DNA from: Escherichia coli
GTDB lineage: Bacteria; Pseudomonadota; Gammaproteobacteria; Enterobacterales; Enterobacteriaceae
DNA: 64,000 nucleotides
Assembly: GCF_024700885.2 (NCBI RefSeq)
Contig: NZ_CP117016.1
Strand: one strand, 5' to 3'
Shown here: positions 1-64,000 of the stretch, one piece after another
How the letters are laid out: each line of letters opens with the position of its first letter
Position numbering within the stretch: the first letter of the stretch is position 1
Made by a program: the position numbers and the translations under genes
Notes under the pieces: generated by a model
Seen by the model: the letters and a program-made list of their open reading frames with translations, nothing else
Told to the model about the DNA's origin: nothing
Database searches by the model: none

Positions 1-223
1 CGCGAAATACCGGCGCGGAAATCATCGACTTACGCATAGGCGCAAAGTTAAATGGCACGAGGATAATGGCCAGAGGCACCAGTACCCACGCCGACCACAG
101 ACCAGCAACGCCGAGGGCGGCTGTCCAGGCGAGCAAAATCAGACTGCTGATAAATAAGCTCACGCGGTGATAGAACAACGCGCCGAGCAGGACAACCGTA
201 GCGAGAATACTCAAAATCATCAT
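1..223 (-). CDS. fadE: Acyl-CoA dehydrogenase FadE, N-terminal part only (gene continues beyond window start)
   Basis: Reverse-strand ATG at 221-223, then MMILSILATVVLLGALFYHRVSLF..., the hydrophobic FadE N-terminus; synteny divergent from gmhA. Confidence 0.85.
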   Translation of the reverse strand, partial: MMILSILATVVLLGALFYHRVSLFISSLILLAWTAALGVAGLWSAWVLVPLAIILVPFNFAPMRKSMISAPVFR

Positions 224-462
224 AACGAAAAGCCCCTTACTTGTAGGAGGTCTGACCACTTGTGATGATATGGTTGTAGTGGATGTAAAAACATTTAGCA
301 ATGTGTTTACAATATAATTACAACAAAGCTCACATTGTTGCTGTTTTTATCCGCACTTCAGGTCAAAAAGTCCTGGTCATAGCACCTGCCCGTACTTCTC
401 GCTTTTGGCGGTATCCGGTACACTGCATTTTGTCTATTACATTTATGCTGAAGGATATCCTC

Positions 463-1041
463 ATGTACCAGGATCTTATTCGTAACGAACTGAACGAAGC
501 GGCGGAAACGCTGGCTAACTTTTTAAAAGATGACGCCAATATTCACGCCATTCAGCGCGCGGCGGTCCTGTTAGCAGACAGCTTTAAAGCCGGTGGCAAA
601 GTGCTTTCCTGCGGCAACGGCGGCTCCCATTGCGACGCTATGCACTTTGCCGAAGAGTTGACCGGTCGCTACCGTGAAAACCGTCCGGGCTACCCGGCGA
701 TTGCCATTTCTGACGTTAGTCATATTTCCTGCGTCGGTAACGATTTTGGTTTCAATGATATTTTCTCCCGTTACGTTGAAGCGGTAGGTCGCGAAGGCGA
801 TGTACTGCTGGGGATCTCCACCTCCGGTAACTCTGCAAACGTGATCAAAGCGATCGCGGCGGCGCGTGAGAAGGGGATGAAAGTGATCACCCTGACCGGT
901 AAAGACGGCGGTAAAATGGCTGGCACAGCGGATATCGAAATTCGTGTTCCGCACTTTGGTTATGCCGACCGCATTCAGGAGATCCACATTAAAGTGATCC
1001 ATATCCTGATCCAGTTAATTGAAAAAGAGATGGTTAAGTAA
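463..1041 (+). CDS. gmhA: Phosphoheptose (sedoheptulose-7-P) isomerase GmhA/LpcA
   Basis: ORF 301-1041; [17 protein letters not shown]... from internal ATG 463 gives the 192-aa GmhA; SIS-domain motifs [15 protein letters not shown] and STSGNS. Confidence 0.95.
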
Positions 1042-1048
1042 GGTCTTT

Positions 1049-1088
1049 TCTCCCTCTCCCTTTCAGGGAGAGGGCCGGGGTGAGGGTA
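1049..1088. repeat. Intergenic GC-rich hairpin repeat (tccctctccc/gggagaggg stem followed by GGGTGAGGG tail); doubles as gmhA terminator-like structure
   Basis: Inverted repeat 1051-1060/1066-1074; a second copy of the same element type at 10889-10928. Confidence 0.6.
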
Positions 1089-1162
1089 ACAGCCTGAACC
1101 TTTGTACTTTTTAATCAATCTTCGCCGGGGGCCATGTGCTCCCGCTGTTGTGGAGGTTACCC

Positions 1163-1930
1163 ATGTGCGAATTGCTCGGGATGAGCGCCAACGTCCCTAC
1201 CGATATCTGCTTTAGTTTCACCGGGCTTGTACAGCGTGGTGGTGGAACCGGGCCACATAAAGATGGCTGGGGCATCACCTTTTACGAAGGTAAAGGCTGT
1301 CGCACATTTAAAGATCCACAACCCAGCTTTAATTCCCCCATCGCCAAACTTGTCCAGGACTACCCGATAAAATCCTGTTCGGTGGTGGCTCATATTCGCC
1401 AGGCGAATCGGGGCGAGGTGGCGCTGGAAAATACTCACCCGTTTACCCGCGAGTTATGGGGGCGTAACTGGACTTATGCCCATAATGGGCAACTGACGGG
1501 CTATAAATCACTGGAAACCGGCAACTTCCGCCCGGTCGGTGAAACCGACAGCGAAAAAGCCTTCTGCTGGCTCCTGCATAAATTAACGCAGCGTTACCCG
1601 CGCACACCGGGCAACATGGCGGCAGTGTTTAAATATATCGCCTCACTGGCGGATGAACTGCGGCAGAAGGGCGTTTTCAACATGCTGCTTTCTGACGGGC
1701 GCTATGTAATGGCGTATTGCTCGACTAATTTACACTGGATCACCCGCCGCGCGCCGTTTGGCGTGGCAACGTTGCTGGATCAGGATGTGGAAATCGACTT
1801 CAGCTCGCAGACCACACCGAATGATGTGGTCACGGTGATTGCGACACAGCCGCTGACGGGCAATGAAACCTGGCAAAAGATTATGCCAGGCGAATGGCGC
1901 TTATTTTGCCTCGGGGAGCGTGTAGTTTGA
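1163..1930 (+). CDS. yafJ: Class II glutamine amidotransferase YafJ
   Basis: ORF 1136-1930; [19 protein letters not shown] from ATG 1163 (N-terminal Cys nucleophile after Met). Confidence 0.92.
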
Positions 1931-2641
1931 TGCCAGCTGTGGCTGCACAACTTCGTGGCTTAACGGCTTGCTGACCACGTAACGACCATTGACCACAGAA
2001 ACGGTCGGTGGCTTACGGGTTTGCTCAAAGTAGTCGTAACCCGGCTTCAGCTGCTCCCAGAAGTCCTTAAAGTTGGAATATTTATGGCGCTTCATATTGG
2101 CGTCGGTCATGCGGAACGGGTAAATACTCACTTGCACGCTCGGCTGACCAAAAACCAGCGCACCAGTAACGAACTGGAAGATCTCATCAATACCCTGATT
2201 GGTCATCGCGTAGCAGCCGATGGAAACACAATCGCCGTGGATCATCAGATATTTCCCTTCATAACCATGCGCACGGTCATAGGCATTGGGGAATCCAATA
2301 TTAATCGCCTTGTAGTAACGGCTGTCTGGTTTTAACTGATTACGCTGGACGCTATAAAACCCTTCCGGGCTTTTGAAATCGCCCTGACGCTGTTTTGGCC
2401 CCAAGCCGCCGGAATATTTACAGATTTTATAGCTGTCGAGCAGTTGATATTGCTCGCCCATTTTGACGTAGAGATCGAGCGTACGTTCTTCCTTGAAGAT
2501 CTGGATGTAGACAGGGGATCCCATCAACTGCTGCTTATACTCTTTGCTCACTGGCGTGGTCGAGCTACTGCTGCCCAGCAAACCGGCAAACGAAACGCAC
2601 GGGATCAACAACATCGCAAGAATTAATGCGATTTTACGCAT
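1901..2641 (-). CDS. yafK: L,D-transpeptidase-fold periplasmic protein YafK (LdtF/DpaA)
   Basis: 246-aa ORF with signal peptide [19 protein letters not shown] and YkuD-type [12 protein letters not shown] motif; 3' end overlaps yafJ convergently by 30 bp. Confidence 0.93.
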
Positions 2642-2932
2642 ACTGCTTATTCCTTGATAAAACGGTTACACACGCCAGGACGGCAAAATAGATCCCAAAT
2701 CGGAATAGTCTGGATTTGGAAGGCTCACATTATCACCAAAAGAGTTTTACGCAAGCCTGTCGGCGCAGGGTTTACAAATTTAGCACAGGGGCAGTTTTCA
2801 ATAGTCCGAAAAGCGCATGTATCATTTATTTCCTAAGATTATGAAACCTCAATAGTAATATGCAAATAAGCAATTAATAATCCCGTTTACTCCTCCGGTC
2901 TTTTAAAATTCTCACCTTCATTCAGCCGGTTT

Positions 2933-3691
2933 ATGTCCTTCATGTCTTCGTTCTTGCTCGGCAGATTTCTGCATCCAGGCGTGTTTTCGTTATGCGTTTT
3001 GCTCCCTTTACTCGCCAGCGCCACCACATCACATATCTCATTCAGCTACGCCGCCCGCCAGCGGATGCAAAACCGTGCGCGTTTATTAAAACAGTACCAA
3101 ACCCATCTGAAAAAACAGGCCAGCTATATTGTGGAAGGCAATGCCGAAAGCAGAAAGGCGCTGCGCCAGCACAACCGCGAACAGATAAAACAGCATCCAG
3201 AATGGTTTCCTGCGCCGCTCAAGGCAAGTGACAGACGCTGGCAGGCGCTGGCGGAGAACAACCATTTCTTAAGCAGCGACCATCTACACAACATCACCGA
3301 AGTGGCGATTCACCGCCTGGAGCAGCAGCTTGGCAAGCCTTACGTCTGGGGCGGCACGCGGCCCGATCAAGGCTTCGACTGTAGCGGGTTGGTTTTTTAT
3401 GCCTACAACAAGATCCTCGAGGCGAAGCTCCCGCGCACGGCCAATGAGATGTATCACTACCATCGGGCAACGATTGTGGCGAACAACGACCTGCGCCGGG
3501 GAGATTTGCTGTTTTTCCATATTCACAGCCGTGAAATTGCCGACCATATGGGCGTGTATCTGGGAGACGGTCAGTTTATCGAGTCGCCGCGCACGGGGGA
3601 AACCATTCGGGTAAGTCGGTTAGCTGAACCTTTCTGGCAGGATCATTTTTTAGGCGCGCGGCGGATTTTGACGGAGGAGACGATTTTGTAA
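2933..3691 (+). CDS. yafL: NlpC/P60-family peptidoglycan hydrolase lipoprotein YafL
   Basis: 252-aa ORF; NlpC/P60 core GKPYVWGGTRPDQGFDCSGLVFYAY ... DHMGVYLGDGQFIESP; start codon choice among first Mets uncertain. Confidence 0.9.
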   Translation: MSFMSSFLLGRFLHPGVFSLCVLLPLLASATTSHISFSYAARQRMQNRARLLKQYQTHLKKQASYIVEGNAESRKALRQHNREQIKQHPEWFPAPLKASDRRWQALAENNHFLSSDHLHNITEVAIHRLEQQLGKPYVWGGTRPDQGFDCSGLVFYAYNKILEAKLPRTANEMYHYHRATIVANNDLRRGDLLFFHIHSREIADHMGVYLGDGQFIESPRTGETIRVSRLAEPFWQDHFLGARRILTEETIL

Positions 3692-3718
3692 ATGGGTAAT
3701 ATTGACGAACTGGCAAAA

Positions 3719-3744
3719 GGTCGGATGCCACGCGGCATCCGACC
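3719..3744. terminator. Bidirectional REP-like hairpin between convergent yafL and hicB-like gene
   Basis: ggtcggatgcc (3719-3729) / ggcatccgacc (3734-3744), 11-bp perfect stem, 4-nt loop. Confidence 0.6.
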
Positions 3745-3747
3745 TGT

Positions 3748-4104
3748 TTACATCTGGGCTGAAAACTCACGTTCTAAGACATCAACAATGAGCTGGTTTT
3801 TTGAAATGGAATGTTGTCTGGCGACGATGGTCAGCCGCGAATCAATGTGATGAGGAACACGAAGCGTCAGGCGTTTTTGCTCTTCTTCTTCACGAAAAGG
3901 GGCAATACCGTCCTCTTCACAATCCGCCATCCACTCATCCAGCGCGCTTTCGCCTTCACGATATAATGCCTCAATACTTGTGGCTACAAAGTCACAATAA
4001 CCGTTTACATTGAGGAACTTGCCGCGAAATGCGTTGATATCGGCTTCAAATGTCACTGCGGCTGGTTGACCTTTAATTGTGATAATGTTCGATGCTTTAT
4101 TCAT
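3748..4104 (-). CDS. HicB-family antitoxin with C-terminal ribbon-helix-helix
   Basis: 118 aa; N-terminal HicB-like fold pattern (..FRGKFLNVNGYCDFVATSIEALYREGESALDEWMADCEEDG) and C-terminal RHH-like TLRVPHHIDSRLTIVARQHSISKNQLIVDVLEREF; overlaps upstream toxin gene by 8 nt. Confidence 0.7.
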   Translation of the reverse strand: MNKASNIITIKGQPAAVTFEADINAFRGKFLNVNGYCDFVATSIEALYREGESALDEWMADCEEDGIAPFREEEEQKRLTLRVPHHIDSRLTIVARQHSISKNQLIVDVLEREFSAQM

Positions 4105-4396
4105 AATCTACCCCTACACAGTTAACAAACCACTCCTTAAGACCTGCTACTGCGCCTTTATCCATCACATTCTTTGGATGTGGCTCATGTGTGCTGAATT
4201 TGGTCGTTCCAATCTGAAATTTTCGTCTGGAGCCGTTGTTATTTTTTATTGTTCCACCCACAGCTTTAATGAGTGCAACAACATCATCCCATTTAATTCC
4301 AGATTTTGGCGGCTCCGTCATTACATCGTCGAATGTTTTTCTATGACGAGAGCCTAGCGCGCTGACCTTAATCATACTATCAATCCATGACGTCAT
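4097..4396 (-). CDS. HicA-family mRNA-interferase toxin (long form)
   Basis: 99 aa (or 92 aa from M8 at 4375); pattern IKWDDVVALIKAVGG...NGSRRKF....FSTHEPHPKNVMDKGAVAGLKEWF matches the HicA layout (W-D..L....G / GS+ / H.PHP / kgav..v+.fl). Confidence 0.65.
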   Translation of the reverse strand: MTSWIDSMIKVSALGSRHRKTFDDVMTEPPKSGIKWDDVVALIKAVGGTIKNNNGSRRKFQIGTTKFSTHEPHPKNVMDKGAVAGLKEWFVNCVGVDYE

Positions 4397-4479
4397 TGTA
4401 TGGTGTCATCGTAGTCTCTTTGCAGTGTGACGTCAATTAATGGTGTCAGGTGCTGCAAAGCATGGAAAAGATTCCTCAA

Positions 4480-6573
4480 TCAACTCAACGCCCCCATAAT
4501 CTTCAACTCCAGCTCATCCGGCACTTCGTTATACGACAGCACATGCAGCCCCGGCGCAAACAATCTCGCATAGCGCGCCAGCAAAGGACGCAACTGCGGC
4601 GGCACCAGCAGCACCGGGTCTTTCCCCGCCGCTTTCATCTGCTCCTTCACCTGCGGCATCGTGATCTGAAACTGGTTGAGCATATTCGGGTCAACCGGTA
4701 CGCTGTCGAGCATCACTTTCCCGCCCTGTTGCGCCTGATTCACCACGTTGGTCAGCAGATTTTCCAGCTCATTATTCAGCGTATACACCGTCAGCTCCTG
4801 CTTGCGAACGAGCGGATGGGTAATGCTGCGCCGTAGCGCCAGGCGCACATCAGCTGCCAGCAGAATATGATCTTTGGTCACTGTGCTACTGGCGACCAGC
4901 ACGGTGGCGATGGTGACGATATCGCGCAGGGAAACGCCTTCAGTCAGTAGCGCCCGGTACACTTTCAGCAACTGGCTGTAATTGAGCGCCGCGCTCAAAT
5001 CTTCCGCCAGTCGCGGTGCCATCGACGACAAACGGTTATGCAGCTGAGTAATATCGTCATAGTTAAACAAATCAGGAATATAGCTGCGGACAATCTTGTT
5101 CACATGGGTGGCAATCACGCTGGCGCTGTCGATCACCTGATACCCCATATTCAGCGCCTTCGCTTTCTGCGCAGGCTGAATCCAGGTGACCGGCATCCCG
5201 TACGCCGGGTCGTTCCCCAATACGCCGTCTATCTCGCCGTAGGTTTCGCTGGAGGGCAGGGCCATCAGTTTATCCGCCGGAATATCCGCTTCATCAGCCT
5301 TAATGCCGTTGATGAAAATGGCGTACTGGCTGGGCTTGAGGCGGAAATTTTCCCGAATGCGGATCTCCGGCAGCAGCACGCCGTTGCCGTCGGAAATCAC
5401 CTGCCGCACGCCGCGAATCCGCTGGGTGAGCGGGTTACCTTGGGCTTTATCGACCAGCGCCACCAGCTTGTAGCCGAGGCTTAAGCTGATGGGCTCGATC
5501 AGCGGAATGGTTTCCCAACTGACCTGTTGCTCGCTGGTTTCAGTGATAGTGCGGGTCAGCGTTTCGAGACTTTTCTCTTCTGCCTCCGCCGCCTGCGGGC
5601 GTTTGCTCATCCGCCAGCCGGTAAAGCCAAGCAGGGCGCTGAACAGCAAAAACGGCAGATGCGGCATTCCCGGCACCACCGCCAGTACGAACATGATCCC
5701 GGTGGCGGTGTAGAGCACCGACGGGCTTGCCAGCAGCTGGTGGCGCACGTCATGGGCGATATCGCCGTTGTCGCTGACGCGGGTGACGATAATCGCCGCC
5801 GCGGTGGAAAGCAGCAGGGAAGGGATCTGCGCCACCAGGCCGTCGCCGATGGTCATCAGCACATATTGCTGGAAGGCGGCGTCGGCGCTCAGGTTGTATT
5901 TGAAGATCCCGATACAGACGCCGCCGATCAGGTTGATCGCCAGAATCATCATCCCGGCTATGGCATCCCCACGCACAAACTTCGATGCCCCGTCCATCGC
6001 GCCGTAGAAATCGGCCTCGCTGGCAACATCTTTACGCCGTGTTTGCGCCTGCGCCTGGTTGATCAACCCGGCGTTAAGATCGGCGTCAATCGCCATCTGT
6101 TTGCCGGGCATCGCGTCCAGGGTAAAGCGGGCGGAAACCTCGGAAATACGCTCGGCCCCTTTGGTGACGACGATAAAGTTGATGATCATCAGGATGATAA
6201 ACACCACGAAACCGACGACAAAGTTGCCGCCAATCACCACCTGACCAAATGACTCAATCACCTTACCTGCTGCGCCCGCGCCGAGATGCCCGTGCAGTAG
6301 CACCACGCGCGTAGAAGCAACGTTCAGCGTCAGGCGCATTAAGGTGGTGATCAGCAAAATGGTCGGGAACAGGCTGAATTCCAGCGGCCTTTTCGCCGAC
6401 ACCGCCACCAGCAGCACCATCACCGCCAGCACAATGTTGAAGGTGAACAGAATATCCAGCAGCGCAGGCGGCAGCGGCAAAATAACCATCGCCAGAATAC
6501 ACAGGATCACCAGCGGCACGCCGGGATTACCGCCGCGCAGTAGCGCGAGGAACGATTTAGTTGTTTTCGCCAT
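4480..6573 (-). CDS. lfhA: Flag-2 lateral flagellar export gate protein LfhA (FlhA homologue), full length
   Basis: 697 aa; FlhA/T3SS export-gate N-terminal TM domain and cytoplasmic domain; position next to lfhB. Confidence 0.9.
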   Translation of the reverse strand: MAKTTKSFLALLRGGNPGVPLVILCILAMVILPLPPALLDILFTFNIVLAVMVLLVAVSAKRPLEFSLFPTILLITTLMRLTLNVASTRVVLLHGHLGAGAAGKVIESFGQVVIGGNFVVGFVVFIILMIINFIVVTKGAERISEVSARFTLDAMPGKQMAIDADLNAGLINQAQAQTRRKDVASEADFYGAMDGASKFVRGDAIAGMMILAINLIGGVCIGIFKYNLSADAAFQQYVLMTIGDGLVAQIPSLLLSTAAAIIVTRVSDNGDIAHDVRHQLLASPSVLYTATGIMFVLAVVPGMPHLPFLLFSALLGFTGWRMSKRPQAAEAEEKSLETLTRTITETSEQQVSWETIPLIEPISLSLGYKLVALVDKAQGNPLTQRIRGVRQVISDGNGVLLPEIRIRENFRLKPSQYAIFINGIKADEADIPADKLMALPSSETYGEIDGVLGNDPAYGMPVTWIQPAQKAKALNMGYQVIDSASVIATHVNKIVRSYIPDLFNYDDITQLHNRLSSMAPRLAEDLSAALNYSQLLKVYRALLTEGVSLRDIVTIATVLVASSTVTKDHILLAADVRLALRRSITHPLVRKQELTVYTLNNELENLLTNVVNQAQQGGKVMLDSVPVDPNMLNQFQITMPQVKEQMKAAGKDPVLLVPPQLRPLLARYARLFAPGLHVLSYNEVPDELELKIMGALS

Positions 6574-7696
6574 CCAGTTTAAGCACCTCTTTGGGAATGG
6601 AAATATGTCTGTTCAGGGCCGGGCGCGGCTGTGCGCCGTCGCGCCAGTGTTTCATTTGCAGGACGTAGGTCAGAACGTGGGCGATGGCCCGGTAAAGCTG
6701 AAACGGAATTTGCTGGTTCACCTGGGTGGTGTAGTAAACCGAGCGCGCCAGCCGCGGGAACTCGACCACTTCCACCTGATTCTCAGCAGCGACCTGACGA
6801 ATATAGAGGGCGATTTCATCGGTGCCTTTCGCCACCACAAACGGCGCGGCGGCGCGCGACTGGTCGTACTGCAACGCTACGGCGTAGTGGGTCGGGTTGG
6901 TGATCACCACGTTGGCTTTTGGCACCACTTTGCGGATTTGCCCCATCGCCAGCTGCCGTTGCAGCCGCCGCACGCGTGCCTTCACTTCCGGCTTGCCTTC
7001 CTGATTTTTGTACTCTTCTTTCAGCTCCTGCTTGGTCATCTTCAGTCCTTTGGTGAACAGGGCTTTCGCCAGCGGCACGTCGATTAACGCAAAGAAGATA
7101 AACAGGATGACAAAGTTGCGCATCACGCTGGCGTAGAGCGATAAACCGTCATTCATCGCCAGTTTGAACGGTAGTGCCTGCAGGCCGAGAAAGGCGGCAA
7201 AGTTATTGCGCAGGCTTACCCACAGCATCACCAGCACCACCACCGACTTCACCGTCATCTTTCCCGTTTCCGCCAGATGTTCGCTGGAAAACAGTCGCCC
7301 AATGCCTTTTAACGGGCTGATTTTGCTGAAATCCGGGAGGATTTTTTTCGGCAGAAACAGCCAGCCGCCGGGCACCAGCGAAGAGAGCAGCGCGGCGGCG
7401 GGCATCGGTAGCAAGGTAAGAATAAACTTGCCGAGAATTAACAGGTGATGGCGCAGAAACTGGCCGAGCACCTGCGGGTTATTAATCTCCTGCGCATACT
7501 GATGCACGCTGATAAAACTCTCGCGTACAAAATCGGCGTACCACGGAAAACTGCTGGAGATCACCACAAACGCCGCAAACAGGCTCGCCGCTAGCCCCAT
7601 ATCCTTCGAGCGCGGCAGTTGCCCCTCTTCACGCGCTTTACGCAGCTTTTGCGCCGAGGGTTTCTCTGTTTTTTCTTCGCTGCTGCTATCCGCCAT
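6557..7696 (-). CDS. lfhB: Flag-2 export switch protein LfhB (FlhB homologue)
   Basis: 379 aa; FlhB hallmarks EKTEKPSAQKLRKAREEGQ N-terminus and autocleavage motif NPTHYAVAL. Confidence 0.9.
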   Translation of the reverse strand: MADSSSEEKTEKPSAQKLRKAREEGQLPRSKDMGLAASLFAAFVVISSSFPWYADFVRESFISVHQYAQEINNPQVLGQFLRHHLLILGKFILTLLPMPAAALLSSLVPGGWLFLPKKILPDFSKISPLKGIGRLFSSEHLAETGKMTVKSVVVLVMLWVSLRNNFAAFLGLQALPFKLAMNDGLSLYASVMRNFVILFIFFALIDVPLAKALFTKGLKMTKQELKEEYKNQEGKPEVKARVRRLQRQLAMGQIRKVVPKANVVITNPTHYAVALQYDQSRAAAPFVVAKGTDEIALYIRQVAAENQVEVVEFPRLARSVYYTTQVNQQIPFQLYRAIAHVLTYVLQMKHWRDGAQPRPALNRHISIPKEVLKLDGENN

Positions 7697-8468
7697 AGTG
7701 ACCTTTCAGCGCGTCGAGTTGCTGCAACACAAAATTCGCCAGATGCAGATAGTGATCCGGCAGGTTGTAGAGCAGGGTGGCGAAGCAGACCAGCCCCGCC
7801 AGCATGTTGATGGGAAAGCCGAGCGAAAAGAGGTTCAGCGGCGGCGCGATGCGGTTGAGCAGGCCAAAGCAGCCCTGCACAATCAGCATGATAAAGGTGG
7901 TCGGCAGCGCCAGCAGCGATGCGGACGCCAGCACCCAGCTAAAGGCCAGTGCGATGGTGCGCAGGGGTTGCGGATGCAGCGCGTTGCCAATCGGCCAGTA
8001 GGTGAAGCCCTTATACAAAACACTCACCAGCAACAGATGCCCGTCCATGGCAAAAAACAGCAGGATTGCGTAGACGTTGATTAACTCCGCCAGCACGGTG
8101 GTCGATGCGCCGCTGCTCGGGTCGTTCATCACCGCCATGCTCATCCCCATATTGAACGAGAGAATTTGCCCGGCCAGTTGCAGCGCCAGAAACAGAAACT
8201 GAAACATCAGCCCGAACAACATGCCCCATAATATTTGCTCCACCGTCAGGATCAGGCTGTTGAGCGATAGCAGGTCGTGGGGAATGGGATGGGGGATCAA
8301 CGGCGTGATGATGATTGCCAGCGCCAGCGACAAAATGATCCGCACACGCACGGTCAGGGCGCTGTTATCCAGCACCGGCACATAGCGCAGAAACGCCATA
8401 ATGCGCACGAAGGGAAACCACAGCCCCATCGCCAGATCCATCAGTTGCGTAACGTCGCTTGTACGCAT
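7686..8468 (-). CDS. lfiR: Flag-2 export apparatus protein LfiR (FliR homologue)
   Basis: ORF 7686-8519; start set at M18 (ATG 8466-8468), immediately after the lfiQ stop; polytopic membrane protein. Confidence 0.85.
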   Translation of the reverse strand: MRTSDVTQLMDLAMGLWFPFVRIMAFLRYVPVLDNSALTVRVRIILSLALAIIITPLIPHPIPHDLLSLNSLILTVEQILWGMLFGLMFQFLFLALQLAGQILSFNMGMSMAVMNDPSSGASTTVLAELINVYAILLFFAMDGHLLLVSVLYKGFTYWPIGNALHPQPLRTIALAFSWVLASASLLALPTTFIMLIVQGCFGLLNRIAPPLNLFSLGFPINMLAGLVCFATLLYNLPDHYLHLANFVLQQLDALKGHYGG

Positions 8469-8469
8469 C

Positions 8470-8742
8470 TTAATGCACCAGCAACGCGGCCTGGGTAAAC
8501 AGATGAATACACAGATCATGCAACTGGATAATCATCCATTTGCCGCACACGCCCAGCACCACCAGCGTGACAATCAGCCTCGGCAAAAAACTCAGGGTCT
8601 GTTCGTTAATCTGCGTCACCGCCTGGAACACGCTCACCAGCAGGCCAACCAGCAGGCTCGGCACTACCAGCACGGAAACCAGCAAAATCACCACTTTTAT
8701 GCCGCTCGCGACAATGTCGGCGGCTACGTCTACGGTCAACAT
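8470..8742 (-). CDS. lfiQ: Flag-2 export apparatus protein LfiQ (FliQ homologue)
   Basis: 90 aa, 2-TM FliQ-like with QINEQTLSFLP motif. Confidence 0.88.
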   Translation of the reverse strand: MLTVDVAADIVASGIKVVILLVSVLVVPSLLVGLLVSVFQAVTQINEQTLSFLPRLIVTLVVLGVCGKWMIIQLHDLCIHLFTQAALLVH

Positions 8743-8744
8743 AA

Positions 8745-9497
8745 TCAGCCCAGCCCCAGCCCGCGAATGCTGGTGGTGAGCGTACCGATTGTCAGCGACC
8801 AGCCGTCGATCAGCACAAACAGCATCAGTTTAAAGGGCAGCGAAACAATCAGCGGCGACAGCATCATCATCCCCATCGCCATCAATACGCTGGCGACAAT
8901 CAGGTCGATAACCAGAAACGGGATGTAAATCATAAAGCCAATCTGGAAGGCGGTTTTCAGCTCGCTCAACACATAGGCAGGCACCACGATGGAGAGATCC
9001 TGATCGGCGGCATTGCCCTTCGCGCCGCCGATGGTCATGATTTGCGCCATCGCTTTTTTGTCGGTCTGCGCCAGCATAAAGCGTTTGAGCGGCGTCGCGG
9101 CGGTGCTTAATGCATCGGTCAGGGTAATCTGATCGTTTTCGAACGGCACTACCGCGTGGTCGTAAATATTGAGCCAGATAGGGCGCATCACCAGCATAGT
9201 GAGTGAGAGCGCAATACCAATCAAAATGCGGTTTGGCGGCGTTTGTTGCAGCCCCAGCGCCTGGCGCAGCAGCGACAGCACGATAATAAAGCGCGTAAAG
9301 CAGGTCATCATCAGCACCATCGTCGGCAGCAAACCGACGAGGGTCATCAGAATCAGTACCTGAATTTTGACGCTGTACTCCTGAGTGTTGCCGTGGGTGA
9401 CCACGTTAAGCAGCGCAATATCGCCACCCTGGGCTAACGCCAGCGGCGCAAGCGCCAGCAGCCCAAGGCCCAGCGTCAGTTGAGTGCGGCGTTTCAT
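8745..9497 (-). CDS. lfiP: Flag-2 export apparatus protein LfiP (FliP homologue)
   Basis: 250 aa; signal peptide plus FliP-type TM pattern (FTRFIIVLSLLRQALG, LSELKTAFQIGF). Confidence 0.9.
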   Translation of the reverse strand: MKRRTQLTLGLGLLALAPLALAQGGDIALLNVVTHGNTQEYSVKIQVLILMTLVGLLPTMVLMMTCFTRFIIVLSLLRQALGLQQTPPNRILIGIALSLTMLVMRPIWLNIYDHAVVPFENDQITLTDALSTAATPLKRFMLAQTDKKAMAQIMTIGGAKGNAADQDLSIVVPAYVLSELKTAFQIGFMIYIPFLVIDLIVASVLMAMGMMMLSPLIVSLPFKLMLFVLIDGWSLTIGTLTTSIRGLGLG

Positions 9498-9865
9498 GGT
9501 GCCAGGTCGTTGATATCGCGGGTGTTAAACTCCAGCACGCGCAGGCCGTACTTCTCGTTGACCACCACCACTTCTGCTTTGCCCAACAGGATATTGTTTA
9601 CTTTAATATCCAGCGGCTCCCCGGCGAGCTTATCCAGCTCAATCACCGTGTCGTCGTCGATGTTAAGGAGGTCGGCTAACATGATCTCTACTGATGACAC
9701 TTCCAGCGTTAAGGTCACCGGAATGCGTTTTAGCAGCGTCATCGAGTCGGAAAAACGGTCTTCCAGGCGGGTGACCAGCGTTTCAGCGTCGGCAGATTTC
9801 GCGACAGGCGCAACTTCATCGGTGAGGCCAAAATCCCCGGCTAAAATATCTTCTTGCTTACTCAT
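9494..9865 (-). CDS. lfiN: Flag-2 C-ring/switch protein LfiN (FliN homologue)
   Basis: ORF 9494-9925; start set at MSKQEDIL (ATG 9863-9865), overlapping the lfiM stop; SpoA-like C-terminus IPVTLTLEVSSVEIMLADLLNI...GKAEVVVVNEKYGLRV. Confidence 0.85.
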   Translation of the reverse strand: MSKQEDILAGDFGLTDEVAPVAKSADAETLVTRLEDRFSDSMTLLKRIPVTLTLEVSSVEIMLADLLNIDDDTVIELDKLAGEPLDIKVNNILLGKAEVVVVNEKYGLRVLEFNTRDINDLAP

Positions 9866-10709
9866 GGCTATTCTCATTTTTGCCCGCCAGCTCCGACAAA
9901 AACAGTTTGTCTTTGTCTTCCACAATCAGGGCGCTAAATAATTCAGATTGCCCAATCGCCACCGGGAACGTTTCTCCCAGCGAGATGGGTAAAATATCCC
10001 CGGCTTTTATCTGCGTGAGATCCGCGACATTCAGCGACAGCTCGGCGATTTTGACGTTCAGGGTCAGCGGCAGAGAGCGGATAATCTCTTTAATCAGGGC
10101 CGGTTTATTAACGGATTTCGCCACCTGCTGCGGTTTACTGTGCTCGCTGTGGCGGATCAGATTCAAAATAAAATCGGTGTGGGCGTCGTCGAGCAAAATA
10201 CGAAAACTGCTCTCTTCATCGCCCGCAAGGGTAAAGGTTAATTGATACGCCCAGTGGGTAATCACCGTGCTGCTATCCAGCTTTAATTTCAGCGCAATAC
10301 CGGAGGTTTGCAGATTAAATATCAGCGTGCAGATATCCAGCGCGAGTCGGTTTTTTAAACGAGTTTCGGTTTTGGTCGGCAGCCCGTTATGCGCTTTCGC
10401 CTCTTCAAGAGAGGACTCCAGACCATAAAAATTGCCCAGCAGCATTAACAATAAGGAGCGATCAATATCAAACGCCAGATGCCCGACCTGGGAAACCATC
10501 AGTTCGGCGTTTTTATTAATAATATCCATTTCGCAGCCAATCTTTTTTAAGGTGATATTGCTGCGATGCTTTTTGAGAAAGTAGCTGCCCAGATGCGAAT
10601 CAATCACGTCAAAATTCCCCGTAAACAGGGTCGGCAGGCGATGGTAGGGGCGTCCGAGCCGATTACCTTCTAATTTAAAGATGCCTGGCGTTTTACTGTA
10701 CTTCAGCAT
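9858..10709 (-). CDS. lfiM: Flag-2 switch protein LfiM (FliM homologue)
   Basis: 283 aa, first gene of the leftward lfiMNPQR-lfhBA string. Confidence 0.8.
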   Translation of the reverse strand: MLKYSKTPGIFKLEGNRLGRPYHRLPTLFTGNFDVIDSHLGSYFLKKHRSNITLKKIGCEMDIINKNAELMVSQVGHLAFDIDRSLLLMLLGNFYGLESSLEEAKAHNGLPTKTETRLKNRLALDICTLIFNLQTSGIALKLKLDSSTVITHWAYQLTFTLAGDEESSFRILLDDAHTDFILNLIRHSEHSKPQQVAKSVNKPALIKEIIRSLPLTLNVKIAELSLNVADLTQIKAGDILPISLGETFPVAIGQSELFSALIVEDKDKLFLSELAGKNENSHE

Positions 10710-10888
10710 GGCTTACTTTCTCTGCTGTAATGGTATGGGTGTTTCTGTGCACGCAAATCCGGCTGTGACACAAGGTGAGGTATTAAATAGAGGGGGAGTG
10801 AAAGGGGCAAATTATTAATAGGATGAAAAAATAATTAATCGATTAATTGCTTAATGGGAGTGATTTTCGCCAATCAGTCTGCGGTCTG

Positions 10889-10928
10889 TCCCCTCGCCCC
10901 ATCCGGGGAGAGGGTTAGGGTGAGGGGG
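10889..10928. repeat. Second copy of the cccctc.cccc/ggggagaggg + TTAGGGTGAGGG intergenic hairpin repeat
   Basis: tcccctcgcccc atcc ggggagaggg ttagggtgaggggg; same architecture as 1049-1088. Confidence 0.6.
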
Positions 10929-11081
10929 CATCACAGATGTCCAAATTAACAGTATTAATATCTAACTAATTGTTTACCATCAAATAATATTTTTATTATC
11001 GTTTAATTCGAACTTGTTAATCCCGCCGGTGATACGCTTCAGAACATCCTGTTTTCTGTCGCTACTTATATCGTTCACCCT

Positions 11082-11349
11082 ATGTCTGAACTTATTGCAA
11101 CTGCCGCTTCCAGCATTAACGCTTTTACTCTGGCAAAGCGTGTCGCCGCATTTAACGTGCCGGTGCTCATTCAGGGCGAAACCGGCGCGGGCAAAGAATG
11201 CGTGGCAAAATATATTCACACCGTCGCCTTTGGTGAAAATGATAACGCGCCCTATATCGGCGTGAACTGCGCGGCGATCCCGGAAAACATGCTGGAAGCT
11301 ACATTATTTGGCTACGACAAAGGCGCATTTACCGGCGCAATTGCCAGCG
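11082..11349 (+). pseudogene. lafK: lafK (sigma-54-dependent Flag-2 activator) truncated after ~89 codons by IS1
   Basis: MSELIATAASS...VLIQGETGAGKECVAKYIH...FGYDKGAFTGA: AAA+ Walker A and GAFTGA motifs of sigma-54 activators; reading frame runs straight into the IS1 left end at 11350. Confidence 0.85.
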
Positions 11350-11404
11350 GGTGATGCTGCCAACTTACTGATTTAGTGTATGATGGTGTTTTTGAGGTGC
11401 TCCA

Positions 11405-11680
11405 GTGGCTTCTGTTTCTATCAGCTGTCCCTCCTGTTCAGCTACTGACGGGGTGGTGCGTAACGGCAAAAGCACCGCCGGACATCAGCGCTATCTCTGC
11501 TCTCACTGCCGTAAAACATGGCAACTGCAGTTCACTTACACCGCTTCTCAACCCGGTACGCACCAGAAAATCATTGATATGGCCATGAATGGCGTTGGAT
11601 GCCGGGCAACCGCCCGCATTATGGGCGTTGGCCTCAACACGATTTTCCGCCATTTAAAAAACTCAGGCCGCAGTCGGTAA
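11405..11680 (+). CDS. insA: IS1 InsA (transposition inhibitor / N-terminal part of transposase)
   Basis: 91 aa [40 protein letters not shown]... Confidence 0.95.
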
Positions 11681-12102
11681 CCTCGCGCATACAGCCGGGC
11701 AGTGACGTCATCGTCTGCGCGGAAATGGACGAACAGTGGGGATACGTCGGGGCTAAATCGCGCCAGCGCTGGCTGTTTTACGCGTATGACAGGCTCCGGA
11801 AGACGGTTGTTGCGCACGTATTCGGTGAACGCACTATGGCGACGCTGGGGCGTCTTATGAGCCTGCTGTCACCCTTTGACGTGGTGATATGGATGACGGA
11901 TGGCTGGCCGCTGTATGAATCCCGCCTGAAGGGAAAGCTGCACGTAATCAGCAAGCGATATACGCAGCGAATTGAGCGGCATAACCTGAATCTGAGGCAG
12001 CACCTGGCACGGCTGGGACGGAAGTCGCTGTCGTTCTCAAAATCGGTGGAGCTGCATGACAAAGTCATCGGGCATTATCTGAACATAAAACACTATCAAT
12101 AA
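11599..12102 (+). CDS. insB: IS1 InsB frame (expressed as InsAB' transposase by -1 frameshift)
   Basis: 167-aa ORF in the -1 frame relative to insA; slippery A6C motif at 11656-11662. Confidence 0.9.
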
Positions 12103-12118
12103 GTTGGAGTCATTACCG

Positions 12119-12274
12119 GAATGCCTGACGGAAATGAAATTTGAAGATTTGCGCGGCATGAAAATATCCGCCATCCGCAAACTGATTTCTGATGCGCTAA
12201 AGAAAGATCTTCAGCGTCGCAAAATGAGCGCACCGTATAAGGATTTGCTGGTGAAAAAAGTGGTCTTCCAGTAA
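12119..12274 (+). pseudogene. 3' stub (51 codons) of the gene preceding lafS (lafF position in intact Flag-2 loci)
   Basis: Open frame from the IS1 right junction: ECLTEMKFEDLRGMKISAIRKLISDALKKDLQRRKMSAPYKDLLVKKVVFQ*, with no start codon or upstream part. Confidence 0.55.
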
Positions 12275-12293
12275 TCACCAGGCGGATATAAAC

Positions 12294-13010
12294 ATGCTAC
12301 AGGACGTATTCGAGTCAGAAGAATTTGCTGCCGCGCCGGTATTAACCCCGCAGCAGGAGAGCCACTACTTGCAGGCCTATTTACCGTTGGTGCGTAAAGT
12401 GGTGCGGCAACTTGCCCCGCAGTGTAATTGCATTATTGATCGTCAGGATATGGAACAAATGGCGTTAATGGGGCTGCTTAATGCCATTCGTCGCTACGGG
12501 CTGCCGGACGAAGGTTTTGCGGGCTATGCCGTGCACCGTATTCGCGGCGCGATCCTGGATGAGCTGCGCGCTCTCGACTGGCGACCGCGCCAGCTGCGAC
12601 AGAAATATCATCAGATGAAAGATCTGATACGCGAAACGCGTAAAAAACTGGGGCACGAACCGGAGTGGTCAGAACTGGCCGTGGAAGGGATTTCGCATGA
12701 AGATTATATCGAATATCAGCAACTGGAAGGGGCGGAAACGCTCGCCAGCCTTGACGAACTGCTGAACGGCGAAGGGCCAGGCATTCCACTTGTTGGCAGG
12801 GAACTGGAAGATCAGTTTGTCACCCAGCAAATGCTGCAATACGCGCTTTCACTATTAAGCGAAAAAGAGCAACTGATCCTCTCCATGTATTACCAGCATG
12901 AGATGAATCTCAAAGAGATTGCGCTGGTATTAGGGCTAACCGAGGCCCGAATTTGTCAACTGAATAAACAGATCGCGCAGAAAATTCGTGATTTTGTCTA
13001 TCCGAATTAA
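12294..13010 (+). CDS. lafS: Flag-2 sigma-28-family sigma factor LafS (FliA homologue)
   Basis: 238 aa; sigma-70 family regions 2 and 4 (MALMGLLNAIRRY..., LKEIALVLGLTEARICQLNKQ). Confidence 0.88.
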   Translation: MLQDVFESEEFAAAPVLTPQQESHYLQAYLPLVRKVVRQLAPQCNCIIDRQDMEQMALMGLLNAIRRYGLPDEGFAGYAVHRIRGAILDELRALDWRPRQLRQKYHQMKDLIRETRKKLGHEPEWSELAVEGISHEDYIEYQQLEGAETLASLDELLNGEGPGIPLVGRELEDQFVTQQMLQYALSLLSEKEQLILSMYYQHEMNLKEIALVLGLTEARICQLNKQIAQKIRDFVYPN

Positions 13011-13022
13011 AGTGAAGAAATC

Positions 13023-13886
13023 ATGCAAAAAATATTAGGTTTACTGGTGGTGCTCGGCTGCGTATTTGGCGGTTATTTTGAAGCGGGCGGGCAACTAGTG
13101 GCTATCTGGCAACCGGCGGAGATGATCATTATTTTGGGTGCCGGTTTCGGGGCGATGATTATTGGTAATCCGAAACATGTGCTGAAAGAGATTGCTCATC
13201 AAATTAAAGGCGTGATCAGTAAAAAACAGCTCGGGCCGGAGTTTCAGCGTCAGCTATTAATGTGCCTGTATGAGTTGCTCGAAATGGTACAAAACGGCGG
13301 CCTGCGCATGTTGGATCAGCATATTGAGCAGCCGGAAGAGAGCACCGTTTTCCAGAAATACCCGCTGGTGTTAACCCAGAAGCGGCTGGTGACCTTTATT
13401 GCCGATAACTTTCGCCTGATGGCGATGGGCAAAATCGACGCCCACGAACTGGAAGGCATTCTCGATCAGGAGCTGGATACCGCCGAAGAGTCGCTGCTCA
13501 CGCCGTCGCGCTCGCTGCAACGTACCGCCGAAGCGATGCCGGGATTTGGTATTTGCGCGGCGGTGCTGGGCATCATCATCACCATGCAGTCGATTGATGG
13601 ATCTATCGCCCTGATTGGCCTGAAAGTGGCGGCGGCTCTGGTGGGGACGTTTTTAGGCGTCTTTATCTGCTACTGCCTGATGGACCCGCTTGCCAACGCC
13701 ATGGAACAACAGGCGCGGGCGGAACATTCTTTGCTGGAATGTGTGCGTACCGTGCTGGTGGCGCAGGCGGGCGGTAAACCGACGCTGCTGGCGGTAGACG
13801 CCGGGCGTAAGCTGCTGCATCTAGCGTCCAAACCGACCTTCGCCAACCTCGACGCGTGGGTGAATGCGATGCTGGAGCAAGAATAA
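13023..13886 (+). CDS. lafT: Flag-2 stator protein LafT (MotA homologue)
   Basis: 287 aa, MotA/ExbB/TolQ-type channel with 4 TM segments. Confidence 0.88.
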   Translation: MQKILGLLVVLGCVFGGYFEAGGQLVAIWQPAEMIIILGAGFGAMIIGNPKHVLKEIAHQIKGVISKKQLGPEFQRQLLMCLYELLEMVQNGGLRMLDQHIEQPEESTVFQKYPLVLTQKRLVTFIADNFRLMAMGKIDAHELEGILDQELDTAEESLLTPSRSLQRTAEAMPGFGICAAVLGIIITMQSIDGSIALIGLKVAAALVGTFLGVFICYCLMDPLANAMEQQARAEHSLLECVRTVLVAQAGGKPTLLAVDAGRKLLHLASKPTFANLDAWVNAMLEQE

Positions 13887-13888
13887 GC

Positions 13889-14812
13889 ATGAGAAAGACG
13901 GGCAACCGCCGCGAGCGTGGGGCAAAAACCACCATCGTCCGGCGGCAGATCAAAAAGAATCATGCCGGGCATCACGGCGGGGCGTGGAAGGTGGCGTTCG
14001 CCGACTTTACTTTGGCAATGATGGCGCTATTTATGACGCTGTGGATTGTCAACAGCGTCAGTAAATCCGAGCGTGAAAGCATTATCGCCGCGCTGCACGG
14101 GCAGTCGATTTTCAATGGCGGCGGGTTGTCGCCGTTAAATAAAATCAGCCCGTCTCATCCGCCAAAACCTGCCACCGTGGCGGTGCCGGAAGAGACGGAG
14201 AAAAAAGCGCGTGACGTCAATGAGAAAACGGCGCTGCTGAAGAAGAAATCAGCCACTGAGCTTGGCGAGCTGGCGACCAGTATCAACACCATTGCCCGTG
14301 ATGCACATATGGAAGCGAATCTGGAGATGGAGATTGTTCCCCAGGGACTGCGCGTGCTGATTAAAGATGACCAGAACCGCAATATGTTTGAACGCGGCAG
14401 CGCACAGATTATGCCGTTCTTTAAAACTTTGCTGGTGGAGCTCGCGCCAGTGTTCGACTCGCTCGATAACAAAATTATTATTACCGGGCATACCGATGCG
14501 ATGGCCTACAAAAACAATATCTACAACAACTGGAACCTTTCGGGCGATCGCGCGCTTTCGGCTCGTCGGGTGCTGGAAGAGGCCGGAATGCCGGAAGATA
14601 AAGTGATGCAGGTGAGCGCGATGGCGGACCAGATGCTGCTGGACGCGAAAAATCCGCAAAGCGCGGGCAACCGACGCATTGAGATTATGGTGCTGACCAA
14701 AAGTGCGTCCGATACGCTGTATCAATACTTTGGTCAGCATGGGGATAAAGTGGTGCAGCCGCTGGTGCAAAAGCTGGATAAGCAGCAGGTGCATTCGCAG
14801 CGAACGCGCTAG
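13889..14812 (+). CDS. lafU: Flag-2 stator protein LafU (MotB homologue), full length
   Basis: ORF 13856-14812; start at MRKTGNRRERG (13889), 3 nt after the lafT stop; MotB plug/TM (WKVAFADFTLAMMALFMTLW) and OmpA-like C-terminus (GHTDAM...NWNLSGDRALSARR). Confidence 0.88.
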   Translation: MRKTGNRRERGAKTTIVRRQIKKNHAGHHGGAWKVAFADFTLAMMALFMTLWIVNSVSKSERESIIAALHGQSIFNGGGLSPLNKISPSHPPKPATVAVPEETEKKARDVNEKTALLKKKSATELGELATSINTIARDAHMEANLEMEIVPQGLRVLIKDDQNRNMFERGSAQIMPFFKTLLVELAPVFDSLDNKIIITGHTDAMAYKNNIYNNWNLSGDRALSARRVLEEAGMPEDKVMQVSAMADQMLLDAKNPQSAGNRRIEIMVLTKSASDTLYQYFGQHGDKVVQPLVQKLDKQQVHSQRTR

Positions 14813-14850
14813 ATGCTGAATCTTTACGCATTTCTCAAACCCTGAAATCA

Positions 14851-14866
14851 CTGTATACTTTACCAG
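14851..14866 (+). promoter_or_regulatory. LexA (SOS) box of dinB
   Basis: CTGTATACTTTACCAG = CTG-N10-CAG, 17 nt upstream of the dinB ATG. Confidence 0.9.
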
Positions 14867-14882
14867 TGTTGAGAGGTGAGCA

Positions 14883-15938
14883 ATGCGTAAAATCATTCAT
14901 GTGGATATGGACTGCTTTTTCGCAGCGGTGGAGATGCGCGACAATCCCGCCCTGCGCGATATCCCTATTGCTATTGGCGGCAGCCGCGAACGTCGGGGGG
15001 TGATCAGCACCGCCAATTATCCCGCGCGTAAATTTGGCGTACGTAGCGCTATGCCGACAGGGATGGCGCTCAAATTATGCCCACATCTCACCTTGCTTCC
15101 GGGGCGCTTTGACGCCTACAAAGAAGCCTCAAATCATATCCGTGAAATCTTCTCGCGCTACACCTCGCGTATTGAACCGTTGTCACTGGATGAAGCCTAT
15201 CTCGATGTCACTGATAGCGTCCATTGCCACGGTTCTGCGACCCTCATCGCCCAGGAAATCCGCCAGACGATTTTCAGCGAGCTGCAACTGACGGCGTCTG
15301 CGGGCGTGGCACCAGTAAAGTTTCTCGCCAAAATCGCCTCCGACATGAATAAACCCAACGGCCAGTTTGTGATTACGCCGGCAGAAGTTCCGGCATTTTT
15401 ACAAACCTTACCACTGGCAAAAATCCCCGGCGTCGGCAAAGTCTCGGCGGCAAAACTGGAAGCGATGGGGCTGCGGACCTGCGGTGATGTACAAAAGTGT
15501 GATCTGGTGATGCTGCTTAAACGCTTTGGCAAATTTGGCCGCATTTTGTGGGAGCGTAGTCAGGGGATTGACGAACGCGATGTTAACAGCGAACGGTTGC
15601 GAAAATCCGTCGGCGTGGAACGCACGATGGCGGAAGATATTCATCACTGGTCTGAATGTGAAGCGATTATCGAGCGGCTGTATCCGGAACTTGAACGCCG
15701 TCTGGCAAAGGTGAAACCTGATTTACTGATTGCTCGCCAGGGGGTGAAATTAAAGTTTGATGATTTTCAGCAAACCACTCAGGAGCACGTCTGGCCGCGG
15801 CTGAATAAAGCTGATCTAATCGCCACCGCGCGTAAAACCTGGGATGAACGCCGCGGCGGGCGCGGTGTGCGACTGGTGGGGCTGCATGTGACGTTGCTTG
15901 ACCCTCAAATGGAAAGACAACTGGTGCTGGGATTATGA
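14883..15938 (+). CDS. dinB: DNA polymerase IV (Y-family)
   Basis: 351 aa [22 protein letters not shown]... Confidence 0.97.
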
Positions 15939-15989
15939 TGTATACTATTATGTCTATTCTGGTGTGCATTATTATGAGGGGATCACTGT

Positions 15990-16283
15990 ATGCATCGAAT
16001 TCTCGCTGAAAAATCGGTCAATATCACTGAGTTACGTAAAAACCCAGCTAAATACTTTATTGATCAACCGGTTGCGGTTCTTTCTAATAATCGCCCCGCA
16101 GGATATCTCTTAAGTGCCAGCGCATTCGAAGCGTTAATGGACATGCTTGCTGAACAAGAGGAGAAAAAACTGGTTAAGGCGCGCTTCCGTCCGAGTGCCG
16201 CAAGATTAGAGGAAATTACACGCCGCGCTGAACAATATCTTAATGATATGACGGATGATGATTTCAATGACTTTAAGGAATAA
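15990..16283 (+). CDS. yafN: YafN antitoxin (Phd/YefM family)
   Basis: 97 aa MHRILAEKSVNITELRKNPAKYF... Confidence 0.93.
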   Translation: MHRILAEKSVNITELRKNPAKYFIDQPVAVLSNNRPAGYLLSASAFEALMDMLAEQEEKKLVKARFRPSAARLEEITRRAEQYLNDMTDDDFNDFKE

Positions 16284-16285
16284 GG

Positions 16286-16684
16286 ATGCGGGTATTCAAA
16301 ACAAAACTTATTTGCCTGCAACTTACAGCAGAGGAACTTGATGCGTTAACGGCGGATTTTATTTCCTATAAGCGTGACGGTGTTTTGCCAGATATATTTG
16401 GTCGCGATGCACTCTACGACGACTCGTTTACCTGGCCATTAATCAAATTTGAGCGAGTTGCTCATATTCATCTGGCAAATGTGAATAATCCATTTCCGCC
16501 ACAGTTGCGCCAATTCAGCAGAACGAATGACGAAGCGCATTTGGTATATTGTCAGGGTGCGTTTGATGAGCAAGCATGGTTGCTCATTGCCATTCTGAAA
16601 CCTGAACCTCATAAACTGGCTCGAGATAACAACCAAATGCATAAAATTGGGAAAATGGCAGAAGCGTTTCGCATGCGTTTTTGA
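16286..16684 (+). CDS. yafO: YafO ribosome-dependent mRNA interferase toxin
   Basis: 132 aa, immediately downstream of yafN in the dinB operon. Confidence 0.92.
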   Translation: MRVFKTKLICLQLTAEELDALTADFISYKRDGVLPDIFGRDALYDDSFTWPLIKFERVAHIHLANVNNPFPPQLRQFSRTNDEAHLVYCQGAFDEQAWLLIAILKPEPHKLARDNNQMHKIGKMAEAFRMRF

Positions 16685-16693
16685 ATTTATATT

Positions 16694-17146
16694 ATGAATA
16701 ACATACAAATAAGAAACTATCAGCCTGGCGATTTTCAGCAACTATGCGCTATTTTCCTTAGAGCGGTTACGATGACCGCCAGTCAGCATTATTCACCACA
16801 ACAAATTGCCGCCTGGGCGCAGATTGACGAATCTCGCTGGAAGGAGAAACTCGCGAAATCACAAGTATGGGTTGCGATCATTAATGCACAACCGGTTGGT
16901 TTTATTTCCCGCATTGAACACTATATCGATATGTTATTTGTTGACCCTGAATACACCCGCCGTGGGGTTGCCAGCGCTTTGTTAAAACCTTTGATTAAGT
17001 CTGAATCCGAACTTACGGTGGACGCAAGCATAACCGCAAAACCCTTTTTTGAACGTTATGGTTTTCAGACAGTTAAGCAGCAGCGCGTTGAATGCAGGGG
17101 AGCGTGGTTTACTAATTTTTCTATGCGATATAAACCGCAACATTAA
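16694..17146 (+). CDS. yafP: GNAT-family N-acetyltransferase YafP
   Basis: 150 aa; GNAT motif RRGVASALLKPL. Confidence 0.92.
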   Translation: MNNIQIRNYQPGDFQQLCAIFLRAVTMTASQHYSPQQIAAWAQIDESRWKEKLAKSQVWVAIINAQPVGFISRIEHYIDMLFVDPEYTRRGVASALLKPLIKSESELTVDASITAKPFFERYGFQTVKQQRVECRGAWFTNFSMRYKPQH

Positions 17147-17390
17147 ATTCAGCTTGCAATGAAAATAACACCCGCCTGGTATGTGCGCGTTTTCTTATTC
17201 CACAAACTGCAAGGAGGTAAATCATGACAAATCCTTTATCAATGACTCTTTGCAGACCTTTCCAGGATTAATTCTTTTTTCTTGCCCTGGATTCGTCTGC
17301 CATTTCCTGATTTTTATATTTATATACTCTAAATAATTCGAGTCGCAGTACATGCAACTTGAAGTATGACGAGTATAAATGGGATGGTAC

Positions 17391-17645
17391 ATGGGCAAAT
17401 CTATTCGTCCCTTATCCGATGCGGTATTTACCATCGCATCTGATGGCCTGTGGATCGAGAGTTTAGCGATCCAACAATTACACACCACGGCAAATTTACC
17501 CAACATGCAGCGCGTAGTAGGGATGCCAGATTTACACCCCGGACGCGGCTACCCGATTGGCGCAGCGTTCTTCTCCGCAGGCCGTTTTTACCCGGCAAGA
17601 CGTCGCGGTAACGGTGCTGGAAACAGAAACGGGCCGCTACTCTGA
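17391..17645 (+). pseudogene. ykfJ: RtcB-like RNA ligase N-terminal fragment (ykfJ-type pseudogene) fused out of frame to prfH
   Basis: [60 protein letters not shown]... is an RtcB N-terminus; homology ends near 17590. Confidence 0.75.
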
Positions 17646-17945
17646 CACGCTGCGTTCGGCGCTGATTTCTCTGGATGGCGATAACGCATGGGCATTAAGC
17701 GAAAGTTGGTGCGGCACTATTCAGTGGATTTGTCCGAGTCCGTATCGGCCTCATCATGGGCGCAAAAACTGGTTTCTGGGCATGCTAACAAGCGGCTGGC
17801 GCGATTGCTGATTGCCTGGAAGCTGGAACAACAGCAACAGGAAAATAGCGCGGCGCTGAAATCGCAGTGGCGAATGTTCCATCATCAAATTGAACGTGGC
17901 AACCCGCGACGGACATTTACAGGGATGGCTTTTATCGAAGGATAA
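17593..17945 (+). pseudogene. prfH: Peptide chain release factor H (prfH) remnant, split over two frames
   Basis: [63 protein letters not shown] in one frame, [54 protein letters not shown] in another; no GGQ-containing segment in any listed frame. Confidence 0.7.
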
Positions 17946-18001
17946 TGAAGGATGAAACTGCCGGAAGGCGATTAAACGCCATCCGGCAGCAAATCAAATA
18001 A

Positions 18002-19459
18002 TTACTTCGCCGGAATTTCTTTCAGCAGTTCAGTCAGCAGTGTCCAGTAATGACCAACGCTTTCGATATGAACCTGCTCATCCGGAGAGTGCGGACCGGT
18101 GATGGTTGGCCCGATAGAAACCATGTCCATTTCCGGATACGGTTTTTTAAACAGACCACATTCCAGGCCCGCGTGGATAATCTGGATGTTCGGCGTCTTG
18201 TTGAACAGACGCTGATAGGTTTCACGCACCAGGTGCATCACCGGAGAATTAGCGTCCGGCTGCCAGCCTGGATACGCGCCTTTCGCTTCGGTTTTCGCGC
18301 CAGCCAGTTTACCCAGCGAATCCAGCATGCTCACCACGTAGTCTTTACCGCTGTCGATCAGAGAACGGATCAGGCAGTGAATTTCTACGTTATTGTCAGT
18401 CATGGTCACCACACCGACGTTCAGGGAGGTTTCGACCACACCTTTTGCCACGTCGGAGTTGCGGATCACACCGTTCGGGGTAGCGTTCAGCAGACGAATA
18501 AAGGTATCGCGAGATTTCGCAATCAGGGCAGCTTTATCGTTCGCAACAGAGTCCAGCAGCAATGCCAGATTTTTCTCTTTCTCTGCCAGCTCGTTTTTCA
18601 GGATCTCCTGATAGGTATTCACCAGAGATTTCAGTGCGTCGACTTTATCAGCTGCGACAGCAATCGTCGCAAAGGCTTCACGCGGGATGGCGTTACGCAG
18701 TGTGCCACCGTTGAAATCGATAAGGCGCAGGTCCAGCTCTTCCGCATGACCCGCCAGGAAGCGCACCAGCAGTTTGTTGGCATTACCCAGGCCAACGTGG
18801 ATTTCACCGCCGGAGTGACCGCCTTTCAGGCCTTTTAAGGTTAACTTGAAGGTTTCAAAGCCAGCTGGAACCGCTTCACGATCTAAATGCAGGTTGGAGG
18901 TAAAGTCGATACCCCCCGCGCAACCCATGTAGATTTCACCTTCCTCTTCGGAGTCGGTGTTAATCAGAATATCAGCCTGCAACCAGTTGCTCTGTAAGCC
19001 AAAAGCACCATCCATACCGGCTTCTTCGGTCATGGTCAGCAGCACTTCCAGCGGGCCGTGAACCACGTTTTCGTCAGCCAGAACCGCCAGCGCAGACGCC
19101 ATACCAATGCCGTTATCCGCACCCAGCGTGGTGCCGCGCGCTTTAACCCATTCGCCATCAATATAAGGCTGGATAGGATCTTTAGTGAAGTCATGCACAG
19201 TGTCGTTATTTTTCTGCGGCACCATATCGAGGTGGGCCTGCAAGACGACCGGTTTACGATTTTCCATACCTGCGGTAGCAGGTTTACGAATCAGGATATT
19301 ACCTACCTGATCGCGTTCGACATGGAAACCTTTCTCTTTTGCCCAACCAACAATGTATTCAGCGAGTTGCTCTTCATGATAGGACGGGTGAGGAATAGAA
19401 CAGATTTTGGCAAAAATATCCCACAGCGGCTGTGGAGATAATTGAGACAGTTCAGACAC
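18002..19459 (-). CDS. pepD: Aminoacyl-histidine dipeptidase (peptidase D)
   Basis: 485 aa MSELSQLSPQPLWDIFAKICSIPHPSYHEEQL... Confidence 0.97.
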   Translation of the reverse strand: MSELSQLSPQPLWDIFAKICSIPHPSYHEEQLAEYIVGWAKEKGFHVERDQVGNILIRKPATAGMENRKPVVLQAHLDMVPQKNNDTVHDFTKDPIQPYIDGEWVKARGTTLGADNGIGMASALAVLADENVVHGPLEVLLTMTEEAGMDGAFGLQSNWLQADILINTDSEEEGEIYMGCAGGIDFTSNLHLDREAVPAGFETFKLTLKGLKGGHSGGEIHVGLGNANKLLVRFLAGHAEELDLRLIDFNGGTLRNAIPREAFATIAVAADKVDALKSLVNTYQEILKNELAEKEKNLALLLDSVANDKAALIAKSRDTFIRLLNATPNGVIRNSDVAKGVVETSLNVGVVTMTDNNVEIHCLIRSLIDSGKDYVVSMLDSLGKLAGAKTEAKGAYPGWQPDANSPVMHLVRETYQRLFNKTPNIQIIHAGLECGLFKKPYPEMDMVSIGPTITGPHSPDEQVHIESVGHYWTLLTELLKEIPAK

Positions 19460-19719
19460 GTTAAGTCTCCTTGTCGATCACCCGCAAAACAGTATTGCAG
19501 GTCACAGGGTTAGCAGAAAATGTTGTCAACACAAGACAGGCTTGCGAGATATGTTTGAGAATACCACTTTATCCCGCGTCAGGGAGAGGCAGTGCGTAAA
19601 AAGACGCGGACTCATGTGAAATACTGGTTTTTAGTGCGCCAGATCTCTATAATCTCGCGCAACCTATTTTCCCCTCGAACACTTTTTAAGCCGTAGATAA
19701 ACAGGCTGGGACACTTCAC

Positions 19720-20178
19720 ATGAGCGAAAAATACATCGTCACCTGGGACATGTTGCAGATCCATGCACGTAAACTCGCAAGCCGACTGATGCCTTCTGAA
19801 CAATGGAAAGGCATTATTGCCGTAAGCCGTGGCGGTCTGGTACCGGGTGCGTTACTGGCGCGTGAACTGGGTATTCGTCATGTCGATACCGTTTGTATTT
19901 CCAGCTACGATCACGACAACCAGCGCGAGCTTAAAGTGCTGAAACGTGCAGAAGGCGATGGCGAAGGCTTCATCGTTATTGATGACCTGGTGGATACCGG
20001 TGGTACTGCGGTTGCGATTCGTGAAATGTATCCAAAAGCGCACTTTGTCACCATCTTCGCAAAACCGGCCGGTCGCCCGCTGGTTGATGATTATGTTGTT
20101 GATATCCCGCAAGATACCTGGATCGAACAGCCGTGGGATATGGGCGTCGTATTCGTCCCGCCAATCTCCGGTCGCTAA
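19720..20178 (+). CDS. gpt: Xanthine-guanine phosphoribosyltransferase
   Basis: 152 aa [23 protein letters not shown]...; PRPP motif [13 protein letters not shown]. Confidence 0.97.
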
Positions 20179-20185
20179 TCTTTTC

Positions 20186-20217
20186 AACGCCTGGCACTGC
20201 CGGGCGTTGTTCTTTTT
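20186..20217 (+). terminator. Rho-independent terminator of gpt
   Basis: aacgcctgg/ccgggcgtt stem followed by tgttcttttt. Confidence 0.75.
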
Positions 20218-20269
20218 AACTTCAGGCAGGTTACAATAGTTTCCAGTAAGTATTCTGGAGGCTGCATCC

Positions 20270-21514
20270 ATGACACAGGCAAACCTGAGCGAAACCCTGT
20301 TCAAACCCCGCTTTAAACATCCTGAAACCTCGACGCTAGTTCGCCGCTTTAATCACGGCGCACAACCGCCTGTGCAGTCGGCCCTTGATGGTAAAACCAT
20401 CCCTCACTGGTATCGCATGATTAACCGTCTGATGTGGATCTGGCGCGGCATTGACCCACGTGAAATCCTCGACGTCCAGGCACGTATTGTGATGAGCGAT
20501 GCCGAACGTACCGACGATGATTTATACGATACGGTGATTGGCTACCGCGGCGGCAACTGGATTTATGAGTGGGCTACCCAGGCGATGGTGTGGCAACAAA
20601 AAGCCTGTGCGGAAGAAGATCCGCAACTCAGTGGTCGTCACTGGCTGCATGCGGCTACGTTGTACAACATTGCCGCCTATCCTCATCTGAAAGGAGATGA
20701 CCTGGCCGAGCAAGCGCAGGCTTTGTCAAACCGCGCCTATGAAGAGGCCGCCCAGCGTCTGCCGGGCACCATGCGGCAGATGGAGTTTACCGTACCCGGC
20801 GGTGCGCCCATCACCGGCTTTTTGCATATGCCGAAAGGGGATGGCCCGTTCCCGACAGTATTAATGTGTGGTGGTCTGGATGCGATGCAGACGGACTATT
20901 ACAGCCTGTATGAACGTTATTTTGCGCCGCGCGGCATTGCGATGCTGACTATTGATATGCCGTCGGTGGGCTTTTCTTCAAAATGGAAGCTCACCCAGGA
21001 CTCCAGCCTGTTGCATCAGCACGTCTTAAAGGCGCTGCCTAACGTACCGTGGGTAGATCACACTCGCGTCGCGGCCTTTGGTTTCCGTTTCGGCGCTAAC
21101 GTTGCCGTACGTCTGGCATACCTTGAATCGCCGCGTCTGAAAGCGGTTGCCTGTCTTGGTCCGGTAGTTCATACCCTGTTGAGTGATTTTAAGTGCCAGC
21201 AACAGGTGCCGGAAATGTATCTTGACGTTCTGGCGAGTCGTTTGGGGATGCATGATGCTTCCGACGAAGCGTTGCGCGTGGAGCTGAATCGCTATTCATT
21301 AAAAGTGCAAGGATTGCTGGGACGTCGCTGCCCAACGCCAATGTTATCAGGCTACTGGAAGAACGATCCGTTCAGCCCGGAAGAGGACTCACGCTTAATC
21401 ACCTCATCATCTGCTGACGGTAAATTATTAGAGATCCCATTTAACCCAGTGTATCGGAATTTTGACAAAGGTCTTCAGGAAATCACCGACTGGATCGAAA
21501 AACGATTGTGTTAA
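20270..21514 (+). CDS. frsA: Fermentation-respiration switch esterase FrsA
   Basis: 414 aa [27 protein letters not shown]... Confidence 0.96.
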
Positions 21515-21973
<459 letters not shown>

Positions 21974-21981
21974 GTGAAATG

Positions 21982-22004
21982 TGCCGGATGCATCACATCC
22001 GGCA
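21982..22004. terminator. Bidirectional hairpin between convergent crl and phoE
   Basis: tgccggatg catca catccggca (9-bp stem). Confidence 0.65.
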
Positions 22005-22011
22005 ATATCCA

Positions 22012-23067
22012 TTAAAACTGATAGGTCATGCCAACCGCGACAATATCATCATTATTGATGTTCAGCTTATTATCGCTATCCAGTTGGTTTATTTTATAAT
22101 CAACAAATGCCGACATATTTTTGTTGAAATAATACGTAGCACCAACATCGATATAATTGACCAGATCTTCATCACCGATGCCTTCAATATCTTTCCCTTT
22201 CGATAAGACATAACCCAGCGACGGACGTAGACCAAAGTCAAACTGGTATTGGGCGACCGCTTCAAAGTTCTGTGTCTTATTGGCAAAGCCGCCAGTTATT
22301 GGCGTCATTTTGCGTGTTTCAGAATAGAAAGTTGCCAGATAAATATTATTGGCATCGTATTTCAGACCTGTTGCCCATGCTTCTGCACGCTTGCCTGTGC
22401 CACGGCTTTGCAGGTTCTGCTCGTTGGTGCGATCAGAGTTGGTATAGGCTCCACTGATGGCGAAATCGCTGCCACCAAAGTCATATGTCAATGACGTGCC
22501 GAAGCCATCGCCGTTTTGCTTTTTAACGTCGCGGTTTTCGTTTTTCCCTTGATATTGCAGGGTTAAGTTCAGACCATCGATAACGCCGAAGAAGTCGGTG
22601 TTCCTATACGTCGCCAGACCGCTGGCACGTTTGGTCATAAAGTTGTCGGTCTGTGCGGAGGAGTCGCCACCAAATTCCGGGAACATATCGGTCCAGGCTT
22701 CCACGTCATACAGCGCGCCCAGGTTACGACCATAATCGAAAGAACCCAAATCTTTATATTTCAACCCGGCAAAAGCGAGACGTGTTTTTTGCTGTGCAGT
22801 ATCACTCTCTGCTTTATTACCGGCAAACTCTGCTTCCCAGCGACCATAACCGGTCAATTGATCGTTAATTTGTGTTTCGCCTTTAAAACCAAAACGGATA
22901 TAACTCTGGTCGCCATCTTTACTGTCATTATCACTCATATAATGCATGGCTTTAACTTTGCCATAGACATCCAGTTTATTACCGTCTTTGTTATATATTT
23001 CTGCGGCCTGTACGGATGCAGATGCCACAATGCCCATCACCACTAATGCCAGAGTGCTCTTTTTCAT
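22012..23067 (-). CDS. phoE: Phosphate-starvation porin PhoE
   Basis: ORF 22012-23073; [37 protein letters not shown] from M3 gives 351 aa, ending in the porin C-terminal F. Confidence 0.96.
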
Positions 23068-23148
23068 TTTCATTCCTGATTTTAATTAACGCGCGAATAT
23101 TCAGCGGGAGAGTCCCGTTGAAAACAGGAAAGTTTTTAACCTGAGATT

Positions 23149-23166
23149 GTTAAAGATATATTACAG
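23149..23166 (-). promoter_or_regulatory. Pho box (PhoB site) of the phoE promoter
   Basis: Reverse strand reads CTGTAATATATCTTTAACA about 80 nt upstream of the phoE ATG; a second CTGTAATAAAAGCGTAAAC-like half in opposite orientation lies at about 23204-23222. Confidence 0.75.
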
Positions 23167-23354
23167 ATTAATAATATTCTTAAAATGTGGTAATTTATTA
23201 AATCTGTAATAAAAGCGTAAACAACTGCCGCTACGCTTGCTGATCCCGCGCAACAAAACGCCATGCTTTGCTCGCAGATGGTTGGCAACCGACGACAGTC
23301 CTGCTAAAACGTTCGTTTGATATCATTTTTCCTAAAATTGAATGGCAGAGAATC

Positions 23355-24458
23355 ATGAGTGACAGCCAGACGCTGGTGGTAAAACTCGGCACCAGTGTGC
23401 TAACAGGCGGATCGCGCCGTCTGAACCGTGCCCATATCGTTGAACTTGTTCGCCAGTGCGCGCAGTTACATGCCGCCGGGCATCGGATTGTTATTGTGAC
23501 GTCGGGCGCGATCGCCGCCGGACGTGAGCACCTGGGTTACCCGGAACTGCCAGCGACTATCGCCTCGAAACAACTGCTGGCGGCGGTAGGGCAGAGTCGA
23601 CTGATTCAACTGTGGGAACAGCTGTTTTCTATTTATGGCATTCACGTCGGGCAAATGCTGCTGACCCGTGCTGATATGGAAGACCGTGAACGCTTCCTGA
23701 ACGCCCGCGACACCCTGCGTGCGTTGCTCGATAACAATATCGTTCCGGTAATCAATGAGAACGATGCTGTCGCTACTGCAGAGATTAAGGTCGGCGATAA
23801 CGACAATCTTTCTGCGCTGGCGGCGATTCTGGCGGGTGCCGATAAACTGTTGCTGCTGACCGATCAAAAAGGTTTGTATACCGCTGACCCGCGCAGCAAT
23901 CCGCAGGCAGAACTGATTAAAGATGTTTACGGCATTGATGACGCACTGCGCGCGATTGCTGGCGACAGCGTTTCAGGCCTCGGAACTGGCGGCATGAGTA
24001 CCAAATTGCAGGCCGCAGACGTGGCTTGCCGTGCGGGTATCGACACCATTATTGCCGCGGGCAGCAAGCCGGGCGTTATTGGTGATGTGATGGAAGGCAT
24101 TTCCGTCGGTACGCTGTTCCATGCCCAGGCGACTCCGCTTGAAAACCGTAAACGCTGGATTTTCGGTGCACCACCTGCGGGTGAAATCACGGTAGATGAA
24201 GGGGCAACCGCCGCCATTCTTGAACGCGGCAGCTCCCTGTTGCCGAAAGGCATTAAGAGCGTAACTGGCAATTTCTCGCGTGGTGAAGTCATCCGCATTT
24301 GCAACCTCGAAGGTCGCGATATCGCCCACGGCGTCAGTCGTTACAACAGCGATGCATTACGCCGCATTGCCGGACACCACTCGCAAGAAATTGATGCAAT
24401 ACTGGGATATGAATATGGCCCGGTTGCCGTTCACCGTGATGACATGATTACCCGTTAA
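23355..24458 (+). CDS. proB: Glutamate 5-kinase
   Basis: ORF 23268-24458; [19 protein letters not shown] from ATG 23355 gives 367 aa. Confidence 0.96.
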
Positions 24459-24469
24459 GGAGCAGGCTG

Positions 24470-25723
24470 ATGCTGGAACAAATGGGCATTGCCGCGAAGC
24501 AAGCCTCGTATAAATTAGCGCAACTCTCCAGCCGCGAAAAAAATCGCGTGCTGGAAAAAATCGCCGATGAACTGGAAGCACAGAGCGAAATCATCCTCAA
24601 CGCTAACGCCCAGGATGTTGCTGACGCGCGTGCCAATGGCCTTAGCGAAGCGATGATTGACCGTCTGGCACTGACGCCCGCACGGCTGAAAGGCATTGCC
24701 GATGATGTGCGCCAGGTGTGCAACCTCGCCGATCCGGTGGGGCAGGTAATCGATGGTGGCGTGCTGGACAGTGGCCTGCGTCTGGAGCGCCGTCGCGTGC
24801 CGCTGGGTGTGATTGGCGTGATTTATGAAGCGCGGCCGAACGTGACGGTTGATGTCGCTTCGCTGTGCCTGAAAACCGGTAACGCAGTGATCCTGCGTGG
24901 TGGCAAAGAAACCTGTCGCACTAACGCTGCAACGGTGGCGGTGATTCAGGACGCCCTGAAATCCTGCGATTTACCGGCAGGCGCAGTACAAGCGATTGAT
25001 AATCCTGACCGCGCGCTGGTCAGTGAAATGCTGCGTATGGATAAATACATCGACATGCTGATCCCGCGTGGTGGCGCTGGCCTGCATAAACTGTGCCGCG
25101 AACAGTCGACGATCCCGGTGATCACAGGTGGTATAGGCGTATGCCATATTTATGTTGATGAAAGTGCAGAGATCGCTGAAGCCCTGAAAGTAATCGTCAA
25201 CGCGAAAACCCAGCGTCCGAGCACATGTAATACGGTTGAAACGTTGCTGGTGAATAAAAACATCGCCGATAGCTTCCTGCCTGTGTTAAGCAAACAGATG
25301 GCTGAAAGCGGTGTGACGTTACACGCCGATGCTACCGCACTGACGCAATTGCAGGCAGGTCCCGCGAAGGTGGTTGCTGTTAAAGCTGAAGAGTATGACG
25401 ATGAGTTTCTGTCATTAGATTTGAACGTCAAAATCGTCAGCGATCTTGACGATGCCATCGCCCATATTCGTGAACACGGCACACAACACTCCGATGCGAT
25501 CCTGACCCGCGATATGCGCAACGCCCAGCGTTTTGTTAATGAAGTAGATTCATCCGCTGTTTACGTTAACGCCTCTACGCGTTTTACCGACGGCGGCCAG
25601 TTTGGACTGGGCGCGGAAGTGGCGGTAAGCACACAAAAACTCCACGCGCGTGGCCCAATGGGGCTGGAAGCGCTGACCACTTACAAGTGGATCGGCATTG
25701 GTGATTACACCATTCGTGCGTAA
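24470..25723 (+). CDS. proA: Gamma-glutamyl phosphate reductase
   Basis: 417 aa [36 protein letters not shown]... Confidence 0.96.
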
Positions 25724-25837
25724 ATAAAACCGGGTGATGCAAAAGTAGCCATTTGATTCACAAGGCCATTGACGCATCGCCCGGTTAGTTTTAACCTTGT
25801 CCACCGTGATTCACGTTCGTGAACATGTCCTTTCAGG

Positions 25838-25913
25838 GCCGATATAGCTCAGTTGGTAGAGCAGCGCATTCGTAATGCGAAGGTCGTAGGTTCGACTCCT
25901 ATTATCGGCACCA
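25838..25913 (+). tRNA. thrW: tRNA-Thr (anticodon CGT)
   Basis: 76 nt GCCGATATAGCTCAGTTGGTAGAGCAGCGCATTCGTAATGCGAAGGTCGTAGGTTCGACTCCTATTATCGGCACCA: acceptor stem pairs, T-loop GGTTCGA, encoded CCA. Confidence 0.95.
25897..25913 (+). repeat. attL core (3' end of thrW)
   Basis: TCCTATTATCGGCACCA, repeated with one G missing at 38138-38153. Confidence 0.8.
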
Positions 25914-26077
25914 TCACCTAGTTTTCCCAAGTCAACCCACATCAACAAAATCATTTAAAAACATATATATTACGTTGTTTTCATACGTTTGAGGTCAACC
26001 CTTGTCTCTTGAAATCAACACGCGGTTGGGGGCACAATCAGGGGCATGTTCTGTTCGGTCTAGGAAATGTGCCCCCA

Positions 26078-27268
26078 ATGATGCTGAATGCCCGCAAGGT
26101 TGAAGCTGCGAAAGGAAAAGAGAAGAGCTACAAGCTGTTTGATGGAGGTGGCCTATATCTTCAGGTCGAACCTAATGGCTCGCGTTACTGGCGTATGAAA
26201 TACCGTTTTGCTGGTAAAGAGAAACGATTGTCCTTTGGTGTTTATCCAACAGTCACACTTGCTGATGCCAGACAAAAACGAGAAGACGCGAAGAAACTAC
26301 TCGCAGCAGGTGAAGATCCCGGCGAAGTCAAAAAAGCCAAAAAGCAGGCTTTAAATGCAGCGATTGAGACACTTAACCCATTCAGAGAAGTGGCGTTAGA
26401 GTGGCACAAAATGAAATCACCCAAATGGTCTGAGGGCTATGCTTCCGACATCATTGAGGCATTCGAGAAAGACATTTTCCCGCATATTGGGCACAGACCT
26501 ATAGCTGATATTCAGCCCCTTGAACTGCTTGAAGTTCTGAGATTGATAGAAGCTCGAGGCGCTATGGAGAAAGCGAAGAAAGTCCGTCAGCGATGCGGTG
26601 AAGTTTTTCGCTATGCCATCGTAACGGGTAGGGCAATCTACAATCCGGCACCGGATCTTGCCAGTGCGATGCAAGGACATGAAGCAGTCCACTATCCATT
26701 CCTCAAAGCCAACGAACTACCGGAGTTCTTTAATGCCCTTAATTCTTATTCAGGAAGTCCAATTGTATTGTTGGGGGCGCATTTACTTATCCTGACAGGT
26801 CTACGAACTGGAGAACTACGAGCAGGTGAGTGGCGAGAGGTGGATTTTGATAATGCGGTGTGGGAGATCCCAAAAGAACGTATGAAAATGCGTAGGAGCC
26901 ATATTGTCCCGTTGTCAAAACAAGCATTATCCCATCTCAAAAGTTTGAAAGAACTAACTGGGAACTACCCGCTGATGTTCCCTGGACGCAACGATCCTAG
27001 CAAATTTATGAGTGAAGCAAGCATTAATCAGGTGTTTAAACGTATTGGATATGCAGGGCGTGTTACGGGGCATGGTTTCAGGCATACGATGAGTACAATC
27101 CTACATGAGAAAGGATTTAACAGCGCTTGGATTGAAACCCAGCTTGCTCATTCGGACAAAAACTCTATTCGTGGAATTTATAACCATGCCCAATATCTCG
27201 AAGGGAGAAGAGAAATGATGCAATGGTATGCTAATTATTTATCTGAGCTAATTGGTACTCATAAATGA
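26078..27268 (+). CDS. int: Tyrosine recombinase, P4-type integrase
   Basis: ORF 26009-27268 (TTG); likely ATG 26078: MMLNARKVEAAKGKEKSYKLFDGGGLYLQVEPNGSRYWRMKYRFAGKEKRLSFGVYP (P4-int N-terminal arm domain); catalytic HGFRHT...H..R..Y region near the C-terminus. Confidence 0.9.
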   Translation: MMLNARKVEAAKGKEKSYKLFDGGGLYLQVEPNGSRYWRMKYRFAGKEKRLSFGVYPTVTLADARQKREDAKKLLAAGEDPGEVKKAKKQALNAAIETLNPFREVALEWHKMKSPKWSEGYASDIIEAFEKDIFPHIGHRPIADIQPLELLEVLRLIEARGAMEKAKKVRQRCGEVFRYAIVTGRAIYNPAPDLASAMQGHEAVHYPFLKANELPEFFNALNSYSGSPIVLLGAHLLILTGLRTGELRAGEWREVDFDNAVWEIPKERMKMRRSHIVPLSKQALSHLKSLKELTGNYPLMFPGRNDPSKFMSEASINQVFKRIGYAGRVTGHGFRHTMSTILHEKGFNSAWIETQLAHSDKNSIRGIYNHAQYLEGRREMMQWYANYLSELIGTHK

Positions 27269-28089
27269 ATATTTTAAAAATTAATAATACTGATTCTCTG
27301 CTCAGAGATTACTACCAGTTGGATGAAGCTTCAGAAAAAATTGGTTGTAGTGAAAAGGATATACTCTGGTTTGCCAGAGAACGAGATGTAGAGCTATGCA
27401 TGGAATTCCATGATGATGAGTATGATGTTTCATGTGGTTTGAAGATTGATGGTCAAATGGATGAGTTCTTATCTAATCTGAAATATTTACCACGAGATAG
27501 AAATGGCAATATTATGTTGTCAGACTTAAGTTCTATAAGAATCCCTGATGAAGATAATTTAATTGATAAAAATGGTTTTATTCGATGTTTCATATCCGGT
27601 TTATGGGCTGTTGATTATGAATATAAAGATCTGTTAGTTAAGCATGAGGGGCAACCGGATTCCTGGCCTATTCATTTTCTACTGGCGGGTACGCCTAATA
27701 TAAATTGTAAGGTAATTCTTTATGTAAATTATGATGAAAAAGAAAATTATTATCTTTTTGAGGTTTTGTGGATTACAAAGGTACAGATTCAAAAATTCAT
27801 TGATATAGTCTTATGCGAACAAAAGCGGATAAAAAACGCCAATAAATATAAATCACAATCTGAGGCGCAAAAACAAAAACATGCTGTTCCTCGAGCTGAA
27901 ATACTCATGGCTATTATTTCGCTCTATCATCGTGATATGAGGCTAAGAAGAGAGAGTCCAGCAGCGATAGCTGATTATCTTTTTCAACATGCCAGTGAGT
28001 TCTGGCCTAAGACCGGAGAACCGCCTTTGAGCTATGATACTGTTGTTAGTTTGCTACGTAGTTGCATGAAAAACACTAAGTTTAACTAA
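27265..28089 (+). CDS. Hypothetical protein, translationally coupled to int (ATGA overlap), AT-rich
   Basis: 274-aa ORF; no family recognised by eye; possible N-terminal HTH (LDEASEKIGCSEKDILWFARE). Confidence 0.6.
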   Translation: MNILKINNTDSLLRDYYQLDEASEKIGCSEKDILWFARERDVELCMEFHDDEYDVSCGLKIDGQMDEFLSNLKYLPRDRNGNIMLSDLSSIRIPDEDNLIDKNGFIRCFISGLWAVDYEYKDLLVKHEGQPDSWPIHFLLAGTPNINCKVILYVNYDEKENYYLFEVLWITKVQIQKFIDIVLCEQKRIKNANKYKSQSEAQKQKHAVPRAEILMAIISLYHRDMRLRRESPAAIADYLFQHASEFWPKTGEPPLSYDTVVSLLRSCMKNTKFN

Positions 28090-28214
28090 ATATTAACAAT
28101 TATTGTGGCTAATGATTTTGGATTTTTTTCATTAGTCACATTTTTCTCATTTATAACCTATGTTTTAATTTTCCGTGTTGAAGCCAATAGACTTAGATAA
28201 ACGGAGAATGATGA

Positions 28215-28421
28215 ATGTTATCTAAACATGATAATACTACTTTGCAACGACCTTCAATGGATTCTCTGATCGATATGAAGTTTATTACTTCCGATTGTTT
28301 ATTAAGTGATAAATGGATTTATCGATTGATTTCTCTGAATCGCTTTCCAAAACCTATAAAAATAGGTCGGATGTCACGATGGCGCGCTGCTGATTATTAT
28401 AAGTGGCGAGATGGGTTTTAA
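28215..28421 (+). CDS. alpA: AlpA-family transcriptional regulator / excisionase-like protein
   Basis: 68 aa; SDKWIYRLISLNRFPKPIKIGRMSRWRAADYYKW matches the AlpA/Vis HTH pattern (..iyrli..g.FPkPikiG.rs.W...ev..W). Confidence 0.75.
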   Translation: MLSKHDNTTLQRPSMDSLIDMKFITSDCLLSDKWIYRLISLNRFPKPIKIGRMSRWRAADYYKWRDGF

Positions 28422-28537
28422 GAAAACTCAGGTCAACATTTTGAGGGAATGAGAAATAAGGCAAGAGCAATTAATAAAGGGAATAGATTATCACCTACTC
28501 CCTAAGCCTTAATTGATAGTTAGTAATATTTAACTGA

Positions 28538-28711
28538 TTAGCCTTTAGGGTCAATCCCGCGTGATTGGAGTTCTTTGCGTAAAATTCTTTTAATCCAAGT
28601 TGCCAACGCGCTATCTCCATCTTTGCGCATTTCGTTTTCGAGTTGCAACCTAAAATCGTCGGTAAGACGCATTTGGAATGGTGGAGAACGTTTCTCTTGT
28701 GGTGTTGACAT
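28538..28711 (-). CDS. Small ribbon-helix-helix (Arc/MetJ-like) DNA-binding protein, candidate satellite repressor
   Basis: 57-aa ORF below the ORF-track cutoff, translated by hand: MSTPQEKRSPPFQMRLTDDFRLQLENEMRKDGDSALATWIKRILRKELQSRGIDPKG; beta-strand FQMRL plus two helices; its start codon lies inside the operator repeat. Confidence 0.6.
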   Translation of the reverse strand: MSTPQEKRSPPFQMRLTDDFRLQLENEMRKDGDSALATWIKRILRKELQSRGIDPKG

Positions 28712-28751
28712 GGTAATTACCCTAGAATATGATGACTACATGGTAATTACC
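28705..28751 (+). promoter_or_regulatory. Early rightward promoter (TTGACA-17-TATGAT) bracketed by two ACATGGTAATTACC operator repeats
   Basis: TTGACA 28705-28710, TATGAT 28728-28733; 14-bp direct repeats at 28708-28721 and 28738-28751, each with the perfect palindrome GGTAATTACC. Confidence 0.65.
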
Positions 28752-28842
28752 ATTGTAAGTATAGTTCGCTTGTAAAAGCAATGCCCGATTGTGCGGGAAC
28801 ACAAATCGGGCATTTAACCAACCGTTATAAGAGGTAACGAAG

Positions 28843-29019
28843 ATGGCTAAACAGAAGTGTACTTGGTTATTTGCGGCGATCAACCGCAGTCAACGCAATG
28901 CCCGTCCTGTGATGTTAAGGATCACCGCAGATAACGAGCGGTCAGCGCGGCGCAGACTTGCCCCGGACTATGTACTGAGCTTTGCCGGGCGCATTCCCTG
29001 CGGAGGTGAACATGCGTAA
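28843..29019 (+). CDS. Icd-like host cell-division inhibitor family small protein
   Basis: 58-aa ORF translated by hand: MAKQKCTWLFAAINRSQRNARPVMLRITADNERSARRRLAPDYVLSFAGRIPCGGEHA; resembles remembered Icd-like proteins of P4-type elements (..ARP..L.v.A..E..ARR.La....LSFAaRlPv). Confidence 0.6.
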   Translation: MAKQKCTWLFAAINRSQRNARPVMLRITADNERSARRRLAPDYVLSFAGRIPCGGEHA

Positions 29020-29371
29020 TTATCCGCACCCCGGCGAACGCTGGCAGCATGAACGTGGCTGGACGGTCACGATTATCCGATTAATAGAAGCATCGCCCTC
29101 TGTGGCACTGGTTAATCCTGAATTCAGCTGTGAAGTGCTGATACGTCATGACAGCGACAACCAGCTTTCTTCCTGCCCTCTGGCATGGTTTGAACAGCGG
29201 TATACGCGCCTGTTTGATGTACCGCTCTTTAAGCCTGCACCAGCTCCTGCAGGCGGTAGTGGTTCCGGCCCGCTGACACTGCATCCGTCTGTGCTATTTA
29301 TCCGCTGGCGGGAGCGTAGCATATGGCGTTCTGCTGAGCCTGACGACGGTCACTATTCAAAGTTTCTCTGA
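29012..29371 (+). CDS. Hypothetical protein (satellite early operon)
   Basis: ORF 28982-29371; ATG 29012 overlaps the stop of the preceding gene (ATGCGTAA). Confidence 0.55.
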   Translation: MRNYPHPGERWQHERGWTVTIIRLIEASPSVALVNPEFSCEVLIRHDSDNQLSSCPLAWFEQRYTRLFDVPLFKPAPAPAGGSGSGPLTLHPSVLFIRWRERSIWRSAEPDDGHYSKFL

Positions 29372-29402
29372 CAAAATACCGCTGAAAACGGAGTAATCCA
29401 CG

Positions 29403-29687
29403 ATGAATATTTCAAACGGGCACAACGGTGCTCAGGGCCACACTTTGCCTGAAAAACACAATACCGGTGCTTTTGCCTATGGGTTGTCAGAGGACAGTTT
29501 CGGAAAGCTGACCCGCGCAAGAAATGCCTGCGACATGCTCCAGCTTCTCTTTTCTGAATACCCGTCTCAGGCCGGAGCACTGGACGCTGGCTGTGCGCAT
29601 GGTGTCGCCGCGCTGATGGAGTACCTGCTGGCAGATTTGACGGATATTGCACACAGCTGCGCACTGATTGAAGGAGGTGCCAGATGA
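29403..29687 (+). CDS. Hypothetical protein (satellite early operon)
   Basis: 94-aa ORF, same strand and GC style as neighbours; ATGA overlap with the next ORF. Confidence 0.55.
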   Translation: MNISNGHNGAQGHTLPEKHNTGAFAYGLSEDSFGKLTRARNACDMLQLLFSEYPSQAGALDAGCAHGVAALMEYLLADLTDIAHSCALIEGGAR

Positions 29688-30067
29688 ACCAGCCGCAGGT
29701 TTCCATTTTCCCGGCAGAAATGACCACCGCGCTTTACCGGCGGGCTATTGCTTCAGCATGGCGGCAGAAAATGCTGAACGAAACTGGCAGTGATCAGTAT
29801 GGTCCGCACAGCCTGACGGTGGAGCGTATTGAAATGGCCATTGCGCTGCATATCGAGTGCGTACTGATTAACGAGTACGGCGAAGTGCAGGGCGCCGCTG
29901 CCGCGCTGGCACTGCTGACTGACATGCTGGAGCCGTCACTGCTGACCGCGCCGCCGGTACTGACCGCGCGCGGCTGTGAAGTGATGGCGGAGATGTACCG
30001 CACGCTTCCGGCGGCCTTTGATGACTTCTGCAGTACCGGTGTGACGTTGTATGAGGGGGAAGTATGA
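29684..30067 (+). CDS. Hypothetical protein (satellite early operon)
   Basis: 127-aa ORF, ATGA-coupled on both sides. Confidence 0.55.
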   Translation: MNQPQVSIFPAEMTTALYRRAIASAWRQKMLNETGSDQYGPHSLTVERIEMAIALHIECVLINEYGEVQGAAAALALLTDMLEPSLLTAPPVLTARGCEVMAEMYRTLPAAFDDFCSTGVTLYEGEV

Positions 30068-32736
30068 CAATACAGACGGTTACGCAGATTTCAGCCGCCG
30101 CACGGGGGAAATGGCCCGTTATTCTGCAGATGCTGCGTATTGATGTACCTGAAAACGGCAGGCACGGTCCCTGCCCGAAATGTGGGGGCAAGGATCGTTT
30201 TCGCCTTGATGACCTTGACGGGCGCGGGACGTGGATCTGCAGCCAGTGTGGCAATGGTGACGGTCTGGATCTGGTTAAGCTCGTAACCGGTTACAGCGTC
30301 AGAAAGGCTGCGCAGGAGGTGGCGCAGGTGCTTAATGTGCCGAATATGCAGGAACTGCCTGTTAAGCCTGCCAGACAAAAAGCCCCTAAACGCGACATGG
30401 GTCTTACCGTGGCGGCGCTGATGAAAGAGAGCCACACGGGAGAAAGCGCCTATCTGACAGGAAAAGGGTTCGCCGGATACCCGGCCTCTCTGACCGGAAG
30501 CGTGCAGCATATCAGCGGTAAGGATTTCCCTGCCGGTTCCCTGCTGTTACCACTCACGACCAACACCGGAGCCGTGACCGGTGCACAGCTTATCGCCCCG
30601 ACGGGTGAAAAAAGCATACTGCCCGGCAGCACGATGAAAGGCGCGTTTGTGTCGCTCAGCCCGTTACCGTCTGAACCACCGGTACAGGTGGTGATTACCG
30701 AAGGTTACGCTACGGCGCTGACGGTAAGTCAGCTCACTGCCGGATGCGTAGTGGCTGCCATATCTGCGGGCAACCTGCCCAATGTGGCGCAGTCGCTGCG
30801 GGCACGCTGGCCTGAGGTAAAAATTATCATCGCCGGTGATAACGATTTTCAGGACGGAGATGAGAATCCCGGCAGAGCCTTTGCTGAACGGGCGGCAAAA
30901 GCTGTTGGCGGCTGGATGACGCTGCCACCAGGAGAGATTAAGGCTGACTGGAATGACTTTCATCGGGAGCACGGTATTACCCGTGCCCGTGAAGCCTTTC
31001 GCAACGGTCTGGTACTGTGCGGGGAAGGCCGCACGCAACTGCCGCACGGGTTCCGTCTTACCCAGGAATATCTCTGGTATGAAAAGCAGGTACAGCGCAA
31101 CGGTGAGACGGAGATCCAGAACGTCAAAATATGCAGCCCGCTGCGCGTGACGGCAATCACCTGCGATGCCGATGGCGGTAACTTCGGACGACTGCTGGAA
31201 TGGGAAGATACGTGGGGTGAGTGTCGCCGCTGGGCGATGCCGATGGAAATGCTGAGCGGCAGTGGTGAGGAACTGCGCCGGGTACTGCTGGTTAACGGGC
31301 TGTCTTATATCAGCACCACCGGTGAGGCACGCGCACGCCTGATGGAATATATCTCACTGTGTAAACCGGAACGCCGCGTGACCTGCGTCAGTCGTACTGG
31401 CTGGCATGGTCAGGTTTACGTCCTGCAGGATGAGGTCAGCGGTGAAGGTGCAGAGGGTGTCATTCTCCAGACCACTTCCGTGCAGGGGCGTGATTTCCGC
31501 GTGTCGGGCACAACAGAGGAATGGCGGGAGCATGTATCCCGCTACTGTACCGGCAACTCCCGCGTGGCATTTGCTGTCAGCCTGGCCTTTGCTGCACCAC
31601 TGTTACGGCTGGTTGGTATGGACGGCGGCGGCTACCACCTCAAAGGGGAATCGACAGACGGTAAGACCACCACCATGAAAGCGGCAACCTCCGTCTGCGG
31701 CGGGCCTGACTACTGGCAGACATGGCGGGCCACCGGCAACGCGCTGGAGGGATGCGCCAGCCGCCGCAACGATGCCGCCATGATGCTTGATGAGATCCGG
31801 GAAGTTGACGGACGCGAGGCAGGCAATATCGCCTACATGCTGGCAAACGGTCAGGGCAAGGGCCGTGCCGGTACGGACGGTGAGCTGCGTACCCGTAAGC
31901 AGTGGCGCCTGTTGTTCTTTTCAACTGGCGAGTTGTCTCTGACCGAACATGCGGCAAAGGCCGGTGAGCGTACTTTTGCCGGGATGGAAGTCAGGATGAT
32001 CCAGATCCCCAGCGATTCCGGGAAGTTTGGCGTTTTTGAGGAGCTGCACGGCTTCGACAGCGGCAAGGCTCTGGCAGAGCATCTTGAATGGGCCACGTCC
32101 TGCTACTACGGTTCGCCGTTCCGGGAGTGGCTGAAAGCACTGACCGCTGATCTTAACGGACTAACGGCACAGGCAAAATCGCTGATGAAGGAATATGCTG
32201 CCGCCCTGACTCCGAAAGATGCAGGCAATCAGGTGGGCCGGGCTGTGAACCGCTTTGCTCTGGTGGCGATGGCAGGTGAACTGGCAACCCGTCTGGGTAT
32301 CACCGGCTGGCCTGAGGGTGAAGCACTGCGGGCAACCCGCGTCTGCCTGAACGCATGGCTGAAAGATCGCGGGCACACCGCCAATCAGGAAGATATCGCC
32401 GCACTGGAGCAGGTTCGCAGTTTCTTTACCGCGAATCAGTACAGCCGCTTTGCAGACTGGTATGACGAGCGCAACCGCCCCGGCAATATGGTGGGCTGGC
32501 GCAGGGTGGAGAAAGGCAGTACCGCGCAGGGCACGGAAGCTGTCACTACGTTCTATGTCATGCCGTCCGGCTGGAAAGAAATCTGCAGGGGATTTGACCC
32601 GCGCAAGGTGGCGCGTCTGTGCGCAGATCGTGGATACCTGCTGCCCTCCACAGATGGCAAACTCCAGACAACCATTCGCCCGCCAGAGATGAATCCCCGC
32701 AGGCTCTATGTCTTCAACAGCGAGGTGCCTGGTTAA
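30064..32736 (+). CDS. P4 alpha-type bifunctional DNA primase / replicative helicase
   Basis: 890 aa; N-terminal Zn ribbon CPKCGGKDRFRLDD...CSQCG, Toprim-like acidic motif IIIAGDNDFQDGDENPG, helicase Walker A GESTDGKTT. Confidence 0.88.
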   Translation: MTIQTVTQISAAARGKWPVILQMLRIDVPENGRHGPCPKCGGKDRFRLDDLDGRGTWICSQCGNGDGLDLVKLVTGYSVRKAAQEVAQVLNVPNMQELPVKPARQKAPKRDMGLTVAALMKESHTGESAYLTGKGFAGYPASLTGSVQHISGKDFPAGSLLLPLTTNTGAVTGAQLIAPTGEKSILPGSTMKGAFVSLSPLPSEPPVQVVITEGYATALTVSQLTAGCVVAAISAGNLPNVAQSLRARWPEVKIIIAGDNDFQDGDENPGRAFAERAAKAVGGWMTLPPGEIKADWNDFHREHGITRAREAFRNGLVLCGEGRTQLPHGFRLTQEYLWYEKQVQRNGETEIQNVKICSPLRVTAITCDADGGNFGRLLEWEDTWGECRRWAMPMEMLSGSGEELRRVLLVNGLSYISTTGEARARLMEYISLCKPERRVTCVSRTGWHGQVYVLQDEVSGEGAEGVILQTTSVQGRDFRVSGTTEEWREHVSRYCTGNSRVAFAVSLAFAAPLLRLVGMDGGGYHLKGESTDGKTTTMKAATSVCGGPDYWQTWRATGNALEGCASRRNDAAMMLDEIREVDGREAGNIAYMLANGQGKGRAGTDGELRTRKQWRLLFFSTGELSLTEHAAKAGERTFAGMEVRMIQIPSDSGKFGVFEELHGFDSGKALAEHLEWATSCYYGSPFREWLKALTADLNGLTAQAKSLMKEYAAALTPKDAGNQVGRAVNRFALVAMAGELATRLGITGWPEGEALRATRVCLNAWLKDRGHTANQEDIAALEQVRSFFTANQYSRFADWYDERNRPGNMVGWRRVEKGSTAQGTEAVTTFYVMPSGWKEICRGFDPRKVARLCADRGYLLPSTDGKLQTTIRPPEMNPRRLYVFNSEVPG

Positions 32737-32770
32737 GGCTTTGCGTGAGTCTTATTTATTAAGGGTAACA

Positions 32771-32958
32771 GGTGAAACAGGTGGAACAACCGTATTTTAC
32801 AGGGCTGAACCTGTTCCACCTTCTGAAATAGTGAGGTGGAACAGATGTAACGCCAGCCAATCCGCTGTTCCACCTTGTTACCCGCGATGTTCCACCGGTG
32901 CAGTGTATATAAATGCCTTATAAAACAAAGCCGTAACACATGTTTCACCTGTTCCACC
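32771..32958. repeat. Origin-type iteron cluster: 8 copies of GGTGGAACA/TGTTCCACC around an AT-rich core
   Basis: Forward copies at 32771 (variant GGTGAAACA), 32780, 32835; reverse copies at 32812, 32866, 32888, 32941 (variant TGTTTCACC), 32950; AT-rich tatataaatgccttataaaacaaag at about 32905-32929. Confidence 0.75.
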
Positions 32959-33046
32959 GCATCAGGGACATAAAGCAGACTGAAACAGAGGGCATTTTTA
33001 TCTGGCTGGCTTTCATAGCCACGTCTGAATAACCGCAAGCGCCCGT

Positions 33047-33102
33047 TGTGCCAGCCACCACACACTGAACACCGATAGTGTGCTTGTGTCAGCCACGACA
33101 CA
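33047..33102 (+). promoter_or_regulatory. Ogr/Delta-dependent late promoter (two TGT-N12-ACA sites) upstream of sid
   Basis: TGTGCCAGCCACCACACA (33047-33064) and TGTGTCAGCCACGACACA (33085-33102), centres 38 bp apart; sid ATG at 33137 preceded by AGGAG. Confidence 0.65.
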
Positions 33103-33136
33103 ATTGACGTAACGAACCAACCCGACAGGAGAAGTC

Positions 33137-33880
33137 ATGAACAATACCGCAGTAAATAACAACCTTTCCACTTTTCCGGCTGTAACGCAGCGGGCACTGG
33201 AAACCATGAACACAGCCAGAAACGCATGGCTTGAAGCACGTCGTCAGCAGAAAGCGGCAGCGGATAATATTGCGACAATCCGCCAGCGTCGCGCTGAAAT
33301 GGAAGCCACGACGAACACACTGAATGAGGAGTGGCGCACGCTGTTTCGTGAAAGTCAGGGCGTGATCTCAAAGGAAATGAAAAAACTGCGCACGGAAATT
33401 GCGCTGGGACGAGAAACGCTTGAGGATTTTGATGAGCTGCTGGCGGCTCAGGAAAGCGAAAATGCACTTTTGCCGCAGAAAGCTGCAGAATTAGCCGGAA
33501 AGTATATCCACGCGCATAACATTCTTGTGGATATTCGCGCAAAACAAATCTGGGAGGATTTTATGCAGTCGCATGGAAAAGTGCTTATTCAGACGCTGAG
33601 CCTGCTTAAATCCACAATGGGCCGGGAAGCCAGTGCCGTTGTGGGTGTGGTGAATTCAGTTAATGACCCGGACACAGTGCTGAAAGACTTTATTCATAAA
33701 TATATCACCAGACCGGCTCTGGCTAACGATGCGATGCCTGAGCAGGACCCGGTGTTTAAACTGGCGGGAGTTGCCCCGGATTATGCGGCGCGTCTGGATT
33801 TCAGTAATCAACTCTCTCCGGCAGCTATGCATAAAATTAAGGTTCGTCAGGAACTTGCTGAGAAGGAGAAAGCAGTATGA
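33137..33880 (+). CDS. sid: Sid-like capsid size-determination (external scaffold) protein
   Basis: 247 aa; segment EEWRTLFRESQGVISKEMKKLRTEIALGRETLEDFDEL parallels remembered P4 Sid (DDWRTAFRAAGGVLSDELKQRHIE...); size and position fit. Confidence 0.7.
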   Translation: MNNTAVNNNLSTFPAVTQRALETMNTARNAWLEARRQQKAAADNIATIRQRRAEMEATTNTLNEEWRTLFRESQGVISKEMKKLRTEIALGRETLEDFDELLAAQESENALLPQKAAELAGKYIHAHNILVDIRAKQIWEDFMQSHGKVLIQTLSLLKSTMGREASAVVGVVNSVNDPDTVLKDFIHKYITRPALANDAMPEQDPVFKLAGVAPDYAARLDFSNQLSPAAMHKIKVRQELAEKEKAV

Positions 33881-34428
33881 CGGCCCGAGGCACGCCTGAC
33901 CAGGCACTTACCAGTTTTCGGAATGCCCGTATTCTGTGGGCCGGACATAATGAGAGCCGAAAAGCCGTTGAACAACAGATAACATCTCTCCTCGCTGCCA
34001 CAGAAAAACCAGCAGATTATGCCCGACAGCTCGAATTACTGCGGGAACGTCTGGATGTGCTGAAATGGCAAATTAACTGTGCTGCGCGCGAATGCATTTA
34101 CTCGCAGCATTTACTGATGGAGGCCTGCACAGAAGCCGCTCTCAGCAATTTTATGCAGGCGAATGGGGCAGCCCTGACATCTGCACTGGCTCCGTTCCTG
34201 AAGGGGCGCGGAGGGGTTGACGTTGCGTCCCGTATATTACGCAGTGCTCTGGTTCGCCAGCTGGCAATAACACCGCCTGAATTTGCCGGGGATTATCGTG
34301 AGATCCTGGATGAATCCGGTTTGATGCTTGACCCCGGGATGATTCGTGATTGCCAGGGTTCTTACACCCCGGCACAACATCTGCGTTTTCAGCAACGCCT
34401 GAATGACATTAACGATATACAGGAGTGA
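33877..34428 (+). CDS. psu: Psu-like polarity-suppression / capsid decoration protein
   Basis: 183 aa; FMQANGAALTSALAPFLKG parallels remembered P4 Psu FMQQHGTALAAALAPELMG; ATGA-coupled to sid. Confidence 0.7.
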   Translation: MTARGTPDQALTSFRNARILWAGHNESRKAVEQQITSLLAATEKPADYARQLELLRERLDVLKWQINCAARECIYSQHLLMEACTEAALSNFMQANGAALTSALAPFLKGRGGVDVASRILRSALVRQLAITPPEFAGDYREILDESGLMLDPGMIRDCQGSYTPAQHLRFQQRLNDINDIQE

Positions 34429-34433
34429 TATTA

Positions 34434-34706
34434 ATGGCACTTAAATGTCCGGAATGCGGTACAGTTGCACACGCCAGAACAGCAGCCTATGAAGCTCCGT
34501 CAGTTAAACGCTCGTGGTATCAGTGCCAGAATCTGGAATGTTCCTGCACATTTACGGCACTGGAGAGTGTGGATAAGATAATCATGAAACCCCGGCGCAA
34601 TGAACAGGAACCAGACAAATCACAAACCCCGGTAAAACAACAGCAAACGCTCAATCGCTATGGCTCCGCGTCAAAACTGTCAAGCCGTCAGCAGATTCCT
34701 GTCTGA
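34434..34706 (+). CDS. Ogr/Delta-family zinc-finger late transcription activator
   Basis: MALKCPECGTVAHARTAAYEAPSVKRSWYQCQNLECSCTFTALESV: CxxC-N22-CxxxxC Ogr/Delta finger; AGGAG RBS at 34421-34425. Confidence 0.85.
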   Translation: MALKCPECGTVAHARTAAYEAPSVKRSWYQCQNLECSCTFTALESVDKIIMKPRRNEQEPDKSQTPVKQQQTLNRYGSASKLSSRQQIPV

Positions 34707-34727
34707 TTAGAAAAAAAATGCCCACGT

Positions 34728-34754
34728 AATCCCGGTCGAGTACTGGGATTTTTA
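34728..34754 (+). terminator. Rho-independent terminator of the sid-psu-delta late operon
   Basis: aatcccgg tcgagta ctgggatt + ttt (8-bp stem with one G-U, T-run). Confidence 0.65.
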
Positions 34755-34916
34755 ACACCTTACCCCTGGCTGGCCTGAGAGCGCATGAGTGCATGTCTAT
34801 GGCGCATGAAAACGCATGAGTCTCATGCACCATTTTTGACGCGAAAGCCCTTGTGTGGTGGCTTCTGAGACGATTAATGAGGTGCATGAAAACCAGTCTG
34901 TTAAGTGAAGCGGGAA

Positions 34917-34935
34917 GGCGTGCGGGGCTGCGCAC
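34917..34935. other. Candidate P2/P4-type cos (cohesive end) sequence
   Basis: GGCGTGCGGGGCTGCGCAC matches the remembered 19-nt P2/P4 cohesive end GGCGAGGCGGGGAAAGCAC at 12 of 19 positions (both ends conserved); location after psu/delta, as in P4. Confidence 0.35.
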
Positions 34936-35260
34936 GTAGCAGGGTTAAATGGTCAATTCTGGCGCAGCTCACGACATTAAGTCAGCCTCAATAGATGTAC
35001 GTGTTGGTAGGGGTAATTCGCTACTTTTTTGTATCCTAAATTGTATGGTTTGATGCTGATCGTTTCTTCACCGCACCTGCAGAGATATCAATTCAATGTG
35101 GACAAAAATGAGTCTGGCTCTTTCCGTATCACTAGAATTGCCAGTATTGTTAGGGATGATGCCCATATCATACGGAGGGAGCCAGTGGGGGCGATTGCGC
35201 GTGGAAAGTGCTTTGGATTTATTCATCGGTTTTATGATTCTACATAAGGAGCAAAGGTAC

Positions 35261-35289
35261 TTGTATCGTATGAAAAAAAATAGTATAGA
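35261..35289 (+). promoter_or_regulatory. Candidate retron promoter (TTGTAT-17-TATAGA)
   Basis: -35 at 35261-35266, -10 at 35284-35289; places the transcription start at the first base of the a1 repeat (~35295). Confidence 0.45.
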
Positions 35290-35294
35290 TATAA

Positions 35295-35457
35295 TGCTCC
35301 TTACGCGTTATGGCATAGTTATATGCTAGTCGGGCGATTAGCCAGACTCGAACTTATTGAACGGTATTAGGGTTGCGCTTGGTGTGCCTCTGGATTGCAC
35401 TCCATGCTGTCGCGCAATCCAGAGGCACACCAAGCGCTTCCTTTAGGTAAGTGAGTA
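35295..35457 (+). ncRNA. Retron msr-msd non-coding RNA (predicted)
   Basis: a1 TGCTCCTTAC (35295-35304) pairs with a2 GTAAGTGAGTA (35447-35457); G35305 directly 3' of a1 in CTTAC-G-CG context; two short msr hairpins (35311-35328, 35329-35347); 24-bp perfect msd hairpin 35375-35398/35414-35437; immediately upstream of effector and RT genes. Confidence 0.7.
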
Positions 35458-35529
35458 AAAACAGCACCTTCTTCGATTTATGATGAAGGTGCTGCAATCG
35501 TAACGTTTTTTGTATACACGGATAGTATA

Positions 35530-36498
35530 GTGGCTGAGACATACGAAGATAAAGTTGCTAATCATGTTTCAGAGTGGGAAATGGAAAATTTCCGTGTATG
35601 TTATGATGATCAGGTTATTTTCTTATGTGGTGCGGAAGTACTTCCTCAAGGAAGTGTTCAGACTTCAATGAGAGGGCATTTTTATCACTATTGCCTGAAT
35701 AAAAATAAAGATATAGCTGATAAAATAATTCTTGCCGAAAACTTCAAAAAATATCTTCAAAATAATCATTATCCAGACTTAATAACTTTTGAGCATGATG
35801 TTGCAAGTATATCTAGTTTAGTTGTTATTTTCTTGGAAAGCAGTGGTTCAATTGCTGAGTTAGGTGTTTTCTGTAATATTAGTGATGTCAATAAAAAATT
35901 ATTGATATTTGTTCCATCAGATGAAGTTGAAGGTGACAAGAAAGAGTCTTTCATTTACTTAGGGCCTTTATTGTTTTTAAAAGAAAAGGTCAATGAAAAA
36001 GCATTTAAGATTTATCCAAAACCCACTAATGGTTCTGATTACTCCGAGCATTTAGAGATTATGGCTGATGACTTGGCTGAACTATTACCTAGAAGTGGTA
36101 AGTTTGAAAGCTTCGATCCTGACAATTTAGGGCATATAGCTTTTCTTATATGCAGAATTGTGCATTTAGTAATGCCTATTAAGCTAAAGGAAATATTAAA
36201 TTGTTTAAAAATAATAGGTATCAATAAATATACTCTGACTGAGGTTGAAAGAATTTTGTTTTTATTGGAAACATTGGGTTTTATAAATATTTATCCGTAT
36301 GGCGATTTAAAATACTATTATTCAATGCAAGCCAGGCAAAATCTTAAATTAGGGAAAAATAAAACCGGATTCACAATCGATGAGGCTGGTATTTTTACTG
36401 ATATTAGTGTTTTTATCAATGACAATAAATTATGTAGTGATAAAAAAAGACGGCTGGTTTTGAAAGGCATTAAGGAGAAGCATAATGGACATAATTAA
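35530..36498 (+). CDS. Retron effector: nucleoside deoxyribosyltransferase-like N-domain plus C-terminal winged-helix-like domain (St85/Ec73-type layout)
   Basis: 322-aa ORF (GTG start; ATG at 35581 is an alternative); Rossmann-like VIFLCGAE and FLESSGSIAELGVF (candidate catalytic Glu) typical of NDT-like retron effectors; overlaps the RT start by 14 nt. Confidence 0.7.
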   Translation: MAETYEDKVANHVSEWEMENFRVCYDDQVIFLCGAEVLPQGSVQTSMRGHFYHYCLNKNKDIADKIILAENFKKYLQNNHYPDLITFEHDVASISSLVVIFLESSGSIAELGVFCNISDVNKKLLIFVPSDEVEGDKKESFIYLGPLLFLKEKVNEKAFKIYPKPTNGSDYSEHLEIMADDLAELLPRSGKFESFDPDNLGHIAFLICRIVHLVMPIKLKEILNCLKIIGINKYTLTEVERILFLLETLGFINIYPYGDLKYYYSMQARQNLKLGKNKTGFTIDEAGIFTDISVFINDNKLCSDKKRRLVLKGIKEKHNGHN

Positions 36499-37417
36499 AA
36501 AAATCGCAGATGAAACTCTAATGCCGGTATCAAAAGTATCTGCTTTTATATTTACAGCCCCATATAGATATAAAGTATATCCCATCCCCAAAAGGAATGG
36601 TGGGTTTAGGGAGATTGCTCAACCGTCAAGGGCATTAAAGTTTATGCAAAGGATTGTTATTGCTGAACTAGAGAAAGTACTTAAGGTTCATGAAAACGCA
36701 TATGCTTATGTCAAAGGACGTAGTATAAAAGATAATGTGGAAAAGCATCAAAGAAACTCTTATATTTTGAAAGTTGATTTCTGCGACTTTTTTAATAGCA
36801 TAAACCCTTACGACCTTGAGTTATGTTTAAAAAACAATGGGTTAGACTCATTGTTAAGCTCACAAGAATTATTGAATAAACTTTTTTTCTATAAGAAAAG
36901 TAAAAGAGGTGCTTTATCAATGAGCATCGGGGCACCTAGTTCTCCATTTTTGTCAAATGCGATTATGTATAAGTTTGATTCAGTCATTAGTGATATGTGT
37001 TCAAATAAAAATATTACTTATACAAGATATGCTGATGATCTTACATTTTCTACTAATGAAAAAGGTATTTTGTATGAATTCATACATGAAATAGATAAAG
37101 TTCTTGAGGAGATAGATAGTCCTAAATTAAAACTAAATGATAAGAAAACCATATTTGCATCTAAAAAATGCAATCGTCATATAACAGGAATTGTTATTAA
37201 TAACGAAGAAAAACTTTCAATTGGTAGAGATAAAAAACGTTACTTAAGTAGTTTAATTCATAAATTCTCGCTTAATGCACTTAATGAGGAAGGAGTTGAA
37301 CATTTAAAAGGGTATTTGGCGTATGTAAATAAAATTGAACCTTCATTCATTAGCAGAATGAAAAGGAAATATGGAGTCGAAGTTGTCAACTCCATAATCA
37401 CATTTAATCCATTATAA
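36485..37417 (+). CDS. ret: Retron-type reverse transcriptase
   Basis: 310 aa; RT motifs FREIAQPS, NAYAYVKGRSIKDN, KVDFCDFFNSI, IGAPSSPFLSN, catalytic YTRYADDLTFS and retron-typical ITGIVIN (VTG) motif; no maturase, endonuclease or other extra domains. Confidence 0.9.
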   Translation: MDIIKKIADETLMPVSKVSAFIFTAPYRYKVYPIPKRNGGFREIAQPSRALKFMQRIVIAELEKVLKVHENAYAYVKGRSIKDNVEKHQRNSYILKVDFCDFFNSINPYDLELCLKNNGLDSLLSSQELLNKLFFYKKSKRGALSMSIGAPSSPFLSNAIMYKFDSVISDMCSNKNITYTRYADDLTFSTNEKGILYEFIHEIDKVLEEIDSPKLKLNDKKTIFASKKCNRHITGIVINNEEKLSIGRDKKRYLSSLIHKFSLNALNEEGVEHLKGYLAYVNKIEPSFISRMKRKYGVEVVNSIITFNPL

Positions 37418-37894
37418 ATGTGAACTTATTATATTTATAATGGTTGTGCTTTTTTCTTGTACCTTAGGGGTGTAAAAGAATGTCATCATGAAGATAATTA
37501 AAAAATGAATGGCAATAAGAGTAATAGGTAACATTTTTTCAATATCACTTAAATGGCGATGCCTTTTTTGTGTAATAACTTCCTCTTCTCTTTTGAAAGG
37601 AGTTATACCTATCTTGACCTCCATCTCCTGAATTACTGTAAACTTAGCAGCATTAATTCTTTTATAGGAAGTAATTAGATTTATCCAATAGATATTAATT
37701 ACGACTCCAGCGAGAGAGATTAAGATTACCCAAATAGGCTGTATTGTTGGCTTTAAAGAAAAATATCCAACAAGCGGTAAAATAGAAGAGTTTAAGGCTA
37801 ATAAAAATGTATTTGACTTAAGTCTTCGATCACTTATTCTATCCGCCATCTCAACGCATGTTTTATATATTTCTATGACTTTATCATCCGTCAC
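37412..37894 (-). CDS. Small predicted 3-TM membrane protein of unknown function (candidate defence/abortive-infection effector)
   Basis: 160 aa; amphipathic N-terminal helix IEIYKTCVEMADRISDRRLKSNTF, then hydrophobic segments FLLALNSSILPLVGYFSL, IWVILISLAGVVINIYWINLI, MLPITLIAIHFLIIFMMTFFY; AT-rich; stop overlaps the RT stop. Confidence 0.65.
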   Translation of the reverse strand: MTDDKVIEIYKTCVEMADRISDRRLKSNTFLLALNSSILPLVGYFSLKPTIQPIWVILISLAGVVINIYWINLITSYKRINAAKFTVIQEMEVKIGITPFKREEEVITQKRHRHLSDIEKMLPITLIAIHFLIIFMMTFFYTPKVQEKSTTIINIISSHL

Positions 37895-38137
37895 TAATAG
37901 TATCCTTATAAATTTCTGAGTTGTTCAAATAAATGTTATCATATATTTTTATCAACGTAATATGTATTTTTACGTATTTTTAACTGTGAGAGATACATAG
38001 TGATTGTTGGGTGCATGTACAATCCTTGATACTTAACAATGAAAGCGTAGTTGTGGGGGGGGGGCATATTTGGGGGCATTACTATTTAATCTTTCTTGAT
38101 TTTTATTATAAAACAACTGGTTGTATTGATGTTTTGT

Positions 38138-38153
38138 TCCTATTATCGCACCA
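38138..38153 (+). repeat. attR core (pseudo-thrW 3' end)
   Basis: TCCTATTATCGCACCA = attL 25897-25913 minus one G; next base T also shared. Confidence 0.75.
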
Positions 38154-38280
38154 TTTAAATCAAGTAGTTACCTCACATTCAATTACACCACATTTTCCTC
38201 CTGTGCCGTATTTGTGCCATTGTAACCCTGGCAATTCATCAAAATACTGTTCTGACATCAGGCAGTGCAGGTGCAGACAT

Positions 38281-38514
38281 TTAAGCCAATTGCTGCCGCC
38301 ATTCCTTGACGTGGTCAATCAGGGCGCGGAGCTTTGGTGCAATATTGCGACGCTGTGGGAAATACAGATAGAAGCCCGGAAATTGTGGAAGAAAGTCATC
38401 AAGCAGCGATACAAGCTTACCGCTTTCAATATATGGCCTGAAAGTTTCCTGAGTGGCAATTGTTATGCCTGCGCCGGCAAGAGCCAGCCTCAACATCAGA
38501 CGCAGATCATTCTG
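38281..38514 (-). pseudogene. LysR-family regulator, C-terminal ~77 codons only
   Basis: QNDLRLMLRLALAGAGITIATQETFRPYIESGKLVSLLDDFLPQFPGFYLYFPQRRNIAPKLRALIDHVKEW: LysR effector-domain C-terminus; in-frame stop immediately upstream, no HTH part. Confidence 0.7.
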
Positions 38515-38594
38515 CTAATCCCACCGATGCTTCGGTCTGGAGTGGTAAATTAATATTGGACACAGTTTTATTTTCTCTCTTTTTCGAGGGCTAT

Positions 38595-38875
38595 ATGAAC
38601 AGGAAGAATACATCCCTAAGCGGTTAATGCTGGCGTAATCAATAGACCAGCATTAATCACAGATGATTACCAATCAGACAGAAATGGTTAAATCGTCGAA
38701 TTCATATTTAATACGTTTTCTTACGCCGCTGAGCAACTTGAAAGCAGGAAAAGGATGTATATTTTAAATATCAGTGAAGTGAACAGTTTATTGCCGTTAT
38801 TAATAGAGATGGAGGAATAAATAGGCGTATTCTACTATTGCAACAAAAACAACGATAATGATCAGTTTTCATAAT
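38595..38875. repeat. Collapsed, diverged second copy of the ykgO-3'/terminator and ykgR segments
   Basis: 38595-38735 aligns by eye with 57206-57345, and 38745-38875 with 58035-58165; the ykgR-like frame here has an in-frame TGA where the N-terminus should be. Confidence 0.7.
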
Positions 38876-39079
38876 GAAGTAACCTGACAGATATAAAAAT
38901 GTTGATTGAGGCTAAATGCCCGGATGAAGGTTGTCGAGGGAGCCAGGTGGTTTTTTCTTTTGGGTGATCTCCATTGCTGGATAGTCCTCTCTTTCTCGCT
39001 CAAAGCAGACCCTGGAATTGAATGCAGAGGGACTACCTGACACAATTTTGCACAGTGAAGAGTCGGTCGTTATTAACGT

Positions 39080-39964
39080 TCAGATTTTCAATGTATCAAT
39101 GACCATCCGCAGGGCGGGGGAGACGTTGCGATGAGGGTAATAGAGAAACAATCCCTCCATTCGCAGGCTGTAACGCTGCAACACCCTGATAAGCTTACCG
39201 TGTTCTAAATCATCCGCGACCAGTTCAACAGGAACATAGGCCAATCCGAGGCCCAGCCGGGCTGCTTCTGCTTCCATATAGCTGTCGGATAAGGCCCATT
39301 GCCCTTCAGGGCGATGAGTGATTTTTTTATCATCCTGATTGAGTTCCCACTGGTATACGCTGCCGTCGGCAAACTGATAGGCGATACAGGGATGCGCCTT
39401 TAAATCCGCCGGGGTTTGCGGAAAACCATAGCGACGAAAATGTTCCGGAGTCCCCACAATTGCCATCTCCATATCGGGCGTGATGCGTACCGCGACCATA
39501 CCCTGGCCGACTTCAGGCCCCAGGCGGACACCTGCATCGAATCTTTCCTCGATGATATCGACGAACCGGCTCTCATTTATCAGTTCAAGCCGGATATCAG
39601 GATATCTCTGTTTAAATACCGCCAGCTTTGGCAGCAGGCATTTATCAATCGCGTGCTGGCTGGCATTGATACGCACCGTGCCGGAGGGCGTCTCTCGATA
39701 GTGCGCCAGCGTGGCAAGCCCAAGATCTAACATTTCAAATCCAGATGCCGTCTTCTGGTAGAGCTGCTCGCCTGCTTGTGTCAGCGACAGTTTACGCGTG
39801 GTGCGCACTAGCAGCTGGACGCCCAGCCTTTCTTCAAGCTCGCGAACAGAACGGCTGACTCCTGACTGAGCAAGACCCAGCCGCTGAGCCGCTGCGGTAA
39901 AGCTGCCTTCCCGCACCACCTGCATAAACAGGTACAGCTCGTTGTAGTTCTCCCTTTTCGCCAT
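39080..39964 (-). CDS. LysR-family transcriptional regulator
   Basis: 294 aa; N-terminal HTH ELYLFMQVVREGSFTAAAQRLGLAQSGVSRSVRELEERLG. Confidence 0.88.
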   Translation of the reverse strand: MAKRENYNELYLFMQVVREGSFTAAAQRLGLAQSGVSRSVRELEERLGVQLLVRTTRKLSLTQAGEQLYQKTASGFEMLDLGLATLAHYRETPSGTVRINASQHAIDKCLLPKLAVFKQRYPDIRLELINESRFVDIIEERFDAGVRLGPEVGQGMVAVRITPDMEMAIVGTPEHFRRYGFPQTPADLKAHPCIAYQFADGSVYQWELNQDDKKITHRPEGQWALSDSYMEAEAARLGLGLAYVPVELVADDLEHGKLIRVLQRYSLRMEGLFLYYPHRNVSPALRMVIDTLKI

Positions 39965-40150
39965 TGAAACATCCCCCCTTCATGCCGGCAATCTCCGCAT
40001 TAATTTATAACAATATGGTATTAATCTTAGCATTAATCGCCCCCTAATCAGCACTAATTCTGCTCACTATAATGACCCCATCAAAGTAAAGCACCGCAGC
40101 GTTGTCCGTCGGAAACCTGTATCTCTCTGTTGTTTTTTATGGGGATTTTT

Positions 40151-41279
40151 ATGAAAGCCTTCACCCGCACGCTAAAAACCGCGATGCCGACCATGCTGCT
40201 TTTCGCATCATTAAGTGGAGTCACGACAATGAGTTATGCTGATTCAACCAATCCTAATGCCCCTGTGTCCATGACAGATAAATGGGATAAAACGTTCGCC
40301 GAGAGCCAGAAAGTCGATCACCGTAAAGTCTCGTTCCCGAACCGATATGGCATCACCTTAGTGGGCGATCTTTACCTGCCTAAAGACCGTGGCGATCGCA
40401 AGCTGGCGGCGATTGCGGTCAGTGGGCCATTTGGCGCGGTGAAAGAGCAATCCAGCGGCTTGTATGCGCAGACGCTGGCGGAACGAGGGTTTGTTACCCT
40501 GGCGTTCGATCCTTCTTACACCGGGGAAAGCGGCGGCTATCCGCGAAACGTCGCCTCACCGGATATCAACACTGAAGATTTCAGCGCGGCGGTGGATTTC
40601 TTAGGGCTGCAAAAAGAGGTAGATCGCAACCGTATCGGGCTGCTCGGTATTTGTGGCTGGGGCGGCATGGCGCTGAACGACGTGGCGATGGATACCCGCG
40701 TTAAAGCGGTAGCTACCAGCGTGATGTATGACATGAGCCGGGCGATGGGTCATGGTGTGGGGGATGGCAAAGACCGTTATTCTACCGCCGACCGTCGTGC
40801 CGTTCTGCAATATCTGAATGAACAGCGCTGGAAGGATGCGCAGAGCGGAACGTTCGCTCACGGTGGTCATGATATTAATGTCGACAGCAACGGCAAGGTC
40901 AGTGCGGGCGAGCGCATTCTGCCAGAAACGCTGCCGGCAAATCCTCATCCGGTACTGAAAGAGTTCTTTGACTACTATCGCATGCCGCGCGGCTTCCACG
41001 AACGTTCCGTTAACTCTACCGGGGCGTGGACGGCAACGATGCCGCTGGAATATGCCGCTGTTGAGCTACGCCAGTGAAATCACCATCCCGACGCTGATTG
41101 TGACCGGTGAGAAAGCGCATTCACGCTATTTTGCTGAAGATGCTTACAAGGTGGTTGGCAGTAACGACAAAGAGCTGGTGGTGGTACCAGGGGCAAATCA
41201 CGTGGACCTGTACGATAACGTGGCCGGAAAAATACCTTTCGCGAAGTTCGAACAATTTTTCCAGACCAAACTGAAATAA
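40151..41279 (+). pseudogene. Secreted alpha/beta-hydrolase (dienelactone-hydrolase-like), disrupted by a frameshift near 41040-41070
   Basis: ORF 40130-41077 (signal peptide, nucleophile elbow GICGWGG) stops early; the C-terminal part (IPTLIVTGEKAHSRYF...GANHVDLYD, catalytic His) continues in ORF 40968-41279 in another frame; paralogous to the intact 60049-60969 gene. Confidence 0.75.
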
Positions 41280-41354
41280 AACCTCTCCTGAATTGATGCA
41301 AAGCCACCGGCCATAGGCTGGTGGCTTTTATCCTGATCTTTGTGAAATTTCACT

Positions 41355-42548
41355 ATGTCGACACTAAGCCAAACACTATCACCTCATCATCAGCGCGCAT
41401 ACTGGGGCGGTATTTTTGCCATGACCCTGTGCGTGTTTGTGCTGATTGCTTCTGAATTTATGCCCGTCAGCCTGCTCACGCCGATTACCCGCGATTTAGG
41501 CGTGACGGAGGGGCTGGCAGGGCAGGGGATTGCTATCTCCGGCGCGCTGGCGGTTCTGACCAGCCTGACGCTTTCAACGCTAGCTGGAAAGATGAATCGT
41601 AAGTTCCTGCTGCTGGGGATGACGGTTCTGATGGCCGTATCGGGGCTTATTATTGCGCTGGCTTCCAGTTATCTGATGTATATGGTCGGTCGTGCGATGA
41701 TTGGTGTGGCTATTGGCGGATTCTGGTCGATGTCAGCGGCAACGGCGATTCGTCTGGTGCCGCAGCATCAGGTCACGCGTGCGCTGGCAATTTTCAACGC
41801 CGGTAATGCGCTGGCGACGGTCGTGGCCGCACCGCTGGGAAGCTATCTGGGGGCTACGGTCGGATGGCGAGGCGCTTTCTTGTGCCTGGTGCCCATCGCG
41901 GTTGTCGCCTTTATCTGGCAGTGCATCAGCCTGCCAAGCATGGATGCGAATAAAAGCCACACTTCATGTGGCGCGGTATTCCGCTTATTTAGCCGCCGCA
42001 TGGTTGTGGTCGGCATGATAGCCTGCTGCCTGTTTTTCATGGGGCAGTTTGCACTATTCACCTATGTGCGCCCGTTTCTGGAGTCGGTGACACGGGTTAA
42101 TTCCTTAGGCTTGTCGTTGATTTTGCTGATTATCGGCGTGGCCGGTTTTATTGGCACGCTGGTTGTTTCGGCATTTCTCAACAGAAAATTCTACCCCACG
42201 CTGATGGCCATACCCGGACTGATGGCCGTCATTGCTATCGGTCTGATGCTGACCGGGCATCACGTCTGGACGGTCTCGCTGCTGTTAGGACTCTGGGGCA
42301 TGCTGGCCACCGCCGCGCCAACCGGATGGTGGACATGGATTGCGCGTACGTTGCCTGACAACGCCGAAGCCGGAGGCGGGCTCATGGTCGCGGTGATTCA
42401 GCTCTCCATCGCCCTTGGATCAACAGCAGGAGGCATCGTATTTGACCGCCTTGGCTGGCAGAGCACGTTTGCTATGAGTAGCGTGCTGCTCCTTTGCGCT
42501 GGCGTACTGACCTTTGTTACCGCACGCCAGAAGGCCGGTGCGCTTTAG
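41355..42548 (+). CDS. MFS transporter (12-TM)
   Basis: 397 aa, highly hydrophobic, MFS-like loop motif GKMNRKF. Confidence 0.85.
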   Translation: MSTLSQTLSPHHQRAYWGGIFAMTLCVFVLIASEFMPVSLLTPITRDLGVTEGLAGQGIAISGALAVLTSLTLSTLAGKMNRKFLLLGMTVLMAVSGLIIALASSYLMYMVGRAMIGVAIGGFWSMSAATAIRLVPQHQVTRALAIFNAGNALATVVAAPLGSYLGATVGWRGAFLCLVPIAVVAFIWQCISLPSMDANKSHTSCGAVFRLFSRRMVVVGMIACCLFFMGQFALFTYVRPFLESVTRVNSLGLSLILLIIGVAGFIGTLVVSAFLNRKFYPTLMAIPGLMAVIAIGLMLTGHHVWTVSLLLGLWGMLATAAPTGWWTWIARTLPDNAEAGGGLMVAVIQLSIALGSTAGGIVFDRLGWQSTFAMSSVLLLCAGVLTFVTARQKAGAL

Positions 42549-42668
42549 TCCGGCGAGGGCGCGCGTTGCTGAATAAGTTACACAAGGCGATGAGCGCCCA
42601 CTATGGGTTGGGTGCTCTTTTAAACGATTTAGGTGATTTTCTAAAACGGCTACTGCAGATTTTTCTCT

Positions 42669-42749
42669 TAATTTATGGGTATTTCCCCCGGAGGCGAGAA
42701 AGCGCTCTCCACGCCCGGCCGCAAGGATCAGGACGACGGGGGCAGGCAT
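42669..42749 (-). pseudogene. 5' stub of a MobA/MocA-like nucleotidyltransferase (Mo-cofactor cytidylyltransferase type) downstream of paoD
   Basis: ATG 42747-42749 overlaps the paoD 3' end; MPAPVVLILAAGRGERFLASGGNTHKL matches the NTP-transferase P-loop (hLAAGrg.Rf...K), then similarity is lost. Confidence 0.5.
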
Positions 42750-43684
42750 GAATCCTCCTCCTGATGGAGACGTACAGAGGCGACTTCTGCCAGCACGGAG
42801 AGTGCCAGAGTATGCGCATCCCGGGCTTTGGGGAATATCCCGACGGGTGCCCGGATTTGCGCTGTCTCCTCCCTGGACCATCCCAGCTCGTGGAGCTTTT
42901 GCAGACGTAAAGTGTGGGTTCGATAGCTGCCCAATGCGCCGAGATAAAAGGGTTTTGCTTCTCGCGCGGCCTGCAACACTGGCAGCTCCCGGTTGAGATC
43001 ATGGCACAGCAAAATGACCGCCGTATCGGTATCGATCTGAGCGCTGGCTGAGGCCGGAAAAAGATCGAAGATATGGCTGTCATAGCCTGTGGCTGCTGCA
43101 AGACTCGCGGTTGCCTGCGCCTCAAGAGAACGTCCGTAAATCATCAGCCTGACGCATGGCCTGAACCCCACCTCAAAGCCATTGAGACTCCAGCCCGTCC
43201 GGGTTTGCGTGGGCAGGCACACCAGCGATTGAGCTTGCGGATCGTAGCGCAGACCCGCCGGTTTTCTCTGTTCCAGGCGGTTCAGCACGGCGAGCAGAGG
43301 CTGTGCCGAGCGTAGTTTATGGAGCGTCAGCGTGATCCCACCGCCGCAGGGCAGAACGATGTCAAACCACGGCGAACCTTCGCCATAGCGAACTTCGCGA
43401 TCGCGGCCTGAGCCCATCACCTCCAGCGCTTCAAAAGCGGCAGCGGCCTCCACGCAGCCGCCAGAGACAAAACCGCAGTAACGGCCATCTTCGCGCACCA
43501 CCATCTGCGCCCCGAGCGGGCGCGCCGCGCCGCCGCGTATCTCCACCAGCGTCACCAGCACCGCTCCTTTACCGGACATTAGCGCCTCTACGGCGAAGCG
43601 CAGAATGGTCCGGTGGTCATCGGTGAGAAACGCCTGCTCTGGCTTATGCCAGTGCTCGTCTTTATCAAAAAGCGAGTATGACAT
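42728..43684 (-). CDS. paoD: Periplasmic aldehyde oxidoreductase maturation factor PaoD (XdhC family)
   Basis: 318 aa MSYSLFDKDEHWHKPEQAFLTDDHRTILRFAVEAL... Confidence 0.92.
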   Translation of the reverse strand: MSYSLFDKDEHWHKPEQAFLTDDHRTILRFAVEALMSGKGAVLVTLVEIRGGAARPLGAQMVVREDGRYCGFVSGGCVEAAAAFEALEVMGSGRDREVRYGEGSPWFDIVLPCGGGITLTLHKLRSAQPLLAVLNRLEQRKPAGLRYDPQAQSLVCLPTQTRTGWSLNGFEVGFRPCVRLMIYGRSLEAQATASLAAATGYDSHIFDLFPASASAQIDTDTAVILLCHDLNRELPVLQAAREAKPFYLGALGSYRTHTLRLQKLHELGWSREETAQIRAPVGIFPKARDAHTLALSVLAEVASVRLHQEEDSCLPPSS

Positions 43685-43693
43685 TGTTCCTCC

Positions 43694-45892
43694 TTAAACC
43701 ACATCCGGCAGTTTATCGAGCAGCTTATCCAGAGTGATGGGATAATCCCGTACCCGAATACCGGTGGCGTTATACACCGCGTTGGCGATAGCCGCGCTCA
43801 CGCCGCACAGGCCCAGCTCACCGACACCTTTGGCCTTCATCGGGGAGGAGATGGGGTCGGTATCATCCAGGAAAATCACCTCCTGTTTTGGGATATCCGC
43901 ATGAACCGGCACCTCATACCCCGCCATATCGTGATTAACGAAGTAGCCCAAACGGTCATCTACCGCCAGCTCCTCCATCAGTGCCGCGCCCATGCCCATA
44001 GTCATCGCGCCAATGACCTGGCTACGTGCAGTTTTCGGATTCAGGATGCGTCCTGCAGCACACACAGCGAGCATACGCCGGACCCGAACTTCTCCCGTCG
44101 CGCTATGCACGCCGACCTCCACAAAATGCCCGGCAAAGGTCGACTGCTGGTACTCCTTGCTCAGTGTTCCGAATTCAATGCTCTCTTCCGCTGTCAGTCT
44201 GCCGCCTGCGGTGGCCTCATGTAGCGTGGCGCTTCGGGTACCGTTGGTAATCTTGCCGTCGGCAAACTGCGACTGCTCAGGATCAAACCCGACTGCCGAG
44301 GCAATCATTTCGCGAAGTTTCACACAGGCGGCGTAAACGCCGGAGGTGGAGGTATTCGCGCCCCATTGTCCACCAGACCCCGCAGAAACCGGGAAACTGG
44401 AATCGCCGAGGTGAACCGCAACCTGCTCCAGCGGTACGCCAAGCATTTCCGCTGCCGTCTGGGCCAGAATGGTGTAGCTGCCAGTGCCAATATCGGTCAT
44501 GTCCGTTTCCACGGTAACGGTGCCGTTTTGTTCGAGATGAACCCGCGCACCCGATTTTTCCAGCAGATTATTGCGAAAGCCCGCCGCAACACCGTGGCCG
44601 ACTAGCCACTCCCCGTCGCGTACCTGTCCGGGTGTGGCGTTGCGCTGCTTCCAGCCAAATTTATCCGCTCCGGTGCGCAAGCACTCAATAAGCTGACGGC
44701 GAGAGAAGCGGCGCGTCGGGTCGGCGGGGTCAACCTGAGTGTCATTCAGGATGCGAAACTCGACGGGATCGATGCCCGCTTTTTCCGCCAGTTCATCGAT
44801 CGCGATTTCGAGCGCCATCAGACCGGGGGCTTCGCCGGGCGCACGCATGGCGTTCCCTTCCGGCAAATCAAGCGTGGCGAGCCGCAGGCCGGTATGACGA
44901 TTCGCCCCTGCGTAAAGAAATTCGCTTTGCTGTACCGCCGTTTCCGGCGTGCCGCCGGGCAGGTTTCCGGACCAGCTTTCATGTGAGATAGCAGTGATTT
45001 TCCCGCTCTGGTCGGCACCGATACGCAGGTGCTGAAGGGTGGCGGGGCGGTGCGTTGTGTTATTGGGAATAGTGGGGCGGGGGAGCATCACTTTAACCGG
45101 ACGTTTCACCGCACGGGCGGCGAGGGCCGCCAGCAGCGCATCGCTTCTCAGGAACAGCTTGCCGCCAAACCCTCCACCGATATACGGGGAGATAATACGC
45201 ACATTCTCCACGGGCACTTTCAGCGTTTTTGCCAGATCGGTGCGGCACCAGTCAATCATCTGATTTGAGGTCCAGAGGGTAAGCTTATTTCCATCCCAGA
45301 CGGCCATCGAGGCATGCGGCTCCATCGCCATATGGCTCTGGTCCGGGGTCGTGTAGGTAGCATCAATCTTCACCGCAGCGGAGGTGAAAGCCCCGTCAAA
45401 GTCACCAACATTTTTATCGGGCGTGTCTTCCGGCGGCTGACTGACGGCCTGTTTCTCGTCCGCCAGGGAGTAAGCTCCTTTATTACGGCGATAGTGCGCC
45501 TGCACCAGCGAGGCCGCCGCTCGTGCCTGTTCGAAGGTCTCGGCCACTACCAGCGCAATGGCCTGATGATAGTGCTCAATAGTGGGGCCGCCTAACAGCC
45601 TGGCGGTGTTTTTGTCGCCTTTGCCGAGCACCCCGGCGTTACTGGCGGTAATGACAGCCAGTACGCCCGGCGCTTTTTGCGCGGCGTCCGTATCGAGGGC
45701 GGTGAGGCATCCTTTGGCAATGGCGGAACCGACGATATAACCATAGGCGGCGTTGGGGGCTTCTTCATGCCATTCGTAGGCGTAGCGTGCCGTGCCGGTA
45801 GTTTTCAGCGGTCCGTCGATGCGGTCATGGGGACGACCGACAACCTTCAGCTGATCGATCGGGTTTTCCCCTGCGGGTTTATCAAATTTCAT
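43694..45892 (-). CDS. paoC: Aldehyde oxidoreductase molybdopterin subunit PaoC
   Basis: 732 aa, xanthine-dehydrogenase-family Mo-binding subunit. Confidence 0.94.
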
Positions 45893-46845
45893 GCCTGTGC
45901 CCTCGCTTCAGCCAGTACGGAGGCAAGCGTTCGCTTCGCCAACAGGAGTTTAAAGGTGTTTTCAGCGGTGGGATGGGCGCTGGCGAACAGCGCGTCATAT
46001 ACGGCCTGCGCCCCCTGGGATAGCTGAGCATCCGCAGCCTCAATGCGCCAGGGCTTATGTGCTACTCCGCCCAGCGCGACGCGCCCGCTGCCGTCAGGCT
46101 GAATAATCGCTGCGACCGATACCAGGGCAAAGGCGTAGGAGGCGCGATCGCGCACCTTACGGTAAATATGTTTTCCGCCGAGCGGCGGAGGTAACGTCAC
46201 CGCAACGATAAGCTCACCGGGAAGCAGGGCGGTTTCAATGTGCGGCGTTTTTCCCGGAGGGTGATAAAAATCAGCCAGTGTGATACTGCGAGTCTTTCCC
46301 TCCGGCGTGATGGTTTCCACCACCGCATCCAGCAACCGCATTGCGACCGCCATATCGCTCGGATGGGTGGCAATGCAGGCTTCGCTTACGCCTACCACCG
46401 CGTGCTGACGGCTAAAGCCTTCAAGTGCCGCGCAGCCGCTCCCGGGCAGGCGCTTATTGCAGGGCTGATTGGTGTCGTAAAAATAGGGGCAGCGCGTGCG
46501 CTGGAGCAGATTACCTGCGGTGGTTGCCTGATTACGTAACTGACCAGACGCGCCAGCGAGCAGGGCGCGGGAGAGTACCGCGTAATCACGACGCACGCGC
46601 TCGTGAGCTGCCAGGTCGGTGTTCCGTACCAGTGCGCCGATGCGCAGCCCACCCGCGTCGGTCACTTCAATCTTATCGAGCCCGAGCCCGTTCACATCGA
46701 TAAGGTGGGTTGGCGTTTCAATTTCCAGCTTCATCAGGTCCAGCAGATTGGTCCCGCCCGCGATAAATTTTGCGCCGGGTACGCGCTGAGCGCTAAGTGC
46801 CGCCTCGGCCGGGGTGTTCACTCGTTCATAGGTAAACGCCTTCAT
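45889..46845 (-). CDS. paoB: Aldehyde oxidoreductase FAD subunit PaoB
   Basis: 318 aa; FAD-binding [14 protein letters not shown]-coupled to paoA and paoC. Confidence 0.94.
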
Positions 46846-47531
46846 GATTTTATCTCCCCCGCAGCGTCTTCAATGGCGGCAAGGATGTTAGCGTATGCTC
46901 CACAGCGACAGATGTTGCCGCTCATACGTTCACGGATCTCATCGGCAGTTCTTTCTGGAGGGGAAACCAAATCGACCGTGACGTGACTGGGAATGCCGTC
47001 CTGAATCTCTTTTAGCACCGCTACTGATGAGCAAATTTGCCCGGAGGTGCAGTAGCCGCACTGGAAGCCATCATGCTTGATAAAGGCCGCCTGCATGGGG
47101 TGAAGATTCTCTGGTGAACCCAGGCCTTCAATGGTGGTGATCTCGGCCCCCTGATGCATGACTGCAAGCGTCAGGCAGGCATTAAGCCTGCGACCATTGA
47201 CCAGCACGGTACAGGCTCCGCACTGTCCGTGATCGCAACCTTTCTTGGTACCGAACAGATGCAGATTTTCACGCAAAGCGTCCAGTAGCGTGGTTCGGGT
47301 ATCCACCTCAAGCTGCTCGGTTTTGCCGTTCACCTTAAGTGTCAGGGGCATTATCTCTGGCGCGGGTGTAGCTGCCGGAACGCTTGCTGCAAGCGTAGAA
47401 TGAGGATAAACCACGGCGGTCGCCGCCGTTGCGGCGCTGACTTTAATCAGATCGCGACGGGTCAAACTAAAATCGTGCGGCTCGTGCTTCCCAACCCGAT
47501 TATCTTCGGGGTATTCGCCTTGGTTGCTCAT
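46842..47531 (-). CDS. paoA: Aldehyde oxidoreductase [2Fe-2S] subunit PaoA (Tat-exported)
   Basis: 229 aa; twin-arginine signal [16 protein letters not shown]; ferredoxin cysteines [10 protein letters not shown] and CGYCTSG. Confidence 0.94.
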
Positions 47532-47937
47532 ACCAGGCCTCCGGTATTCTAAAGGGGAAAATAAGAGAGCGTTGCGAGAGTGCTGATGCTTTTTTAAACG
47601 TTAAGCATAGTCGGTGAGAGCAGGAGGATTATTCTTAAAACGCGAATGCAGCTATGAGCCCGGCTAATTAATTCATATTCGCCGATGACGGGAGCTCGTT
47701 TATTGCTTTAGTTGTGCGATGCAAAAACCGATAAGGAAACCTGTGATTGTCAGCTCTGCATCACCCTACAAATCTTTGTCACTTCTAACATAAAAATAGG
47801 GAGAAATGATGGTGCTTATATTCATTGGCGATTAGGAAACTATCTTGTTATACAAAACAATACAGTTCTTTACATTTGTCTTGTTTTATGAATACTCCTG
47901 AAGAGGTGTATAACATAATGGTACAAGCAGGGTAGAT

Positions 47938-48552
47938 ATGAATATATTTGAACAAACTCCACCGAACCGCAGACGTTATGGTCTTGCTGCATTCATTGGG
48001 CTGATTGCTGGCGTTGTTTCCGCATTTGTGAAGTGGGGGGCTGAAGTTCCATTGCCGCCACGTAGCCCGGTGGATATGTTTAATGCAGCGTGTGGCCCGG
48101 AATCATTAATCAGGGCTGCTGGGCAAATTGATTGCTCCCGTAATTTTCTCAATCCTCCGTATGTTTTTCTTCGAGACTGGCTAGGGCTGACAGATCCCAA
48201 TGCGGCTGTTTATACCTTTGCCGGGCATGTCTTTAACTGGGTTGGCGTTACGCACATTATCTTTTCGATAGTGTTTGCTGTCGGTTATTGTGTGGTTGCT
48301 GAAGTATTTCCAAAAATTAAACTCTGGCAGGGCTTACTGGCAGGTGCTTTAGCCCAACTTTTTGTTCATATGATTTCATTCCCTCTCATGGGACTGACGC
48401 CACCTCTGTTTGATCTCCCGTGGTATGAGAATGTTTCTGAAATTTTTGGACATTTAGTCTGGTTCTGGTCCATTGAAATTATTCGCAGAGATTTACGAAA
48501 CAGAATTACTCATGAGCCAGACCCTGAGATCCCTTTAGGCTCAAACAGATAA
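47938..48552 (+). CDS. yagU: Inner-membrane acid-resistance protein YagU (DUF1440)
   Basis: 204 aa [34 protein letters not shown]... Confidence 0.93.
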
Positions 48553-48565
48553 TGCATTGAATAAT

Positions 48566-48594
48566 AAAAATGGCGCAAATGCAGCGCCATTTTT
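48566..48594 (+). terminator. Terminator after yagU
   Basis: aaaaatggcgc aaatgca gcgccattttt. Confidence 0.8.
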
Positions 48595-48743
48595 ATAGGT
48601 TAAAAACATTGCTTTTTACTTTCTGAAGCAGATAGCCAGTGAGTACATCGCGCTACTTCAGGATGCTGTAGATCCGGAGAACACTATAGAGGAAGATGCA
48701 TTGTTGCTGGCAGATGGAAGAAGTTTCGGGTTTTGTTATCCCT

Positions 48744-48778
48744 GAAAAACGAAGCCCCGCGGTTATAGCTGGCGGGGC
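48744..48778 (-). terminator. Terminator after ykgJ
   Basis: gccccgc/gcggggc stem followed on the reverse strand by cgttttt. Confidence 0.65.
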
Positions 48779-48800
48779 AGTGCAATTAATTATTGCATAT

Positions 48801-49130
48801 TTATAACGGTGTCAGCCCGTATTTAGCTCTTGCACGATTGCAAGCCTCATTGACGACTCCGTTCTCACCAGACATGGCGAATTCTCTGCACGTGGACGAT
48901 CGATTTTTATATATCGTGCAGCAGGCATTTTTGCCCGGTGTTCCTGCAAGGGCAATACATCGGGGGTTTTTCTGATTGGTACCGCTCATGCATCGGTGAA
49001 AAGGGGATATTTGTTCAGTGAGCCTGGCGGGAATGGTACCGCCAGCATCGTCGGCTTCGGCCCAGTAAAAAGAGACGCGGAAAAATGCACAACAGGCACC
49101 ACACGTCATGCATGGATTCAGATTGCTCAT
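48801..49130 (-). CDS. ykgJ: Zinc/iron-chelating cysteine-cluster protein YkgJ
   Basis: 109 aa [23 protein letters not shown]... Confidence 0.92.
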
Positions 49131-49443
49131 AATTCACCAGTACAGCTATAAATCGTAAAGAGAACAACGGTACATCGTATGTAAGAACGTACCGCGGTTG
49201 GCTGGGGAACTTTCGATAGTGTGAGTATTGAATGATTTCCAGCCGTTACCGATTTTACGTACTAATTCGTGAATAAACCACTCGTTAGCAGGCTGCCTGG
49301 TACCTTTCCGTGTCTCCTGAACACTATGGTGTACATATGAGAAAGCCCATCGTTACAGGTGACATTGACGATCGCTTCCACATCATTTAATCGATTATTT
49401 GAGTCTCTGAGGTGGAATTCTTCCCTCGTCCGATGGATAAGTC

Positions 49444-50154
49444 TTAGTCCGCCGAAGGGGGCTTAGCAGGACAGGAATCGCTAATCTTAATGAATTTGTC
49501 GTTATAGACCAGATAATGATTCCCCGGCTGACGTAACTCAGGCTGATGAACCACGTCTCCCGGACGTAGATACCAGGCGTCGCCTTCCTCTTCGGTCGAA
49601 TCACATCCTGGTTTAATCAGTAGCTTAAACCACGTGTTGCCGGTGTTACTTACCGTTCCTTTCACCTGGTCGAAGGACCATCTAAACTGAACCTGACGAG
49701 GTCGTACTACCAGAATGGTATCCATCACCACCACCGGCTCCGTGCTGACCTCGCCGCCGGTCGGGCTACGTCTTGTCTGGTTGCGAGTGGGGACCTCGCG
49801 AAATGAGACCCGGTAGTAGCGCTCGCGGTTATCCCGTGGACCATGATAGTAAAATTTAAAATACTCGCTCTCACCAGCCTGCAACGCCAGCTGGCGGGGG
49901 GCGAAAAGCAGTTCACCATCCACCGGTCGGGTGCGCAATTCACTGCTGCCCGGGCTATCGATAGCACTGATGGCAATACGGTATATCCGTGCGCTTTTGT
50001 TGTTATTCACTACACGTTTGCTGACAAAGTCAGTCTCGGACGGCAGCGAAAATGTCAGATTGCCGACCGAAATCGCCTGTGTCAAAGGTGCCGCTAGCAT
50101 ACAGACCACTGTCAGCAGGGCCTTAGTTAATGTTACGCCACGTCGCCTGAACAT
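49444..50154 (-). CDS. ecpE: E. coli common pilus chaperone EcpE (YagV)
   Basis: ORF 49444-50199; [27 protein letters not shown] from M16 gives 236 aa. Confidence 0.9.
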
Positions 50155-51766
50155 GAATTTCTCCTGAAGCGCTGACTTCGCCAAACCAGCCGTTATCATC
50201 TACCGTACGCAGCGAAATGGCGTTATCCATTGGAATCGAAAATTTGACAGTGGTCTTATCCATCTGCCCCACTTCGCCAGAGATATCAGTCCACGGTGTA
50301 GTCAGCCACAGCGCATCGGTCATATCCCGCCAGCTATCATCGCACCCGGCATCGTAGGTTTTTGTAGCTCCGTTGCGGGTAATAAAGGAAAGCGTCGCCG
50401 GGAACGGTACTTTCGCCTTACCGTCATCGGAGCTGAAGACACAATAGGAGCGCCCGCCAATCACCTGCGCGGGTCCGGTCACCTTGATCAGCACTTCGTC
50501 GGCAGCTGTTTTACCGCTGGTGGTTACGATATAGCCGAAATCGAGTGCCGACTCGCCGCTGCCGACATATCCCTCCCGCGACGGTGTCTGAGTATATTCA
50601 TCGGAGATAATACTGATGCTGAAATCACGGGGTTTGATAATCAGCGTGTTGGAGGTAGAAAATTCATACCAGCCAGACTCCGGTGATGTCGTGTTCTGAA
50701 AGCGAAAGTTGAATAGATCTTTGGTGTTGATATCGCTGATCCCGAGGTTCACCATCTGCTTAAAGAAGTTGCTCGAGAAGAAAACATAGATCGAGTCTGC
50801 GCTCTTCATCTCGTTGAAGGTGTAGTAATAGGCAGTATTGCTCACCGGTTTCCATGAACTGCCATTCAGACTGAACTGCATATCGTACGCCCCGACGGCC
50901 GAGGCTAACGACGAGTTGGCGATCGCCGGGAATATATGGATTGAGATGTTGCTGAGTCCGTTTGTTTGCAGGGTGTAGTTGACCATCTTACAACTTAATC
51001 CTGAAAGGCTGCCGATGGTTTGCGTCCGGCAGTCGGCGTTCCCTTCGCCCAGAGTCGGTACTCCGTCGCTGTTGATAAATACCTCCGCCAGCGAGTGGGT
51101 ATTTATTAACCGCAGATTTGCTGCTTTCGTATGGGTGACATTGCGAACATACCAGTTGCCGGAGGCCTGATCCTTACAACGCGCGCCGCTGCTGGCGTCA
51201 TAGTTCACAGAGGTCTGACAGGCATTGATGGTCATTGTAAAGCTGCTGCCGACGGGCATTTGTTGCATATACTGGTAAAACGCGTCTGACAACATGCCGT
51301 GCATCCACTTCGCGCCGCCGCTGGTCACCGTCGCGCCATAAAATCCACTGGCGTCGGTGGTTTGCGGCAGGATAAGACTGGTGGTCATATTACACCCTGC
51401 GTACCAGTTGATGCAGCGCAAGCCAGTTAAAGGAGATGAAACTGGTGAATTTTCCAGCCACATATCAAACTTCCAGTTGGTATAAAGGCCGGTGTTGTAA
51501 CCGTTATCAATGTAGCCGAGGCTTTGCTGATAGATGGTTCCTGAACCATTGTATTTTAAACCGGTCCAGCGGTTGGCACCGGTCAGGCGCGGATCCAGCG
51601 CCCCGCCAGGCGTGACGAAAAAGTTGTCGTCTGAGTTGTTTTCGACAAACACAAACTCGCTTGCCGGTGCATCCGCCCAGGTTGTTTTGCTCACTGCAGC
51701 TCTGAGCGCGGTTGCAGGCCAGATTAGCGCAAATATTATCATCGCTATCAGTAGGTTAACTCTCAT
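50123..51766 (-). CDS. ecpD: ECP tip fimbrial adhesin EcpD (YagW)
   Basis: 547 aa with signal peptide; position in the ecp operon. Confidence 0.92.
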
Positions 51767-54281
51767 TCTCTTCTCCTGTCTGCGTCACCGCCGCCCACGA
51801 TGAGAGGCCGCTGCAGACCACATCACCGACCCAGACGGCACCGCGCGCCTGGCTGAGTTCCAGTGCCACTTCGCAGGTTTTATTGCCACTGTAGCGAAAA
51901 TCGATAGTGGGGTATTTCTTATCCACGTCCATGACAAACTCGCCGTTTTCATCGGTTCGGGTTCGGCCGATATGGTTGTTAATCCGTGCGTTAGCCAGCA
52001 GTGTGCCGTCTTCCGCACGGATACGACCGGAGACGGTAACCATCTGCTTCACCTCTGGCTCAATGACAGCGACATTGCCTGGATAGAGAGTCAGATGACT
52101 TTTGCGACCGCTGACGATATCGTAACTGTCGAGTGAGTTTTTGCTGTTCTGTAACTCCACCTCATATCTTCCATAGGGAGAGAGCGGGAGATAGTTACGC
52201 TTGCCGTTAAGCGGGAAAATCCGCCCGTTGATTTTGGCGCTGATCTGACCGTCGTCCTCCAGCCCGGTGTTGAATATCACCCCAGCGTTGCCATCAGTCC
52301 GCCCGCTGGCAGCAATGTTTTTACCCTGCCAGCCGACGCTGCCATTGGCGGTCAAGTTGGTATTGACGTAGCCGTCCGCCGCGCTATTGATGTTCAGCGT
52401 TCCGCTGGCGTAACGAGCGTCGAACTGTGCATACGCTCCACCGCTGAGGGTTTTGTCATCACCGGTATCGCCGGAGATGGCTCGTGACAGATTGGCACCA
52501 ACAGTGCGAATGGTCCCTTCATCAAACTGCTTGCGTGCTGACAGGTTTGCCATGGTGTAGCCGTTTTGATGGGTCATCCCTGCGCTAAACCAGTTGCCCA
52601 GTGGTAGCGAGAGATCGAGAGCGATATATTTTCCTGTATTGGCGCTGCTGTCGCCGTTGTTATAGCGCTGAATACCGGCCCGCAGGCCAAGCGTACCAAA
52701 GGTACCGCTGTAGACACTTTGATAGTAATCTGCCGTGTAATAATGGCTGTTGTAACGGCGGTCATCATTGTAGCTGATGCTGAATGTGCCCAGCTTCGAC
52801 CACAGTGAGTTCAGGTTGAGTGTGCCGCCGATAGCACGGTTGTCGGCATCGCTACGTCGCAATTGATTGCCAATGCGGGTTTTTTCCTGATTAACCCACA
52901 GCGAACTAAAGCCTCCCGGTAGAGTGGCGCTGATGCTGCCGATGCTGCTCCATGAGCTGTCACTGGCCAGCATATTTTGCAGGTTAACGTTGATCGCTCC
53001 CCCAAGCGGCAGCGTCAGACGGGTTTCACCCACCGCCTGATTATCGTATCCATATCCCGTTGCCGCCCAGCTAAGCGTACTCAGTGAGCCGGAGGTCGAG
53101 GCACCTGCCAGCCAACTCTCTTTGGCTGGTCGCGTCTTTTTCCCGTTTTCCGACCAGCGATCCATATGAAAGCTACCGCCCCATATCTGCCACGCCAGTG
53201 GTGCACCGACGCCGCGCCCCCGGCTAAACAGCTTATTGACCCGTTGAGTGCGTTTGCTGATCACGCGACCGTTAACGATGACCTCAACTTCCACATCGTA
53301 AATACCGTACGGTAGACCCCGGGTATCCACTTCATGATTGCCCATGGTGAAGTTCTGAACGCTTAGTAGCCGCCCATCACGGGTGAGATGTACTTCGCCC
53401 GCCGCCGGTAAAAAGGCGATCACTGGCGTGGCTGACTGGCTGCTGTCGAAGATGGTGGAGCTGGCCTGGTTTCCCCAGGAAAGGCCGTAAATCTTCCCTG
53501 CTGAAATGGCGGTCATCGGCCCTAAGGACTGCAAGTTCCAGGTGTCGAGCATTCCACCGGCAAATCGGTGACCGGCAAAATCGCGTTCATACATCGCTTT
53601 ATATAATTCACTGTCCTGTTGACCGCTACCGATCCCGTACAGCGAGCCGTCGAGCACCACGTGATGTTCGCGCAGTGCAGTAACGTTATTCAGCGACAGA
53701 TAGCTGGATGTGTTGCTCCCGCCGTTACGCAACTGGTTGTTATAGACGCCGAAGTTATAGCTCAGATTACTGCTGAGGGTGTTAACACTGGACTGCCCGA
53801 TGTCTTCGCTACGTGAGCGTAGTACGGTGCCCAGCGCTTCGCGCTTGACCACTAGCTGCAGCAGCAGTTGGCGCAAGCTGAGATCCAGCTGCGCGTTGTC
53901 AGTCAGGGGGATGGTAAGGGCCTCATTGAACGGGGCGTTCGCCAGAGCCATCAGCTGCTGTCGAGTTTGTTCGCTGACACTGGCGTTATCTTCACTCTCT
54001 TCCAGCTGTATTTTCCGGATGCGTAGCTGTCCATCATCCAGCCAGATAAAAGCGCTGCCGATTCGCTGATCGTCCTGGCGACCCTGGCTACCGGCGAGAT
54101 GAATATAAAGCGGGACGCTCATGCCGTCCTGGAGCGCCTGACTGAAGGCCTGCGGAATAATCACCCCACCTATTTGCTGCGCACTTATGTCAGCAGCGCT
54201 GGCATCGGGCTGAACGAACAAAAAGACCATGCCGAAGGCAAACTGGGCTTTCAGTCCTGGGGAGAACCGTCGTAAAGGCAT
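51756..54281 (-). CDS. ecpC: ECP outer-membrane usher EcpC (YagX)
   Basis: 841 aa. Confidence 0.92.
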
Positions 54282-54306
54282 TGTCGTTATCCATCTGCAC
54301 AGCTAT

Positions 54307-54975
54307 CTATTTCACGGGAATGAACTTATCACCCTGCCAAAGTGCAACCCGTCCTTTGTTATCCGCCGTGTCCACGCGGGTAAAACGACGCGACTTGCCC
54401 GGCATCAGGTAGTAATTCTCTTTACACTCCTTACCATTGGCGGCTTTCAGGCAGGGGCCGTAGGCGAGGATCCGCAGCGTCGCATTTCCTGTATTTGTCA
54501 GGGAGCCGTTGGCGTACTGAAAGCGGTAGTTCGCCTGGCGGGGGGCGACGACCAGAATGGTGCCGATGCGGGCGGAAGCAGTGGCTACAGCGCTGCGGTT
54601 GGCATTATCGCGCTGCGCATCACTGAGGGCCTGATCGAACCAGACAATGCGGTAATAGCGCTCTTTCTCATCTACTGGTCCCTTATAGAAGAAGCGGATC
54701 ACTTCGCTGGCTTGGGCGGGTAGCAGCAAGCTAGCGGGAGTGAGTAGCAACTCATCCGGCTTGTCCATTGAGATAACCTGCCCGTCGTCAAGCGGTGAAG
54801 AGAGCCGTTCGAGACGGATATTGATGAGGCGGCCACTGTCGGTACTGTTTTGGATCGTTTTGCTCAGCGTGCTGCTGTCACTGTTCATAAACGATGATAT
54901 ATCGCCGACATCCAGCGCCTGGGCCGGAGATATTCCGGAAAACAGCAGAGCGAGAGGCAGAAGGTGCTTTTTCAT
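54307..54975 (-). CDS. ecpB: ECP periplasmic chaperone EcpB (YagY)
   Basis: 222 aa [20 protein letters not shown]... Confidence 0.92.
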
Positions 54976-55032
54976 AACAATTCCGTCCAGGAATAAAGCA
55001 GGGGGGCTACCCCTGCTGGTACATCAGAGAGA

Positions 55033-55620
55033 TTAACTGGTCCAGGTCGCGTCGAACTGTACGCTAACGTCGCCGCTCCAGATGCCTTCCGGTAGAGTGC
55101 TGTAATCGGTTACTGCGGTGGTACCATTGGTGGTGCCGCTGATGATGGTGAAGGTGAAACCATCCTGTGCGGTGGTACGATTGCTGGCATTGTAACCGTT
55201 AGCCAGCGGGCTAAGGTTGCCGCCCAGTACGCCGTTGGCGGTATCGATCATCACGGTATCGCCAGTTTTTTCGACTGCCGCGCCGTTATAATCCACGCCC
55301 ACATTCAGTGTGGAACCTGAGGTATCCAACTGGGTTAATGTGTTGGTGATAAGACGTGAGGTCAGTTTAAAGGCGGTAGCCGTTGAGTCACCTTCGATAG
55401 CCACGTCAAATAGACCTTTCTGTGAGTTAAAACCTTTAATGCCTTCGGCATACTGGAACGCCAGGCTACCGAGTGGCGTCACAACCAGCTTACTGGTGGT
55501 GTCTTTTTTGGCTGTTGCTGACCAGGTCGCTACAGCCTGAGCTGTTACGTCAGCAGCCTGCGCCACACCCATGCCGGTAAACACCGTTACCAGAGCTATT
55601 GCCAGAACCTTTTTTTTCAT
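55033..55620 (-). CDS. ecpA: ECP major pilin EcpA (MatB/YagZ)
   Basis: 195 aa [46 protein letters not shown]... Confidence 0.94.
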
Positions 55621-55693
55621 TGCTTTTCTTCCCGAGTTGAATTGAGGACATGAAGTCCCGGTGAGTCATTTTTAAAACTAACTTGCCTGGAGT

Positions 55694-56305
<612 letters not shown>

Positions 56306-56688
56306 TTACAGGTGCATTCAGTTTCCTTAGTAAACCGGAGGTAAATAAGATACGTAGTACATATCAATAAAGGTTAAACGAGATTAAGTTTAATTATTTT
56401 CGATTGGGCTTAAATTTATGTTTTTTTCCCGATGAGTGTCAATATGTGAACGGAAAAGGAATTCAATGGTTAAGTCAATATTTAGAAAAACTGAAAATAT
56501 TGCTTTTTTGATAAGAAGAAAAAGACATTTAGTTTCATAAGGTTATTGGCAATATAACGTTCATTTCTTACTTGCATTTTATATTGGTCAGGAACTTTGC
56601 CCTGAAGTGTTAGGAATAGTCTTAATGCGCTGTGTGATGGACTAGTAAAAAAACAAGTTTTAAGGGTAAGGGATAGAATATAAAACTA

Positions 56689-56913
56689 TTATGAGCTGTC
56701 ATTGAAGATGATTTGCCAATCAGTAAGATATTTTAATGGATTAACATGCCGCACAAAATGGTTATAGGTGTTCATTACAATAAGTGATGGAAAATTGAAC
56801 GGGTATAAGTACGTCATCTGTTCGGTAAGTCCCCCAAGAGCCAAATTAAGTGAAGTTAAACGAAGGCTGCCAGCTGTCACAGGAACGATGGCCTCTTTGT
56901 CAGGGCACTGCAT
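56689..56913 (-). CDS. ykgL: Small protein of unknown function at the ykgL position
   Basis: 74-aa ORF between ecpR and ykgO; assignment by synteny only. Confidence 0.4.
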   Translation of the reverse strand: MQCPDKEAIVPVTAGSLRLTSLNLALGGLTEQMTYLYPFNFPSLIVMNTYNHFVRHVNPLKYLTDWQIIFNDSS

Positions 56914-57319
56914 TCAGTCATCTGTGCGCATTACTCTAACTGGCACTCGAACGTCAGCGACGGGGTTACCGGTGGATCAGGCTGTTCCTGTGGCGTAAAC
57001 GTTTTTATGTTAGTACCAACAGATTTACCACATTTATCATCTTAACAGTTTGAGTGAAAATGCAGGCTGCGCCGCAAAGGGAGGAGACTGATGGCGTGTT
57101 CAGTCTAAAAGAGGGTTGATGCCAGCATACAGGGGCGAAGCTGGTCAACACGTCAACATTAATATAATGGAATATTCGGAGAGAAACGTCAGGCAGTTGA
57201 CCTTAAATGAACAGGAAGATACATCCCCAGGAAAATTAATGCTGGTGTAATAAATACACCAACATTAATCCGGTCTGATTATTAATCAGACAAATATCGT
57301 TAATTCGTCGAATTTTAAA

Positions 57320-57460
57320 TCAACGTTTTTTCTTACGACCCTGAACGGCCTTAAAACGTGGATTAGATTTACAAATCACATACAGCCGTCCTTTTCGCTT
57401 CACAATCTGACAGTCTGGATGGCGTTCTTTTGCGGTACGCAGAGAGTTAAGGACTTTCAT
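57320..57460 (-). CDS. ykgO: Zinc-independent ribosomal protein L36 paralogue (RpmJ2)
   Basis: 46-aa ORF translated by hand: [46 protein letters not shown]; start overlaps the ykgM stop (TGATG). Confidence 0.9.
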
Positions 57461-57723
57461 CATGCCTCCTTTTTCGTGCTAACAAAACGACCAAAACGTT
57501 GGGTGAACCGTGCAACATTTCCTTCTGATGCCACTGTTCTCAGCTTCCCTGTATAGAACGGGTGCGATTTCGAAGAGACATCAATTGTTACGTACGGATA
57601 CGTTACGCCATCCAGCTCAATCTCACGGTCTGTTTTGATAGTCGAGCCGATTTTAAAGTACTCATCAACACTGGTGTCATGGAACACCACAGTACGATAC
57701 TCAGGATGGATATTGGGTTTCAT
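57460..57723 (-). CDS. ykgM: Zinc-independent ribosomal protein L31 paralogue (RpmE2)
   Basis: 87 aa [60 protein letters not shown]... Confidence 0.93.
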
Positions 57724-57733
57724 CATTTTTACC

Positions 57734-57753
57734 GGTTATGTTATAACATAACC
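57734..57753. promoter_or_regulatory. Zur box controlling ykgM-ykgO
   Basis: Perfect 20-bp palindrome GGTTATGTTATAACATAACC, 10 nt upstream of the ykgM start. Confidence 0.85.
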
Positions 57754-58087
57754 GCAAAGATACATGCTCATCCGGATCATTTCAACACCCAATCCCTGTG
57801 ACTATTTGTAGGATGTGGAATTTCCGCAACGGAGAAGTCTGGTATTGTTAGCAGCCATTGGCGACGCTCTCATAAACGCCTGGATGAGTGATTGATGATG
57901 GTTTCGCTGAGAGTATGAATTTTTCGAGAATGGAGGCTATCTCCACTTTACTGGCCGATGATTTATCGCAGTTTGATTGATTACCTGACAGCGTGTATTC
58001 CTCTCCCACGGATATAATAATTACTTACAAAAAAGGGAGAGGATGCATATTTTAAATATCACTGCAGTGAACAGTTTATTGCCGTTA

Positions 58088-58189
58088 TTAATAGAAATGG
58101 AGAAATAAATAGGCGTATTCTACAATTGCGACAAAAACAACGATATTAATCAGTTTATGACTGATTTGCTGTACTTTATTCTCTTTCAT
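58088..58189 (-). CDS. ykgR: Small membrane protein YkgR (33 aa)
   Basis: Translated by hand: MKENKVQQISHKLINIVVFVAIVEYAYLFLHFY*. Confidence 0.8.
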   Translation of the reverse strand: MKENKVQQISHKLINIVVFVAIVEYAYLFLHFY

Positions 58190-58661
58190 TGGTACTTCCT
58201 CGCTTTAAAAAAGAGTGCACTTCGTAAGTGCCCTTATATAAATAACGAGTTTGGTCAACCAATTTTTTGATATGTATCACAAATTTGAATAGATGTATTA
58301 CATCGGCTATCTTTTATTGCCCCAACGTCATTGATATATGTCGCCTGAAGTCAGTCCGGGAATGAGTCTGATCTCAAAACTGGCCCAGTCCGGGCGTTGA
58401 TTGGTGCTGAGGAGCATATCGCATCTCATCATAATGTCGTATCTCCTGGGGTGTTATACAAGATATCGTTGTTGGTGACCTGGGCGAGGAATTGAGTTCT
58501 ATTAAACCGTCAACTATGCTGGATACATACTGGATTACACTGCAGGCACGCCTTACGAGAGAACGTGCCGCAGTGACGGGTTAATTATCTGAAAGAATTT
58601 GCGAGACTGTATCGGTTACTCATTGATTTGATAGTTTTACTCTCGGGAGAGTAATAGATAT

Positions 58662-59804
58662 TTAATCTATTAACGGAAACCAGCCAGTTCCTTTCGATGC
58701 CTGAATTTGATCCCATAGTTTATCCGGAATGGTTAATTCAGGAACAAGTTGTGGATTAAGGGTTGTTTGAATTTCATGGCCTCTACCTGATTCAGCTAAA
58801 GTCACCCATTCTGGATTTATCACCAGCCCTTTACCGATCGCAACAAGTGGCAGGCCAGTGGAAATTGCTTCTTGAGCCTGAGACGGTGTGCGTATTTTAC
58901 CTGCAGCGATTACCGGCACTCTGCCTGCAATATGATTTAAAATCAATTCAATAGTTCGGGGGCCATTTGGCGACTCAACAGGGTAGCTATCGTTAATACT
59001 GACCAGCGAGGTATGTATATACGAAATACCGGATGAAATGAGCCGATCAAGGAGTTTATAAGTATCCTCTATCCGCAGCCCCCCTGTTACAGATTCTTCA
59101 GGAGATATTCTGTAACCGATAGCAAAGGGCTTTGTCGCATATTCATAGACTACATTTTTTACTTCCTGTAATACGGCCAGCGGGAAGCGCATACGTCCTT
59201 CAAGATCTCCTCCCCATCGGTCATTACGCTGGTTAAATAGAGGGGAGAAGAAATTCTGCAGAAGGAATCCGTGCGCACCATGAAGTTCAACGCCATCAAA
59301 ACCTGCTTTAATCGCCCTTTTTGTGACATCTCCGAATGCTCTAATGGTTTCCTGAATTTCGTTTTCAGTCATTTCCCTGCTTTGTACCACTCTCTTCATA
59401 AAGTCACCAGATTTTACGCTTGATGCGCTGGCACTAATAACATCGTTATTTGGTACAAGCTCCGGGATGGCTTTATTACCGGCGTGGAAAATCTGCAAAA
59501 TAGCCGGAGCCCCCCCACTTTGGGCTGCCGCTGCTAACTTTTCAAGGCTGTTAATGAAACGGTCGTCATATGCGGCAAATTCATGAGTAAACCCAATGCC
59601 GCTTGGCGTGACATAGGTACATCCTGTTATTACTAAACCAACATTTTGTGAGCGGCGTTTATAAAATTCGAGTTCTTGCTCAGAGATGGTTCCATCAGGA
59701 TTCGCTGACCAGGTCGTCATAGGGGCCATAACGATACGATTACGTAGCTTTATTTTTTCTGTCAGCATAAAAGGAGAAAACAATGATGGGTGTTTATTTG
59801 TCAT
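58662..59804 (-). CDS. NADH:flavin oxidoreductase, Old Yellow Enzyme family
   Basis: 380 aa; OYE N-terminus LFSPFMLTEKIKLRNRIVMAPMTT and HGAHGFLLQNFFSP active-site region. Confidence 0.88.
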   Translation of the reverse strand: MTNKHPSLFSPFMLTEKIKLRNRIVMAPMTTWSANPDGTISEQELEFYKRRSQNVGLVITGCTYVTPSGIGFTHEFAAYDDRFINSLEKLAAAAQSGGAPAILQIFHAGNKAIPELVPNNDVISASASSVKSGDFMKRVVQSREMTENEIQETIRAFGDVTKRAIKAGFDGVELHGAHGFLLQNFFSPLFNQRNDRWGGDLEGRMRFPLAVLQEVKNVVYEYATKPFAIGYRISPEESVTGGLRIEDTYKLLDRLISSGISYIHTSLVSINDSYPVESPNGPRTIELILNHIAGRVPVIAAGKIRTPSQAQEAISTGLPLVAIGKGLVINPEWVTLAESGRGHEIQTTLNPQLVPELTIPDKLWDQIQASKGTGWFPLID

Positions 59805-60048
59805 AACAATACCTCAAATGTTTATCTGATTTTGATGCGTATGTTTTAACTGGTTAGTTGTTGCCAGCTTTGGAACCAAGATTTCTGGCTTTATTTATAA
59901 TCCCTTCAAAGGGTTTCTAATAATCTTAATAATTGAGTTGCTGCTTTTTTGTTTCTTTAATGAAATTTCTTTTTGAGTAATTTTATTATTGTTGTGTAGT
60001 CAATAAAGGATAAATGTCAGGGAGATAAGGAATCTCCCTGTAAAATTA

Positions 60049-60969
60049 TTACAAATGTGTTTTATAAAAAGGAATTAATTTATCGAGTGCCTGTTTCACA
60101 GGTTCTGGCTTATCATACAGGTCGTAATGTGAATAACCTTCAACCACGACCAGCTCTTTATGTTTTGAGGCAGCGCGGCCAATAATTTCGCAGCCGTCAC
60201 GGTAGGCACCAAATGCGCCCACTCTATCGCCCACCACAACCATTATTGGTTGAGTTAACAGGACTTCTGCAAGATGAAATGCATCCCAACCCACGGCAAC
60301 AGTCTGATGTGAGAATAGCGAACGATTTACCCCATTAGGTGCACAGCCTCGTGGCGAACGATAATATTCTGTGGCTTCAAAAAGGTCTATTTCTGTTAAT
60401 CCCGCTTCAAGAGCTGCATCCGGAGAAGAGGGGAGTAAATCATCTACGCGAAGTTTTGCGCCGTTAGCTTCGTCTGTTCTTTGTTGCGCCATTGCTTCGA
60501 GTGCTCCGATAGGATTAAACGCTGTAAATCCCTCACGCATAAGACGCCCGTAGTTTGCACCCGTGACAGTACCAATAGCTTTAATTCGACGTTCTGTCAT
60601 TGCGGCATTAATGGCATATCCACCTCCACCACAAATACCCAGTACACCAATACGCCCGGCATCAACGTAAGGTAAGGTGGTAAGGTAATCAACGACAATG
60701 CTGAAGTCTTTTACTCGCATTGTTGGATCTTCCAGATAACGCGGTTCCCCACCGCTGCTTCCCTGAAAACTGGCATCAAAAGCAATGACGATAAAGCCAG
60801 CTTTTGCCAGGGCGGCACCATACACACTACCCGATGTCTGTTCTTTGCAGCTTCCAATTGGATGGGCGCTGATAATGGCAGGATACTTTTTTTCACTATT
60901 AAAATCGTCAGGGAAATAGATATCAGCAGCTATATCCCAGTAAGTGTGTTTTATCGAAACAGTTTTCAT
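60049..60969 (-). CDS. Alpha/beta hydrolase (dienelactone-hydrolase-like)
   Basis: 306 aa; nucleophile elbow GICGGGG, C-terminal HYDLYD; paralogue of the frameshifted 40151-41279 gene. Confidence 0.85.
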   Translation of the reverse strand: MKTVSIKHTYWDIAADIYFPDDFNSEKKYPAIISAHPIGSCKEQTSGSVYGAALAKAGFIVIAFDASFQGSSGGEPRYLEDPTMRVKDFSIVVDYLTTLPYVDAGRIGVLGICGGGGYAINAAMTERRIKAIGTVTGANYGRLMREGFTAFNPIGALEAMAQQRTDEANGAKLRVDDLLPSSPDAALEAGLTEIDLFEATEYYRSPRGCAPNGVNRSLFSHQTVAVGWDAFHLAEVLLTQPIMVVVGDRVGAFGAYRDGCEIIGRAASKHKELVVVEGYSHYDLYDKPEPVKQALDKLIPFYKTHL

Positions 60970-61125
60970 TTCAAGCTCCGGGGATTTGCCTAAACAGATT
61001 TAAATATCATTTCTATTATCCGCAACTGGCATTCGTGTTCATATCGAGAACGGCGTAATAGTATGACTTGTATTGGTTATCATCAATGGTCTAATATCTA
61101 TCACAGTGTTAAGTTAAGGTTTACA

Positions 61126-62052
61126 ATGATGAAAATAGAGCCTTCAATTTTGCCTTCTCTTGCCTGGTTTGCGCATATTGTTCGTGCCGGCAGTTTTTCC
61201 AGAGCCGCTTCTGAAATGGGTATTACGCGGGCCGCATTGTCCCAGAATTTAAAATCTCTTGAGGAACGTCTTAACACCAAGCTGATATACCGTACGACCC
61301 GCAATATGTCGCTTACTGAGGAAGGACTGCGTCTGTATGAAGTGCTGGTGTCGGCTTTGGGGCAAATTGATGATGCTTTGAAAGATGTTGGTGATACCCA
61401 ACTTGAACCTACAGGCCTGTTGAGAATAAATTCCTCCCGTGTTGCAGCAAGGATGCTTATTGAGCCTCATATTGGCGAGTTTCTTACTCGTTACCCCAAA
61501 ACAAAGATAGAACTCATTATGGATGACGGTTTATCTAACATTATTGCGGACGGCTGTGATGTGGGCATACGTCTTGAGCAAGGACTGGATGAGCATATGA
61601 CTGCCGTTCCTGTTTCTCCGCTTATTAAACTGGTTACTGTGGCATCGCCAGATTATTTAAAAGAACACGGTATTCCTGAAACGCCTCAGGAACTGAGTAA
61701 CCATAATTGCCTTCGGTTGCGGCATAAAAGTAGCGGTGCACTCTCTGCATGGGAGTTTTCTAATGTTGCGGGCGGGAATGAAGAGTTCGAAATAGAGGTT
61801 TCAGGTAAGTATATTTCTAATGATGACGAAAGCATGATACGAATGGCGCTGAATGGAACGGGTATCATTCAACATCTGGATTTTGCAATCGCTGAACATA
61901 TCAATGCGGGCAAGTTACAGCCGATTCTTGAGGATTGGGCCGTTTCATTTCCTGGGTTTTATATATATGTTTCATCACGGGTGAGAATGCCCTCTAAAGT
62001 TCGTGCTTTTATTGATTTTATGGTGGAGAAAAGAGTAAAAATAGAAAGTTAA
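61126..62052 (+). CDS. LysR-family transcriptional regulator
   Basis: ORF 61063-62052; start at MMKIEPSILPSLAWFAHIVRAGSFSRAASEMGITRAALSQNLKSLEERL. Confidence 0.87.
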   Translation: MMKIEPSILPSLAWFAHIVRAGSFSRAASEMGITRAALSQNLKSLEERLNTKLIYRTTRNMSLTEEGLRLYEVLVSALGQIDDALKDVGDTQLEPTGLLRINSSRVAARMLIEPHIGEFLTRYPKTKIELIMDDGLSNIIADGCDVGIRLEQGLDEHMTAVPVSPLIKLVTVASPDYLKEHGIPETPQELSNHNCLRLRHKSSGALSAWEFSNVAGGNEEFEIEVSGKYISNDDESMIRMALNGTGIIQHLDFAIAEHINAGKLQPILEDWAVSFPGFYIYVSSRVRMPSKVRAFIDFMVEKRVKIES

Positions 62053-62134
62053 TGATGTGTGTCAGAATATCGGTAAGAAGAATGGCACAATCGTGAGGAT
62101 ACGTTTATTCATAATAAATCTCCTGAAAGTTTAG

Positions 62135-64000
<1,866 letters not shown>

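Follow-up and report, generated by a model that had tools for sequence, protein, structure and literature searches.

How the Flag-2 locus of an Escherichia coli strain came to be reduced to two outer arms joined by a single insertion sequence, by which route its centre was removed and what the remaining genes might still do were evaluated in a window of 64,000 nucleotides, meaning the whole stretch of DNA analysed. In a search of 5,426 complete genomes, the chromosome of E. coli MLI114 matched the window at 100%, and every other genome covered at most 65% of the queried region. The strain is an ESBL isolate recovered from a stool sample of a soldier on deployment in Mali, and its sister isolate MLI121 differs from it at 14 cgMLST alleles (PMC10198576). 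The locus, situated between yafL/hicAB and dinB, is recognizable as Flag-2 by this position and by its arms, lfhAB-lfiRQPNM-lafK on one side and lafF-lafS-lafT-lafU on the other, in an architecture as published (PMC6993521). Its features in the window are as follows.

4480-6573, minus strand: lfhA, the Flag-2 FlhA export-gate protein, intact (NCBIfam FlhA, E = 2.7e-231; WP_001140834.1, as in strain 1190)
6557-10709, minus strand: lfhB-lfiR-lfiQ-lfiP-lfiN-lfiM (FlhB, FliR, FliQ, FliP, FliN-like, FliM-like), intact (RefSeq annotation; six accessions as in strain 1190)
11082-11349, plus strand: lafK', sigma-54 activator gene, 89 codons and 1 nt (sequence reading; Pfam; RefSeq pseudogene missing C-terminus)
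11350-12117, plus strand: IS1 (IS1B-like) with inverted repeats, transpos_IS1 matches and a RefSeq intact transposase, insA and insB' both on the plus strand, no target-site duplication
12118-12274, plus strand: lafF', FliL-family gene, the 3' 1 nt, 51 codons and stop (identity to LafF; RefSeq pseudogene missing N-terminus)
12294-13010, plus strand: lafS, Flag-2 sigma-28 of the FliA/WhiG family, intact (NCBIfam PRK12427, E = 3.1e-133; WP_000938719.1, as in strain 1190)
13023-13886, plus strand: lafT, MotA-like stator, intact (NCBIfam MotA1, E = 2.4e-112; accession as in strain 1190)
13889-14812, plus strand: lafU, MotB-like stator, intact (NCBIfam LafU, E = 1.4e-174; accession as in strain 1190)

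Two minor elements lie within or at the edge of the left arm. The left edge of Flag-2, between yafL and lfhA, is occupied by a hicA/hicB toxin-antitoxin pair (3748-4375) that is also found in strain 1190, and the divergent spacer between lfiM and lafK holds a GC-rich imperfect palindromic repeat, ctgtcccctcgccccatccggggagagggttagggtgaggggg (about 10876-10931), that resembles a dispersed intergenic repeat of E. coli.

The inserted element was read directly from the sequence as a complete IS1 of 768 bp, placed between the 5' part of lafK and the 3' part of lafF. Its terminal inverted repeats are GGTGATGCTGCCAACTTACTGAT on the left and GGTAATGACTCCAACTTATTGAT on the other strand, the right end reading ...GTTGGAGTCATTACC, and both ends are complete to the last base. 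Ends of the GGTGATGCTGCCAACTTACTGAT type (imperfect, about 23 bp) matched twice in the 64-kb window, with 0 and 1 mismatches and 0 matches expected by chance, and the consensus found no other match, so that the window holds one IS1. The reading frames insA (11405-11680) and insB' (11599-12102) both match the NCBIfam profile transpos_IS1, of which InsA covers positions 1-81 and InsB' positions 76-199, and the A6C frameshift motif ttaaaaaactc is located at about 11653-11663. RefSeq annotates the transposase as intact with a programmed frameshift. The length, the inverted repeats and the insA/insB' transposase made by -1 frameshifting are thus all those of the IS1 family. The 9-mers that border the element differ, ttgccagcg on the left versus ggaatgcct on the right, and a 9-bp target-site duplication was looked for in the flanks in the window sequence and was absent. 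This speaks against a simple insertion, as the initial annotation had concluded from the same 9-mers, and not against the identity of the element as IS1; an element that had participated in a deletion would be expected to have no duplication.

In order to find an intact Flag-2 reference, the two non-IS1 flanks were searched separately. The Flag-2 parts that flank IS1 are present in roughly 1,280-1,300 complete genomes (24%). In strain 1190 (NZ_CP023386.1) both flanks were matched at 100% and lie about 32 kb apart, and its Flag-2 locus record (L002) was used as the intact reference. The layout of strain 1190 begins with lfhAB-lfiRQPNM, a 328-aa LafK, FliE-J, glycosylation cargo, FlgN and FlgM, continues through a type II restriction-modification pair, FlgA-L, LafW, a RelE/ParE toxin-antitoxin pair, LafZ and LafA, and ends with FliD/S/T-like/K, a 155-aa LafF of the FliL family, sigma-28, MotA and LafU. 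It agrees with the published three-cluster architecture of Flag-2 (PMC6993521).

Script comparison of the window with strain 1190 gave a missing interval of exactly 31,796 bp (L002 7082-38877), and the compared flanks of 9,124 bp (left) and 7,081 bp (right) were without a single mismatch. The breakpoints in strain 1190 read ...gcaattgccagcg/tgccagg... in lafK and ...tattgcagt/ggaatgcctgacgg... in lafF, a slash marking the breakpoint, and neither joint is ambiguous; useful microhomology between these two reference breakpoints was looked for and was absent. The corresponding joints in the window (30-mers) are GCAATTGCCAGCG/GGTGATGCTGCCAAC and GGAGTCATTACC/GGAATGCCTGACGG. We consider it practically certain that this is a real IS1-associated deletion that inactivates Flag-2 in MLI114, and the mismatch-free flanks show that the deletion is recent.

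The deletion spans the 3' half of Cluster 1, all of Cluster 2 and most of Cluster 3 and spares both outer arms. It removed 34 whole annotated genes together with 239 codons at the 3' end of lafK and 104 at the 5' end of lafF. Lost are lfiE-J, lfgN-L and lafW/Z/A-E, flagellin LafA included, and cargo; the initial annotation had named lfiE-J, lfgN-L and lafW/Z/A-F as what intact loci carry between lafK and lafS, and the interval in strain 1190 holds these genes, with part of lafF remaining in the window. In terms of function, nothing remains of the rod, ring, hook, junction, cap and filament genes, of the export ATPase complex or of FlgM/FlgN, and because of these losses MLI114 cannot assemble a lateral flagellum. 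The complete Flag-2 core, which amounts to 39 conserved genes including lfiE-J, lfgA-N and lafA-E, is therefore not present, with 34 genes absent and 2 truncated, and the locus is a remnant. As cargo, the block took with it the type II restriction-modification pair from between flgA and flgM, a RelE/ParE toxin paired with an HTH antitoxin, and a cluster of glycosyltransferase and cytidylyltransferase genes (L002 24805-27522, 13010-13660 and 28541-32668, respectively). Two "addiction" modules were thus lost together with the flagellar genes, meaning that such cargo does not prevent deletion.

At the left joint, lafK starts with ATG at 11082 and runs through 89 native codons to 11348, and of codon 90 the first base alone, 11349, is left. 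The chimeric open reading frame then continues with Gly and a TGA (11352-11354) inside IS1, resulting in a product of 90 aa. The fragment is identical to residues 1-89 of LafK in strain 1190 and keeps Walker A (GETGAGKE) and GAFTGA. It matches only positions 3-83 of the 168 in the Pfam profile Sigma54_activat. Full-length LafK in strain 1190, at 328 aa, carries Sigma54_activat at 6-172, AAA_lid_14 at 178-246 and HTH_8 at 284-317. Compared with a complete activator, in which an AAA+ core with Walker A, GAFTGA, Walker B and arginine fingers is followed by a lid and a C-terminal HTH, LafK' is without Walker B (LLLDEIG, about residues 102-108), the remaining AAA+ core, the lid and the DNA-binding HTH, and on account of these missing parts it cannot act as an activator. 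At the right joint, the stub at 12119-12274 consists of 51 codons and a stop and is identical to residues 105-155 of the 155-aa LafF of strain 1190. The initial annotation had described lafK as cut after about 89 codons by a complete 768-bp IS1, and the other flank as the last 51 codons of a different gene followed by intact lafS-lafT-lafU. The sequence reading and the profile matches bear out the first of these statements, and the identity of the stub to LafF together with the NCBIfam matches of the three following genes bears out the second. It had also called lafK the inactivated master activator. Truncation and loss of domains stand, while the term "master activator" is a transfer from Vibrio parahaemolyticus and does not strictly hold in Aeromonas hydrophila (PMC4481668).

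One property of the intact protein was noted in passing. Full-length E. coli LafK (strain 1190, L002 38159-39145) is made up of an AAA+ core, a lid and a Fis-type HTH and has no N-terminal receiver or sensory domain; if active, it would be controlled by its own abundance or by a partner and not by phosphorylation.

IS1 is a classic adjacent-deletion element, and IS1-promoted adjacent deletions were reportedly described by Reif and Saedler in 1975. A route of this kind, starting from a single IS1, is favoured here with somewhat better than even probability over recombination between two copies. One IS1 copy would insert in lafK or lafF and make a 9-bp duplication, after which its transposase would perform intramolecular (replicative) transposition to another site of that chromosome, at a distance of about 32 kb. 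IS1 and the original outer flank would be kept, the other end would be joined to the new target, and the DNA in between would leave as a non-replicating circle. The product would be one IS1 with two unrelated 9-mers, which is what is observed. The locus carries the signature of an adjacent deletion, namely a single IS at the joint, no target-site duplication and a block that is absent from the genome. MLI114 has about 7 IS1 places and a chromosome of 5.27 Mb, and the route is favoured because it needs one prior insertion and not two same-orientation insertions within 32 kb in a genome with so few IS1 places, and because the closest relatives are without IS1 in the locus: none was found in the Flag-2 locus of seven 100%-identical relatives. 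Classical IS1 adjacent deletions, such as those in the gal region of E. coli K-12, were laboratory-selected and arose from a known single IS1. They resemble the present case in that IS1 is kept with its original flank on one side and a distant target joined to it on the other, the DNA in between is lost and no 9-bp duplication is seen. They differ in that the parental single insertion is known only in the classical cases, the route in MLI114 being inferred.

The main competing route begins with two independent same-orientation IS1 insertions, which would have duplicated ttgccagcg in lafK and ggaatgcct in lafF, and continues with RecA-dependent homologous recombination that leaves one hybrid IS1. 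It is a possible explanation, held with distinctly less confidence than the adjacent deletion. It predicts the structure observed, one IS1 with the left flank from one copy and the right flank from the other; IS-IS recombination often explains absent target-site duplications (PMC11708052); and IS1 strikes Flag-2 repeatedly elsewhere, in three independent lfiM events that are detailed below. It requires, however, that a 32-kb target was hit twice beforehand although the genome has only about 7 IS1 places, the locus of the seven closest relatives is free of IS1, and neither simple insertion was found in the complete genomes, a protein collection or the JGI metagenomes. Specifically, IS1 at the lafK or lafF site without the deletion was absent from the 5,426 complete genomes. 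The LafF::IS1 chimeric proteins predicted for such an insertion, modelled for 8-, 9- and 10-bp duplications, were absent from a collection of 15 billion proteins, and the two diagnostic DNA joints predicted for simple insertions, GGAGTCATTACC/TTGCCAGCGTGCCAGG and GCAGTGGAATGCCT/GGTGATGCTGCC, were absent from the JGI metagenomes. The lack of intermediates is weak evidence, as the lineage is sparsely sampled. In fact, the product of an adjacent deletion and that of recombination between two direct copies are the same base for base, so that sequence cannot discriminate between them. The initial annotation had left the route open between these two for good reason, and a missing target-site duplication is generally put down to one or the other (PMC11708052).

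A third route is a one-step event in which the 31.8-kb deletion was made by another break-and-repair process and IS1 was captured into the break without target-site duplication, as has been proposed for IS5 in E. coli C (PMC11708052). It would account for the missing duplication and for the failure to find intermediates in the protein collection and the JGI metagenomes. As a mechanism it is itself without proof, however, and no report of it exists for IS1, and in the long-term evolution experiment all 14 of 14 IS-plus-deletion events were explicable as multistep adjacent deletions (PMC11708052). The IS1 ends being complete to the last base, as expected of joints made by transposase, and the lack of useful microhomology between the reference breakpoints also count against capture, which we regard as unlikely.

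IS copies are classic sites of misassembly and the configuration occurs in only one complete genome, which could suggest that the block is still in MLI114 and was hidden by collapse across IS1 copies or moved by an IS1-IS1 inversion or translocation. This was addressed using as queries the 800 bp of deleted DNA that adjoin each breakpoint in strain 1190. The deleted DNA was matched at 100% in 7 genomes, those of strains 1190, E700025, AST240 and AST20 and of three O166:H15 strains, and by coordinates 6 of these 7 carry the same 31,796-bp interval. All matches at 99% identity or more were listed and none was in MLI114, meaning that the DNA adjoining both breakpoints is absent from every replicon at that threshold. 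The block was accordingly lost and not relocated, and relocation or inversion was rejected. Only one IS1 is present in the 64-kb window, and identical joints occur in independent metagenome assemblies from other samples. An artefact or relocation is thereby rendered extremely improbable.

The survey of related genomes for the same IS1 junction, proposed at the outset, showed both joints to be unique to MLI114 among the 5,426 complete genomes and to recur in metagenome contigs. For the left joint, the 90-aa chimeric LafK' was called on 5 further contigs (ENA, Logan assemblies); one of these metagenome records (L006) follows the window for 6,322 bp with 0 mismatches, its end lying 54 nt inside IS1. 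For the right joint, a 56-aa open reading frame that crosses it was found with 0 mismatches on an independent metagenome contig (L007). Because each joint recurs in independent contigs, the MLI114 deletion allele belongs to a small lineage in circulation and is not a product of faulty assembly. Roughly 20 contigs with a 51-aa "partial FliL" at their end, starting 2 nt or less from the breakpoint, were not counted as the right joint. Most of them start with T or TT and are diverged, and hence belong mostly to other lineages. A G/T SNP at window position 12118, the first retained lafF base, sets the 1190/MLI114 lineage apart from most other E. coli with Flag-2; it breaks de Bruijn-graph contigs and so mimics an IS junction at these contig ends, which is not due to IS1.

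That lafK might be naturally short here, or the stub not Flag-2 DNA, either of which the initial annotation had named as refuting its reading, can be practically dismissed, as the 328-aa LafK and the 155-aa LafF of strain 1190 are identical to the two fragments over the shared residues and full-length genes occur in about 1,280-1,300 genomes.

The deletion was compared to known erosion of Flag-2. De Maayer et al. 2020 reported 25 transposase genes, including IS1, inside enterobacterial flag-2 loci, named transposition a major driver of flag-2 en bloc deletions and found 22% of flag-2 loci to be without at least one core gene (PMC6993521). The MLI114 deletion concerns the same locus and the same phenomenon. 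A description of this allele, reaching from lafK codon 90 to lafF codon 104 over 31,796 bp, was not found in the literature, and it is a new, precisely mapped instance of an already described IS-driven loss of Flag-2. The much commoner scar of K-12, the lfhA'-lafU' deletion (Ren et al. 2005, summarised in PMC6993521), cuts inside lfhA and lafU and has been attributed to direct-repeat recombination with no IS (PMC6993521). It lies at the same chromosomal site, between yafL/hicAB and dinB, and leaves Flag-2 likewise non-functional. In MLI114, by contrast, neither lfhA (697 aa) nor lafU (307 aa) is shortened, 10 other genes have survived and IS1 marks the joint, so that the K-12 arrangement, with breakpoints inside these two genes and nothing between them, does not apply; the initial annotation was correct in separating the two.

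IS1 was also found in neighbouring lfiM in three independent events, in strains S1-THA-01-A, D97-1 and CP61_Sichuan (L004 3057-3754, L005 3057-3754 and L003 3062-3759, respectively). Those in S1-THA-01-A and D97-1 are simple insertions at different sites without deletion. In CP61_Sichuan IS1 joins the dinJ-yafQ side to a fragment of lfiM, and the whole lfhA-lfiM arm is lost. These events involve the same element and the same locus, about 0.4-1 kb from the MLI114 site, and differ from MLI114 in site, lineage and gene. Four further apparent IS1 matches in lafK from the complete-genome search turned out to be in lfiM. Erosion of Flag-2 by IS1 is consequently recurrent but rare, affecting a handful of about 1,300 loci. 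The MLI114 deletion is ordinary IS-driven gene loss and opens no new biological question. To the known stepwise erosion of Flag-2 in E. coli it contributes an intermediate state with precise mapping, and it allows two RefSeq pseudogenes and an IS1 to be explained as one 31.8-kb event, which is mainly of use for annotation and epidemiology. The two unique joint sequences could serve as a clonal marker of the MLI114 lineage.

The fate of the surviving arms was considered last. The export-gate genes and the stator and sigma genes were said to be intact without hook, rod or filament genes, and this is upheld by accessions that are the same as in strain 1190 and by the missing block, which holds the rest. 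The shared accessions show only how recent the event is and are not evidence of selection, since zero substitutions in 16 kb of flanks make the intactness of the orphan genes uninformative in this respect. In Vibrio parahaemolyticus LafK drives the class II genes, the lateral sigma-28 gene included (summarised in PMC4481668). Because of this role, and because the deletion also took lafB and the other DNA upstream of lafF, transcriptional silence is probable for the orphan export-gate operon and for lafSTU, which are left with neither LafK nor the promoter that precedes lafB. A scan of 10600-12400 for sigma-70 promoters and terminators returned only IS1's own promoter, in the left inverted repeat, and chance-level sites, with no evidence of an outward promoter driving lafS. 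A scan with the sigma-54 consensus gave 33 matches at 2 mismatches or less compared to 41.5 expected, none of them in the spacer between lfiM and lafK, and says nothing either way on LafK dependence. Silence is not a secure reading, because LafK of Aeromonas hydrophila is not strictly a master regulator (PMC4481668), an E. coli experiment on LafK as master activator was not found in the literature, the sigma-54 scan is at chance, and insAB' is co-oriented with lafSTU. On account of this co-orientation, weak read-through from IS1 into lafSTU is conceivable.

It is very unlikely that the surviving export gate (lfhAB-lfiRQPNM), lafS and lafTU were kept for a usefulness that persists without the lateral flagellum, with the endpoints shaped by selection and not by chance. 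If the orphan modules were functional, LafS could cross-activate FliA-dependent promoters of the primary flagellum, LafT/LafU could be alternative stators on the primary motor, and IS1 read-through could drive lafSTU.

Two further features were observed in the window to the right of Flag-2. At 17391-17945, the rtcB-family gene and prfH have each been reduced to a pseudogene fragment by truncation or frameshift, and they are in the same state in strain 1190. A P4-like satellite (25838-37894) lies beside tRNA-Thr (25838-25913), with an integrase at 26078-27268 and psu, ogr/delta and primase-like genes, and carries a retron St85 defence module made up of an effector (35530-36498) and a reverse transcriptase (36485-37417), together with a RipA-family membrane protein (37412-37894).

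What the first reader, a model, noticed from the sequence alone, without database searches (positions are those of the whole stretch)
25897..38153. P4-like satellite at thrW with defined att repeats and non-P4 gene order
Seen: TCCTATTATCGGCACCA (thrW 3' end, 25897-25913) recurs as TCCTATTATCGCACCA at 38138-38153. Between them lie int, alpA-like, RHH, Icd-like, alpha-type primase-helicase, iterons, sid-, psu- and delta-like genes. Established: K-12 carries the unrelated, much larger CP4-6 prophage at thrW, and P4-type elements are ~10-13 kb and depend on P2-like helpers. In P4 the alpha operon and the sid operon are divergent and the late order is sid-delta-psu. Here the early and late operons are co-linear on one strand and the order is sid-psu-delta.
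Basis: partly seen in the sequence, partly recalled or inferred. Interest (0 to 1): 0.6.

Follow-up and report, generated by a model that had tools for sequence, protein, structure and literature searches.

The report
P4-like phage satellite carrying a retron

Summary
thrW ends at 25913, and its last 17 nt recur at 38138-38153 with one G missing. 948 of 5,426 complete E. coli genomes have the two flanks joined exactly at these points, so the junctions are correct and the element is 12,240 bp.

Profile and pairwise tests support int, alpA/vis, icd/kil, cnr, the alpha primase domain, sid, psu and a single-domain delta. I also found:
- TGTTYCACC iterons
- a Psid promoter with P4's exact two-dyad geometry
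- a cos block shared with P2-like phages
- P4-type att arm repeats
- a complete type II-A (St85-family) retron plus an 8xMP membrane gene in the cos-adjacent cargo slot

The sid-psu-delta order is a published variant (about 20% of P4-like elements) and also occurs in a classical divergent element in EDL933. What differs is the backbone:
- int-alpA-early operon-replicase-late operon all on one strand
- a Toprim-DUF927 replicase replacing P4's D5-type helicase half
- no epsilon
- a small divergent ORF with palindromic operators over the early promoter

This backbone occurs in 324 E. coli genomes and in six other genera. It is a real but ordinary satellite, of modest interest.

The parts
25838..25913 (+). 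thrW, tRNA-Thr(CGU); the integration target
   Evidence: ARAGORN; Rfam tRNA, 71.8 bits
25897..25913 (+). attL core, the 3' end of thrW (TCCTATTATCGGCACCA)
   Evidence: empty-site alignment
26028..26078 (.). int-proximal arm-type repeats: GGGGCAC, GGGGCAT direct, plus an inverted TGTGCCCCCAA overlapping the int ATG
   Evidence: Same words and geometry as P4's annotated attP arm repeats. This is the only stretch with nucleotide similarity to P4.
26078..27268 (+). P4-type tyrosine integrase
   Evidence: Pfam Arm-DNA-bind_3, Phage_int_M and Phage_integrase; 43% identical to P4 Int, E 3e-112; RefSeq start
27265..28089 (+). 274-aa ORF of unknown function; 34% GC; occupies a variable slot between int and alpA
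   Evidence: No hit in Pfam, PHROGs, NCBIfam, PADLOC or PDB. Relatives have other ORFs in this slot. GC.
28215..28421 (+). AlpA/Vis-type excisionase-regulator
   Evidence: Pfam Phage_AlpA, 21.6 bits against a cut-off of 21; phrog_66; weak match to P4 orf88
28538..28711 (-). 57-aa divergent ORF; candidate small repressor (RHH-like pattern, unproven)
   Evidence: Annotated CDS. The AF2 monomer shows an N-terminal coil plus two helices. No family or fold hit. It co-varies with the neighbouring palindromes in relatives.
28705..28751 (+). Candidate early promoter TTGACA-17-TATGAT, overlapped by two GGTAATTACC palindromes (28712-28721, 28742-28751)
   Evidence: Best promoter-like site in the element, 11 of 12; repeats
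28780..28814 (+). Conserved hairpin in the leader upstream of icd
   Evidence: kept through compensatory changes in 6 distinct relatives
28843..29019 (+). Icd-like protein, homologue of the P4 kil/'cI ORF' region
   Evidence: NCBIfam phage_ICD_like, 5.5e-24; phrog_1743; 54% identical to the P4 ORF
29012..29687 (+). Two small early ORFs (119 aa and 94 aa) in the position of P4 epsilon/orf151; not homologous to epsilon
   Evidence: phrog_30862 and phrog_14861, whereas P4 epsilon is phrog_10016; no BLAST match to epsilon
29684..30067 (+). DUF5375 protein, homologue of P4 orf106 (cnr)
   Evidence: Pfam DUF5375; 40% identical to P4 orf106
30064..32736 (+). Replicase with Zn-ribbon, Toprim and DUF927 domains (890 aa)
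   Evidence: Pfam. Residues 5-316 are 39% identical to the P4 alpha primase domain and the rest does not match. P4 alpha has D5_N, DUF5906 and Pox_D5 instead.
32771..32958 (.). Eight TGTTYCACC iterons; candidate origin (ori/crr equivalent)
   Evidence: the P4 type-1 repeat is TGTTCACC
33047..33102 (+). Psid-type late promoter with two TGT-N12-ACA dyads
   Evidence: The 38-bp spacing and the 90-nt distance to the sid ATG are the same as in P4.
33137..33880 (+). Sid homologue (capsid size determination)
   Evidence: phrog_6165, 1e-91, full length; this is also P4 Sid's family; 23% identical to P4 Sid
33877..34428 (+). Psu
   Evidence: Pfam Psu, 5e-43; 29% identical to P4 Psu
34434..34706 (+). 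Delta, a single Ogr/Delta zinc-finger domain
   Evidence: Pfam Ogr_Delta, 7e-16; matches each half of the two-domain P4 Delta
34788..34935 (+). cos region; candidate 19-nt cohesive end GGCGTGCGGGGCTGCGCAC at 34917-34935
   Evidence: About 70% identical to Peduoviridae phages. Same architecture as the P4 cos. Conserved in relatives, with divergence starting right after it.
35296..35486 (+). Retron non-coding RNA: msr 35296-35365, then an msd hairpin with a 24-bp stem
   Evidence: Rfam msr, 53.4 bits against gathering score 52; STnc400, 53 bits, below its gathering score of 80; fold z-score -10
35530..36498 (+). Retron type II-A NDT effector (St85 family)
   Evidence: PADLOC NDT_II-A, 2e-79; NCBIfam STM3845_fam, 2e-66
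36485..37417 (+). Retron reverse transcriptase
   Evidence: Pfam RVT_1; PADLOC RT_II-A, 7e-123
37412..37894 (-). 8xMP/RipA-family membrane protein; travels with the retron; role unknown
   Evidence: Pfam 8xMP, 1.5e-28; always found together with the retron
38055..38079 (+). Second arm: two GGGGCAT repeats, the first inside a G10 run
   Evidence: the sister element has G4 and G5 versions
38138..38153 (+). attR core (TCCTATTATC-GCACCA)

Best explanation
This is an integrated P4-like phage satellite of 12,240 bp that depends on a P2-like (Peduoviridae) helper. It belongs to a sublineage in which all modules read in one direction.

Proposed mechanism:
1. Integration and excision. A P4-type integrase, using arm-type GGGGCAY repeats on both arms, recombines a core of about 17 nt with the 3' end of thrW. 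AlpA would assist excision.
2. Early control. A strong early promoter overlapped by two GGTAATTACC palindromes drives icd, two small ORFs, cnr and the replicase. The divergent 57-aa ORF is the likely operator-binding repressor.
3. Replication. The Toprim-DUF927 replicase would start replication at the TGTTYCACC iterons just downstream of its own gene.
4. Late expression. When a helper expresses its Ogr-type activator, or the satellite expresses Delta, the two TGT-N12-ACA dyads switch on sid-psu-delta.
5. Hijacking. Sid would redirect helper capsid assembly to small heads, and Psu would decorate them and inhibit Rho.
6. Packaging. The helper terminase would cut the cos site just after delta.
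7. Cargo. The slot between cos and attR holds a type II-A retron (msr-msd, NDT effector, RT) that protects the lysogen from other phages.

Shown here: the junctions, the homologies, the sequence elements and their conservation. Inferred: every activity, the helper's identity, and the repressor role of the 57-aa ORF.
For: - Junctions: empty site in 948 genomes, and 93/93 in AST215.
- Homology to P4 Int, Vis, Kil/Icd, Cnr, the alpha primase domain, Sid, Psu and Delta.
- The early operon is syntenic with P4's left operon: vis-kil-(epsilon slot)-cnr-alpha.
- Iterons resemble P4's.
- Psid dyads have the same spacing and the same distance to the sid ATG as in P4.
- The cos block is shared with Peduoviridae phage 500465-1 and has P4-like cos architecture. 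It is conserved among relatives, which diverge immediately after it.
- The arm repeats match P4's annotated attP arm repeats, and the repeat words change with the integrase type in relatives.
- Retron: Rfam msr at gathering score, PADLOC RT_II-A 7e-123, NDT_II-A 2e-79.
- Sister elements carry DRT3 or other genes in the same slot.
- All ORFs are intact. The backbone is 96-100% conserved across three or more integrase types and seven genera, which argues for recent mobility.
- The size fits the roughly 12-kb limit of small capsids quoted in PMC9122126.
Against: - No epsilon homologue, so helper derepression as done by P4 is not supported.
- No canonical P2/P4 cos 19-mer within 3 mismatches. The closest phage cos region is only about 70% identical, and no helper with the same 19-mer was found.
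- attR lacks one G relative to attL, and it is shorter than in a sister element.
- The helicase and origin-binding half of the replicase is unrelated to P4 alpha.
- No P4-type CI RNA was detected.
- The repressor role of the 57-aa ORF has no homology support.
- No experiment shows excision, replication or packaging.
Confidence: 0.82

Rival explanations
1. The element is a cryptic, no longer mobilisable remnant of a satellite. It would be fixed at thrW and kept only because its retron cargo is useful to the host.
For: attR differs from attL by a 1-nt deletion, and it has lost 4 nt of tRNA match that a sister element keeps. There is no epsilon. No helper prophage lies in the window (one search shows ordinary chromosomal ORFs). 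The retron-carrying version is confined to 23 genomes, nearly all at the same site.
Against: All 15 ORFs are intact and several overlap as in translationally coupled operons. cos, the Psid dyads, the iterons and the arm repeats are all preserved. The same single-G attR occurs in independent relatives. A shared GCACCAT between attB and the inferred attP would still give a 7-bp overlap, so the G indel need not block recombination (inference). The backbone is nearly identical across genera, which implies recent transfer. An exact empty site with the same tRNA allele exists.
Confidence: 0.13
2. The element is best seen as a hybrid: a PICI/CP4-57-type island backbone (int, alpA, divergent small regulator, DUF927 replicase, all co-linear) that captured the P4 hijacking cassette (Psid-sid-psu-delta-cos-cargo). 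Its regulation and helper sensing would then follow island logic (a protein repressor relieved by a helper factor), not P4 logic (CI RNA plus epsilon).
For: The co-linear int-alpA-replicase order, the divergent 57-aa ORF with operators over the early promoter, the DUF927 domain and the missing epsilon all differ from P4. The same late cassette is joined to a classical P4 backbone in EDL933, at 96% nucleotide identity at the 5' end of sid, which shows module exchange. PMC10085698 notes that P4-like elements score as Type C PICI through int, alpA and primase.
Against: The early operon is itself P4-like in content and order: vis, kil/icd, cnr and the alpha primase domain. The integrase, arm repeats and att geometry are P4-like. 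No terS, capsid, Ppi or Rpp-type gene was found by Pfam or PHROGs. The repressor role is unproven.
Confidence: 0.25
3. The co-linear order is a strain-specific rearrangement or an assembly artefact.
For: None beyond its difference from P4.
Against: The element is identical in 22 complete genomes. The alpha-to-sid junction occurs in 324 genomes. The same layout is found with three or more integrase types and in Shigella, Enterobacter, Citrobacter, Pseudocitrobacter and Pantoea.
Confidence: 0.01

Closest known systems
Satellite phage P4 (NC_001609) and the P4-like satellite family (Moura de Sousa & Rocha, PMC8628076; PMC10085698)
   Same: - Homologous proteins: P4-type Int with matching arm repeats and att geometry, Vis/AlpA, Kil/Icd, Cnr (orf106), the alpha primase domain, Sid, Psu and Delta.
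- Psid has the identical two-dyad geometry.
- TGTTCACC-like iterons.
- cos immediately after the late operon, followed by a variable cargo slot.
- Size about 12 kb, integrated at a tRNA 3' end.
   Different: - The late cassette lies downstream of, and co-directional with, the replicase, not divergent from vis.
- int sits next to alpA and not next to the cargo.
- The cargo is bounded by cos and attR, not by psu and int.
- The replicase has DUF927 in place of D5_N, DUF5906 and Pox_D5.
- Delta has one domain, not two.
- There is no epsilon and no detected CI RNA.
- There is a divergent 57-aa ORF with operators.
- There is a single iteron cluster in place of separate ori and crr.
P4-like element of E. 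coli O157:H7 EDL933 (L008)
   Same: The sid-psu-delta operon is near-identical (87-90% aa; 96% nt at the 5' end of sid), as is the cos block.
   Different: EDL933 has the classical divergent layout, a P4-type 777-aa alpha, int beyond the cargo, and different cargo.
Retronphage phiR73 (Inouye et al. 1991, cited in PMC9122126)
   Same: [quoted passage not shown]
   Different: A different retron (Ec73 versus a type II-A St85-family retron), a different target (selC versus thrW), and, from memory, a P4-type layout.
Retron Sen2/St85 and Eco1/Ec86 (type II-A)
   Same: The RT, the NDT effector and msr match type II-A profiles, and the gene order ncRNA-effector-RT matches.
   Different: Here the retron is carried as satellite cargo and has a convergent 8xMP membrane gene next to it.

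Membership tests
P4-like satellite (core set of PMC8628076: int, psu, delta, sid, alpA, epsilon, alpha) | Integrase | tested here: met
   43% identical to P4 Int, E 3e-112; Pfam domains
P4-like satellite | Psu | tested here: met
   Pfam Psu, 5e-43; 29% identical to P4 Psu
P4-like satellite | Delta (Ogr/Delta zinc finger) | tested here: met
   Pfam Ogr_Delta, 7e-16; single domain, versus two in P4
P4-like satellite | Sid | tested here: met
   Same PHROG as P4 Sid (phrog_6165, 1e-91, full length); 23% identity
P4-like satellite | AlpA/Vis | tested here: met
   Pfam Phage_AlpA, just above the cut-off at 21.6 versus 21; phrog_66
P4-like satellite | Epsilon (helper derepression protein) | tested here: not met
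   No BLAST or PHROG link between any ORF and P4 epsilon. The family definition tolerates one or two missing components (Types B and C).
P4-like satellite | Alpha primase-helicase | tested here: inconclusive
   The primase half is 39% identical. The helicase and origin-binding half is replaced by DUF927.
P4-like satellite | Prototypical core order int-psu-delta-sid-alpA-epsilon-alpha | tested here: not met
   The order here is int-alpA-alpha-sid-psu-delta. It is not among the variants listed in PMC8628076.
P4-like satellite | cos related to that of P2-like helpers, next to the cargo hotspot | tested here: met
   Cleavage itself was not tested.
P4-like satellite | Activator-dependent late promoter (TGT-N12-ACA) | tested here: met
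   Two dyads with the same spacing and position as in P4 Psid
P4-like satellite | Dependence on a P2-like helper for particles | not testable with these tools
   Needs infection or induction experiments
Retron type II-A (St85 family) | Retron RT | tested here: met
   PADLOC RT_II-A, 7e-123; RVT_1
Retron type II-A (St85 family) | NDT-type effector next to the RT | tested here: met
   PADLOC NDT_II-A, 2e-79; NCBIfam STM3845_fam, 2e-66 against a cut-off of 100 bits
Retron type II-A (St85 family) | msr-msd non-coding RNA upstream | tested here: met
   Rfam msr, 53.4 bits against gathering score 52. The msd hairpin has a 24-bp stem, but its STnc400 match is below gathering score.
Retron type II-A (St85 family) | msDNA synthesis and anti-phage activity | not testable with these tools
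   Experimental
PICI (phage-inducible chromosomal island) | Packaging or capsid-redirection genes of PICI type (terS, ppi, rpp, capsid morphogenesis) | tested here: not met
   No such Pfam or PHROG hit in any ORF. The redirection genes present are sid and psu.

The most novel reading that the evidence does not exclude
The window holds a member of a distinct, so far undescribed architectural subfamily of P4-like satellites. In it, the P4 hijacking cassette (Psid-sid-psu-delta-cos-cargo) is fused downstream of an int-alpA-repressor-DUF927 replicase backbone. Immunity would be protein-based (a small operator-binding repressor) and not CI-RNA-based. Helper sensing would work without epsilon. The defence cargo would sit between cos and attR, where published psu-to-int hotspot mining does not look.
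Probability: 0.3. Interest if true: 0.5.

Novelty: new variant of a known kind. Interest (0 to 1): 0.33.

Why it matters
P4-like satellites are a major reservoir of anti-phage systems. This layout changes where the cargo sits: between cos and attR, with the integrase at the far end of the element. The pipeline of PMC9122126 looked for an integrase within 10 genes downstream of psu, so it would probably skip these elements, which occur in about 6% of complete E. coli genomes.

The lineage also offers a natural comparison for satellite biology. The same late cassette runs on two different early, replication and immunity backbones, one of which lacks epsilon and the D5-type helicase. That could show which P4 functions are really needed to exploit P2-like helpers. 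For genome annotation, it shows that the genes RefSeq calls 'septation initiation protein' or 'hypothetical protein' here are Sid homologues.

Tried and rejected
- Canonical P2/P4 cos 19-mer: absent within 3 mismatches. It was replaced by a related cos block found through phage similarity.
- Megablast of the whole element against the phage collection: no match.
- Exact-pattern scans of viral contigs for the cos 19-mer or a 15-mer: only satellites or chance hits, and no helper.
- P4-type RNA immunity (seqA/seqB/seqC): a GCAATGCCCG repeat and its complement looked promising. In relatives the hairpin arms change while the 'seqC' copy inside icd does not, so that pairing is not supported. Only the hairpin itself is conserved.
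- A delta-dependent promoter for int (dyad at 26003-26020): not conserved with other integrases, so probably chance.
- RHH fold for the 57-aa ORF: no sequence hit in the PDB, and no Foldseek hit for the monomer model.
- thrW T-stem allele (U-A in occupied genomes, G-C in most empty sites) as a sign that the element supplies the tRNA end: one empty site has the U-A allele, so I did not pursue it.
- Literature on 8xMP/RipA, on DUF927 in P4-like satellites, and on thrW satellites: nothing relevant.
- Weak Rfam hits (symR, several microRNA families): below threshold and treated as chance.

Full report
**Observation.** ARAGORN finds a single tRNA in the window, tRNA-Thr(CGU), at 25838-25913. Its last 17 nt, TCCTATTATCGGCACCA, lie at 25897-25913. 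They recur at 38138-38153 as TCCTATTATCGCACCA, with one G missing. I joined 25913 to 38154 in silico and searched 5,426 complete E. coli genomes. 948 of them hold the joined sequence as one uninterrupted piece. Strain 118UI shows thrW followed directly by TTTAAATCAAG.... Strain AST215 matches a 93-nt junction probe 93/93 with the same thrW allele. The insert, from 25914 to 38153, is 12,240 bp.

**Gene content.** The ORFs and the RefSeq annotation of an identical copy give the following order, all on the plus strand unless stated:
- int, 26078-27268
- a 274-aa ORF with no detectable family
- alpA
- a 57-aa ORF on the minus strand
- an Icd-like gene
- two small ORFs
- a DUF5375 gene
- an 890-aa replicase
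- a 400-bp gap
- three overlapping genes, 33137-34706
- 580 bp of non-coding DNA
- three low-GC genes

Tests against P4 (L003) gave these results:

| Window gene | Result against P4 or profiles |
|---|---|
| Int | 43% identical to P4 Int |
| AlpA | weak match to P4 orf88/Vis |
| Icd-like | 54% identical to the P4 kil/'cI ORF'; NCBIfam 5.5e-24 |
| DUF5375 | 40% identical to P4 orf106 |
| Replicase, residues 5-316 | 39% identical to the alpha primase domain |
| 247-aa protein | same PHROG as P4 Sid (phrog_6165), full length, 1e-91; 23% identical |
| Next gene | Psu; Pfam 5e-43 |
| Last late gene | a single Ogr/Delta domain that matches each half of P4's two-domain Delta |

The sid, psu and delta assignments are therefore supported by profile searches. 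Two points are weaker. No ORF is related to P4 epsilon. The C-terminal two thirds of the replicase is a DUF927 domain, whereas P4 alpha has D5_N, DUF5906 and Pox_D5 there.

- *Iterons.* Eight of the nine TGTTYCACC matches in the whole window lie in 32771-32958, just after the replicase gene (0.93 expected). P4's alpha-binding type-1 repeat is TGTTCACC.
- *Late promoter.* Two TGT-N12-ACA dyads lie at 33047 and 33085, 38 bp apart, with the first 90 nt before the sid ATG. P4 has dyads at 9493 and 9531, 38 bp apart, with the first 90 nt before its sid ATG. That TGT-N12-ACA is the Ogr/Delta target is my own knowledge of P2/P4 late promoters.
- *cos.* The canonical P2/P4 19-mer is absent. However, 34788-34927 is about 70% identical to a non-coding stretch of Peduoviridae phages. 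In phage 500465-1 that stretch ends in AAAGCGGGCA GGCGTGCGGGG...CGCGCGCAA. P4 reads AAAGCGGGCG|GGCGAGGCGGGGAAAGCAC|CGCGCGCAA across its ends. The window reads AAGCGGGAA GGCGTGCGGGGCTGCGCAC at 34908-34935. An alignment of the window with a DRT3-carrying sister, an argW-inserted relative, the classical EDL933 element and the phage shows this block conserved. All five sequences diverge right after the 19-mer.
- *att arms.* GGGGCAY occurs at 26029, 26041 and 26069 (inverted, overlapping the int ATG), and at 38061 and 38073. P4's annotated attP arm repeats use the same word in the same arrangement. Relatives with other integrases have other words in the same geometry.

**Cargo.** Rfam finds a retron msr at 35296-35365 at gathering score. 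It is followed by a hairpin with a 24-bp perfect stem that resembles STnc400. The next two genes match PADLOC NDT_II-A (2e-79) and RT_II-A (7e-123), and NCBIfam's St85-family effector model. This is a complete type II-A retron. A convergent 160-aa membrane protein of Pfam family 8xMP follows it. This 3.2-kb cargo occurs in only 23 genomes, always as a unit. Sister elements at thrW carry DRT3 instead. Relatives at a tRNA-Arg gene carry other genes in the slot. This behaviour matches the cos-adjacent defence hotspot described for P4-like satellites, where retrons were already noted (PMC9122126).

**Gene order.** With int placed first, P4 as a prophage reads int-cII-(beta, gop)-cos-psu-delta-sid, then vis-kil-epsilon-orf151-cnr-alpha, with the late genes on the opposite strand. 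The window reads int-orf274-alpA-...-cnr-replicase-sid-psu-delta-cos-cargo, on one strand.

PMC8628076 reports that 77% of complete P4-like elements have P4's order and 20% have psu and delta swapped, with two rare variants besides. The sid-psu-delta order is therefore a known common variant. EDL933 carries an operon with that order (87-90% aa identity) in a classical divergent element with a P4-type alpha.

The position of the late cassette after the replicase is not among the listed variants, but it is not rare either:
- The replicase-to-sid junction is present in 324 of 5,426 E. coli genomes.
- Every locus that shares this backbone has the same layout, with at least three integrase types.
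- A scan of species-representative genomes found it in Shigella, Enterobacter, Citrobacter, Pseudocitrobacter and Pantoea, with 96-99% identical replicases. Psu is often absent there.

The late cassette is thus shared between two backbones, and the co-linear layout goes with the DUF927 replicase. The published surveys probably hold these elements as Type B or C variants. I could not verify that.

**Regulation (inference).** The best promoter-like site in the element is TTGACA-17-TATGAT at 28705-28733. It is overlapped by two copies of the palindrome GGTAATTACC, and it abuts the start of the divergent 57-aa ORF. In relatives where this ORF is only 54% identical, the palindromes differ as well. 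That pattern is what a repressor-operator pair would show. However, the protein has no family, PDB or fold match. Its model is only a coil plus two helices.

A hairpin in the leader (28780-28814) is kept through compensatory changes in six distinct relatives. Its role is unknown. A P4-like seqA/B/C pairing scheme is not supported. No CI-type RNA family was detected.

**Is it still mobile?** Arguments for:
- The ORFs are intact.
- All cis elements are conserved.
- The backbone is near-identical across genera.
- An exact empty site exists.

Arguments against:
- attR lacks one G.
- There is no epsilon.
- No helper was identified.

The single-G attR recurs in independent relatives, while a Shigella copy has a perfect 18-nt repeat. 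attB and the inferred attP still share GCACCAT, which could serve as a 7-bp overlap. That is inference only.

**Verdict.** This is a genuine P4-like satellite with correctly defined ends. It is a member of a widespread co-linear, DUF927-replicase sublineage, and it carries a type II-A retron. It is a variant of a well-known kind. It is useful for annotation and for hotspot mining, but a specialist would not find it surprising.

Noticed in passing
L005 (E. coli elppa4) 1-16000; window 25868-25913: In five genomes the match to the element starts inside thrW (window 25868 or 25895). In the one examined, strain elppa4, a P22-like prophage sits between thrW and the satellite, leaving a 46-nt partial thrW copy in front of the satellite. 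In that genome thrW hosts a phage and a satellite in tandem.
   Followed up: partly
window 25888-25902 versus L002 1746-1760: Most empty-site genomes have a G-C pair in the thrW T stem (GGAGG...CCTCT). The window and other occupied genomes have U-A (GTAGG...CCTAT), a compensatory double change. One empty site (AST215) has U-A. I did not resolve whether integrating elements spread the allele.
   Followed up: partly
window 27265-28089: A 274-aa ORF at 34% GC lies between int and alpA, with no hit in any library. Relatives with other integrases have different ORFs in the same slot, which suggests a second variable cargo position.
   Followed up: partly
window 37412-37894 (-): An 8xMP/'RipA family octameric membrane protein' gene is convergent with the retron RT and overlaps its end. 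It is always found with this retron (23 genomes). PADLOC has no model for it, and I found no literature on its function.
   Followed up: partly
window 28780-28814: A leader hairpin upstream of icd is retained through compensatory base changes in six distinct relatives (U-A, C-G and A-U at one pair). It is a candidate regulatory RNA element of unknown role.
   Followed up: partly
window 38055-38064: A G10 run lies inside the first attR-side arm repeat. The sister element has G4 here. It could be a slippage-prone tract affecting integrase arm binding.
   Followed up: no
window 38281-38496 (-) and downstream: Directly after attR lies a truncated LysR-family pseudogene and a ykgR fragment. The same remnants follow thrW in empty-site genomes, so the truncation predates or is independent of this insertion.
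   Followed up: partly
L007, L062-L067: Many relatives of the co-linear lineage lack psu, with sid followed directly by delta. This fits the published observation that Psu-less P4-like variants are frequent.
   Followed up: partly
L035 (IMG/VR contig): This is a deletion variant of the thrW element that lacks orf94, cnr and the whole replicase (orf119 joined to sid). It is probably a defective copy.
   Followed up: no
L004 4501-4637 (Escherichia phage 500465-1): In this P2-like phage the cos-like block lies between a dinI-like gene and a TIR-domain gene, about 1.5 kb from the portal gene. The phage's own cargo hotspot therefore also begins right after cos.
   Followed up: partly
window 32771-32958 versus P4 4291-4590 and 9310-9413: The iteron word (TGTTYCACC) is almost the same as P4's (TGTTCACC), although the C-terminal half of the replicase, which binds the origin in P4, shows no sequence similarity. 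Either a similar DNA-binding fold is hidden there or the resemblance is coincidental.
   Followed up: no
RefSeq annotations under hits H73-H101: Sid homologues are variously annotated as 'septation initiation protein', 'hypothetical protein' or 'phage polarity suppression protein'. This is an annotation inconsistency.
   Followed up: no

What the first reader, a model, noticed from the sequence alone, without database searches (positions are those of the whole stretch)
27265..28089. AT-rich 274-aa orphan ORF translationally coupled to the integrase
Seen: its ATG overlaps the int stop (ATGA at 27265-27268), so it is co-transcribed with int. Its composition is markedly AT-rich compared with int and the replication module. 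The N-terminus (LDEASEKIGCSEKDILWFARE) looks like an HTH. The C-terminal ~70 aa (AEILMAIISLYHRD...SPAAIADYLFQHASEFWPKTGEPPLSYDTVVSLLRSCMK) looks like a separate helical module, preceded by a KQ-rich linker. Inference: this is a second variable cargo position (int-proximal) of the satellite. Candidate roles are a recombination directionality or regulatory factor, or a single-gene anti-phage or anti-helper function.
Basis: inference. Interest (0 to 1): 0.5.

Follow-up and report, generated by a model that had tools for sequence, protein, structure and literature searches.

The report
Integrase-coupled hypervariable satellite gene family
This is a real, conserved but fast-diverging gene wedged between the integrase and the AlpA switch gene of a P4-like phage satellite; it occupies the same slot as a gene reported as needed for excision in Vibrio satellites, so it is most likely part of the satellite's cut-out-and-activate machinery rather than random cargo.

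Summary
A 274-aa ORF (27265-28089) starts at an ATGA overlap with the integrase stop codon and has 35% GC, against 45% for int and 59% for the primase.

It is not an orphan and not interchangeable cargo.
- It belongs to a small, unannotated family in Gammaproteobacteria: 43 representatives among 1.84 billion proteins.
- It has no Pfam, NCBIfam, PHROG or PADLOC match and no fold match.
- It is under purifying selection (dN/dS about 0.1).
- In all 13 informative contexts, family members lie downstream of a P4-type integrase, usually overlapping or abutting it. In 12 of those 13, an AlpA-type gene follows 99-125 nt later.
- About 78 of the 79-83 E. coli genomes with this integrase clade carry a family member, in three alleles only 24-58% identical, although the integrases are 87-96% identical. 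The middle domain is the most variable part.

Vibrio PICMI satellites have an 'integrase-overlapping gene' (iolg) in the same slot, also typically with an ATGA overlap. Deleting it abolished excision in that study. No sequence homology to two PICMI iolg types was detectable.

Best reading: an iolg-type DNA-binding accessory factor of the Int/AlpA excision-induction module. The mechanism is inferred, not shown. Moderate interest; a new variant of a recently described kind.

The parts
25838..25913 (+). tRNA-Thr (CGU), thrW. The attL core TCCTATTATCGGCACCA lies at 25897-25913.
   Evidence: ARAGORN; Rfam tRNA, 71.8 bits. The repeat of the 3' end near 38138-38153 was read.
26078..27268 (+). P4-type tyrosine integrase (Arm-DNA-bind_3 + Phage_int_M + Phage_integrase). 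An alternative TTG start lies at 26009.
   Evidence: Pfam E 9e-28, 4e-35 and 1e-25. RefSeq annotation of the identical locus in HS30-1.
27265..27268 (+). ATGA overlap: the start codon of X overlaps the stop codon of int.
   Evidence: Sequence read. In relatives the int-to-X spacing is an overlap of 4, 8 or 11 nt or a gap of 1 or 3 nt; in more distant members the gap is 29-96 nt.
27265..28089 (+). Gene X, 274 aa: the finding. An int-coupled, iolg-type gene of an unannotated family.
   Evidence: dN/dS is 0.107. No curated family matches.
27265..27414 (+). X residues 1-50: predicted MerR/excisionase-type winged HTH (b16-18, a19-26, a30-39, b45-48; the wing continues to residue 62).
27415..27789 (+). 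X residues 51-175: hypervariable beta-rich middle domain with no fold match.
27790..27879 (+). X residues 176-205: long helix ending in a low-confidence KQ-rich linker.
   Evidence: AF2 helix 172-202; pLDDT below 50 at residues 194-201.
27880..28086 (+). X residues 206-274: the most conserved module, a 4-5 helix bundle with the motifs (E/Q)xHAxxRxExLMAxI and HAxxFWPxxxxPPLSxDTI.
   Evidence: Alignments A1 and A2. Across the 29 sequences L214, P254 and L255 are invariant, and R210, A216 and W247 (with G112 of the middle domain) are nearly invariant. Mean pairwise identity is 38%.
28104..28153 (+). Hairpin (arms 28104-28115 and 28129-28140) followed by a U-rich tail. Probably the terminator of the int-X unit; it may also act as an operator.
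   Evidence: Inverted repeat I4, 92% complementary. RNA fold -15 kcal/mol, z -6.06, 0 of 200 shuffles as good. A hairpin occurs at the same place in 12 elements, z -1.5 to -6.6.
28161..28169 (+). TGnTTTAAT: a candidate extended -10 element of an alpA promoter, within a conserved GATGnTnnAAT motif.
   Evidence: Spacer alignment of 8 elements. This is inference only; the promoter scan did not list it.
28215..28421 (+). AlpA-family small HTH gene (excisionase/activator type). In this window a nonsense change at 28419 cuts it to 68 aa.
   Evidence: Pfam Phage_AlpA E 2e-4 and PHROG 66 'excisionase and transcriptional regulator' E 1e-5. It aligns with K-12 AlpA. The stop is G to T relative to HS30-1, which encodes 96 aa.
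28538..28711 (-). 57-aa Arc/RHH-like gene, divergent from the early promoter.
   Evidence: PHROG 228 'Arc-like repressor', E 3e-3. A 57-aa reverse-strand gene sits at the same position in Pantoea L010.
28705..28751 (+). Strong sigma-70-like promoter (TTGACA-17-TATGAT) bracketed by two perfect 14-nt repeats, ACATGGTAATTACC.
   Evidence: Promoter scan, 11 of 12 matches. Direct repeat D3 and inverted repeat I2.
28843..32736 (+). Early/replication operon: icd-like gene, two hypothetical genes, DUF5375, and a Zn-ribbon/Toprim/DUF927 primase (30064-32736).
   Evidence: Pfam; RefSeq annotation.
33137..34706 (+). Helper-exploitation genes: sid-like, psu, and delta/ogr.
   Evidence: RefSeq annotation of the identical locus.
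35296..37417 (+). Retron cargo: msr (35296-35365), St85-family effector (35530-36498), reverse transcriptase (36485-37417).
   Evidence: Rfam msr 53.4 bits, gathering score 52. NCBIfam 2e-66. PADLOC NDT_II-A 2e-79. RefSeq annotation.
38138..38153 (+). attR core, TCCTATTATCG-CACCA: a copy of the thrW 3' end lacking one G. The island is about 12.3 kb.
   Evidence: Read. An exact or 3-mismatch ungapped search misses it because of the 1-nt deletion.

Best explanation
Gene X is a backbone component of the integrase-X-AlpA module of a P4-like/PICI-like satellite. It is the enterobacterial positional counterpart of the 'integrase-overlapping gene' (iolg) of Vibrio PICMI satellites.

**Proposed mechanism**
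- X is transcribed with int from the int promoter in the prophage state.
- It is translated by termination-reinitiation at the ATGA overlap, which would tie its translation to that of Int.
- The int-X transcript ends at the hairpin at 28104-28140.
- X binds satellite DNA through its N-terminal MerR-type winged HTH.
- Its conserved C-terminal helical bundle contacts a conserved partner, either Int or AlpA.
- When the helper phage switches on alpA, X acts with Int and AlpA to allow excision and induction.
- The hypervariable middle domain sets allele-specific specificity.

**Shown:** the gene is real and constrained, the overlap, the synteny, the domain layout, the hypervariability, and the hairpin.

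**Inferred:** DNA binding, the partner contacts, and the role in excision. The excision role rests on analogy with PICMI iolg only.
For: 1. **Real, constrained gene.** Full-length homologs exist, and dN/dS is 0.09-0.11.
2. **Strict synteny.** In the 13 contexts with informative flanks, X lies downstream of a P4-type integrase, overlapping or abutting it in most; in Rheinheimera two small genes intervene. In 12 of the 13, X lies 99-125 nt upstream of an AlpA-type gene. This holds whether the replication module is a DUF927 primase, a D5 primase or DnaB.
3. **Restricted to these loci.** It was never found in phage or plasmid records.
4. **Fixed in the clade.** 65 + 11 + 2 E. coli genomes carry a family member, out of 79-83 with this integrase clade. 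The exceptions examined are IS-disrupted.
5. **Experimental precedent.** In PICMI115 the gene in the same slot, also with an ATGA overlap, is needed for helper-induced excision, packaging and transfer. There, int and iolg are constitutive and alpA is phage-induced (PMC10803314).
7. **Separate transcription units.** A conserved hairpin right after X supports int-X and alpA being transcribed separately.
Against: - No sequence homology to the two PICMI iolg types tested (hhalign probability 0.3% and 1.2%; HMM about 0 bits). The functional transfer is therefore positional only.
- In the PICMI study the iolg deletion was complemented with int plus iolg together, not iolg alone. An effect on int expression is not excluded.
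- X alleles differ greatly (27-58% identity) between elements with 96% identical Int and 74-100% identical AlpA. A protein that must fit Int, AlpA and the att DNA would be expected to track them. Among the five enterobacterial elements, X identity does not correlate with Int identity (rho -0.07).
- A related thrW element has int and alpA with no gene between them, so X is not universally required.
Confidence: 0.4

Rival explanations
1. X is the helper-phage sensor that controls the alpA promoter. It would be a MerR-like or Stl-like transcription factor bound in the X-alpA spacer. Its hypervariable middle domain would bind a helper-phage protein and so license (or de-repress) alpA transcription; excision would follow indirectly.
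For: - The tightest linkage is X to alpA, with a spacer of nearly constant length (99-125 nt) that carries inverted or tandem palindromic repeats just upstream of a conserved -10-like motif.
- The layout (N-terminal HTH, variable middle domain, conserved C-terminal module) and the size are, from general knowledge, like SaPI Stl.
- Old alleles are swapped as a cassette with a sharp junction at the hairpin, as expected for a specificity determinant.
- Both the PICI and the PICMI papers leave open how the helper switches on alpA (PMC6092414; PMC10803314).
- Loss of excision in the PICMI iolg deletion fits an activator.
Against: - L003 and L004 have an identical alpA promoter region but X N-terminal domains only 43-46% identical. 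That is awkward for a sequence-specific regulator of that promoter.
- The core of the inverted repeat (G..TAATG) tracks AlpA similarity rather than X similarity.
- A separate Arc-like repressor with an obvious operator pair already sits at the early promoter.
- X is co-directional with alpA, not divergent as stl is.
- There is no direct evidence of DNA binding.
Confidence: 0.25
2. X is an accessory 'moron' that exploits the constitutive int transcript. It would be a single-gene anti-phage, anti-helper or anti-competitor-satellite factor (for example, exclusion of rival satellites that use the same thrW site), and it would diversify through an arms race.
For: - X has low GC in every element, 0.34-0.35 in Enterobacterales and 0.45 where its neighbours are 0.57-0.61.
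- Allelic divergence is extreme and the cassette is exchanged by recombination.
- The host can do without it: IS insertions hit it in some genomes.
- PICMI slots hold 13 unrelated families, which looks cargo-like.
- The slot is empty in a related thrW element.
Against: - No PADLOC hit.
- It was never seen outside an integrase/alpA locus, nor in phages or plasmids, unlike typical defence genes.
- One family is kept at one position across elements whose integrases are only 27% identical and whose replication modules are unrelated.
- The satellite's actual cargo hotspot is elsewhere, after delta.
- No enzymatic or toxin-like motif is visible.
Confidence: 0.2
3. X is itself the recombination directionality factor (excisionase) of this integrase, and the downstream AlpA-like protein acts only as a transcription activator.
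For: - The N-terminal fold class (MerR/excisionase-type wHTH) is the one used by Xis proteins.
- X is coupled to int.
- AlpA homologs act as activators rather than excisionases in E. coli PICIs (PMC6092414).
Against: - At 274 aa with three modules, X is unlike the small basic excisionases of tyrosine integrases.
- X is 27-32% identical between elements whose Int is 95-96% identical and which use the same thrW site, while AlpA is 74% identical.
- hhalign finds no relation to the AlpA/Xis family (probability 0.2%).
- In PICMI, AlpA alone triggers excision and structurally resembles TorI and Xis.
Confidence: 0.07
4. The ORF is a chance or decaying reading frame with no function.
For: No family annotation exists. 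The sequence is AT-rich. Some copies are interrupted by IS elements.
Against: - Full-length intact homologs are found across several orders of Gammaproteobacteria.
- dN/dS is about 0.1.
- The AF2 model is confident (pLDDT 79).
- The C-terminal motifs are conserved.
Confidence: 0.01

Closest known systems
IOLG, the 'integrase-overlapping gene' of PICMI satellites of Vibrionaceae (Barcia-Cruz et al. 2024, PMC10803314)
   Same: - Same slot and strand, between a P4-type int and alpA.
- Same ATGA-type overlap with the int stop.
- The host element is a small int-alpA-primase satellite.
- The occupants are hypervariable and unannotated: 13 families in PICMI, and deeply split alleles here.
- I confirmed the PICMI layout in two loci, L028 and L031.
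   Different: - No detectable sequence similarity.
- The PICMI iolg proteins tested are shorter (196 and 225 aa) and show no recognisable N-terminal HTH motif.
- The host element here is a P4-like satellite with sid/psu/delta and a DUF927 primase, inserted at thrW rather than next to fis.
- The excision phenotype is known only for PICMI115.
SaPI Stl / PICI Rpr master repressors (from general knowledge and PMC6092414)
   Same: - The gene lies between int and the xis/alpA-type switch gene.
- Similar size (about 250-290 aa), with an N-terminal HTH followed by variable and C-terminal modules.
- Extreme allelic diversity next to conserved neighbours.
   Different: - X is co-directional with alpA and lies downstream of int. 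Stl lies upstream of int and is divergent from str/xis.
- No sequence or fold match.
- Repressor activity and binding of a phage protein are untested.
- The PICMI iolg deletion loses excision rather than gaining it.
AlpA / Vis / TorI-type small excisionase-regulators (Pfam Phage_AlpA, HTH_17)
   Same: Same general winged-HTH fold class is predicted for the X N-terminus. Both are genetically linked to P4-type integrases.
   Different: - X is three to four times longer and has two extra modules.
- No profile-level similarity (hhalign probability 0.2%).
- No Pfam hit reaches its threshold.
- The true AlpA-type gene is the next gene downstream (28215-28421).
MerR-family transcription regulators
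   Different: - A 125-residue beta domain is inserted between the wHTH and the long helix.
- No MerR Pfam hit.
- The C-terminal module is unrelated to known effector-binding domains.
YfjH of E. coli K-12 prophage CP4-57 (intA-yfjH-alpA)
   Same: An uncharacterised gene occupying the interval between a P4-type integrase and alpA.
   Different: It is on the opposite strand, is 318 aa long, and is unrelated (hhalign probability 0.3%).

Membership tests
iolg class (integrase-overlapping genes of int-alpA satellites; PMC10803314) | Start codon overlaps the int stop by 1-13 nt, ATGA being the commonest form | tested here: met
   ATGA at 27265-27268. Relatives overlap by 4, 8 or 11 nt or lie 1 or 3 nt away.
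iolg class (integrase-overlapping genes of int-alpA satellites; PMC10803314) | Lies between int and alpA on the same strand | tested here: met
   int 26078-27268, X 27265-28089, alpA-like 28215-28421. The same order holds in the other contexts, except that two small genes follow int in Rheinheimera.
iolg class (integrase-overlapping genes of int-alpA satellites; PMC10803314) | The host element is a phage satellite with an int-alpA-primase core | tested here: met
   12.3-kb thrW island with int, alpA, a DUF927 primase, sid, psu and delta.
iolg class (integrase-overlapping genes of int-alpA satellites; PMC10803314) | Required for helper-induced excision | not testable with these tools
   Known only for PICMI115, and there complemented with int plus iolg together.
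iolg class (integrase-overlapping genes of int-alpA satellites; PMC10803314) | Sequence homology to one of the 13 PICMI iolg/icg families | tested here: not met
   Two types were tested (L028 and L031): hhalign probability 0.3% and 1.2%; HMM -2.2 to +2.3 bits. The other 11 types were not available.
MerR / HTH_17 winged-HTH DNA-binding superfamily | N-terminal beta-alpha-alpha-beta-beta wHTH fold | tested here: inconclusive
   [not shown]
MerR / HTH_17 winged-HTH DNA-binding superfamily | Match to the Pfam MerR or HTH_17 model above the gathering score | tested here: not met
   No hit for the window protein. HTH_17 reaches only E 0.066 in 2 of 29 members.
AlpA/Vis/Xis recombination directionality factors | Small (about 60-100 aa) protein matching Phage_AlpA or excisionase profiles | tested here: not met
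   274 aa; no Pfam or PHROG hit; hhalign against an AlpA alignment gives probability 0.2%.
SaPI Stl / PICI Rpr master repressors | Transcribed divergently from the xis/replication operon, with int downstream of it | tested here: not met
   X is downstream of int and co-directional with alpA.
SaPI Stl / PICI Rpr master repressors | Represses the island and is inactivated by binding a helper-phage protein | not testable with these tools
   Needs reporter and interaction assays.
Known anti-phage defence systems | Match to a PADLOC model, or occurrence in defence islands, phages or plasmids | tested here: not met
   No PADLOC hit; no tblastn match in phage or plasmid collections.
P4-like satellite cargo hotspot (variable unrelated genes; PMC9122126, PMC13586616) | The position holds unrelated gene families in closely related elements | tested here: not met
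   The same family fills the slot in about 78 of 79-83 E. coli genomes with this int clade. The unrelated cargo sits after delta instead: a retron here, an SMC/AAA gene in Pantoea.

The most novel reading that the evidence does not exclude
X is the missing helper-phage sensor of Gram-negative satellites: a MerR-like DNA-binding protein made constitutively with Int. Its hypervariable middle domain would recognise a helper-phage protein, and X would then license alpA expression and/or assembly of the Int-AlpA excision complex. That would make it a functional analogue of SaPI Stl working with the opposite logic (an activator or licensing factor). Allelic cassette exchange would re-target satellites to new helpers. 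The unrelated PICMI iolg families would be alternative sensors plugged into the same slot.
Probability: 0.2. Interest if true: 0.8.

Novelty: new variant of a known kind. Interest (0 to 1): 0.5.

Why it matters
How Gram-negative satellites (P4-like, PICI, PICMI) sense their helper phage and trigger AlpA-dependent excision is stated as an open question in both the PICI paper (PMC6092414) and the PICMI paper (PMC10803314).

This work makes three points that bear on it.
- The integrase-overlapping gene slot first described in Vibrio PICMIs also exists in P4-like and PICI-like elements of Enterobacterales, Aeromonas and relatives.
- There the slot is filled by one coherent family with a recognisable DNA-binding domain, a hypervariable middle domain and a conserved C-terminal module.
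- The gene is exchanged as an allelic cassette.

This gives a tractable E. coli system with P2-type helpers and three natural alleles next to near-identical integrases. It can be used to test what the int-coupled gene does: excision cofactor, helper sensor, or exclusion factor. If X proves to be only an accessory moron, the finding is of minor interest.

Tried and rejected
- **Curated libraries.** Pfam, PHROGs, PADLOC and NCBIfam gave nothing for X. Scanning all 29 family members gave only noise plus weak HTH_17 and NUMOD1 hits.
- **PDB sequence search with a profile.** Nothing below E 0.066.
- **tblastn against phage and plasmid collections.** No match.
- **Literature search by RefSeq accession (WP_001023348).** No paper.
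- **CP4-57 YfjH as a homolog.** Rejected.
- **X N-terminus related to AlpA.** Rejected at the profile level.
- **Homology to PICMI iolg.** Rejected for two types. An eyeballed C-terminal resemblance (ERH..., P.S..TI) scored about 0 bits and is dropped.
- **EcCICFT073 c1499/c1500 and the EcCIMP1 regulators as counterparts.** They are capsid-like and PerC-like genes located elsewhere.
- **Shared motifs between the int upstream region and the X-alpA spacer.** Only short AT-rich 8- to 10-mers, and none conserved across elements.
- **Exact or ungapped search for attR.** Failed. The site was found by eye; it carries a 1-nt deletion.
- **Correlation of X divergence with Int or AlpA divergence among five close elements.** Not informative: rho -0.07 and 0.36, n = 10.
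- **A genome-contig scan with the family alignment.** Returned only 3 loci. The broad alignment was too divergent to seed a scan at all.
Full report
**1. The observation**

The integrase reading frame ends ...ACT CAT AAA TGA with the TGA at 27266-27268, and the ORF's ATG is at 27265-27267, so the ATGA overlap is real. No good Shine-Dalgarno sequence precedes it, so translation by termination-reinitiation is plausible; this is inference.

GC content is 0.35 for the ORF, 0.45 for int and 0.59 for the primase. The low-GC block runs from 27265 to about 28780 and also contains the next two genes.

**2. The element**

The window holds a 12.3-kb island inserted in thrW. The tRNA-Thr(CGU) gene is at 25838-25913. 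A degenerate copy of its 3' end, TCCTATTATCG-CACCA, lies at about 38138-38153.

Gene order, from Pfam and from the RefSeq annotation of the locus in strain HS30-1, which differs from the window at only 10 positions between 25800 and 38060:
- P4-type integrase
- X
- AlpA-like small HTH
- a divergent 57-aa Arc-like gene
- icd-like gene
- two hypothetical genes
- DUF5375
- Zn-ribbon/Toprim/DUF927 primase
- sid-like, psu and delta
- a St85-type retron (msr, effector, RT) and a RipA-like membrane gene

So it is a P4-like satellite. Its co-directional order, int-alpA-alpha-sid-psu-delta-cargo, is not the canonical P4 order int-hotspot-psu-delta-sid-alpA-epsilon-alpha (PMC8628076). It resembles the PICI layout.

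**3. X is a real gene of a small, unannotated family**

- No curated library recognises it.
- A word-indexed search found 18 clusters: 94% identity in Enterobacter/E. coli, and 54-61% in Pantoea, Erwinia and Citrobacter. All are about 275 aa and align end to end.
- An exhaustive profile search of 1.84 billion representatives found only 43 proteins, nearly all 250-300 aa.
- A second profile search added Aeromonas, Rheinheimera and Arsukibacterium. Every named hit is 'hypothetical protein'.
- dN/dS is 0.107 against the Citrobacter copy and 0.092 between two Pantoea copies.

'Orphan' is therefore wrong, and a spurious ORF is excluded.

**4. Architecture**

The AlphaFold2 model built on the 17-sequence alignment has mean pLDDT 78.9. 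It shows four parts.
- Residues 16-62 have a beta-alpha-alpha-beta-beta topology.
- Residues 56-171 form a beta-rich domain with pLDDT mostly 80-92.
- A long helix spans 172-202 and ends in a low-confidence KQ-rich stretch.
- A 4-5 helix bundle covers 210-269.

Across 29 diverse members, mean pairwise identity is 32% for the N-terminal HTH region, 18% for the middle domain and 38% for the C-terminal module. The C-terminal module carries the family's best motifs, (E/Q)xHAxxRxExLMAxI and HAxxFWPxxxxPPLSxDTI.

The HTH assignment remains model-based: no Pfam HTH model reaches its threshold, and hhalign sees no relation to AlpA.

**5. Synteny: a backbone gene, not cargo**

I examined every context I could fetch. 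These were E. coli alleles (L003, L004), Pantoea (L010), an enterobacterial genome (L016/L017), metagenomic clades (L012/L013, L014/L015, L024/L025, L026, L027, L011, L009) and Rheinheimera (L034).

In each of these, X lies downstream of a P4-type integrase (Arm-DNA-bind_3 + Phage_integrase). The int-to-X spacing ranges from an 11-nt overlap to a 3-nt gap in the enterobacterial group, and from 29 to 96 nt in more distant members. X is followed after 99-125 nt by an AlpA-type gene.

There are two partial exceptions:
- Rheinheimera, where two small genes (one of them a second alpA) separate int from X.
- The weakest family member (L027), where the downstream gap is 556 nt.

The replication module differs between these elements (DUF927 primase, D5-type primase or DnaB), and so does the cargo after delta: a retron here, an SMC/AAA gene in Pantoea, and HATPase or Fic genes elsewhere. 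X itself was never found in phage or plasmid records.

In E. coli complete genomes, the integrase clade occurs in 83 genomes, 79 of them with near-full-length copies. The window allele of X occurs in 65, the L003 allele in 11 and the L004 allele in 2. The integrase-positive genomes I inspected that lack an intact X are IS-disrupted (L002, L005).

A more distant thrW element, with int 69% identical at the nucleotide level, has int, a 428-bp gap and then alpA, with no X. The gene is therefore lineage-specific, not universal.

**6. Hypervariability by allele replacement**

| Pair | Int (aa %) | X (aa %) | AlpA (aa %) | Primase (aa %) |
|---|---|---|---|---|
| window vs L004 | 96 | 27 | 74 | 65 |
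| window vs L003 | 95 | 32 | 74 | - |
| window vs L016 | 87 | 29 | 64 | 68 |
| L003 vs L004 | 96 | 58 | 100 | - |
| window vs Pantoea L010 | 64 | 58 | 79 | 91 |

For L003 vs L004, synonymous divergence in X is saturated (dS about 5), while int has dS 0.31. Nucleotide identity is 57-63% (one 60-nt window each at 68, 70 and 75%) through X and jumps to 98-100% at the hairpin just after X. These are therefore old alleles moved in by recombination, not rapid in-place mutation.

X is also consistently about 10 GC points below int and 20 below the primase in every element.

**7. The X-alpA spacer**

Directly after the X stop, every element has an inverted repeat. In the window the arms are 28104-28115 and 28129-28140. 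Its RNA fold is -15 kcal/mol, z -6.06, with a U-rich tail. Across 12 elements z ranges from -1.5 to -6.6, and in 7 of them none of 200 shuffles folds as well.

Several are classic intrinsic terminators (L003, L004, L011). In the P0039/P0041 clade the spacer instead carries two tandem palindromic units that look like operators.

Downstream lies a conserved GATGnTnnAAT motif, extended -10-like, about 60 nt before the alpA ATG. I read this as int-X forming one transcription unit and alpA having its own promoter. This is inference; the simple promoter scan did not list the site.

**8. The key comparison**

The PICMI study (PMC10803314) describes in Vibrio satellites a gene that overlaps int by ATGA, which the authors call iolg. 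Its findings:
- iolg lies between int and alpA.
- In PICMI115, deleting iolg abolished helper-induced excision, packaging and transduction.
- int and iolg appear constitutive, and alpA is the phage-induced trigger.
- 21 of 35 PICMI subfamilies have an iolg (overlap 1, 4 or 13 nt), 4 have a contiguous gene and 3 have none.
- The occupants fall into 13 families of unknown function.

I retrieved two PICMI loci through homologs of the PICMI115 AlpA. Both show int, an ATGA-overlapping iolg (196 and 225 aa) and alpA, next to fis.

Neither iolg is detectably related to X or to the other: hhalign probability 0.3% and 1.2%, and HMM about 0 bits. X therefore meets the positional definition of iolg but is a different protein family in a different class of satellite.

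One caveat applies to the precedent. The iolg deletion was complemented with int plus iolg together, so an effect through int expression is not excluded.

**9. Interpretation**

The strict linkage to int and alpA, across elements whose other modules are unrelated, argues for a role in the recombination/induction switch rather than cargo. So do the gene's absence from any other context and the PICMI phenotype.

I commit to this reading: X is a DNA-binding accessory factor made with Int in the prophage state and needed, with helper-induced AlpA, for excision and induction (confidence 0.4).

The main difficulty is that X does not co-vary with Int or AlpA. This is why a helper-sensing regulator of alpA (0.25) and a constitutively expressed exclusion or defence moron (0.2) remain serious rivals. 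X being the excisionase itself is unlikely (0.07), and a non-functional ORF is excluded.

**10. Novelty and score**

The slot and its importance were described in 2024 for Vibrio PICMIs. Four things are new here:
- The slot is found in P4-like and PICI-like satellites of Enterobacterales and relatives.
- A coherent protein family with a defined three-module architecture occupies it.
- The gene is fixed within an integrase clade.
- Alleles are exchanged as a cassette with a junction at the terminator hairpin.

I rate this a new variant of a known kind, with interest 0.5. If the middle domain proves to be the helper sensor, interest would be about 0.8.

Noticed in passing
window 28215-28505 (stop at 28419-28421): The AlpA-like gene is cut to 68 aa by a G-to-T nonsense change at 28419, relative to the otherwise near-identical island of strain HS30-1 (96 aa). 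The HTH core is kept and a 27-aa tail is lost. Frequent inactivation of alpA in P4-like elements is noted in PMC8628076.
   Followed up: partly
window 28538-28751: A strong sigma-70-like promoter (28705-28733, 11 of 12 matches) is bracketed by two perfect 14-nt copies of ACATGGTAATTACC (28708-28721 and 28738-28751; core palindrome GGTAATTACC). It sits next to a divergent 57-aa Arc/RHH-like gene (28538-28711, - strand). This looks like the satellite's immunity switch, in place of the P4 CI RNA.
   Followed up: partly
window 35296-37894: Retron cargo lies in the delta-to-attR hotspot: msr (Rfam 53.4 bits, gathering score 52), a St85-family NDT-type effector, the reverse transcriptase, and a RipA-family membrane gene on the opposite strand. 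Rfam STnc400 (53 bits, below its gathering score of 80) overlaps the likely msd region at 35368-35486.
   Followed up: partly
window 25897-38153 (whole island): The gene order int-X-alpA-...-alpha-sid-psu-delta-cargo-attR, all co-directional, differs from the canonical P4 order reported for 77% of type A P4-like elements (PMC8628076). It is a P4/PICI-like hybrid layout.
   Followed up: partly
L004 9287-10291; L016 10007-11008: Sister elements with 87-96% identical integrases carry a P2-family major capsid protein gene and a 283-290 aa hypothetical gene right after alpA, inside a P4-like satellite backbone.
   Followed up: no
NZ_CP128592.1 (H23); L005 7346-8858; L002 7295-8274: IS elements repeatedly hit this spot: IS1 inside X, IS1 between int and a 5'-truncated X, and ISKpn26 with loss of everything after int.
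   Followed up: partly
L012 2433-2480; L024 984-1035: In one distant clade the X-alpA spacer holds two tandem palindromic units: GCCGGTAAC[G/A]GCTACCGGC twice in L012, and CCGGTAA[A/G]GCTTTCCGG twice in L024. They look like paired operators rather than a simple terminator.
   Followed up: no
window 38050-38075: A run of about 10 G (GTGGGGGGGGGGC) lies just upstream of attR. From 38061 onward the window and HS30-1 go out of register, which suggests a length difference in this homopolymer.
   Followed up: no
L034 4346-7173: The Rheinheimera element at ssrA/smpB has two alpA-type genes, one directly after int and one after X. It also has a DnaB helicase and a phage capsid gene, so it is a capsid-encoding PICI-like element carrying an X homolog.
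   Followed up: no

What the first reader, a model, noticed from the sequence alone, without database searches (positions are those of the whole stretch)
28705..28751. Genetic switch: two ACATGGTAATTACC operators bracketing face-to-face promoters, with the RHH gene start inside operator 1
Seen: identical 14-bp direct repeats lie at 28708-28721 and 28738-28751, 30 bp apart, each containing the perfect 10-bp palindrome GGTAATTACC. A near-consensus rightward promoter (TTGACA 28705-28710, 17-bp spacer, TATGAT 28728-28733) sits between or over them and points into the Icd-like/alpha operon. The leftward 57-aa RHH gene starts at 28711, inside repeat 1. A candidate leftward -10 (TATACT, reverse strand of 28758-28763) lies just beyond repeat 2. 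Inference: the RHH dimer-of-dimers binds the two palindromes, represses the early replication operon and autoregulates. This would be a protein-based immunity switch, unlike the RNA-based immunity of P4.
Basis: partly seen in the sequence, partly recalled or inferred. Interest (0 to 1): 0.5.

Follow-up and report, generated by a model that had tools for sequence, protein, structure and literature searches.

The report
Satellite prophage repressor-operator switch plus antisense RNA
A P4-like satellite prophage of E. coli seems to keep its replication genes off with a tiny DNA-binding protein that sits on two repeated sites over a strong promoter, backed by a small antisense RNA; the same unrecognised module occurs in many Gram-negative satellites, whose master repressor has been an open question.

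Summary
Two identical 14-mers (28708-28721, 28738-28751) with the palindrome GGTAATTACC overlap an 11/12-consensus rightward promoter. It is the only such repeat pair in the 64-kb window.

Comparison with about 60 related loci supports them as operators of the leftward 57-aa gene. O1 always lies in the -35/-10 spacer and O2 at the transcription starts. Both sites change together with the protein's N-terminal strand. Elements with a near-identical downstream operon but another repressor allele carry other operators. The ribbon-helix-helix (RHH) fold is supported only by convergent weak evidence.

- The leftward -10 is more likely TACAAT (28757-28752) than TATACT.
- O1-O2 spacing varies from 27 to 35 bp, which argues against one tetramer bridging both sites.
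- The switch is not purely protein-based. A conserved SymR-like cis-antisense RNA (28848 to about 28770, minus strand) covers the ribosome-binding site of the first operon gene.

P4's CI RNA is absent, and the cassette sits where P4 has its immunity region. The studied island EcCICFT073 has the same layout with a YlcI/YnfO-type gene. Binding and repression are untested.

The parts
28538..28711 (-). 57-aa repressor gene (RHH-type, uncharacterised family). The ATG at 28711-28709 overlaps the -35 of the rightward promoter.
   Evidence: ORF. 85 homologue clusters at 54-98% identity in Enterobacterales, Pasteurellaceae and Gilliamella (Orbaceae); relatives in Oceanisphaera and Oceanimonas were found. 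Codon-position differences are 1237/620/2800, as expected for a coding gene. RefSeq annotates it as a hypothetical protein, WP_001605077.1. AF2 gives an extended N-terminus, helix 18-31, a G32-D-S turn and helix 36-50, mean pLDDT 78.8. RHH-clan Pfam hits appear among relatives.
28478..28503 (-). Terminator-like hairpin plus T-run, 35 nt after the stop codon of the 57-aa gene.
   Evidence: Consensus scan. It is unidirectional: the plus-strand side has no T-run.
28705..28733 (+). Rightward promoter P_R: TTGACA (28705-28710), 17 bp, TATGAT (28728-28733). Predicted start about 28740. It drives the Icd-like to alpha operon.
   Evidence: 11 of 12 consensus positions. TTGACA is invariant, and a TAnnnT-type -10 at 16-18 bp is kept in nearly all of the 42 distinct related regions.
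28708..28721 (.). Operator O1: repeat copy 1, palindromic core GGTAATTACC at 28712-28721, in the -35/-10 spacer of P_R. It also forms the 5' UTR and Shine-Dalgarno region of the repressor gene.
   Evidence: The core starts at position 8-10 from the first T of TTGACA in nearly all related loci where it is recognisable. It changes class together with the protein.
28738..28753 (.). Operator O2: repeat copy 2 (28738-28751), a perfect 14-bp palindrome ATGGTAATTACCAT at 28740-28753. It lies over the predicted starts of both P_R and P_L.
   Evidence: Its outer bases CATGGTA...ACCAT are invariant in 14 class-1 loci from nine genera, while the flanking spacers vary.
28753..28764 (.). Possible degenerate third site, TTGTAAGTATAG (speculative).
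   Evidence: Several relatives have TGTAATTACA 12 bp from the O2 centre (L011, L014, L019, L024, L034). The window copy matches 8 of 10 positions. Inference only.
28752..28781 (-). Leftward promoter P_L (predicted, weak): -35 TTGCTT at 28781-28776, 18 bp, -10 TACAAT at 28757-28752, start about 28745 inside O2.
   Evidence: Sequence. A TAnnnT hexamer abuts O2 on the minus strand in 28 of 34 distinct related regions. The consensus scan did not call it, because the -35 matches only 3 of 6 positions.
28770..28848 (-). Candidate SymR-like cis-antisense RNA of about 75-79 nt. Its 5' end AGCCAU is complementary to the ATGGCT start of the Icd-like gene. Hairpin 2 carries the anti-Shine-Dalgarno sequence in its loop. 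A linker UGGUUA is followed by terminator hairpin 28814-28780 and a U-run.
   Evidence: Rfam SymR RF01809 scores 31.6 bits against a gathering score of 61, E 2e-4. 13 of 19 pairs show compensatory changes. The minus strand folds more stably in 32 of 32 sequences, and G-U outnumbers A-C 49 to 8. Model R1 hits the window at 73.3 bits, untrained loci, and genuine SymR at 33.3 bits. The fold z-score is -4.97.
28856..28883 (-). Predicted promoter of the antisense RNA: TTGATC at 28883-28878, 16 bp, TACACT at 28861-28856, start at A 28848.
   Evidence: A TAnnnT hexamer lies exactly 7 nt upstream of AG(C/T)CAT in 44 of 44 distinct related sequences, even where the overlapping first gene encodes a different protein.
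28843..29019 (+). Icd-like gene, the first gene of the repressed operon.
   Evidence: NCBIfam NF033153, E 5.5e-24. 54% identical to the ORF inside P4's old 'cI' annotation.
28843..32736 (+). Early/replication operon: Icd-like, orf129, orf94, DUF5375 and the alpha primase-helicase (30064-32736).
28215..28421 (+). AlpA/Vis-like gene, convergent with the repressor gene.
   Evidence: Pfam PF05930, E 2e-4; phrog_66 excisionase/regulator. Its position corresponds to P4 Vis.

Best explanation
This is the lysogeny (immunity) control region of a P4-like satellite prophage integrated at tRNA-Thr next to proBA.

**Promoter and operators.** A strong sigma-70 promoter, P_R, would transcribe the Icd-like to alpha (primase-helicase) operon. 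The leftward 57-aa gene encodes a small ribbon-helix-helix-type repressor. It recognises the palindrome GGTAATTACC, probably one dimer per palindrome. O1 lies in the -35/-10 spacer of P_R, so occupancy excludes RNA polymerase. O2 covers the start sites of both P_R and the weak, face-to-face leftward promoter P_L. O2 occupancy therefore adds to repression of P_R and autoregulates the repressor. Because the two RNA polymerase footprints overlap, shutting P_R should also free P_L.

**Second layer.** A constitutively promoted SymR-like antisense RNA of about 75 nt is complementary to the leader, Shine-Dalgarno sequence and start codon of the first operon gene. It should block translation of, or destabilise, any leaky P_R transcript.

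**Context.** The cassette occupies the position of the PLE/CI-RNA immunity region of P4. It exists as exchangeable alleles of different specificity.

**Shown versus inferred.**
- Shown: the sequence features, their conservation, their covariation, and the absence of a CI RNA.
- Inferred: binding, repression, autoregulation, stoichiometry, expression of the RNA, and how a helper phage lifts repression. One possibility for the last point is AlpA-driven rightward transcription through the repressor gene.
For: **1. The repeats are far beyond chance**, and P_R matches 11 of 12 consensus positions.

**2. The layout is conserved.** In the great majority of 42 distinct related control regions, from at least 20 genera, it reads: TTGACA overlapping the start codon, O1 at +8 to +10, a -10 hexamer, then O2, then a minus-strand TAnnnT. 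The spacers between these elements diverge.

**3. Protein and site change together, and both sites change at once**:
- KRSP(P/Q)(F/Y)QMRL goes with GGTAATTACC.
- KRSPQFPMRL goes with GGTATATACC.
- K(T/S)(D/Q)QYQ(I/L)RL goes with TGTAATTACA.
- RRGNPPFQFRL goes with TGTGTAATTACACA.

**4. Natural swaps.** L059 and L060 share 87-100% protein identity with the window across the Icd-like to alpha operon, yet carry a 54%-identical repressor allele and a different operator. In E. coli, 65 genomes share the whole region, while about 267 share only the part from about 28783 onward. Elements with another small leftward gene have their own repeats: GTGCGATTCAC three times in L002, and GTGGGCCACACCT twice around the -10 in EcCICFT073.

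**5. Operators follow the repressor, not AlpA.** Only 15 of 61 loci have an AlpA homologue detectable by tblastn.

**6. RHH type.**
- phrog_228 'Arc-like repressor', E 0.003.
- Pfam Arc in 13 of 41 relatives.
- HicB, RHH_5, RHH_1, Arc and NikA among distant members.
- hhalign puts the protein in register with P22 Arc: PQFNLRW aligns with PPFQMRL and GRS with GDS.
- The AF2 topology fits, and the top Foldseek hits are NikR, AtaR, PutA and MazE-mt1.

**7. No P4-type RNA immunity.** C4, isrK and c4-a1b1 are detected in P4 but not here.

**8. The antisense RNA** is supported.
Against: - No experiment or transcript data were available.
- The window protein itself has no Pfam or NCBIfam hit.
- All fold-level matches are statistically weak: Foldseek E is 2 or more, and the first AF2 run gave a single helix.
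- The covariation classes are clades, so there are only about 3-4 independent changes.
- Within class 1 the centre of O2 varies (AATT, AATG, AACG, ACCG, AAGT) while the protein's strand stays the same. O2 may therefore be weaker, or read mainly at its outer bases.
- P_L is a poor consensus match, with a -35 of 3 of 6 positions. It was not called by the scan, and 6 of 34 relatives lack the abutting -10. The repressor gene could instead be fed by read-through from the antisense promoter.
- Nothing shows that this protein, rather than the RNA, is what maintains lysogeny.
Confidence: 0.65

Rival explanations
1. The antisense RNA is the main immunity determinant, as RNA is in P4. The 57-aa protein is only an autoregulated fine-tuner of the replication operon. 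It would act like CopG in plasmid copy-number control, or like Cro, rather than as the lysogeny repressor.
For: The antisense RNA is more widely conserved than any one repressor allele. It is present with the RHH, YlcI/YnfO and other cassettes. P4-like elements can replicate as plasmids, and the pMV158 family uses an RHH protein plus an antisense RNA for copy control (established knowledge). The O2 centre is loosely conserved.
Against: The RNA is nearly the same in elements with different cassettes, so it cannot confer allele-specific immunity. The specificity variation lies in the protein/operator pair. An 11/12-consensus promoter in front of a cell-division inhibitor and a replicase needs transcriptional silencing in the prophage, and O1 sits in its spacer.
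Confidence: 0.2
2. The palindromes are bound by another protein: the AlpA/Vis-like protein, the integrase, or a host factor. The 57-aa protein then has an unrelated role, for example as an orphan antitoxin-like protein.
For: P4 Vis binds near PLE/PLL (established knowledge). The RHH assignment is statistically weak. Some sources name relatives 'HicB family'.
Against: The operator class tracks the N-terminal strand of the 57-aa protein. It does not track AlpA, integrase or the downstream operon. No toxin partner is adjacent. The gene start and the -35 are physically interlocked with O1 in all relatives.
Confidence: 0.07
3. The repeat is a neutral local duplication or a relic without regulatory function.
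For: None beyond the lack of experimental data. One relative (L037) has lost the segment between the two sites.
Against: The repeats are conserved across several orders while their flanks diverge. They change in concert. Their position relative to the promoter hexamers is fixed.
Confidence: 0.02

Closest known systems
Phage P22 immunity I region (Mnt and Arc repressors, Pant/Pmnt promoters, sar antisense RNA)
   Same: Small RHH repressors act on short symmetric operators placed within, or at the start of, a strong promoter that faces a weak promoter for the repressor gene. A small cis-antisense RNA also covers the ribosome-binding site of a downstream gene. PMC2629481 confirms the gene content: two protein repressors and the antisense RNA sar controlling ant. 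The promoter geometry is from established knowledge of Sauer, Susskind and McClure's work. hhalign places the 57-aa protein in register with Arc.
   Different: Here there is one repressor, not two. The target is a replication/Icd-like operon, not an antirepressor. The operators are 10-14-bp perfect palindromes repeated about 30 bp apart, not Arc's 21-bp two-subsite operator. The antisense RNA is SymR-like. Sequence similarity to Arc is marginal (P 1e-3).
pMV158-family plasmid copy control (CopG RHH repressor plus antisense RNA II)
   Same: Two-layer control of a replication gene. An RHH protein sits on a pseudo-symmetric element at the promoter, and an antisense RNA acts on the translation-initiation region (established knowledge).
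   Different: copG is co-transcribed with repB from the promoter it represses. Here the repressor gene is on the opposite strand and has its own promoter. The element is an integrated satellite, not a rolling-circle plasmid.
SymR antisense RNA of the E. coli symE-symR locus (Rfam RF01809)
   Same: The architecture is the same: the 5' end is complementary to the target start codon, a long first helix carries the anti-Shine-Dalgarno sequence, and a terminator hairpin has a GUGUU...GCAC top. The covariance-model hits are reciprocal: the Rfam model scores 31.6 bits on the window, and my model R1 scores 33.3 bits, E 1.4e-5, full length, on genuine SymR.
   Different: The score is below Rfam's gathering score of 61. 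The target gene is Icd-like or another satellite early gene, not symE. The relation may reflect common descent or convergence.
Satellite P4 immunity (PLE promoter, CI RNA, seqA/seqC)
   Same: Same genomic position, between the Vis/AlpA gene and the Icd-like ORF. Same task: silencing the alpha operon in the lysogen.
   Different: P4 uses a processed sense-strand CI RNA that causes premature termination. C4, isrK and c4-a1b1 are found in P4 and absent here. P4 has no leftward protein gene there.
Stl/Rpr master repressors of Gram-positive PICIs (SaPIs)
   Same: A repressor gene is transcribed away from the replication/excision operon it controls, with a shared control region. The presumed role is keeping the satellite quiescent (PMC6092414).
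   Different: Stl proteins are large HTH repressors that are inactivated by binding helper-phage proteins. This protein has 57 residues, is RHH-type, and its inducer is unknown.

Membership tests
Ribbon-helix-helix (MetJ/Arc/CopG) superfamily | About 45-residue module: an N-terminal beta-strand, helix A, a G-x-S/T/N turn and helix B | tested here: met
   AF2 with alignment A5 gives extended residues 1-17, helix 18-31, a G32-D33-S34 turn and helix 36-50, mean pLDDT 78.8. The D-G-D-S/T turn is nearly invariant. The strand itself cannot form in a monomer model. The first AF2 run, with a shallower alignment, gave one long helix.
Ribbon-helix-helix (MetJ/Arc/CopG) superfamily | Significant match to a curated RHH family model or to a solved RHH structure | tested here: inconclusive
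   The window protein has no Pfam or NCBIfam hit. phrog_228 'Arc-like' scores E 0.003. Pfam Arc appears in 13 of 41 relatives, best E 1.5e-4. Distant members hit HicB (8), RHH_5 (6), RHH_1 (5) and Arc (4). The top Foldseek PDB hits are RHH folds (NikR, AtaR, PutA, MazE-mt1), rmsd 1.0-2.2 A over about 40 residues, but with E of 2 or more. PDB sequence searches gave mostly designed helical repeats; the only RHH protein listed was AmrZ, at E about 1.
Ribbon-helix-helix (MetJ/Arc/CopG) superfamily | Obligate dimer that reads DNA through the paired beta-strands | not testable with these tools
   Indirect support only: changes in the predicted strand (Q13 to P; RSP to TD) go with changes at the centre and the outer bases of the palindrome.
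P4-type RNA immunity | CI RNA (Rfam C4) with seqA/seqC-type targets (isrK, c4-a1b1) in the leader of the alpha operon | tested here: not met
   No C4, isrK or c4-a1b1 match in the window at gathering score, nor at E up to 10 in 28400-30100. Positive control: P4 gives C4 at 74.9 bits, isrK at 60.8 and c4-a1b1 at 44.1.
P4-like satellite (SatelliteFinder-type core set) | Integrase, AlpA/Vis, alpha primase-helicase, Sid, Psu and Delta | tested here: met
   The RefSeq twin annotates integrase and a TOPRIM+DUF927 protein. AlpA is PF05930. Two Psu-family proteins lie at 33137-33880 and 33877-34428. Ogr_Delta scores E 7e-16. Two TGT-N12-ACA dyads lie upstream of the sid-like gene. An epsilon/ash homologue was not looked for.
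SymR antisense RNA (Rfam RF01809) | Score at or above Rfam's gathering threshold of 61 bits | tested here: not met
   31.6 bits, E 2e-4, covering the full model. It works like SymR and matches it reciprocally, but it is not a curated member.
P22 immI-type region | Controls an antirepressor gene (ant) | tested here: not met
   The genes downstream are Icd-like, DUF5375 and primase-helicase. No Ant, Bro or Rha domain was found among the proteins scanned.
Type II toxin-antitoxin (RHH antitoxin) | An adjacent, co-transcribed toxin gene | tested here: not met
   The gene stands alone between a terminator-like hairpin and its promoter. Its neighbours are AlpA (convergent) and Icd-like (opposite strand).

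The most novel reading that the evidence does not exclude
A two-layer module may be the long-sought master repression system of Gram-negative phage satellites. It consists of a small RHH-type repressor in exchangeable specificity alleles (including the 'YlcI/YnfO' and 'HicB-like' genes that annotations treat as accessory), twin operators, and a SymR-like antisense RNA. It would serve both P4-like elements and PICIs, including the model island EcCICFT073. Helper-induced AlpA would overcome it, for example by transcribing rightward through the repressor gene. The chromosomal SymR RNA of E. coli would be a domesticated relative of this satellite RNA.
Probability: 0.3. Interest if true: 0.75.

Novelty: new variant of a known kind. 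Interest (0 to 1): 0.58.

Why it matters
[quoted passage not shown] It found AlpA to be an activator, and calls the difference from Gram-positive islands 'a mystery' (PMC6092414). P4's own immunity is RNA-based.

If the 57-aa protein and its positional equivalents are repressors, this gives:
- a concrete, testable candidate for the missing repressor, present in EcCICFT073 itself;
- an explanation for the mosaic boundary at about 28783 as an immunity-cassette junction;
- prediction of hetero-immunity groups among satellites from the operator sequence;
- a previously uncatalogued antisense RNA family related to SymR.

Practically, it would improve annotation. These genes are now labelled 'hypothetical', 'HicB' or 'YlcI/YnfO'.

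Tried and rejected
- Single-sequence Pfam, NCBIfam and PDB searches of the 57-aa protein gave nothing useful. The PDB hits were designed helical repeats.
- The first AF2 run (41 close relatives) gave one long helix. It was replaced by a run with a more diverse alignment.
- P4-type CI RNA, isrK and seqA were looked for and rejected.
- I looked for a Delta/Ogr-type TGT-N12-ACA late promoter upstream of the AlpA-like gene, which would correspond to P4's PLL. None is there. The two dyads in the element lie upstream of the sid-like gene.
- A tetramer bridging O1 and O2 was rejected on the variable spacing.
- The toxin-antitoxin reading was rejected because there is no partner gene.
- Operator-like sites elsewhere in the window have one mismatch each. 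Two of them (10257, 17423) lie outside the element and one (30690) inside alpha. I do not regard them as meaningful.
- The first CFT073 stretch I fetched was a lambdoid prophage, not the PICI.
- Two tool calls failed on term length.
- Literature searches for an RHH repressor or a SymR-like RNA in P4-like satellites or PICIs found nothing. The library misses most subscription journals, so this is not proof of novelty.
Full report
**Context**

The window is E. coli chromosome; it is 100% identical to strain 1190 over the region tested. A P4-like satellite prophage is integrated at tRNA-Thr (25838-25910) downstream of proBA. Its genes, in order:
- integrase (26009-27268);
- a 274-aa ORF;
- an AlpA/Vis-like gene (28215-28421, plus strand);
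- a leftward 57-codon gene (28711-28538);
- an Icd-like gene (28843-29019);
- three small ORFs, one of them DUF5375;
- the alpha primase-helicase (30064-32736);
- two Psu-family genes (sid-like and psu);
- an Ogr/Delta gene;
- a retron.

**Observation**

- The 14-mer ACATGGTAATTACC occurs at 28708-28721 and 28738-28751.
- Copy 2 is part of a perfect 14-bp palindrome at 28740-28753.
- Exact GGTAATTACC occurs nowhere else in the 64 kb.
- This is the only pair of identical 14-mers 14-60 nt apart in the window, against 0.03 expected.
- TTGACA-17-TATGAT matches 11 of 12 consensus positions.
- The ORF's ATG (28711-28709) overlaps the -35 hexamer.

**Is the small gene real, and is it RHH?**

It is a real gene. 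It has 85 homologue clusters at 54-98% identity in Enterobacterales, Pasteurellaceae and Gilliamella. Differences concentrate at third codon positions, 1237/620/2800.

The fold evidence is weaker:
- The protein itself has no Pfam or NCBIfam hit. Its only hit is phrog_228 'Arc-like repressor' at E 0.003.
- Among relatives, Pfam Arc is hit by 13 of 41.
- A profile search of 1.8 billion representatives found only 41 clusters. Their distant members hit HicB, RHH_5, RHH_1, Arc and NikA-like, all RHH families.
- hhalign puts the family in register with P22 Arc: PPFQMRL against PQFNLRW, and G-D-S against G-R-S.
- AF2 with a diverse alignment gives an extended N-terminus, helix 18-31, a turn at G32-D-S and helix 36-50, pLDDT 78.8.
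- The top Foldseek PDB hits are almost all RHH proteins: NikR, AtaR, PutA and MazE-mt1, rmsd 1-2 A over about 40 residues. Their E-values are not significant for so short a model.

I accept 'RHH-type' as likely but not proven.

**Are the palindromes its operators?**

I fetched 66 loci that encode relatives and compared 42 distinct control regions.

*Fixed layout.*
- TTGACA is always fused to the start codon (TTGACAT). This explains the invariant Met-Ser N-terminus.
- The O1 core nearly always begins 8-10 nt from the first T of the -35, which places it in the spacer.
- A -10 follows at 16-18 bp.
- O2 lies 27-35 bp from O1.
- In 28 of 34 regions a TAnnnT hexamer on the minus strand abuts O2.

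*Footprint.* Among 14 class-1 loci from nine genera in several orders, the invariant columns are the -35, O1, parts of the -10, the outer bases of O2, and the minus-strand -10. The spacers between them drift.

*Covariation.* Both sites change together, and with the protein's predicted DNA-reading strand:

| N-terminal strand | Operator core | Notes |
|---|---|---|
| KRSP(P/Q)(F/Y)QMRL | GGTAATTACC | |
| KRSPQFPMRL | GGTATATACC | Citrobacter and Photorhabdus |
| K(T/S)(D/Q)QYQ(I/L)RL | TGTAATTACA | |
| RRGNPPFQFRL | TGTGTAATTACACA | plus extra half-sites |

No exceptions appear where a site could be called, in 42 distinct regions. These classes are clades, so the number of independent events is small, about 3-4.

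*Natural swaps add weight.*
- L059 and L060 share 87-100% protein identity with the window across the Icd-like to alpha operon. They nevertheless carry a 54%-identical repressor allele and the other operator type.
- In 5,426 E. coli genomes, 65 share the whole region. About 267 share only the part to the right of about 28783 or 28817.
- In those other elements the same slot holds a different small leftward gene with its own repeats. L002 has a YlcI/YnfO-family gene with GTGCGATTCAC three times. L003 has a 64-aa relative with TGTGTAATG-N3-CATTACACA.
- The YlcI/YnfO protein aligns weakly, in register, with the family.
- The operators do not track AlpA, which tblastn detects in only 15 of 61 loci.

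1. *Leftward promoter.* TATACT (28763-28758) has no -35 at a workable distance. The adjacent TACAAT (28757-28752), with TTGCTT (28781-28776) 18 bp upstream, is the conserved element. It is a weak promoter, with a -35 of 3 of 6 positions, and the scan did not call it.
2. *Geometry.* P_R should start near 28740 and P_L near 28745. The two promoters fire into each other across O2, and their polymerase footprints overlap. O1 is inside P_R rather than flanking it.
3. *Stoichiometry.* The O1-O2 spacing is 27, 29, 30, 31, 34 or 35 bp. Helical phase is therefore not conserved, and a single tetramer bridging both sites is unlikely. One dimer per 10-14-bp palindrome, as for MetJ-type boxes, is the more economical reading (inference). 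Some relatives have a third site 12 bp from O2. The window has a degenerate version, TTGTAAGTATAG, at 28753-28764.

A relaxed Rfam search gave one notable hit: SymR (RF01809), minus strand, 28848-28777, 31.6 bits against a gathering score of 61, E 2e-4, full model length.

Comparative analysis supports a real cis-antisense RNA:
- In 44 of 44 distinct related sequences a TAnnnT hexamer lies exactly 7 nt upstream of AG(C/T)CAT, the complement of the ATGGCT start of the first operon gene. This holds although the first gene encodes at least half a dozen different N-termini. In the window the hexamer is TACACT (28861-28856), with TTGATC 16 bp upstream and a predicted start at A 28848.
- RNAalifold on 32 sequences gives 19 pairs, 13 of them with compensatory changes.
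- The minus strand folds more stably in 32 of 32 cases, mean -32.1 against -21.2 kcal/mol.
- Among variable pairs, G-U on the minus strand outnumbers A-C 49 to 8. The structure is therefore selected on the antisense transcript.
- The hairpin at 28814-28780 is followed by a U-run only on the minus strand.
- The window RNA folds at -28.5 kcal/mol, z -4.97.

A covariance model built from these sequences finds:
- the window, at 73 bits;
- loci outside the training set, including the YlcI/YnfO element L002 (68.7 bits), Pasteurella phage Pmp8 (60.5) and EcCICFT073 (53.1);
- genuine SymR next to symE (33.3 bits, E 1.4e-5, full length);
- nothing in P4.

The RNA would pair with the leader, Shine-Dalgarno sequence and start codon of the Icd-like gene. 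Its terminator U-run overlaps the -35 of P_L.

**Relation to P4**

The Icd-like protein is 54% identical to an ORF inside P4's obsolete 'cI protein' annotation. P4's Vis, PLE/CI-RNA region and Icd-like ORF are collinear with AlpA, the 57-aa gene with its operators, and the Icd-like gene here. Rfam finds C4, isrK and c4-a1b1 in P4 but nothing of the kind in the window, L002 or L003. The cassette therefore replaces P4's immunity region.

**Wider distribution and literature**

The cassette accompanies diverse downstream operons. An alpha-like primase is detectable in 23 of 61 loci within the 3-kb flanks, and an integrase in 26.

EcCICFT073, the model Gram-negative PICI, has int, alpA, a leftward YlcI/YnfO gene, then TTGACG-17-TATAGT with GTGGGCCACACCT on both sides of the -10, then the SymR-like RNA and an Icd-like gene. 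[quoted passage not shown]

Later papers I could read do not mention such a repressor or antisense RNA:
- PMC10111431 describes only C4/isrK-type immunity RNAs in some PICIs.
- PMC11773190 and PMC8628076 do not mention one either.
- A 2026 survey lists 'HicB' and 'YlcI/YnfO' genes of satellites as accessory genes (PMC13612085).

The library is incomplete, so novelty is provisional.

**Mechanism proposed** (inference from anatomy)

- In the prophage, repressor dimers on O1 (in the spacer of P_R) and O2 (the start sites) silence P_R.
- O2 occupancy also limits P_L, giving autoregulation.
- Silencing the strong P_R relieves occlusion of the weak P_L.
- The constitutive antisense RNA mops up leaky transcripts by blocking translation initiation of the first gene.
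- Induction is unknown. The terminator after the repressor gene is unidirectional. AlpA-activated rightward transcription could therefore run antisense through the repressor gene and into the operon. That would fit the published AlpA-overexpression phenotype.

The closest known analogues are P22 immI (Mnt/Arc plus sar; PMC2629481) and pMV158 CopG plus RNA II.

**Verdict**

The feature is a new variant of a known kind of switch, in a setting where it bears on an open question. I put my confidence that the 57-aa protein represses P_R through these palindromes at about 0.65.

Noticed in passing
window 28770-28848 (-), promoter 28856-28883 (-): A conserved SymR-like cis-antisense RNA lies opposite the leader, ribosome-binding site and start codon of the first early gene. 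It scores below Rfam's threshold (31.6 of 61 bits). Support comes from an invariant -10 (44 of 44), covariation (13 of 19 pairs), a strand-specific G-U bias (49 to 8) and reciprocal covariance-model hits to genuine SymR.
   Followed up: yes
L074 (E. coli CFT073, NC_004431.1) 24525-26052; control region 25652-25852: The model PICI EcCICFT073 has the same layout: alpA, a leftward YlcI/YnfO-family gene (59 aa), TTGACG-17-TATAGT with the direct repeat GTGGGCCACACCT on both sides of the -10, the SymR-like RNA (53.1 bits) and an Icd-like gene. A further 57-aa leftward ORF (25242-25415) is unrelated in sequence.
   Followed up: partly
L002 3689-4062 and L003 3717-4028: Other E. coli P4-like satellites with a near-identical Icd-like to alpha operon carry different small leftward genes in the same slot, each with its own repeats (GTGCGATTCAC three times; TGTGTAATG-N3-CATTACACA). 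The homology break lies at the antisense-RNA hairpin, about window 28783. This behaves like an immunity-cassette junction.
   Followed up: partly
window 35296-37417: A complete type II-A retron sits in the satellite's accessory hotspot after the Ogr/Delta gene. It comprises msr (Rfam RF00170, 53.4 bits), an NDT effector (35530-36498; RefSeq calls it 'retron St85 family effector') and a reverse transcriptase (36485-37417, PADLOC RT_II-A, E 7e-123). This recalls retronphage phiR73.
   Followed up: partly
window 33047-33064 and 33085-33102: Two TGT-N12-ACA dyads (TGTGCCAGCCACCACACA, TGTGTCAGCCACGACACA) lie just upstream of the sid-like gene (33137). This is the expected Ogr/Delta-activated late promoter. 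No such dyad lies upstream of the AlpA-like gene.
   Followed up: no
window 28108-28140: An inverted repeat, CTAATGA-N-TCATTAG (within GTGGCTAATGA...TCATTAGTCAC), lies about 80 bp upstream of the AlpA-like gene. It could be a regulator site or a terminator for the preceding ORF.
   Followed up: no
L037 (Photorhabdus khanii) upstream of 3001: A natural deletion fuses O1 and O2 into a single AGGTATATACCT site and removes the -10 of the rightward promoter. It is probably a recombination between the two repeats.
   Followed up: no
window 28843-28848 and all related loci: The first gene of the operon nearly always starts ATGGCT (Met-Ala), whatever protein it encodes. This fits a constraint from the 5' end of the antisense RNA (AGCCAU), which pairs with the conserved UGGU(U/C)A linker.
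   Followed up: partly
window 48558-48758: An Rfam IS009 RNA match (190.7 bits), outside the satellite.
   Followed up: no
L071 (Pasteurella phage Pmp8, OR544139.1) 4307-5177: A deposited 'phage' record of 15 kb carries the same cassette: a 58-aa relative at 74% identity, TGTAATTACA-type sites and the SymR-like RNA at 60.5 bits. It lies next to a gene annotated 'transcriptional repressor' that contains the Icd-like domain. That label, like P4's old 'cI protein', is probably a legacy misannotation.
   Followed up: partly
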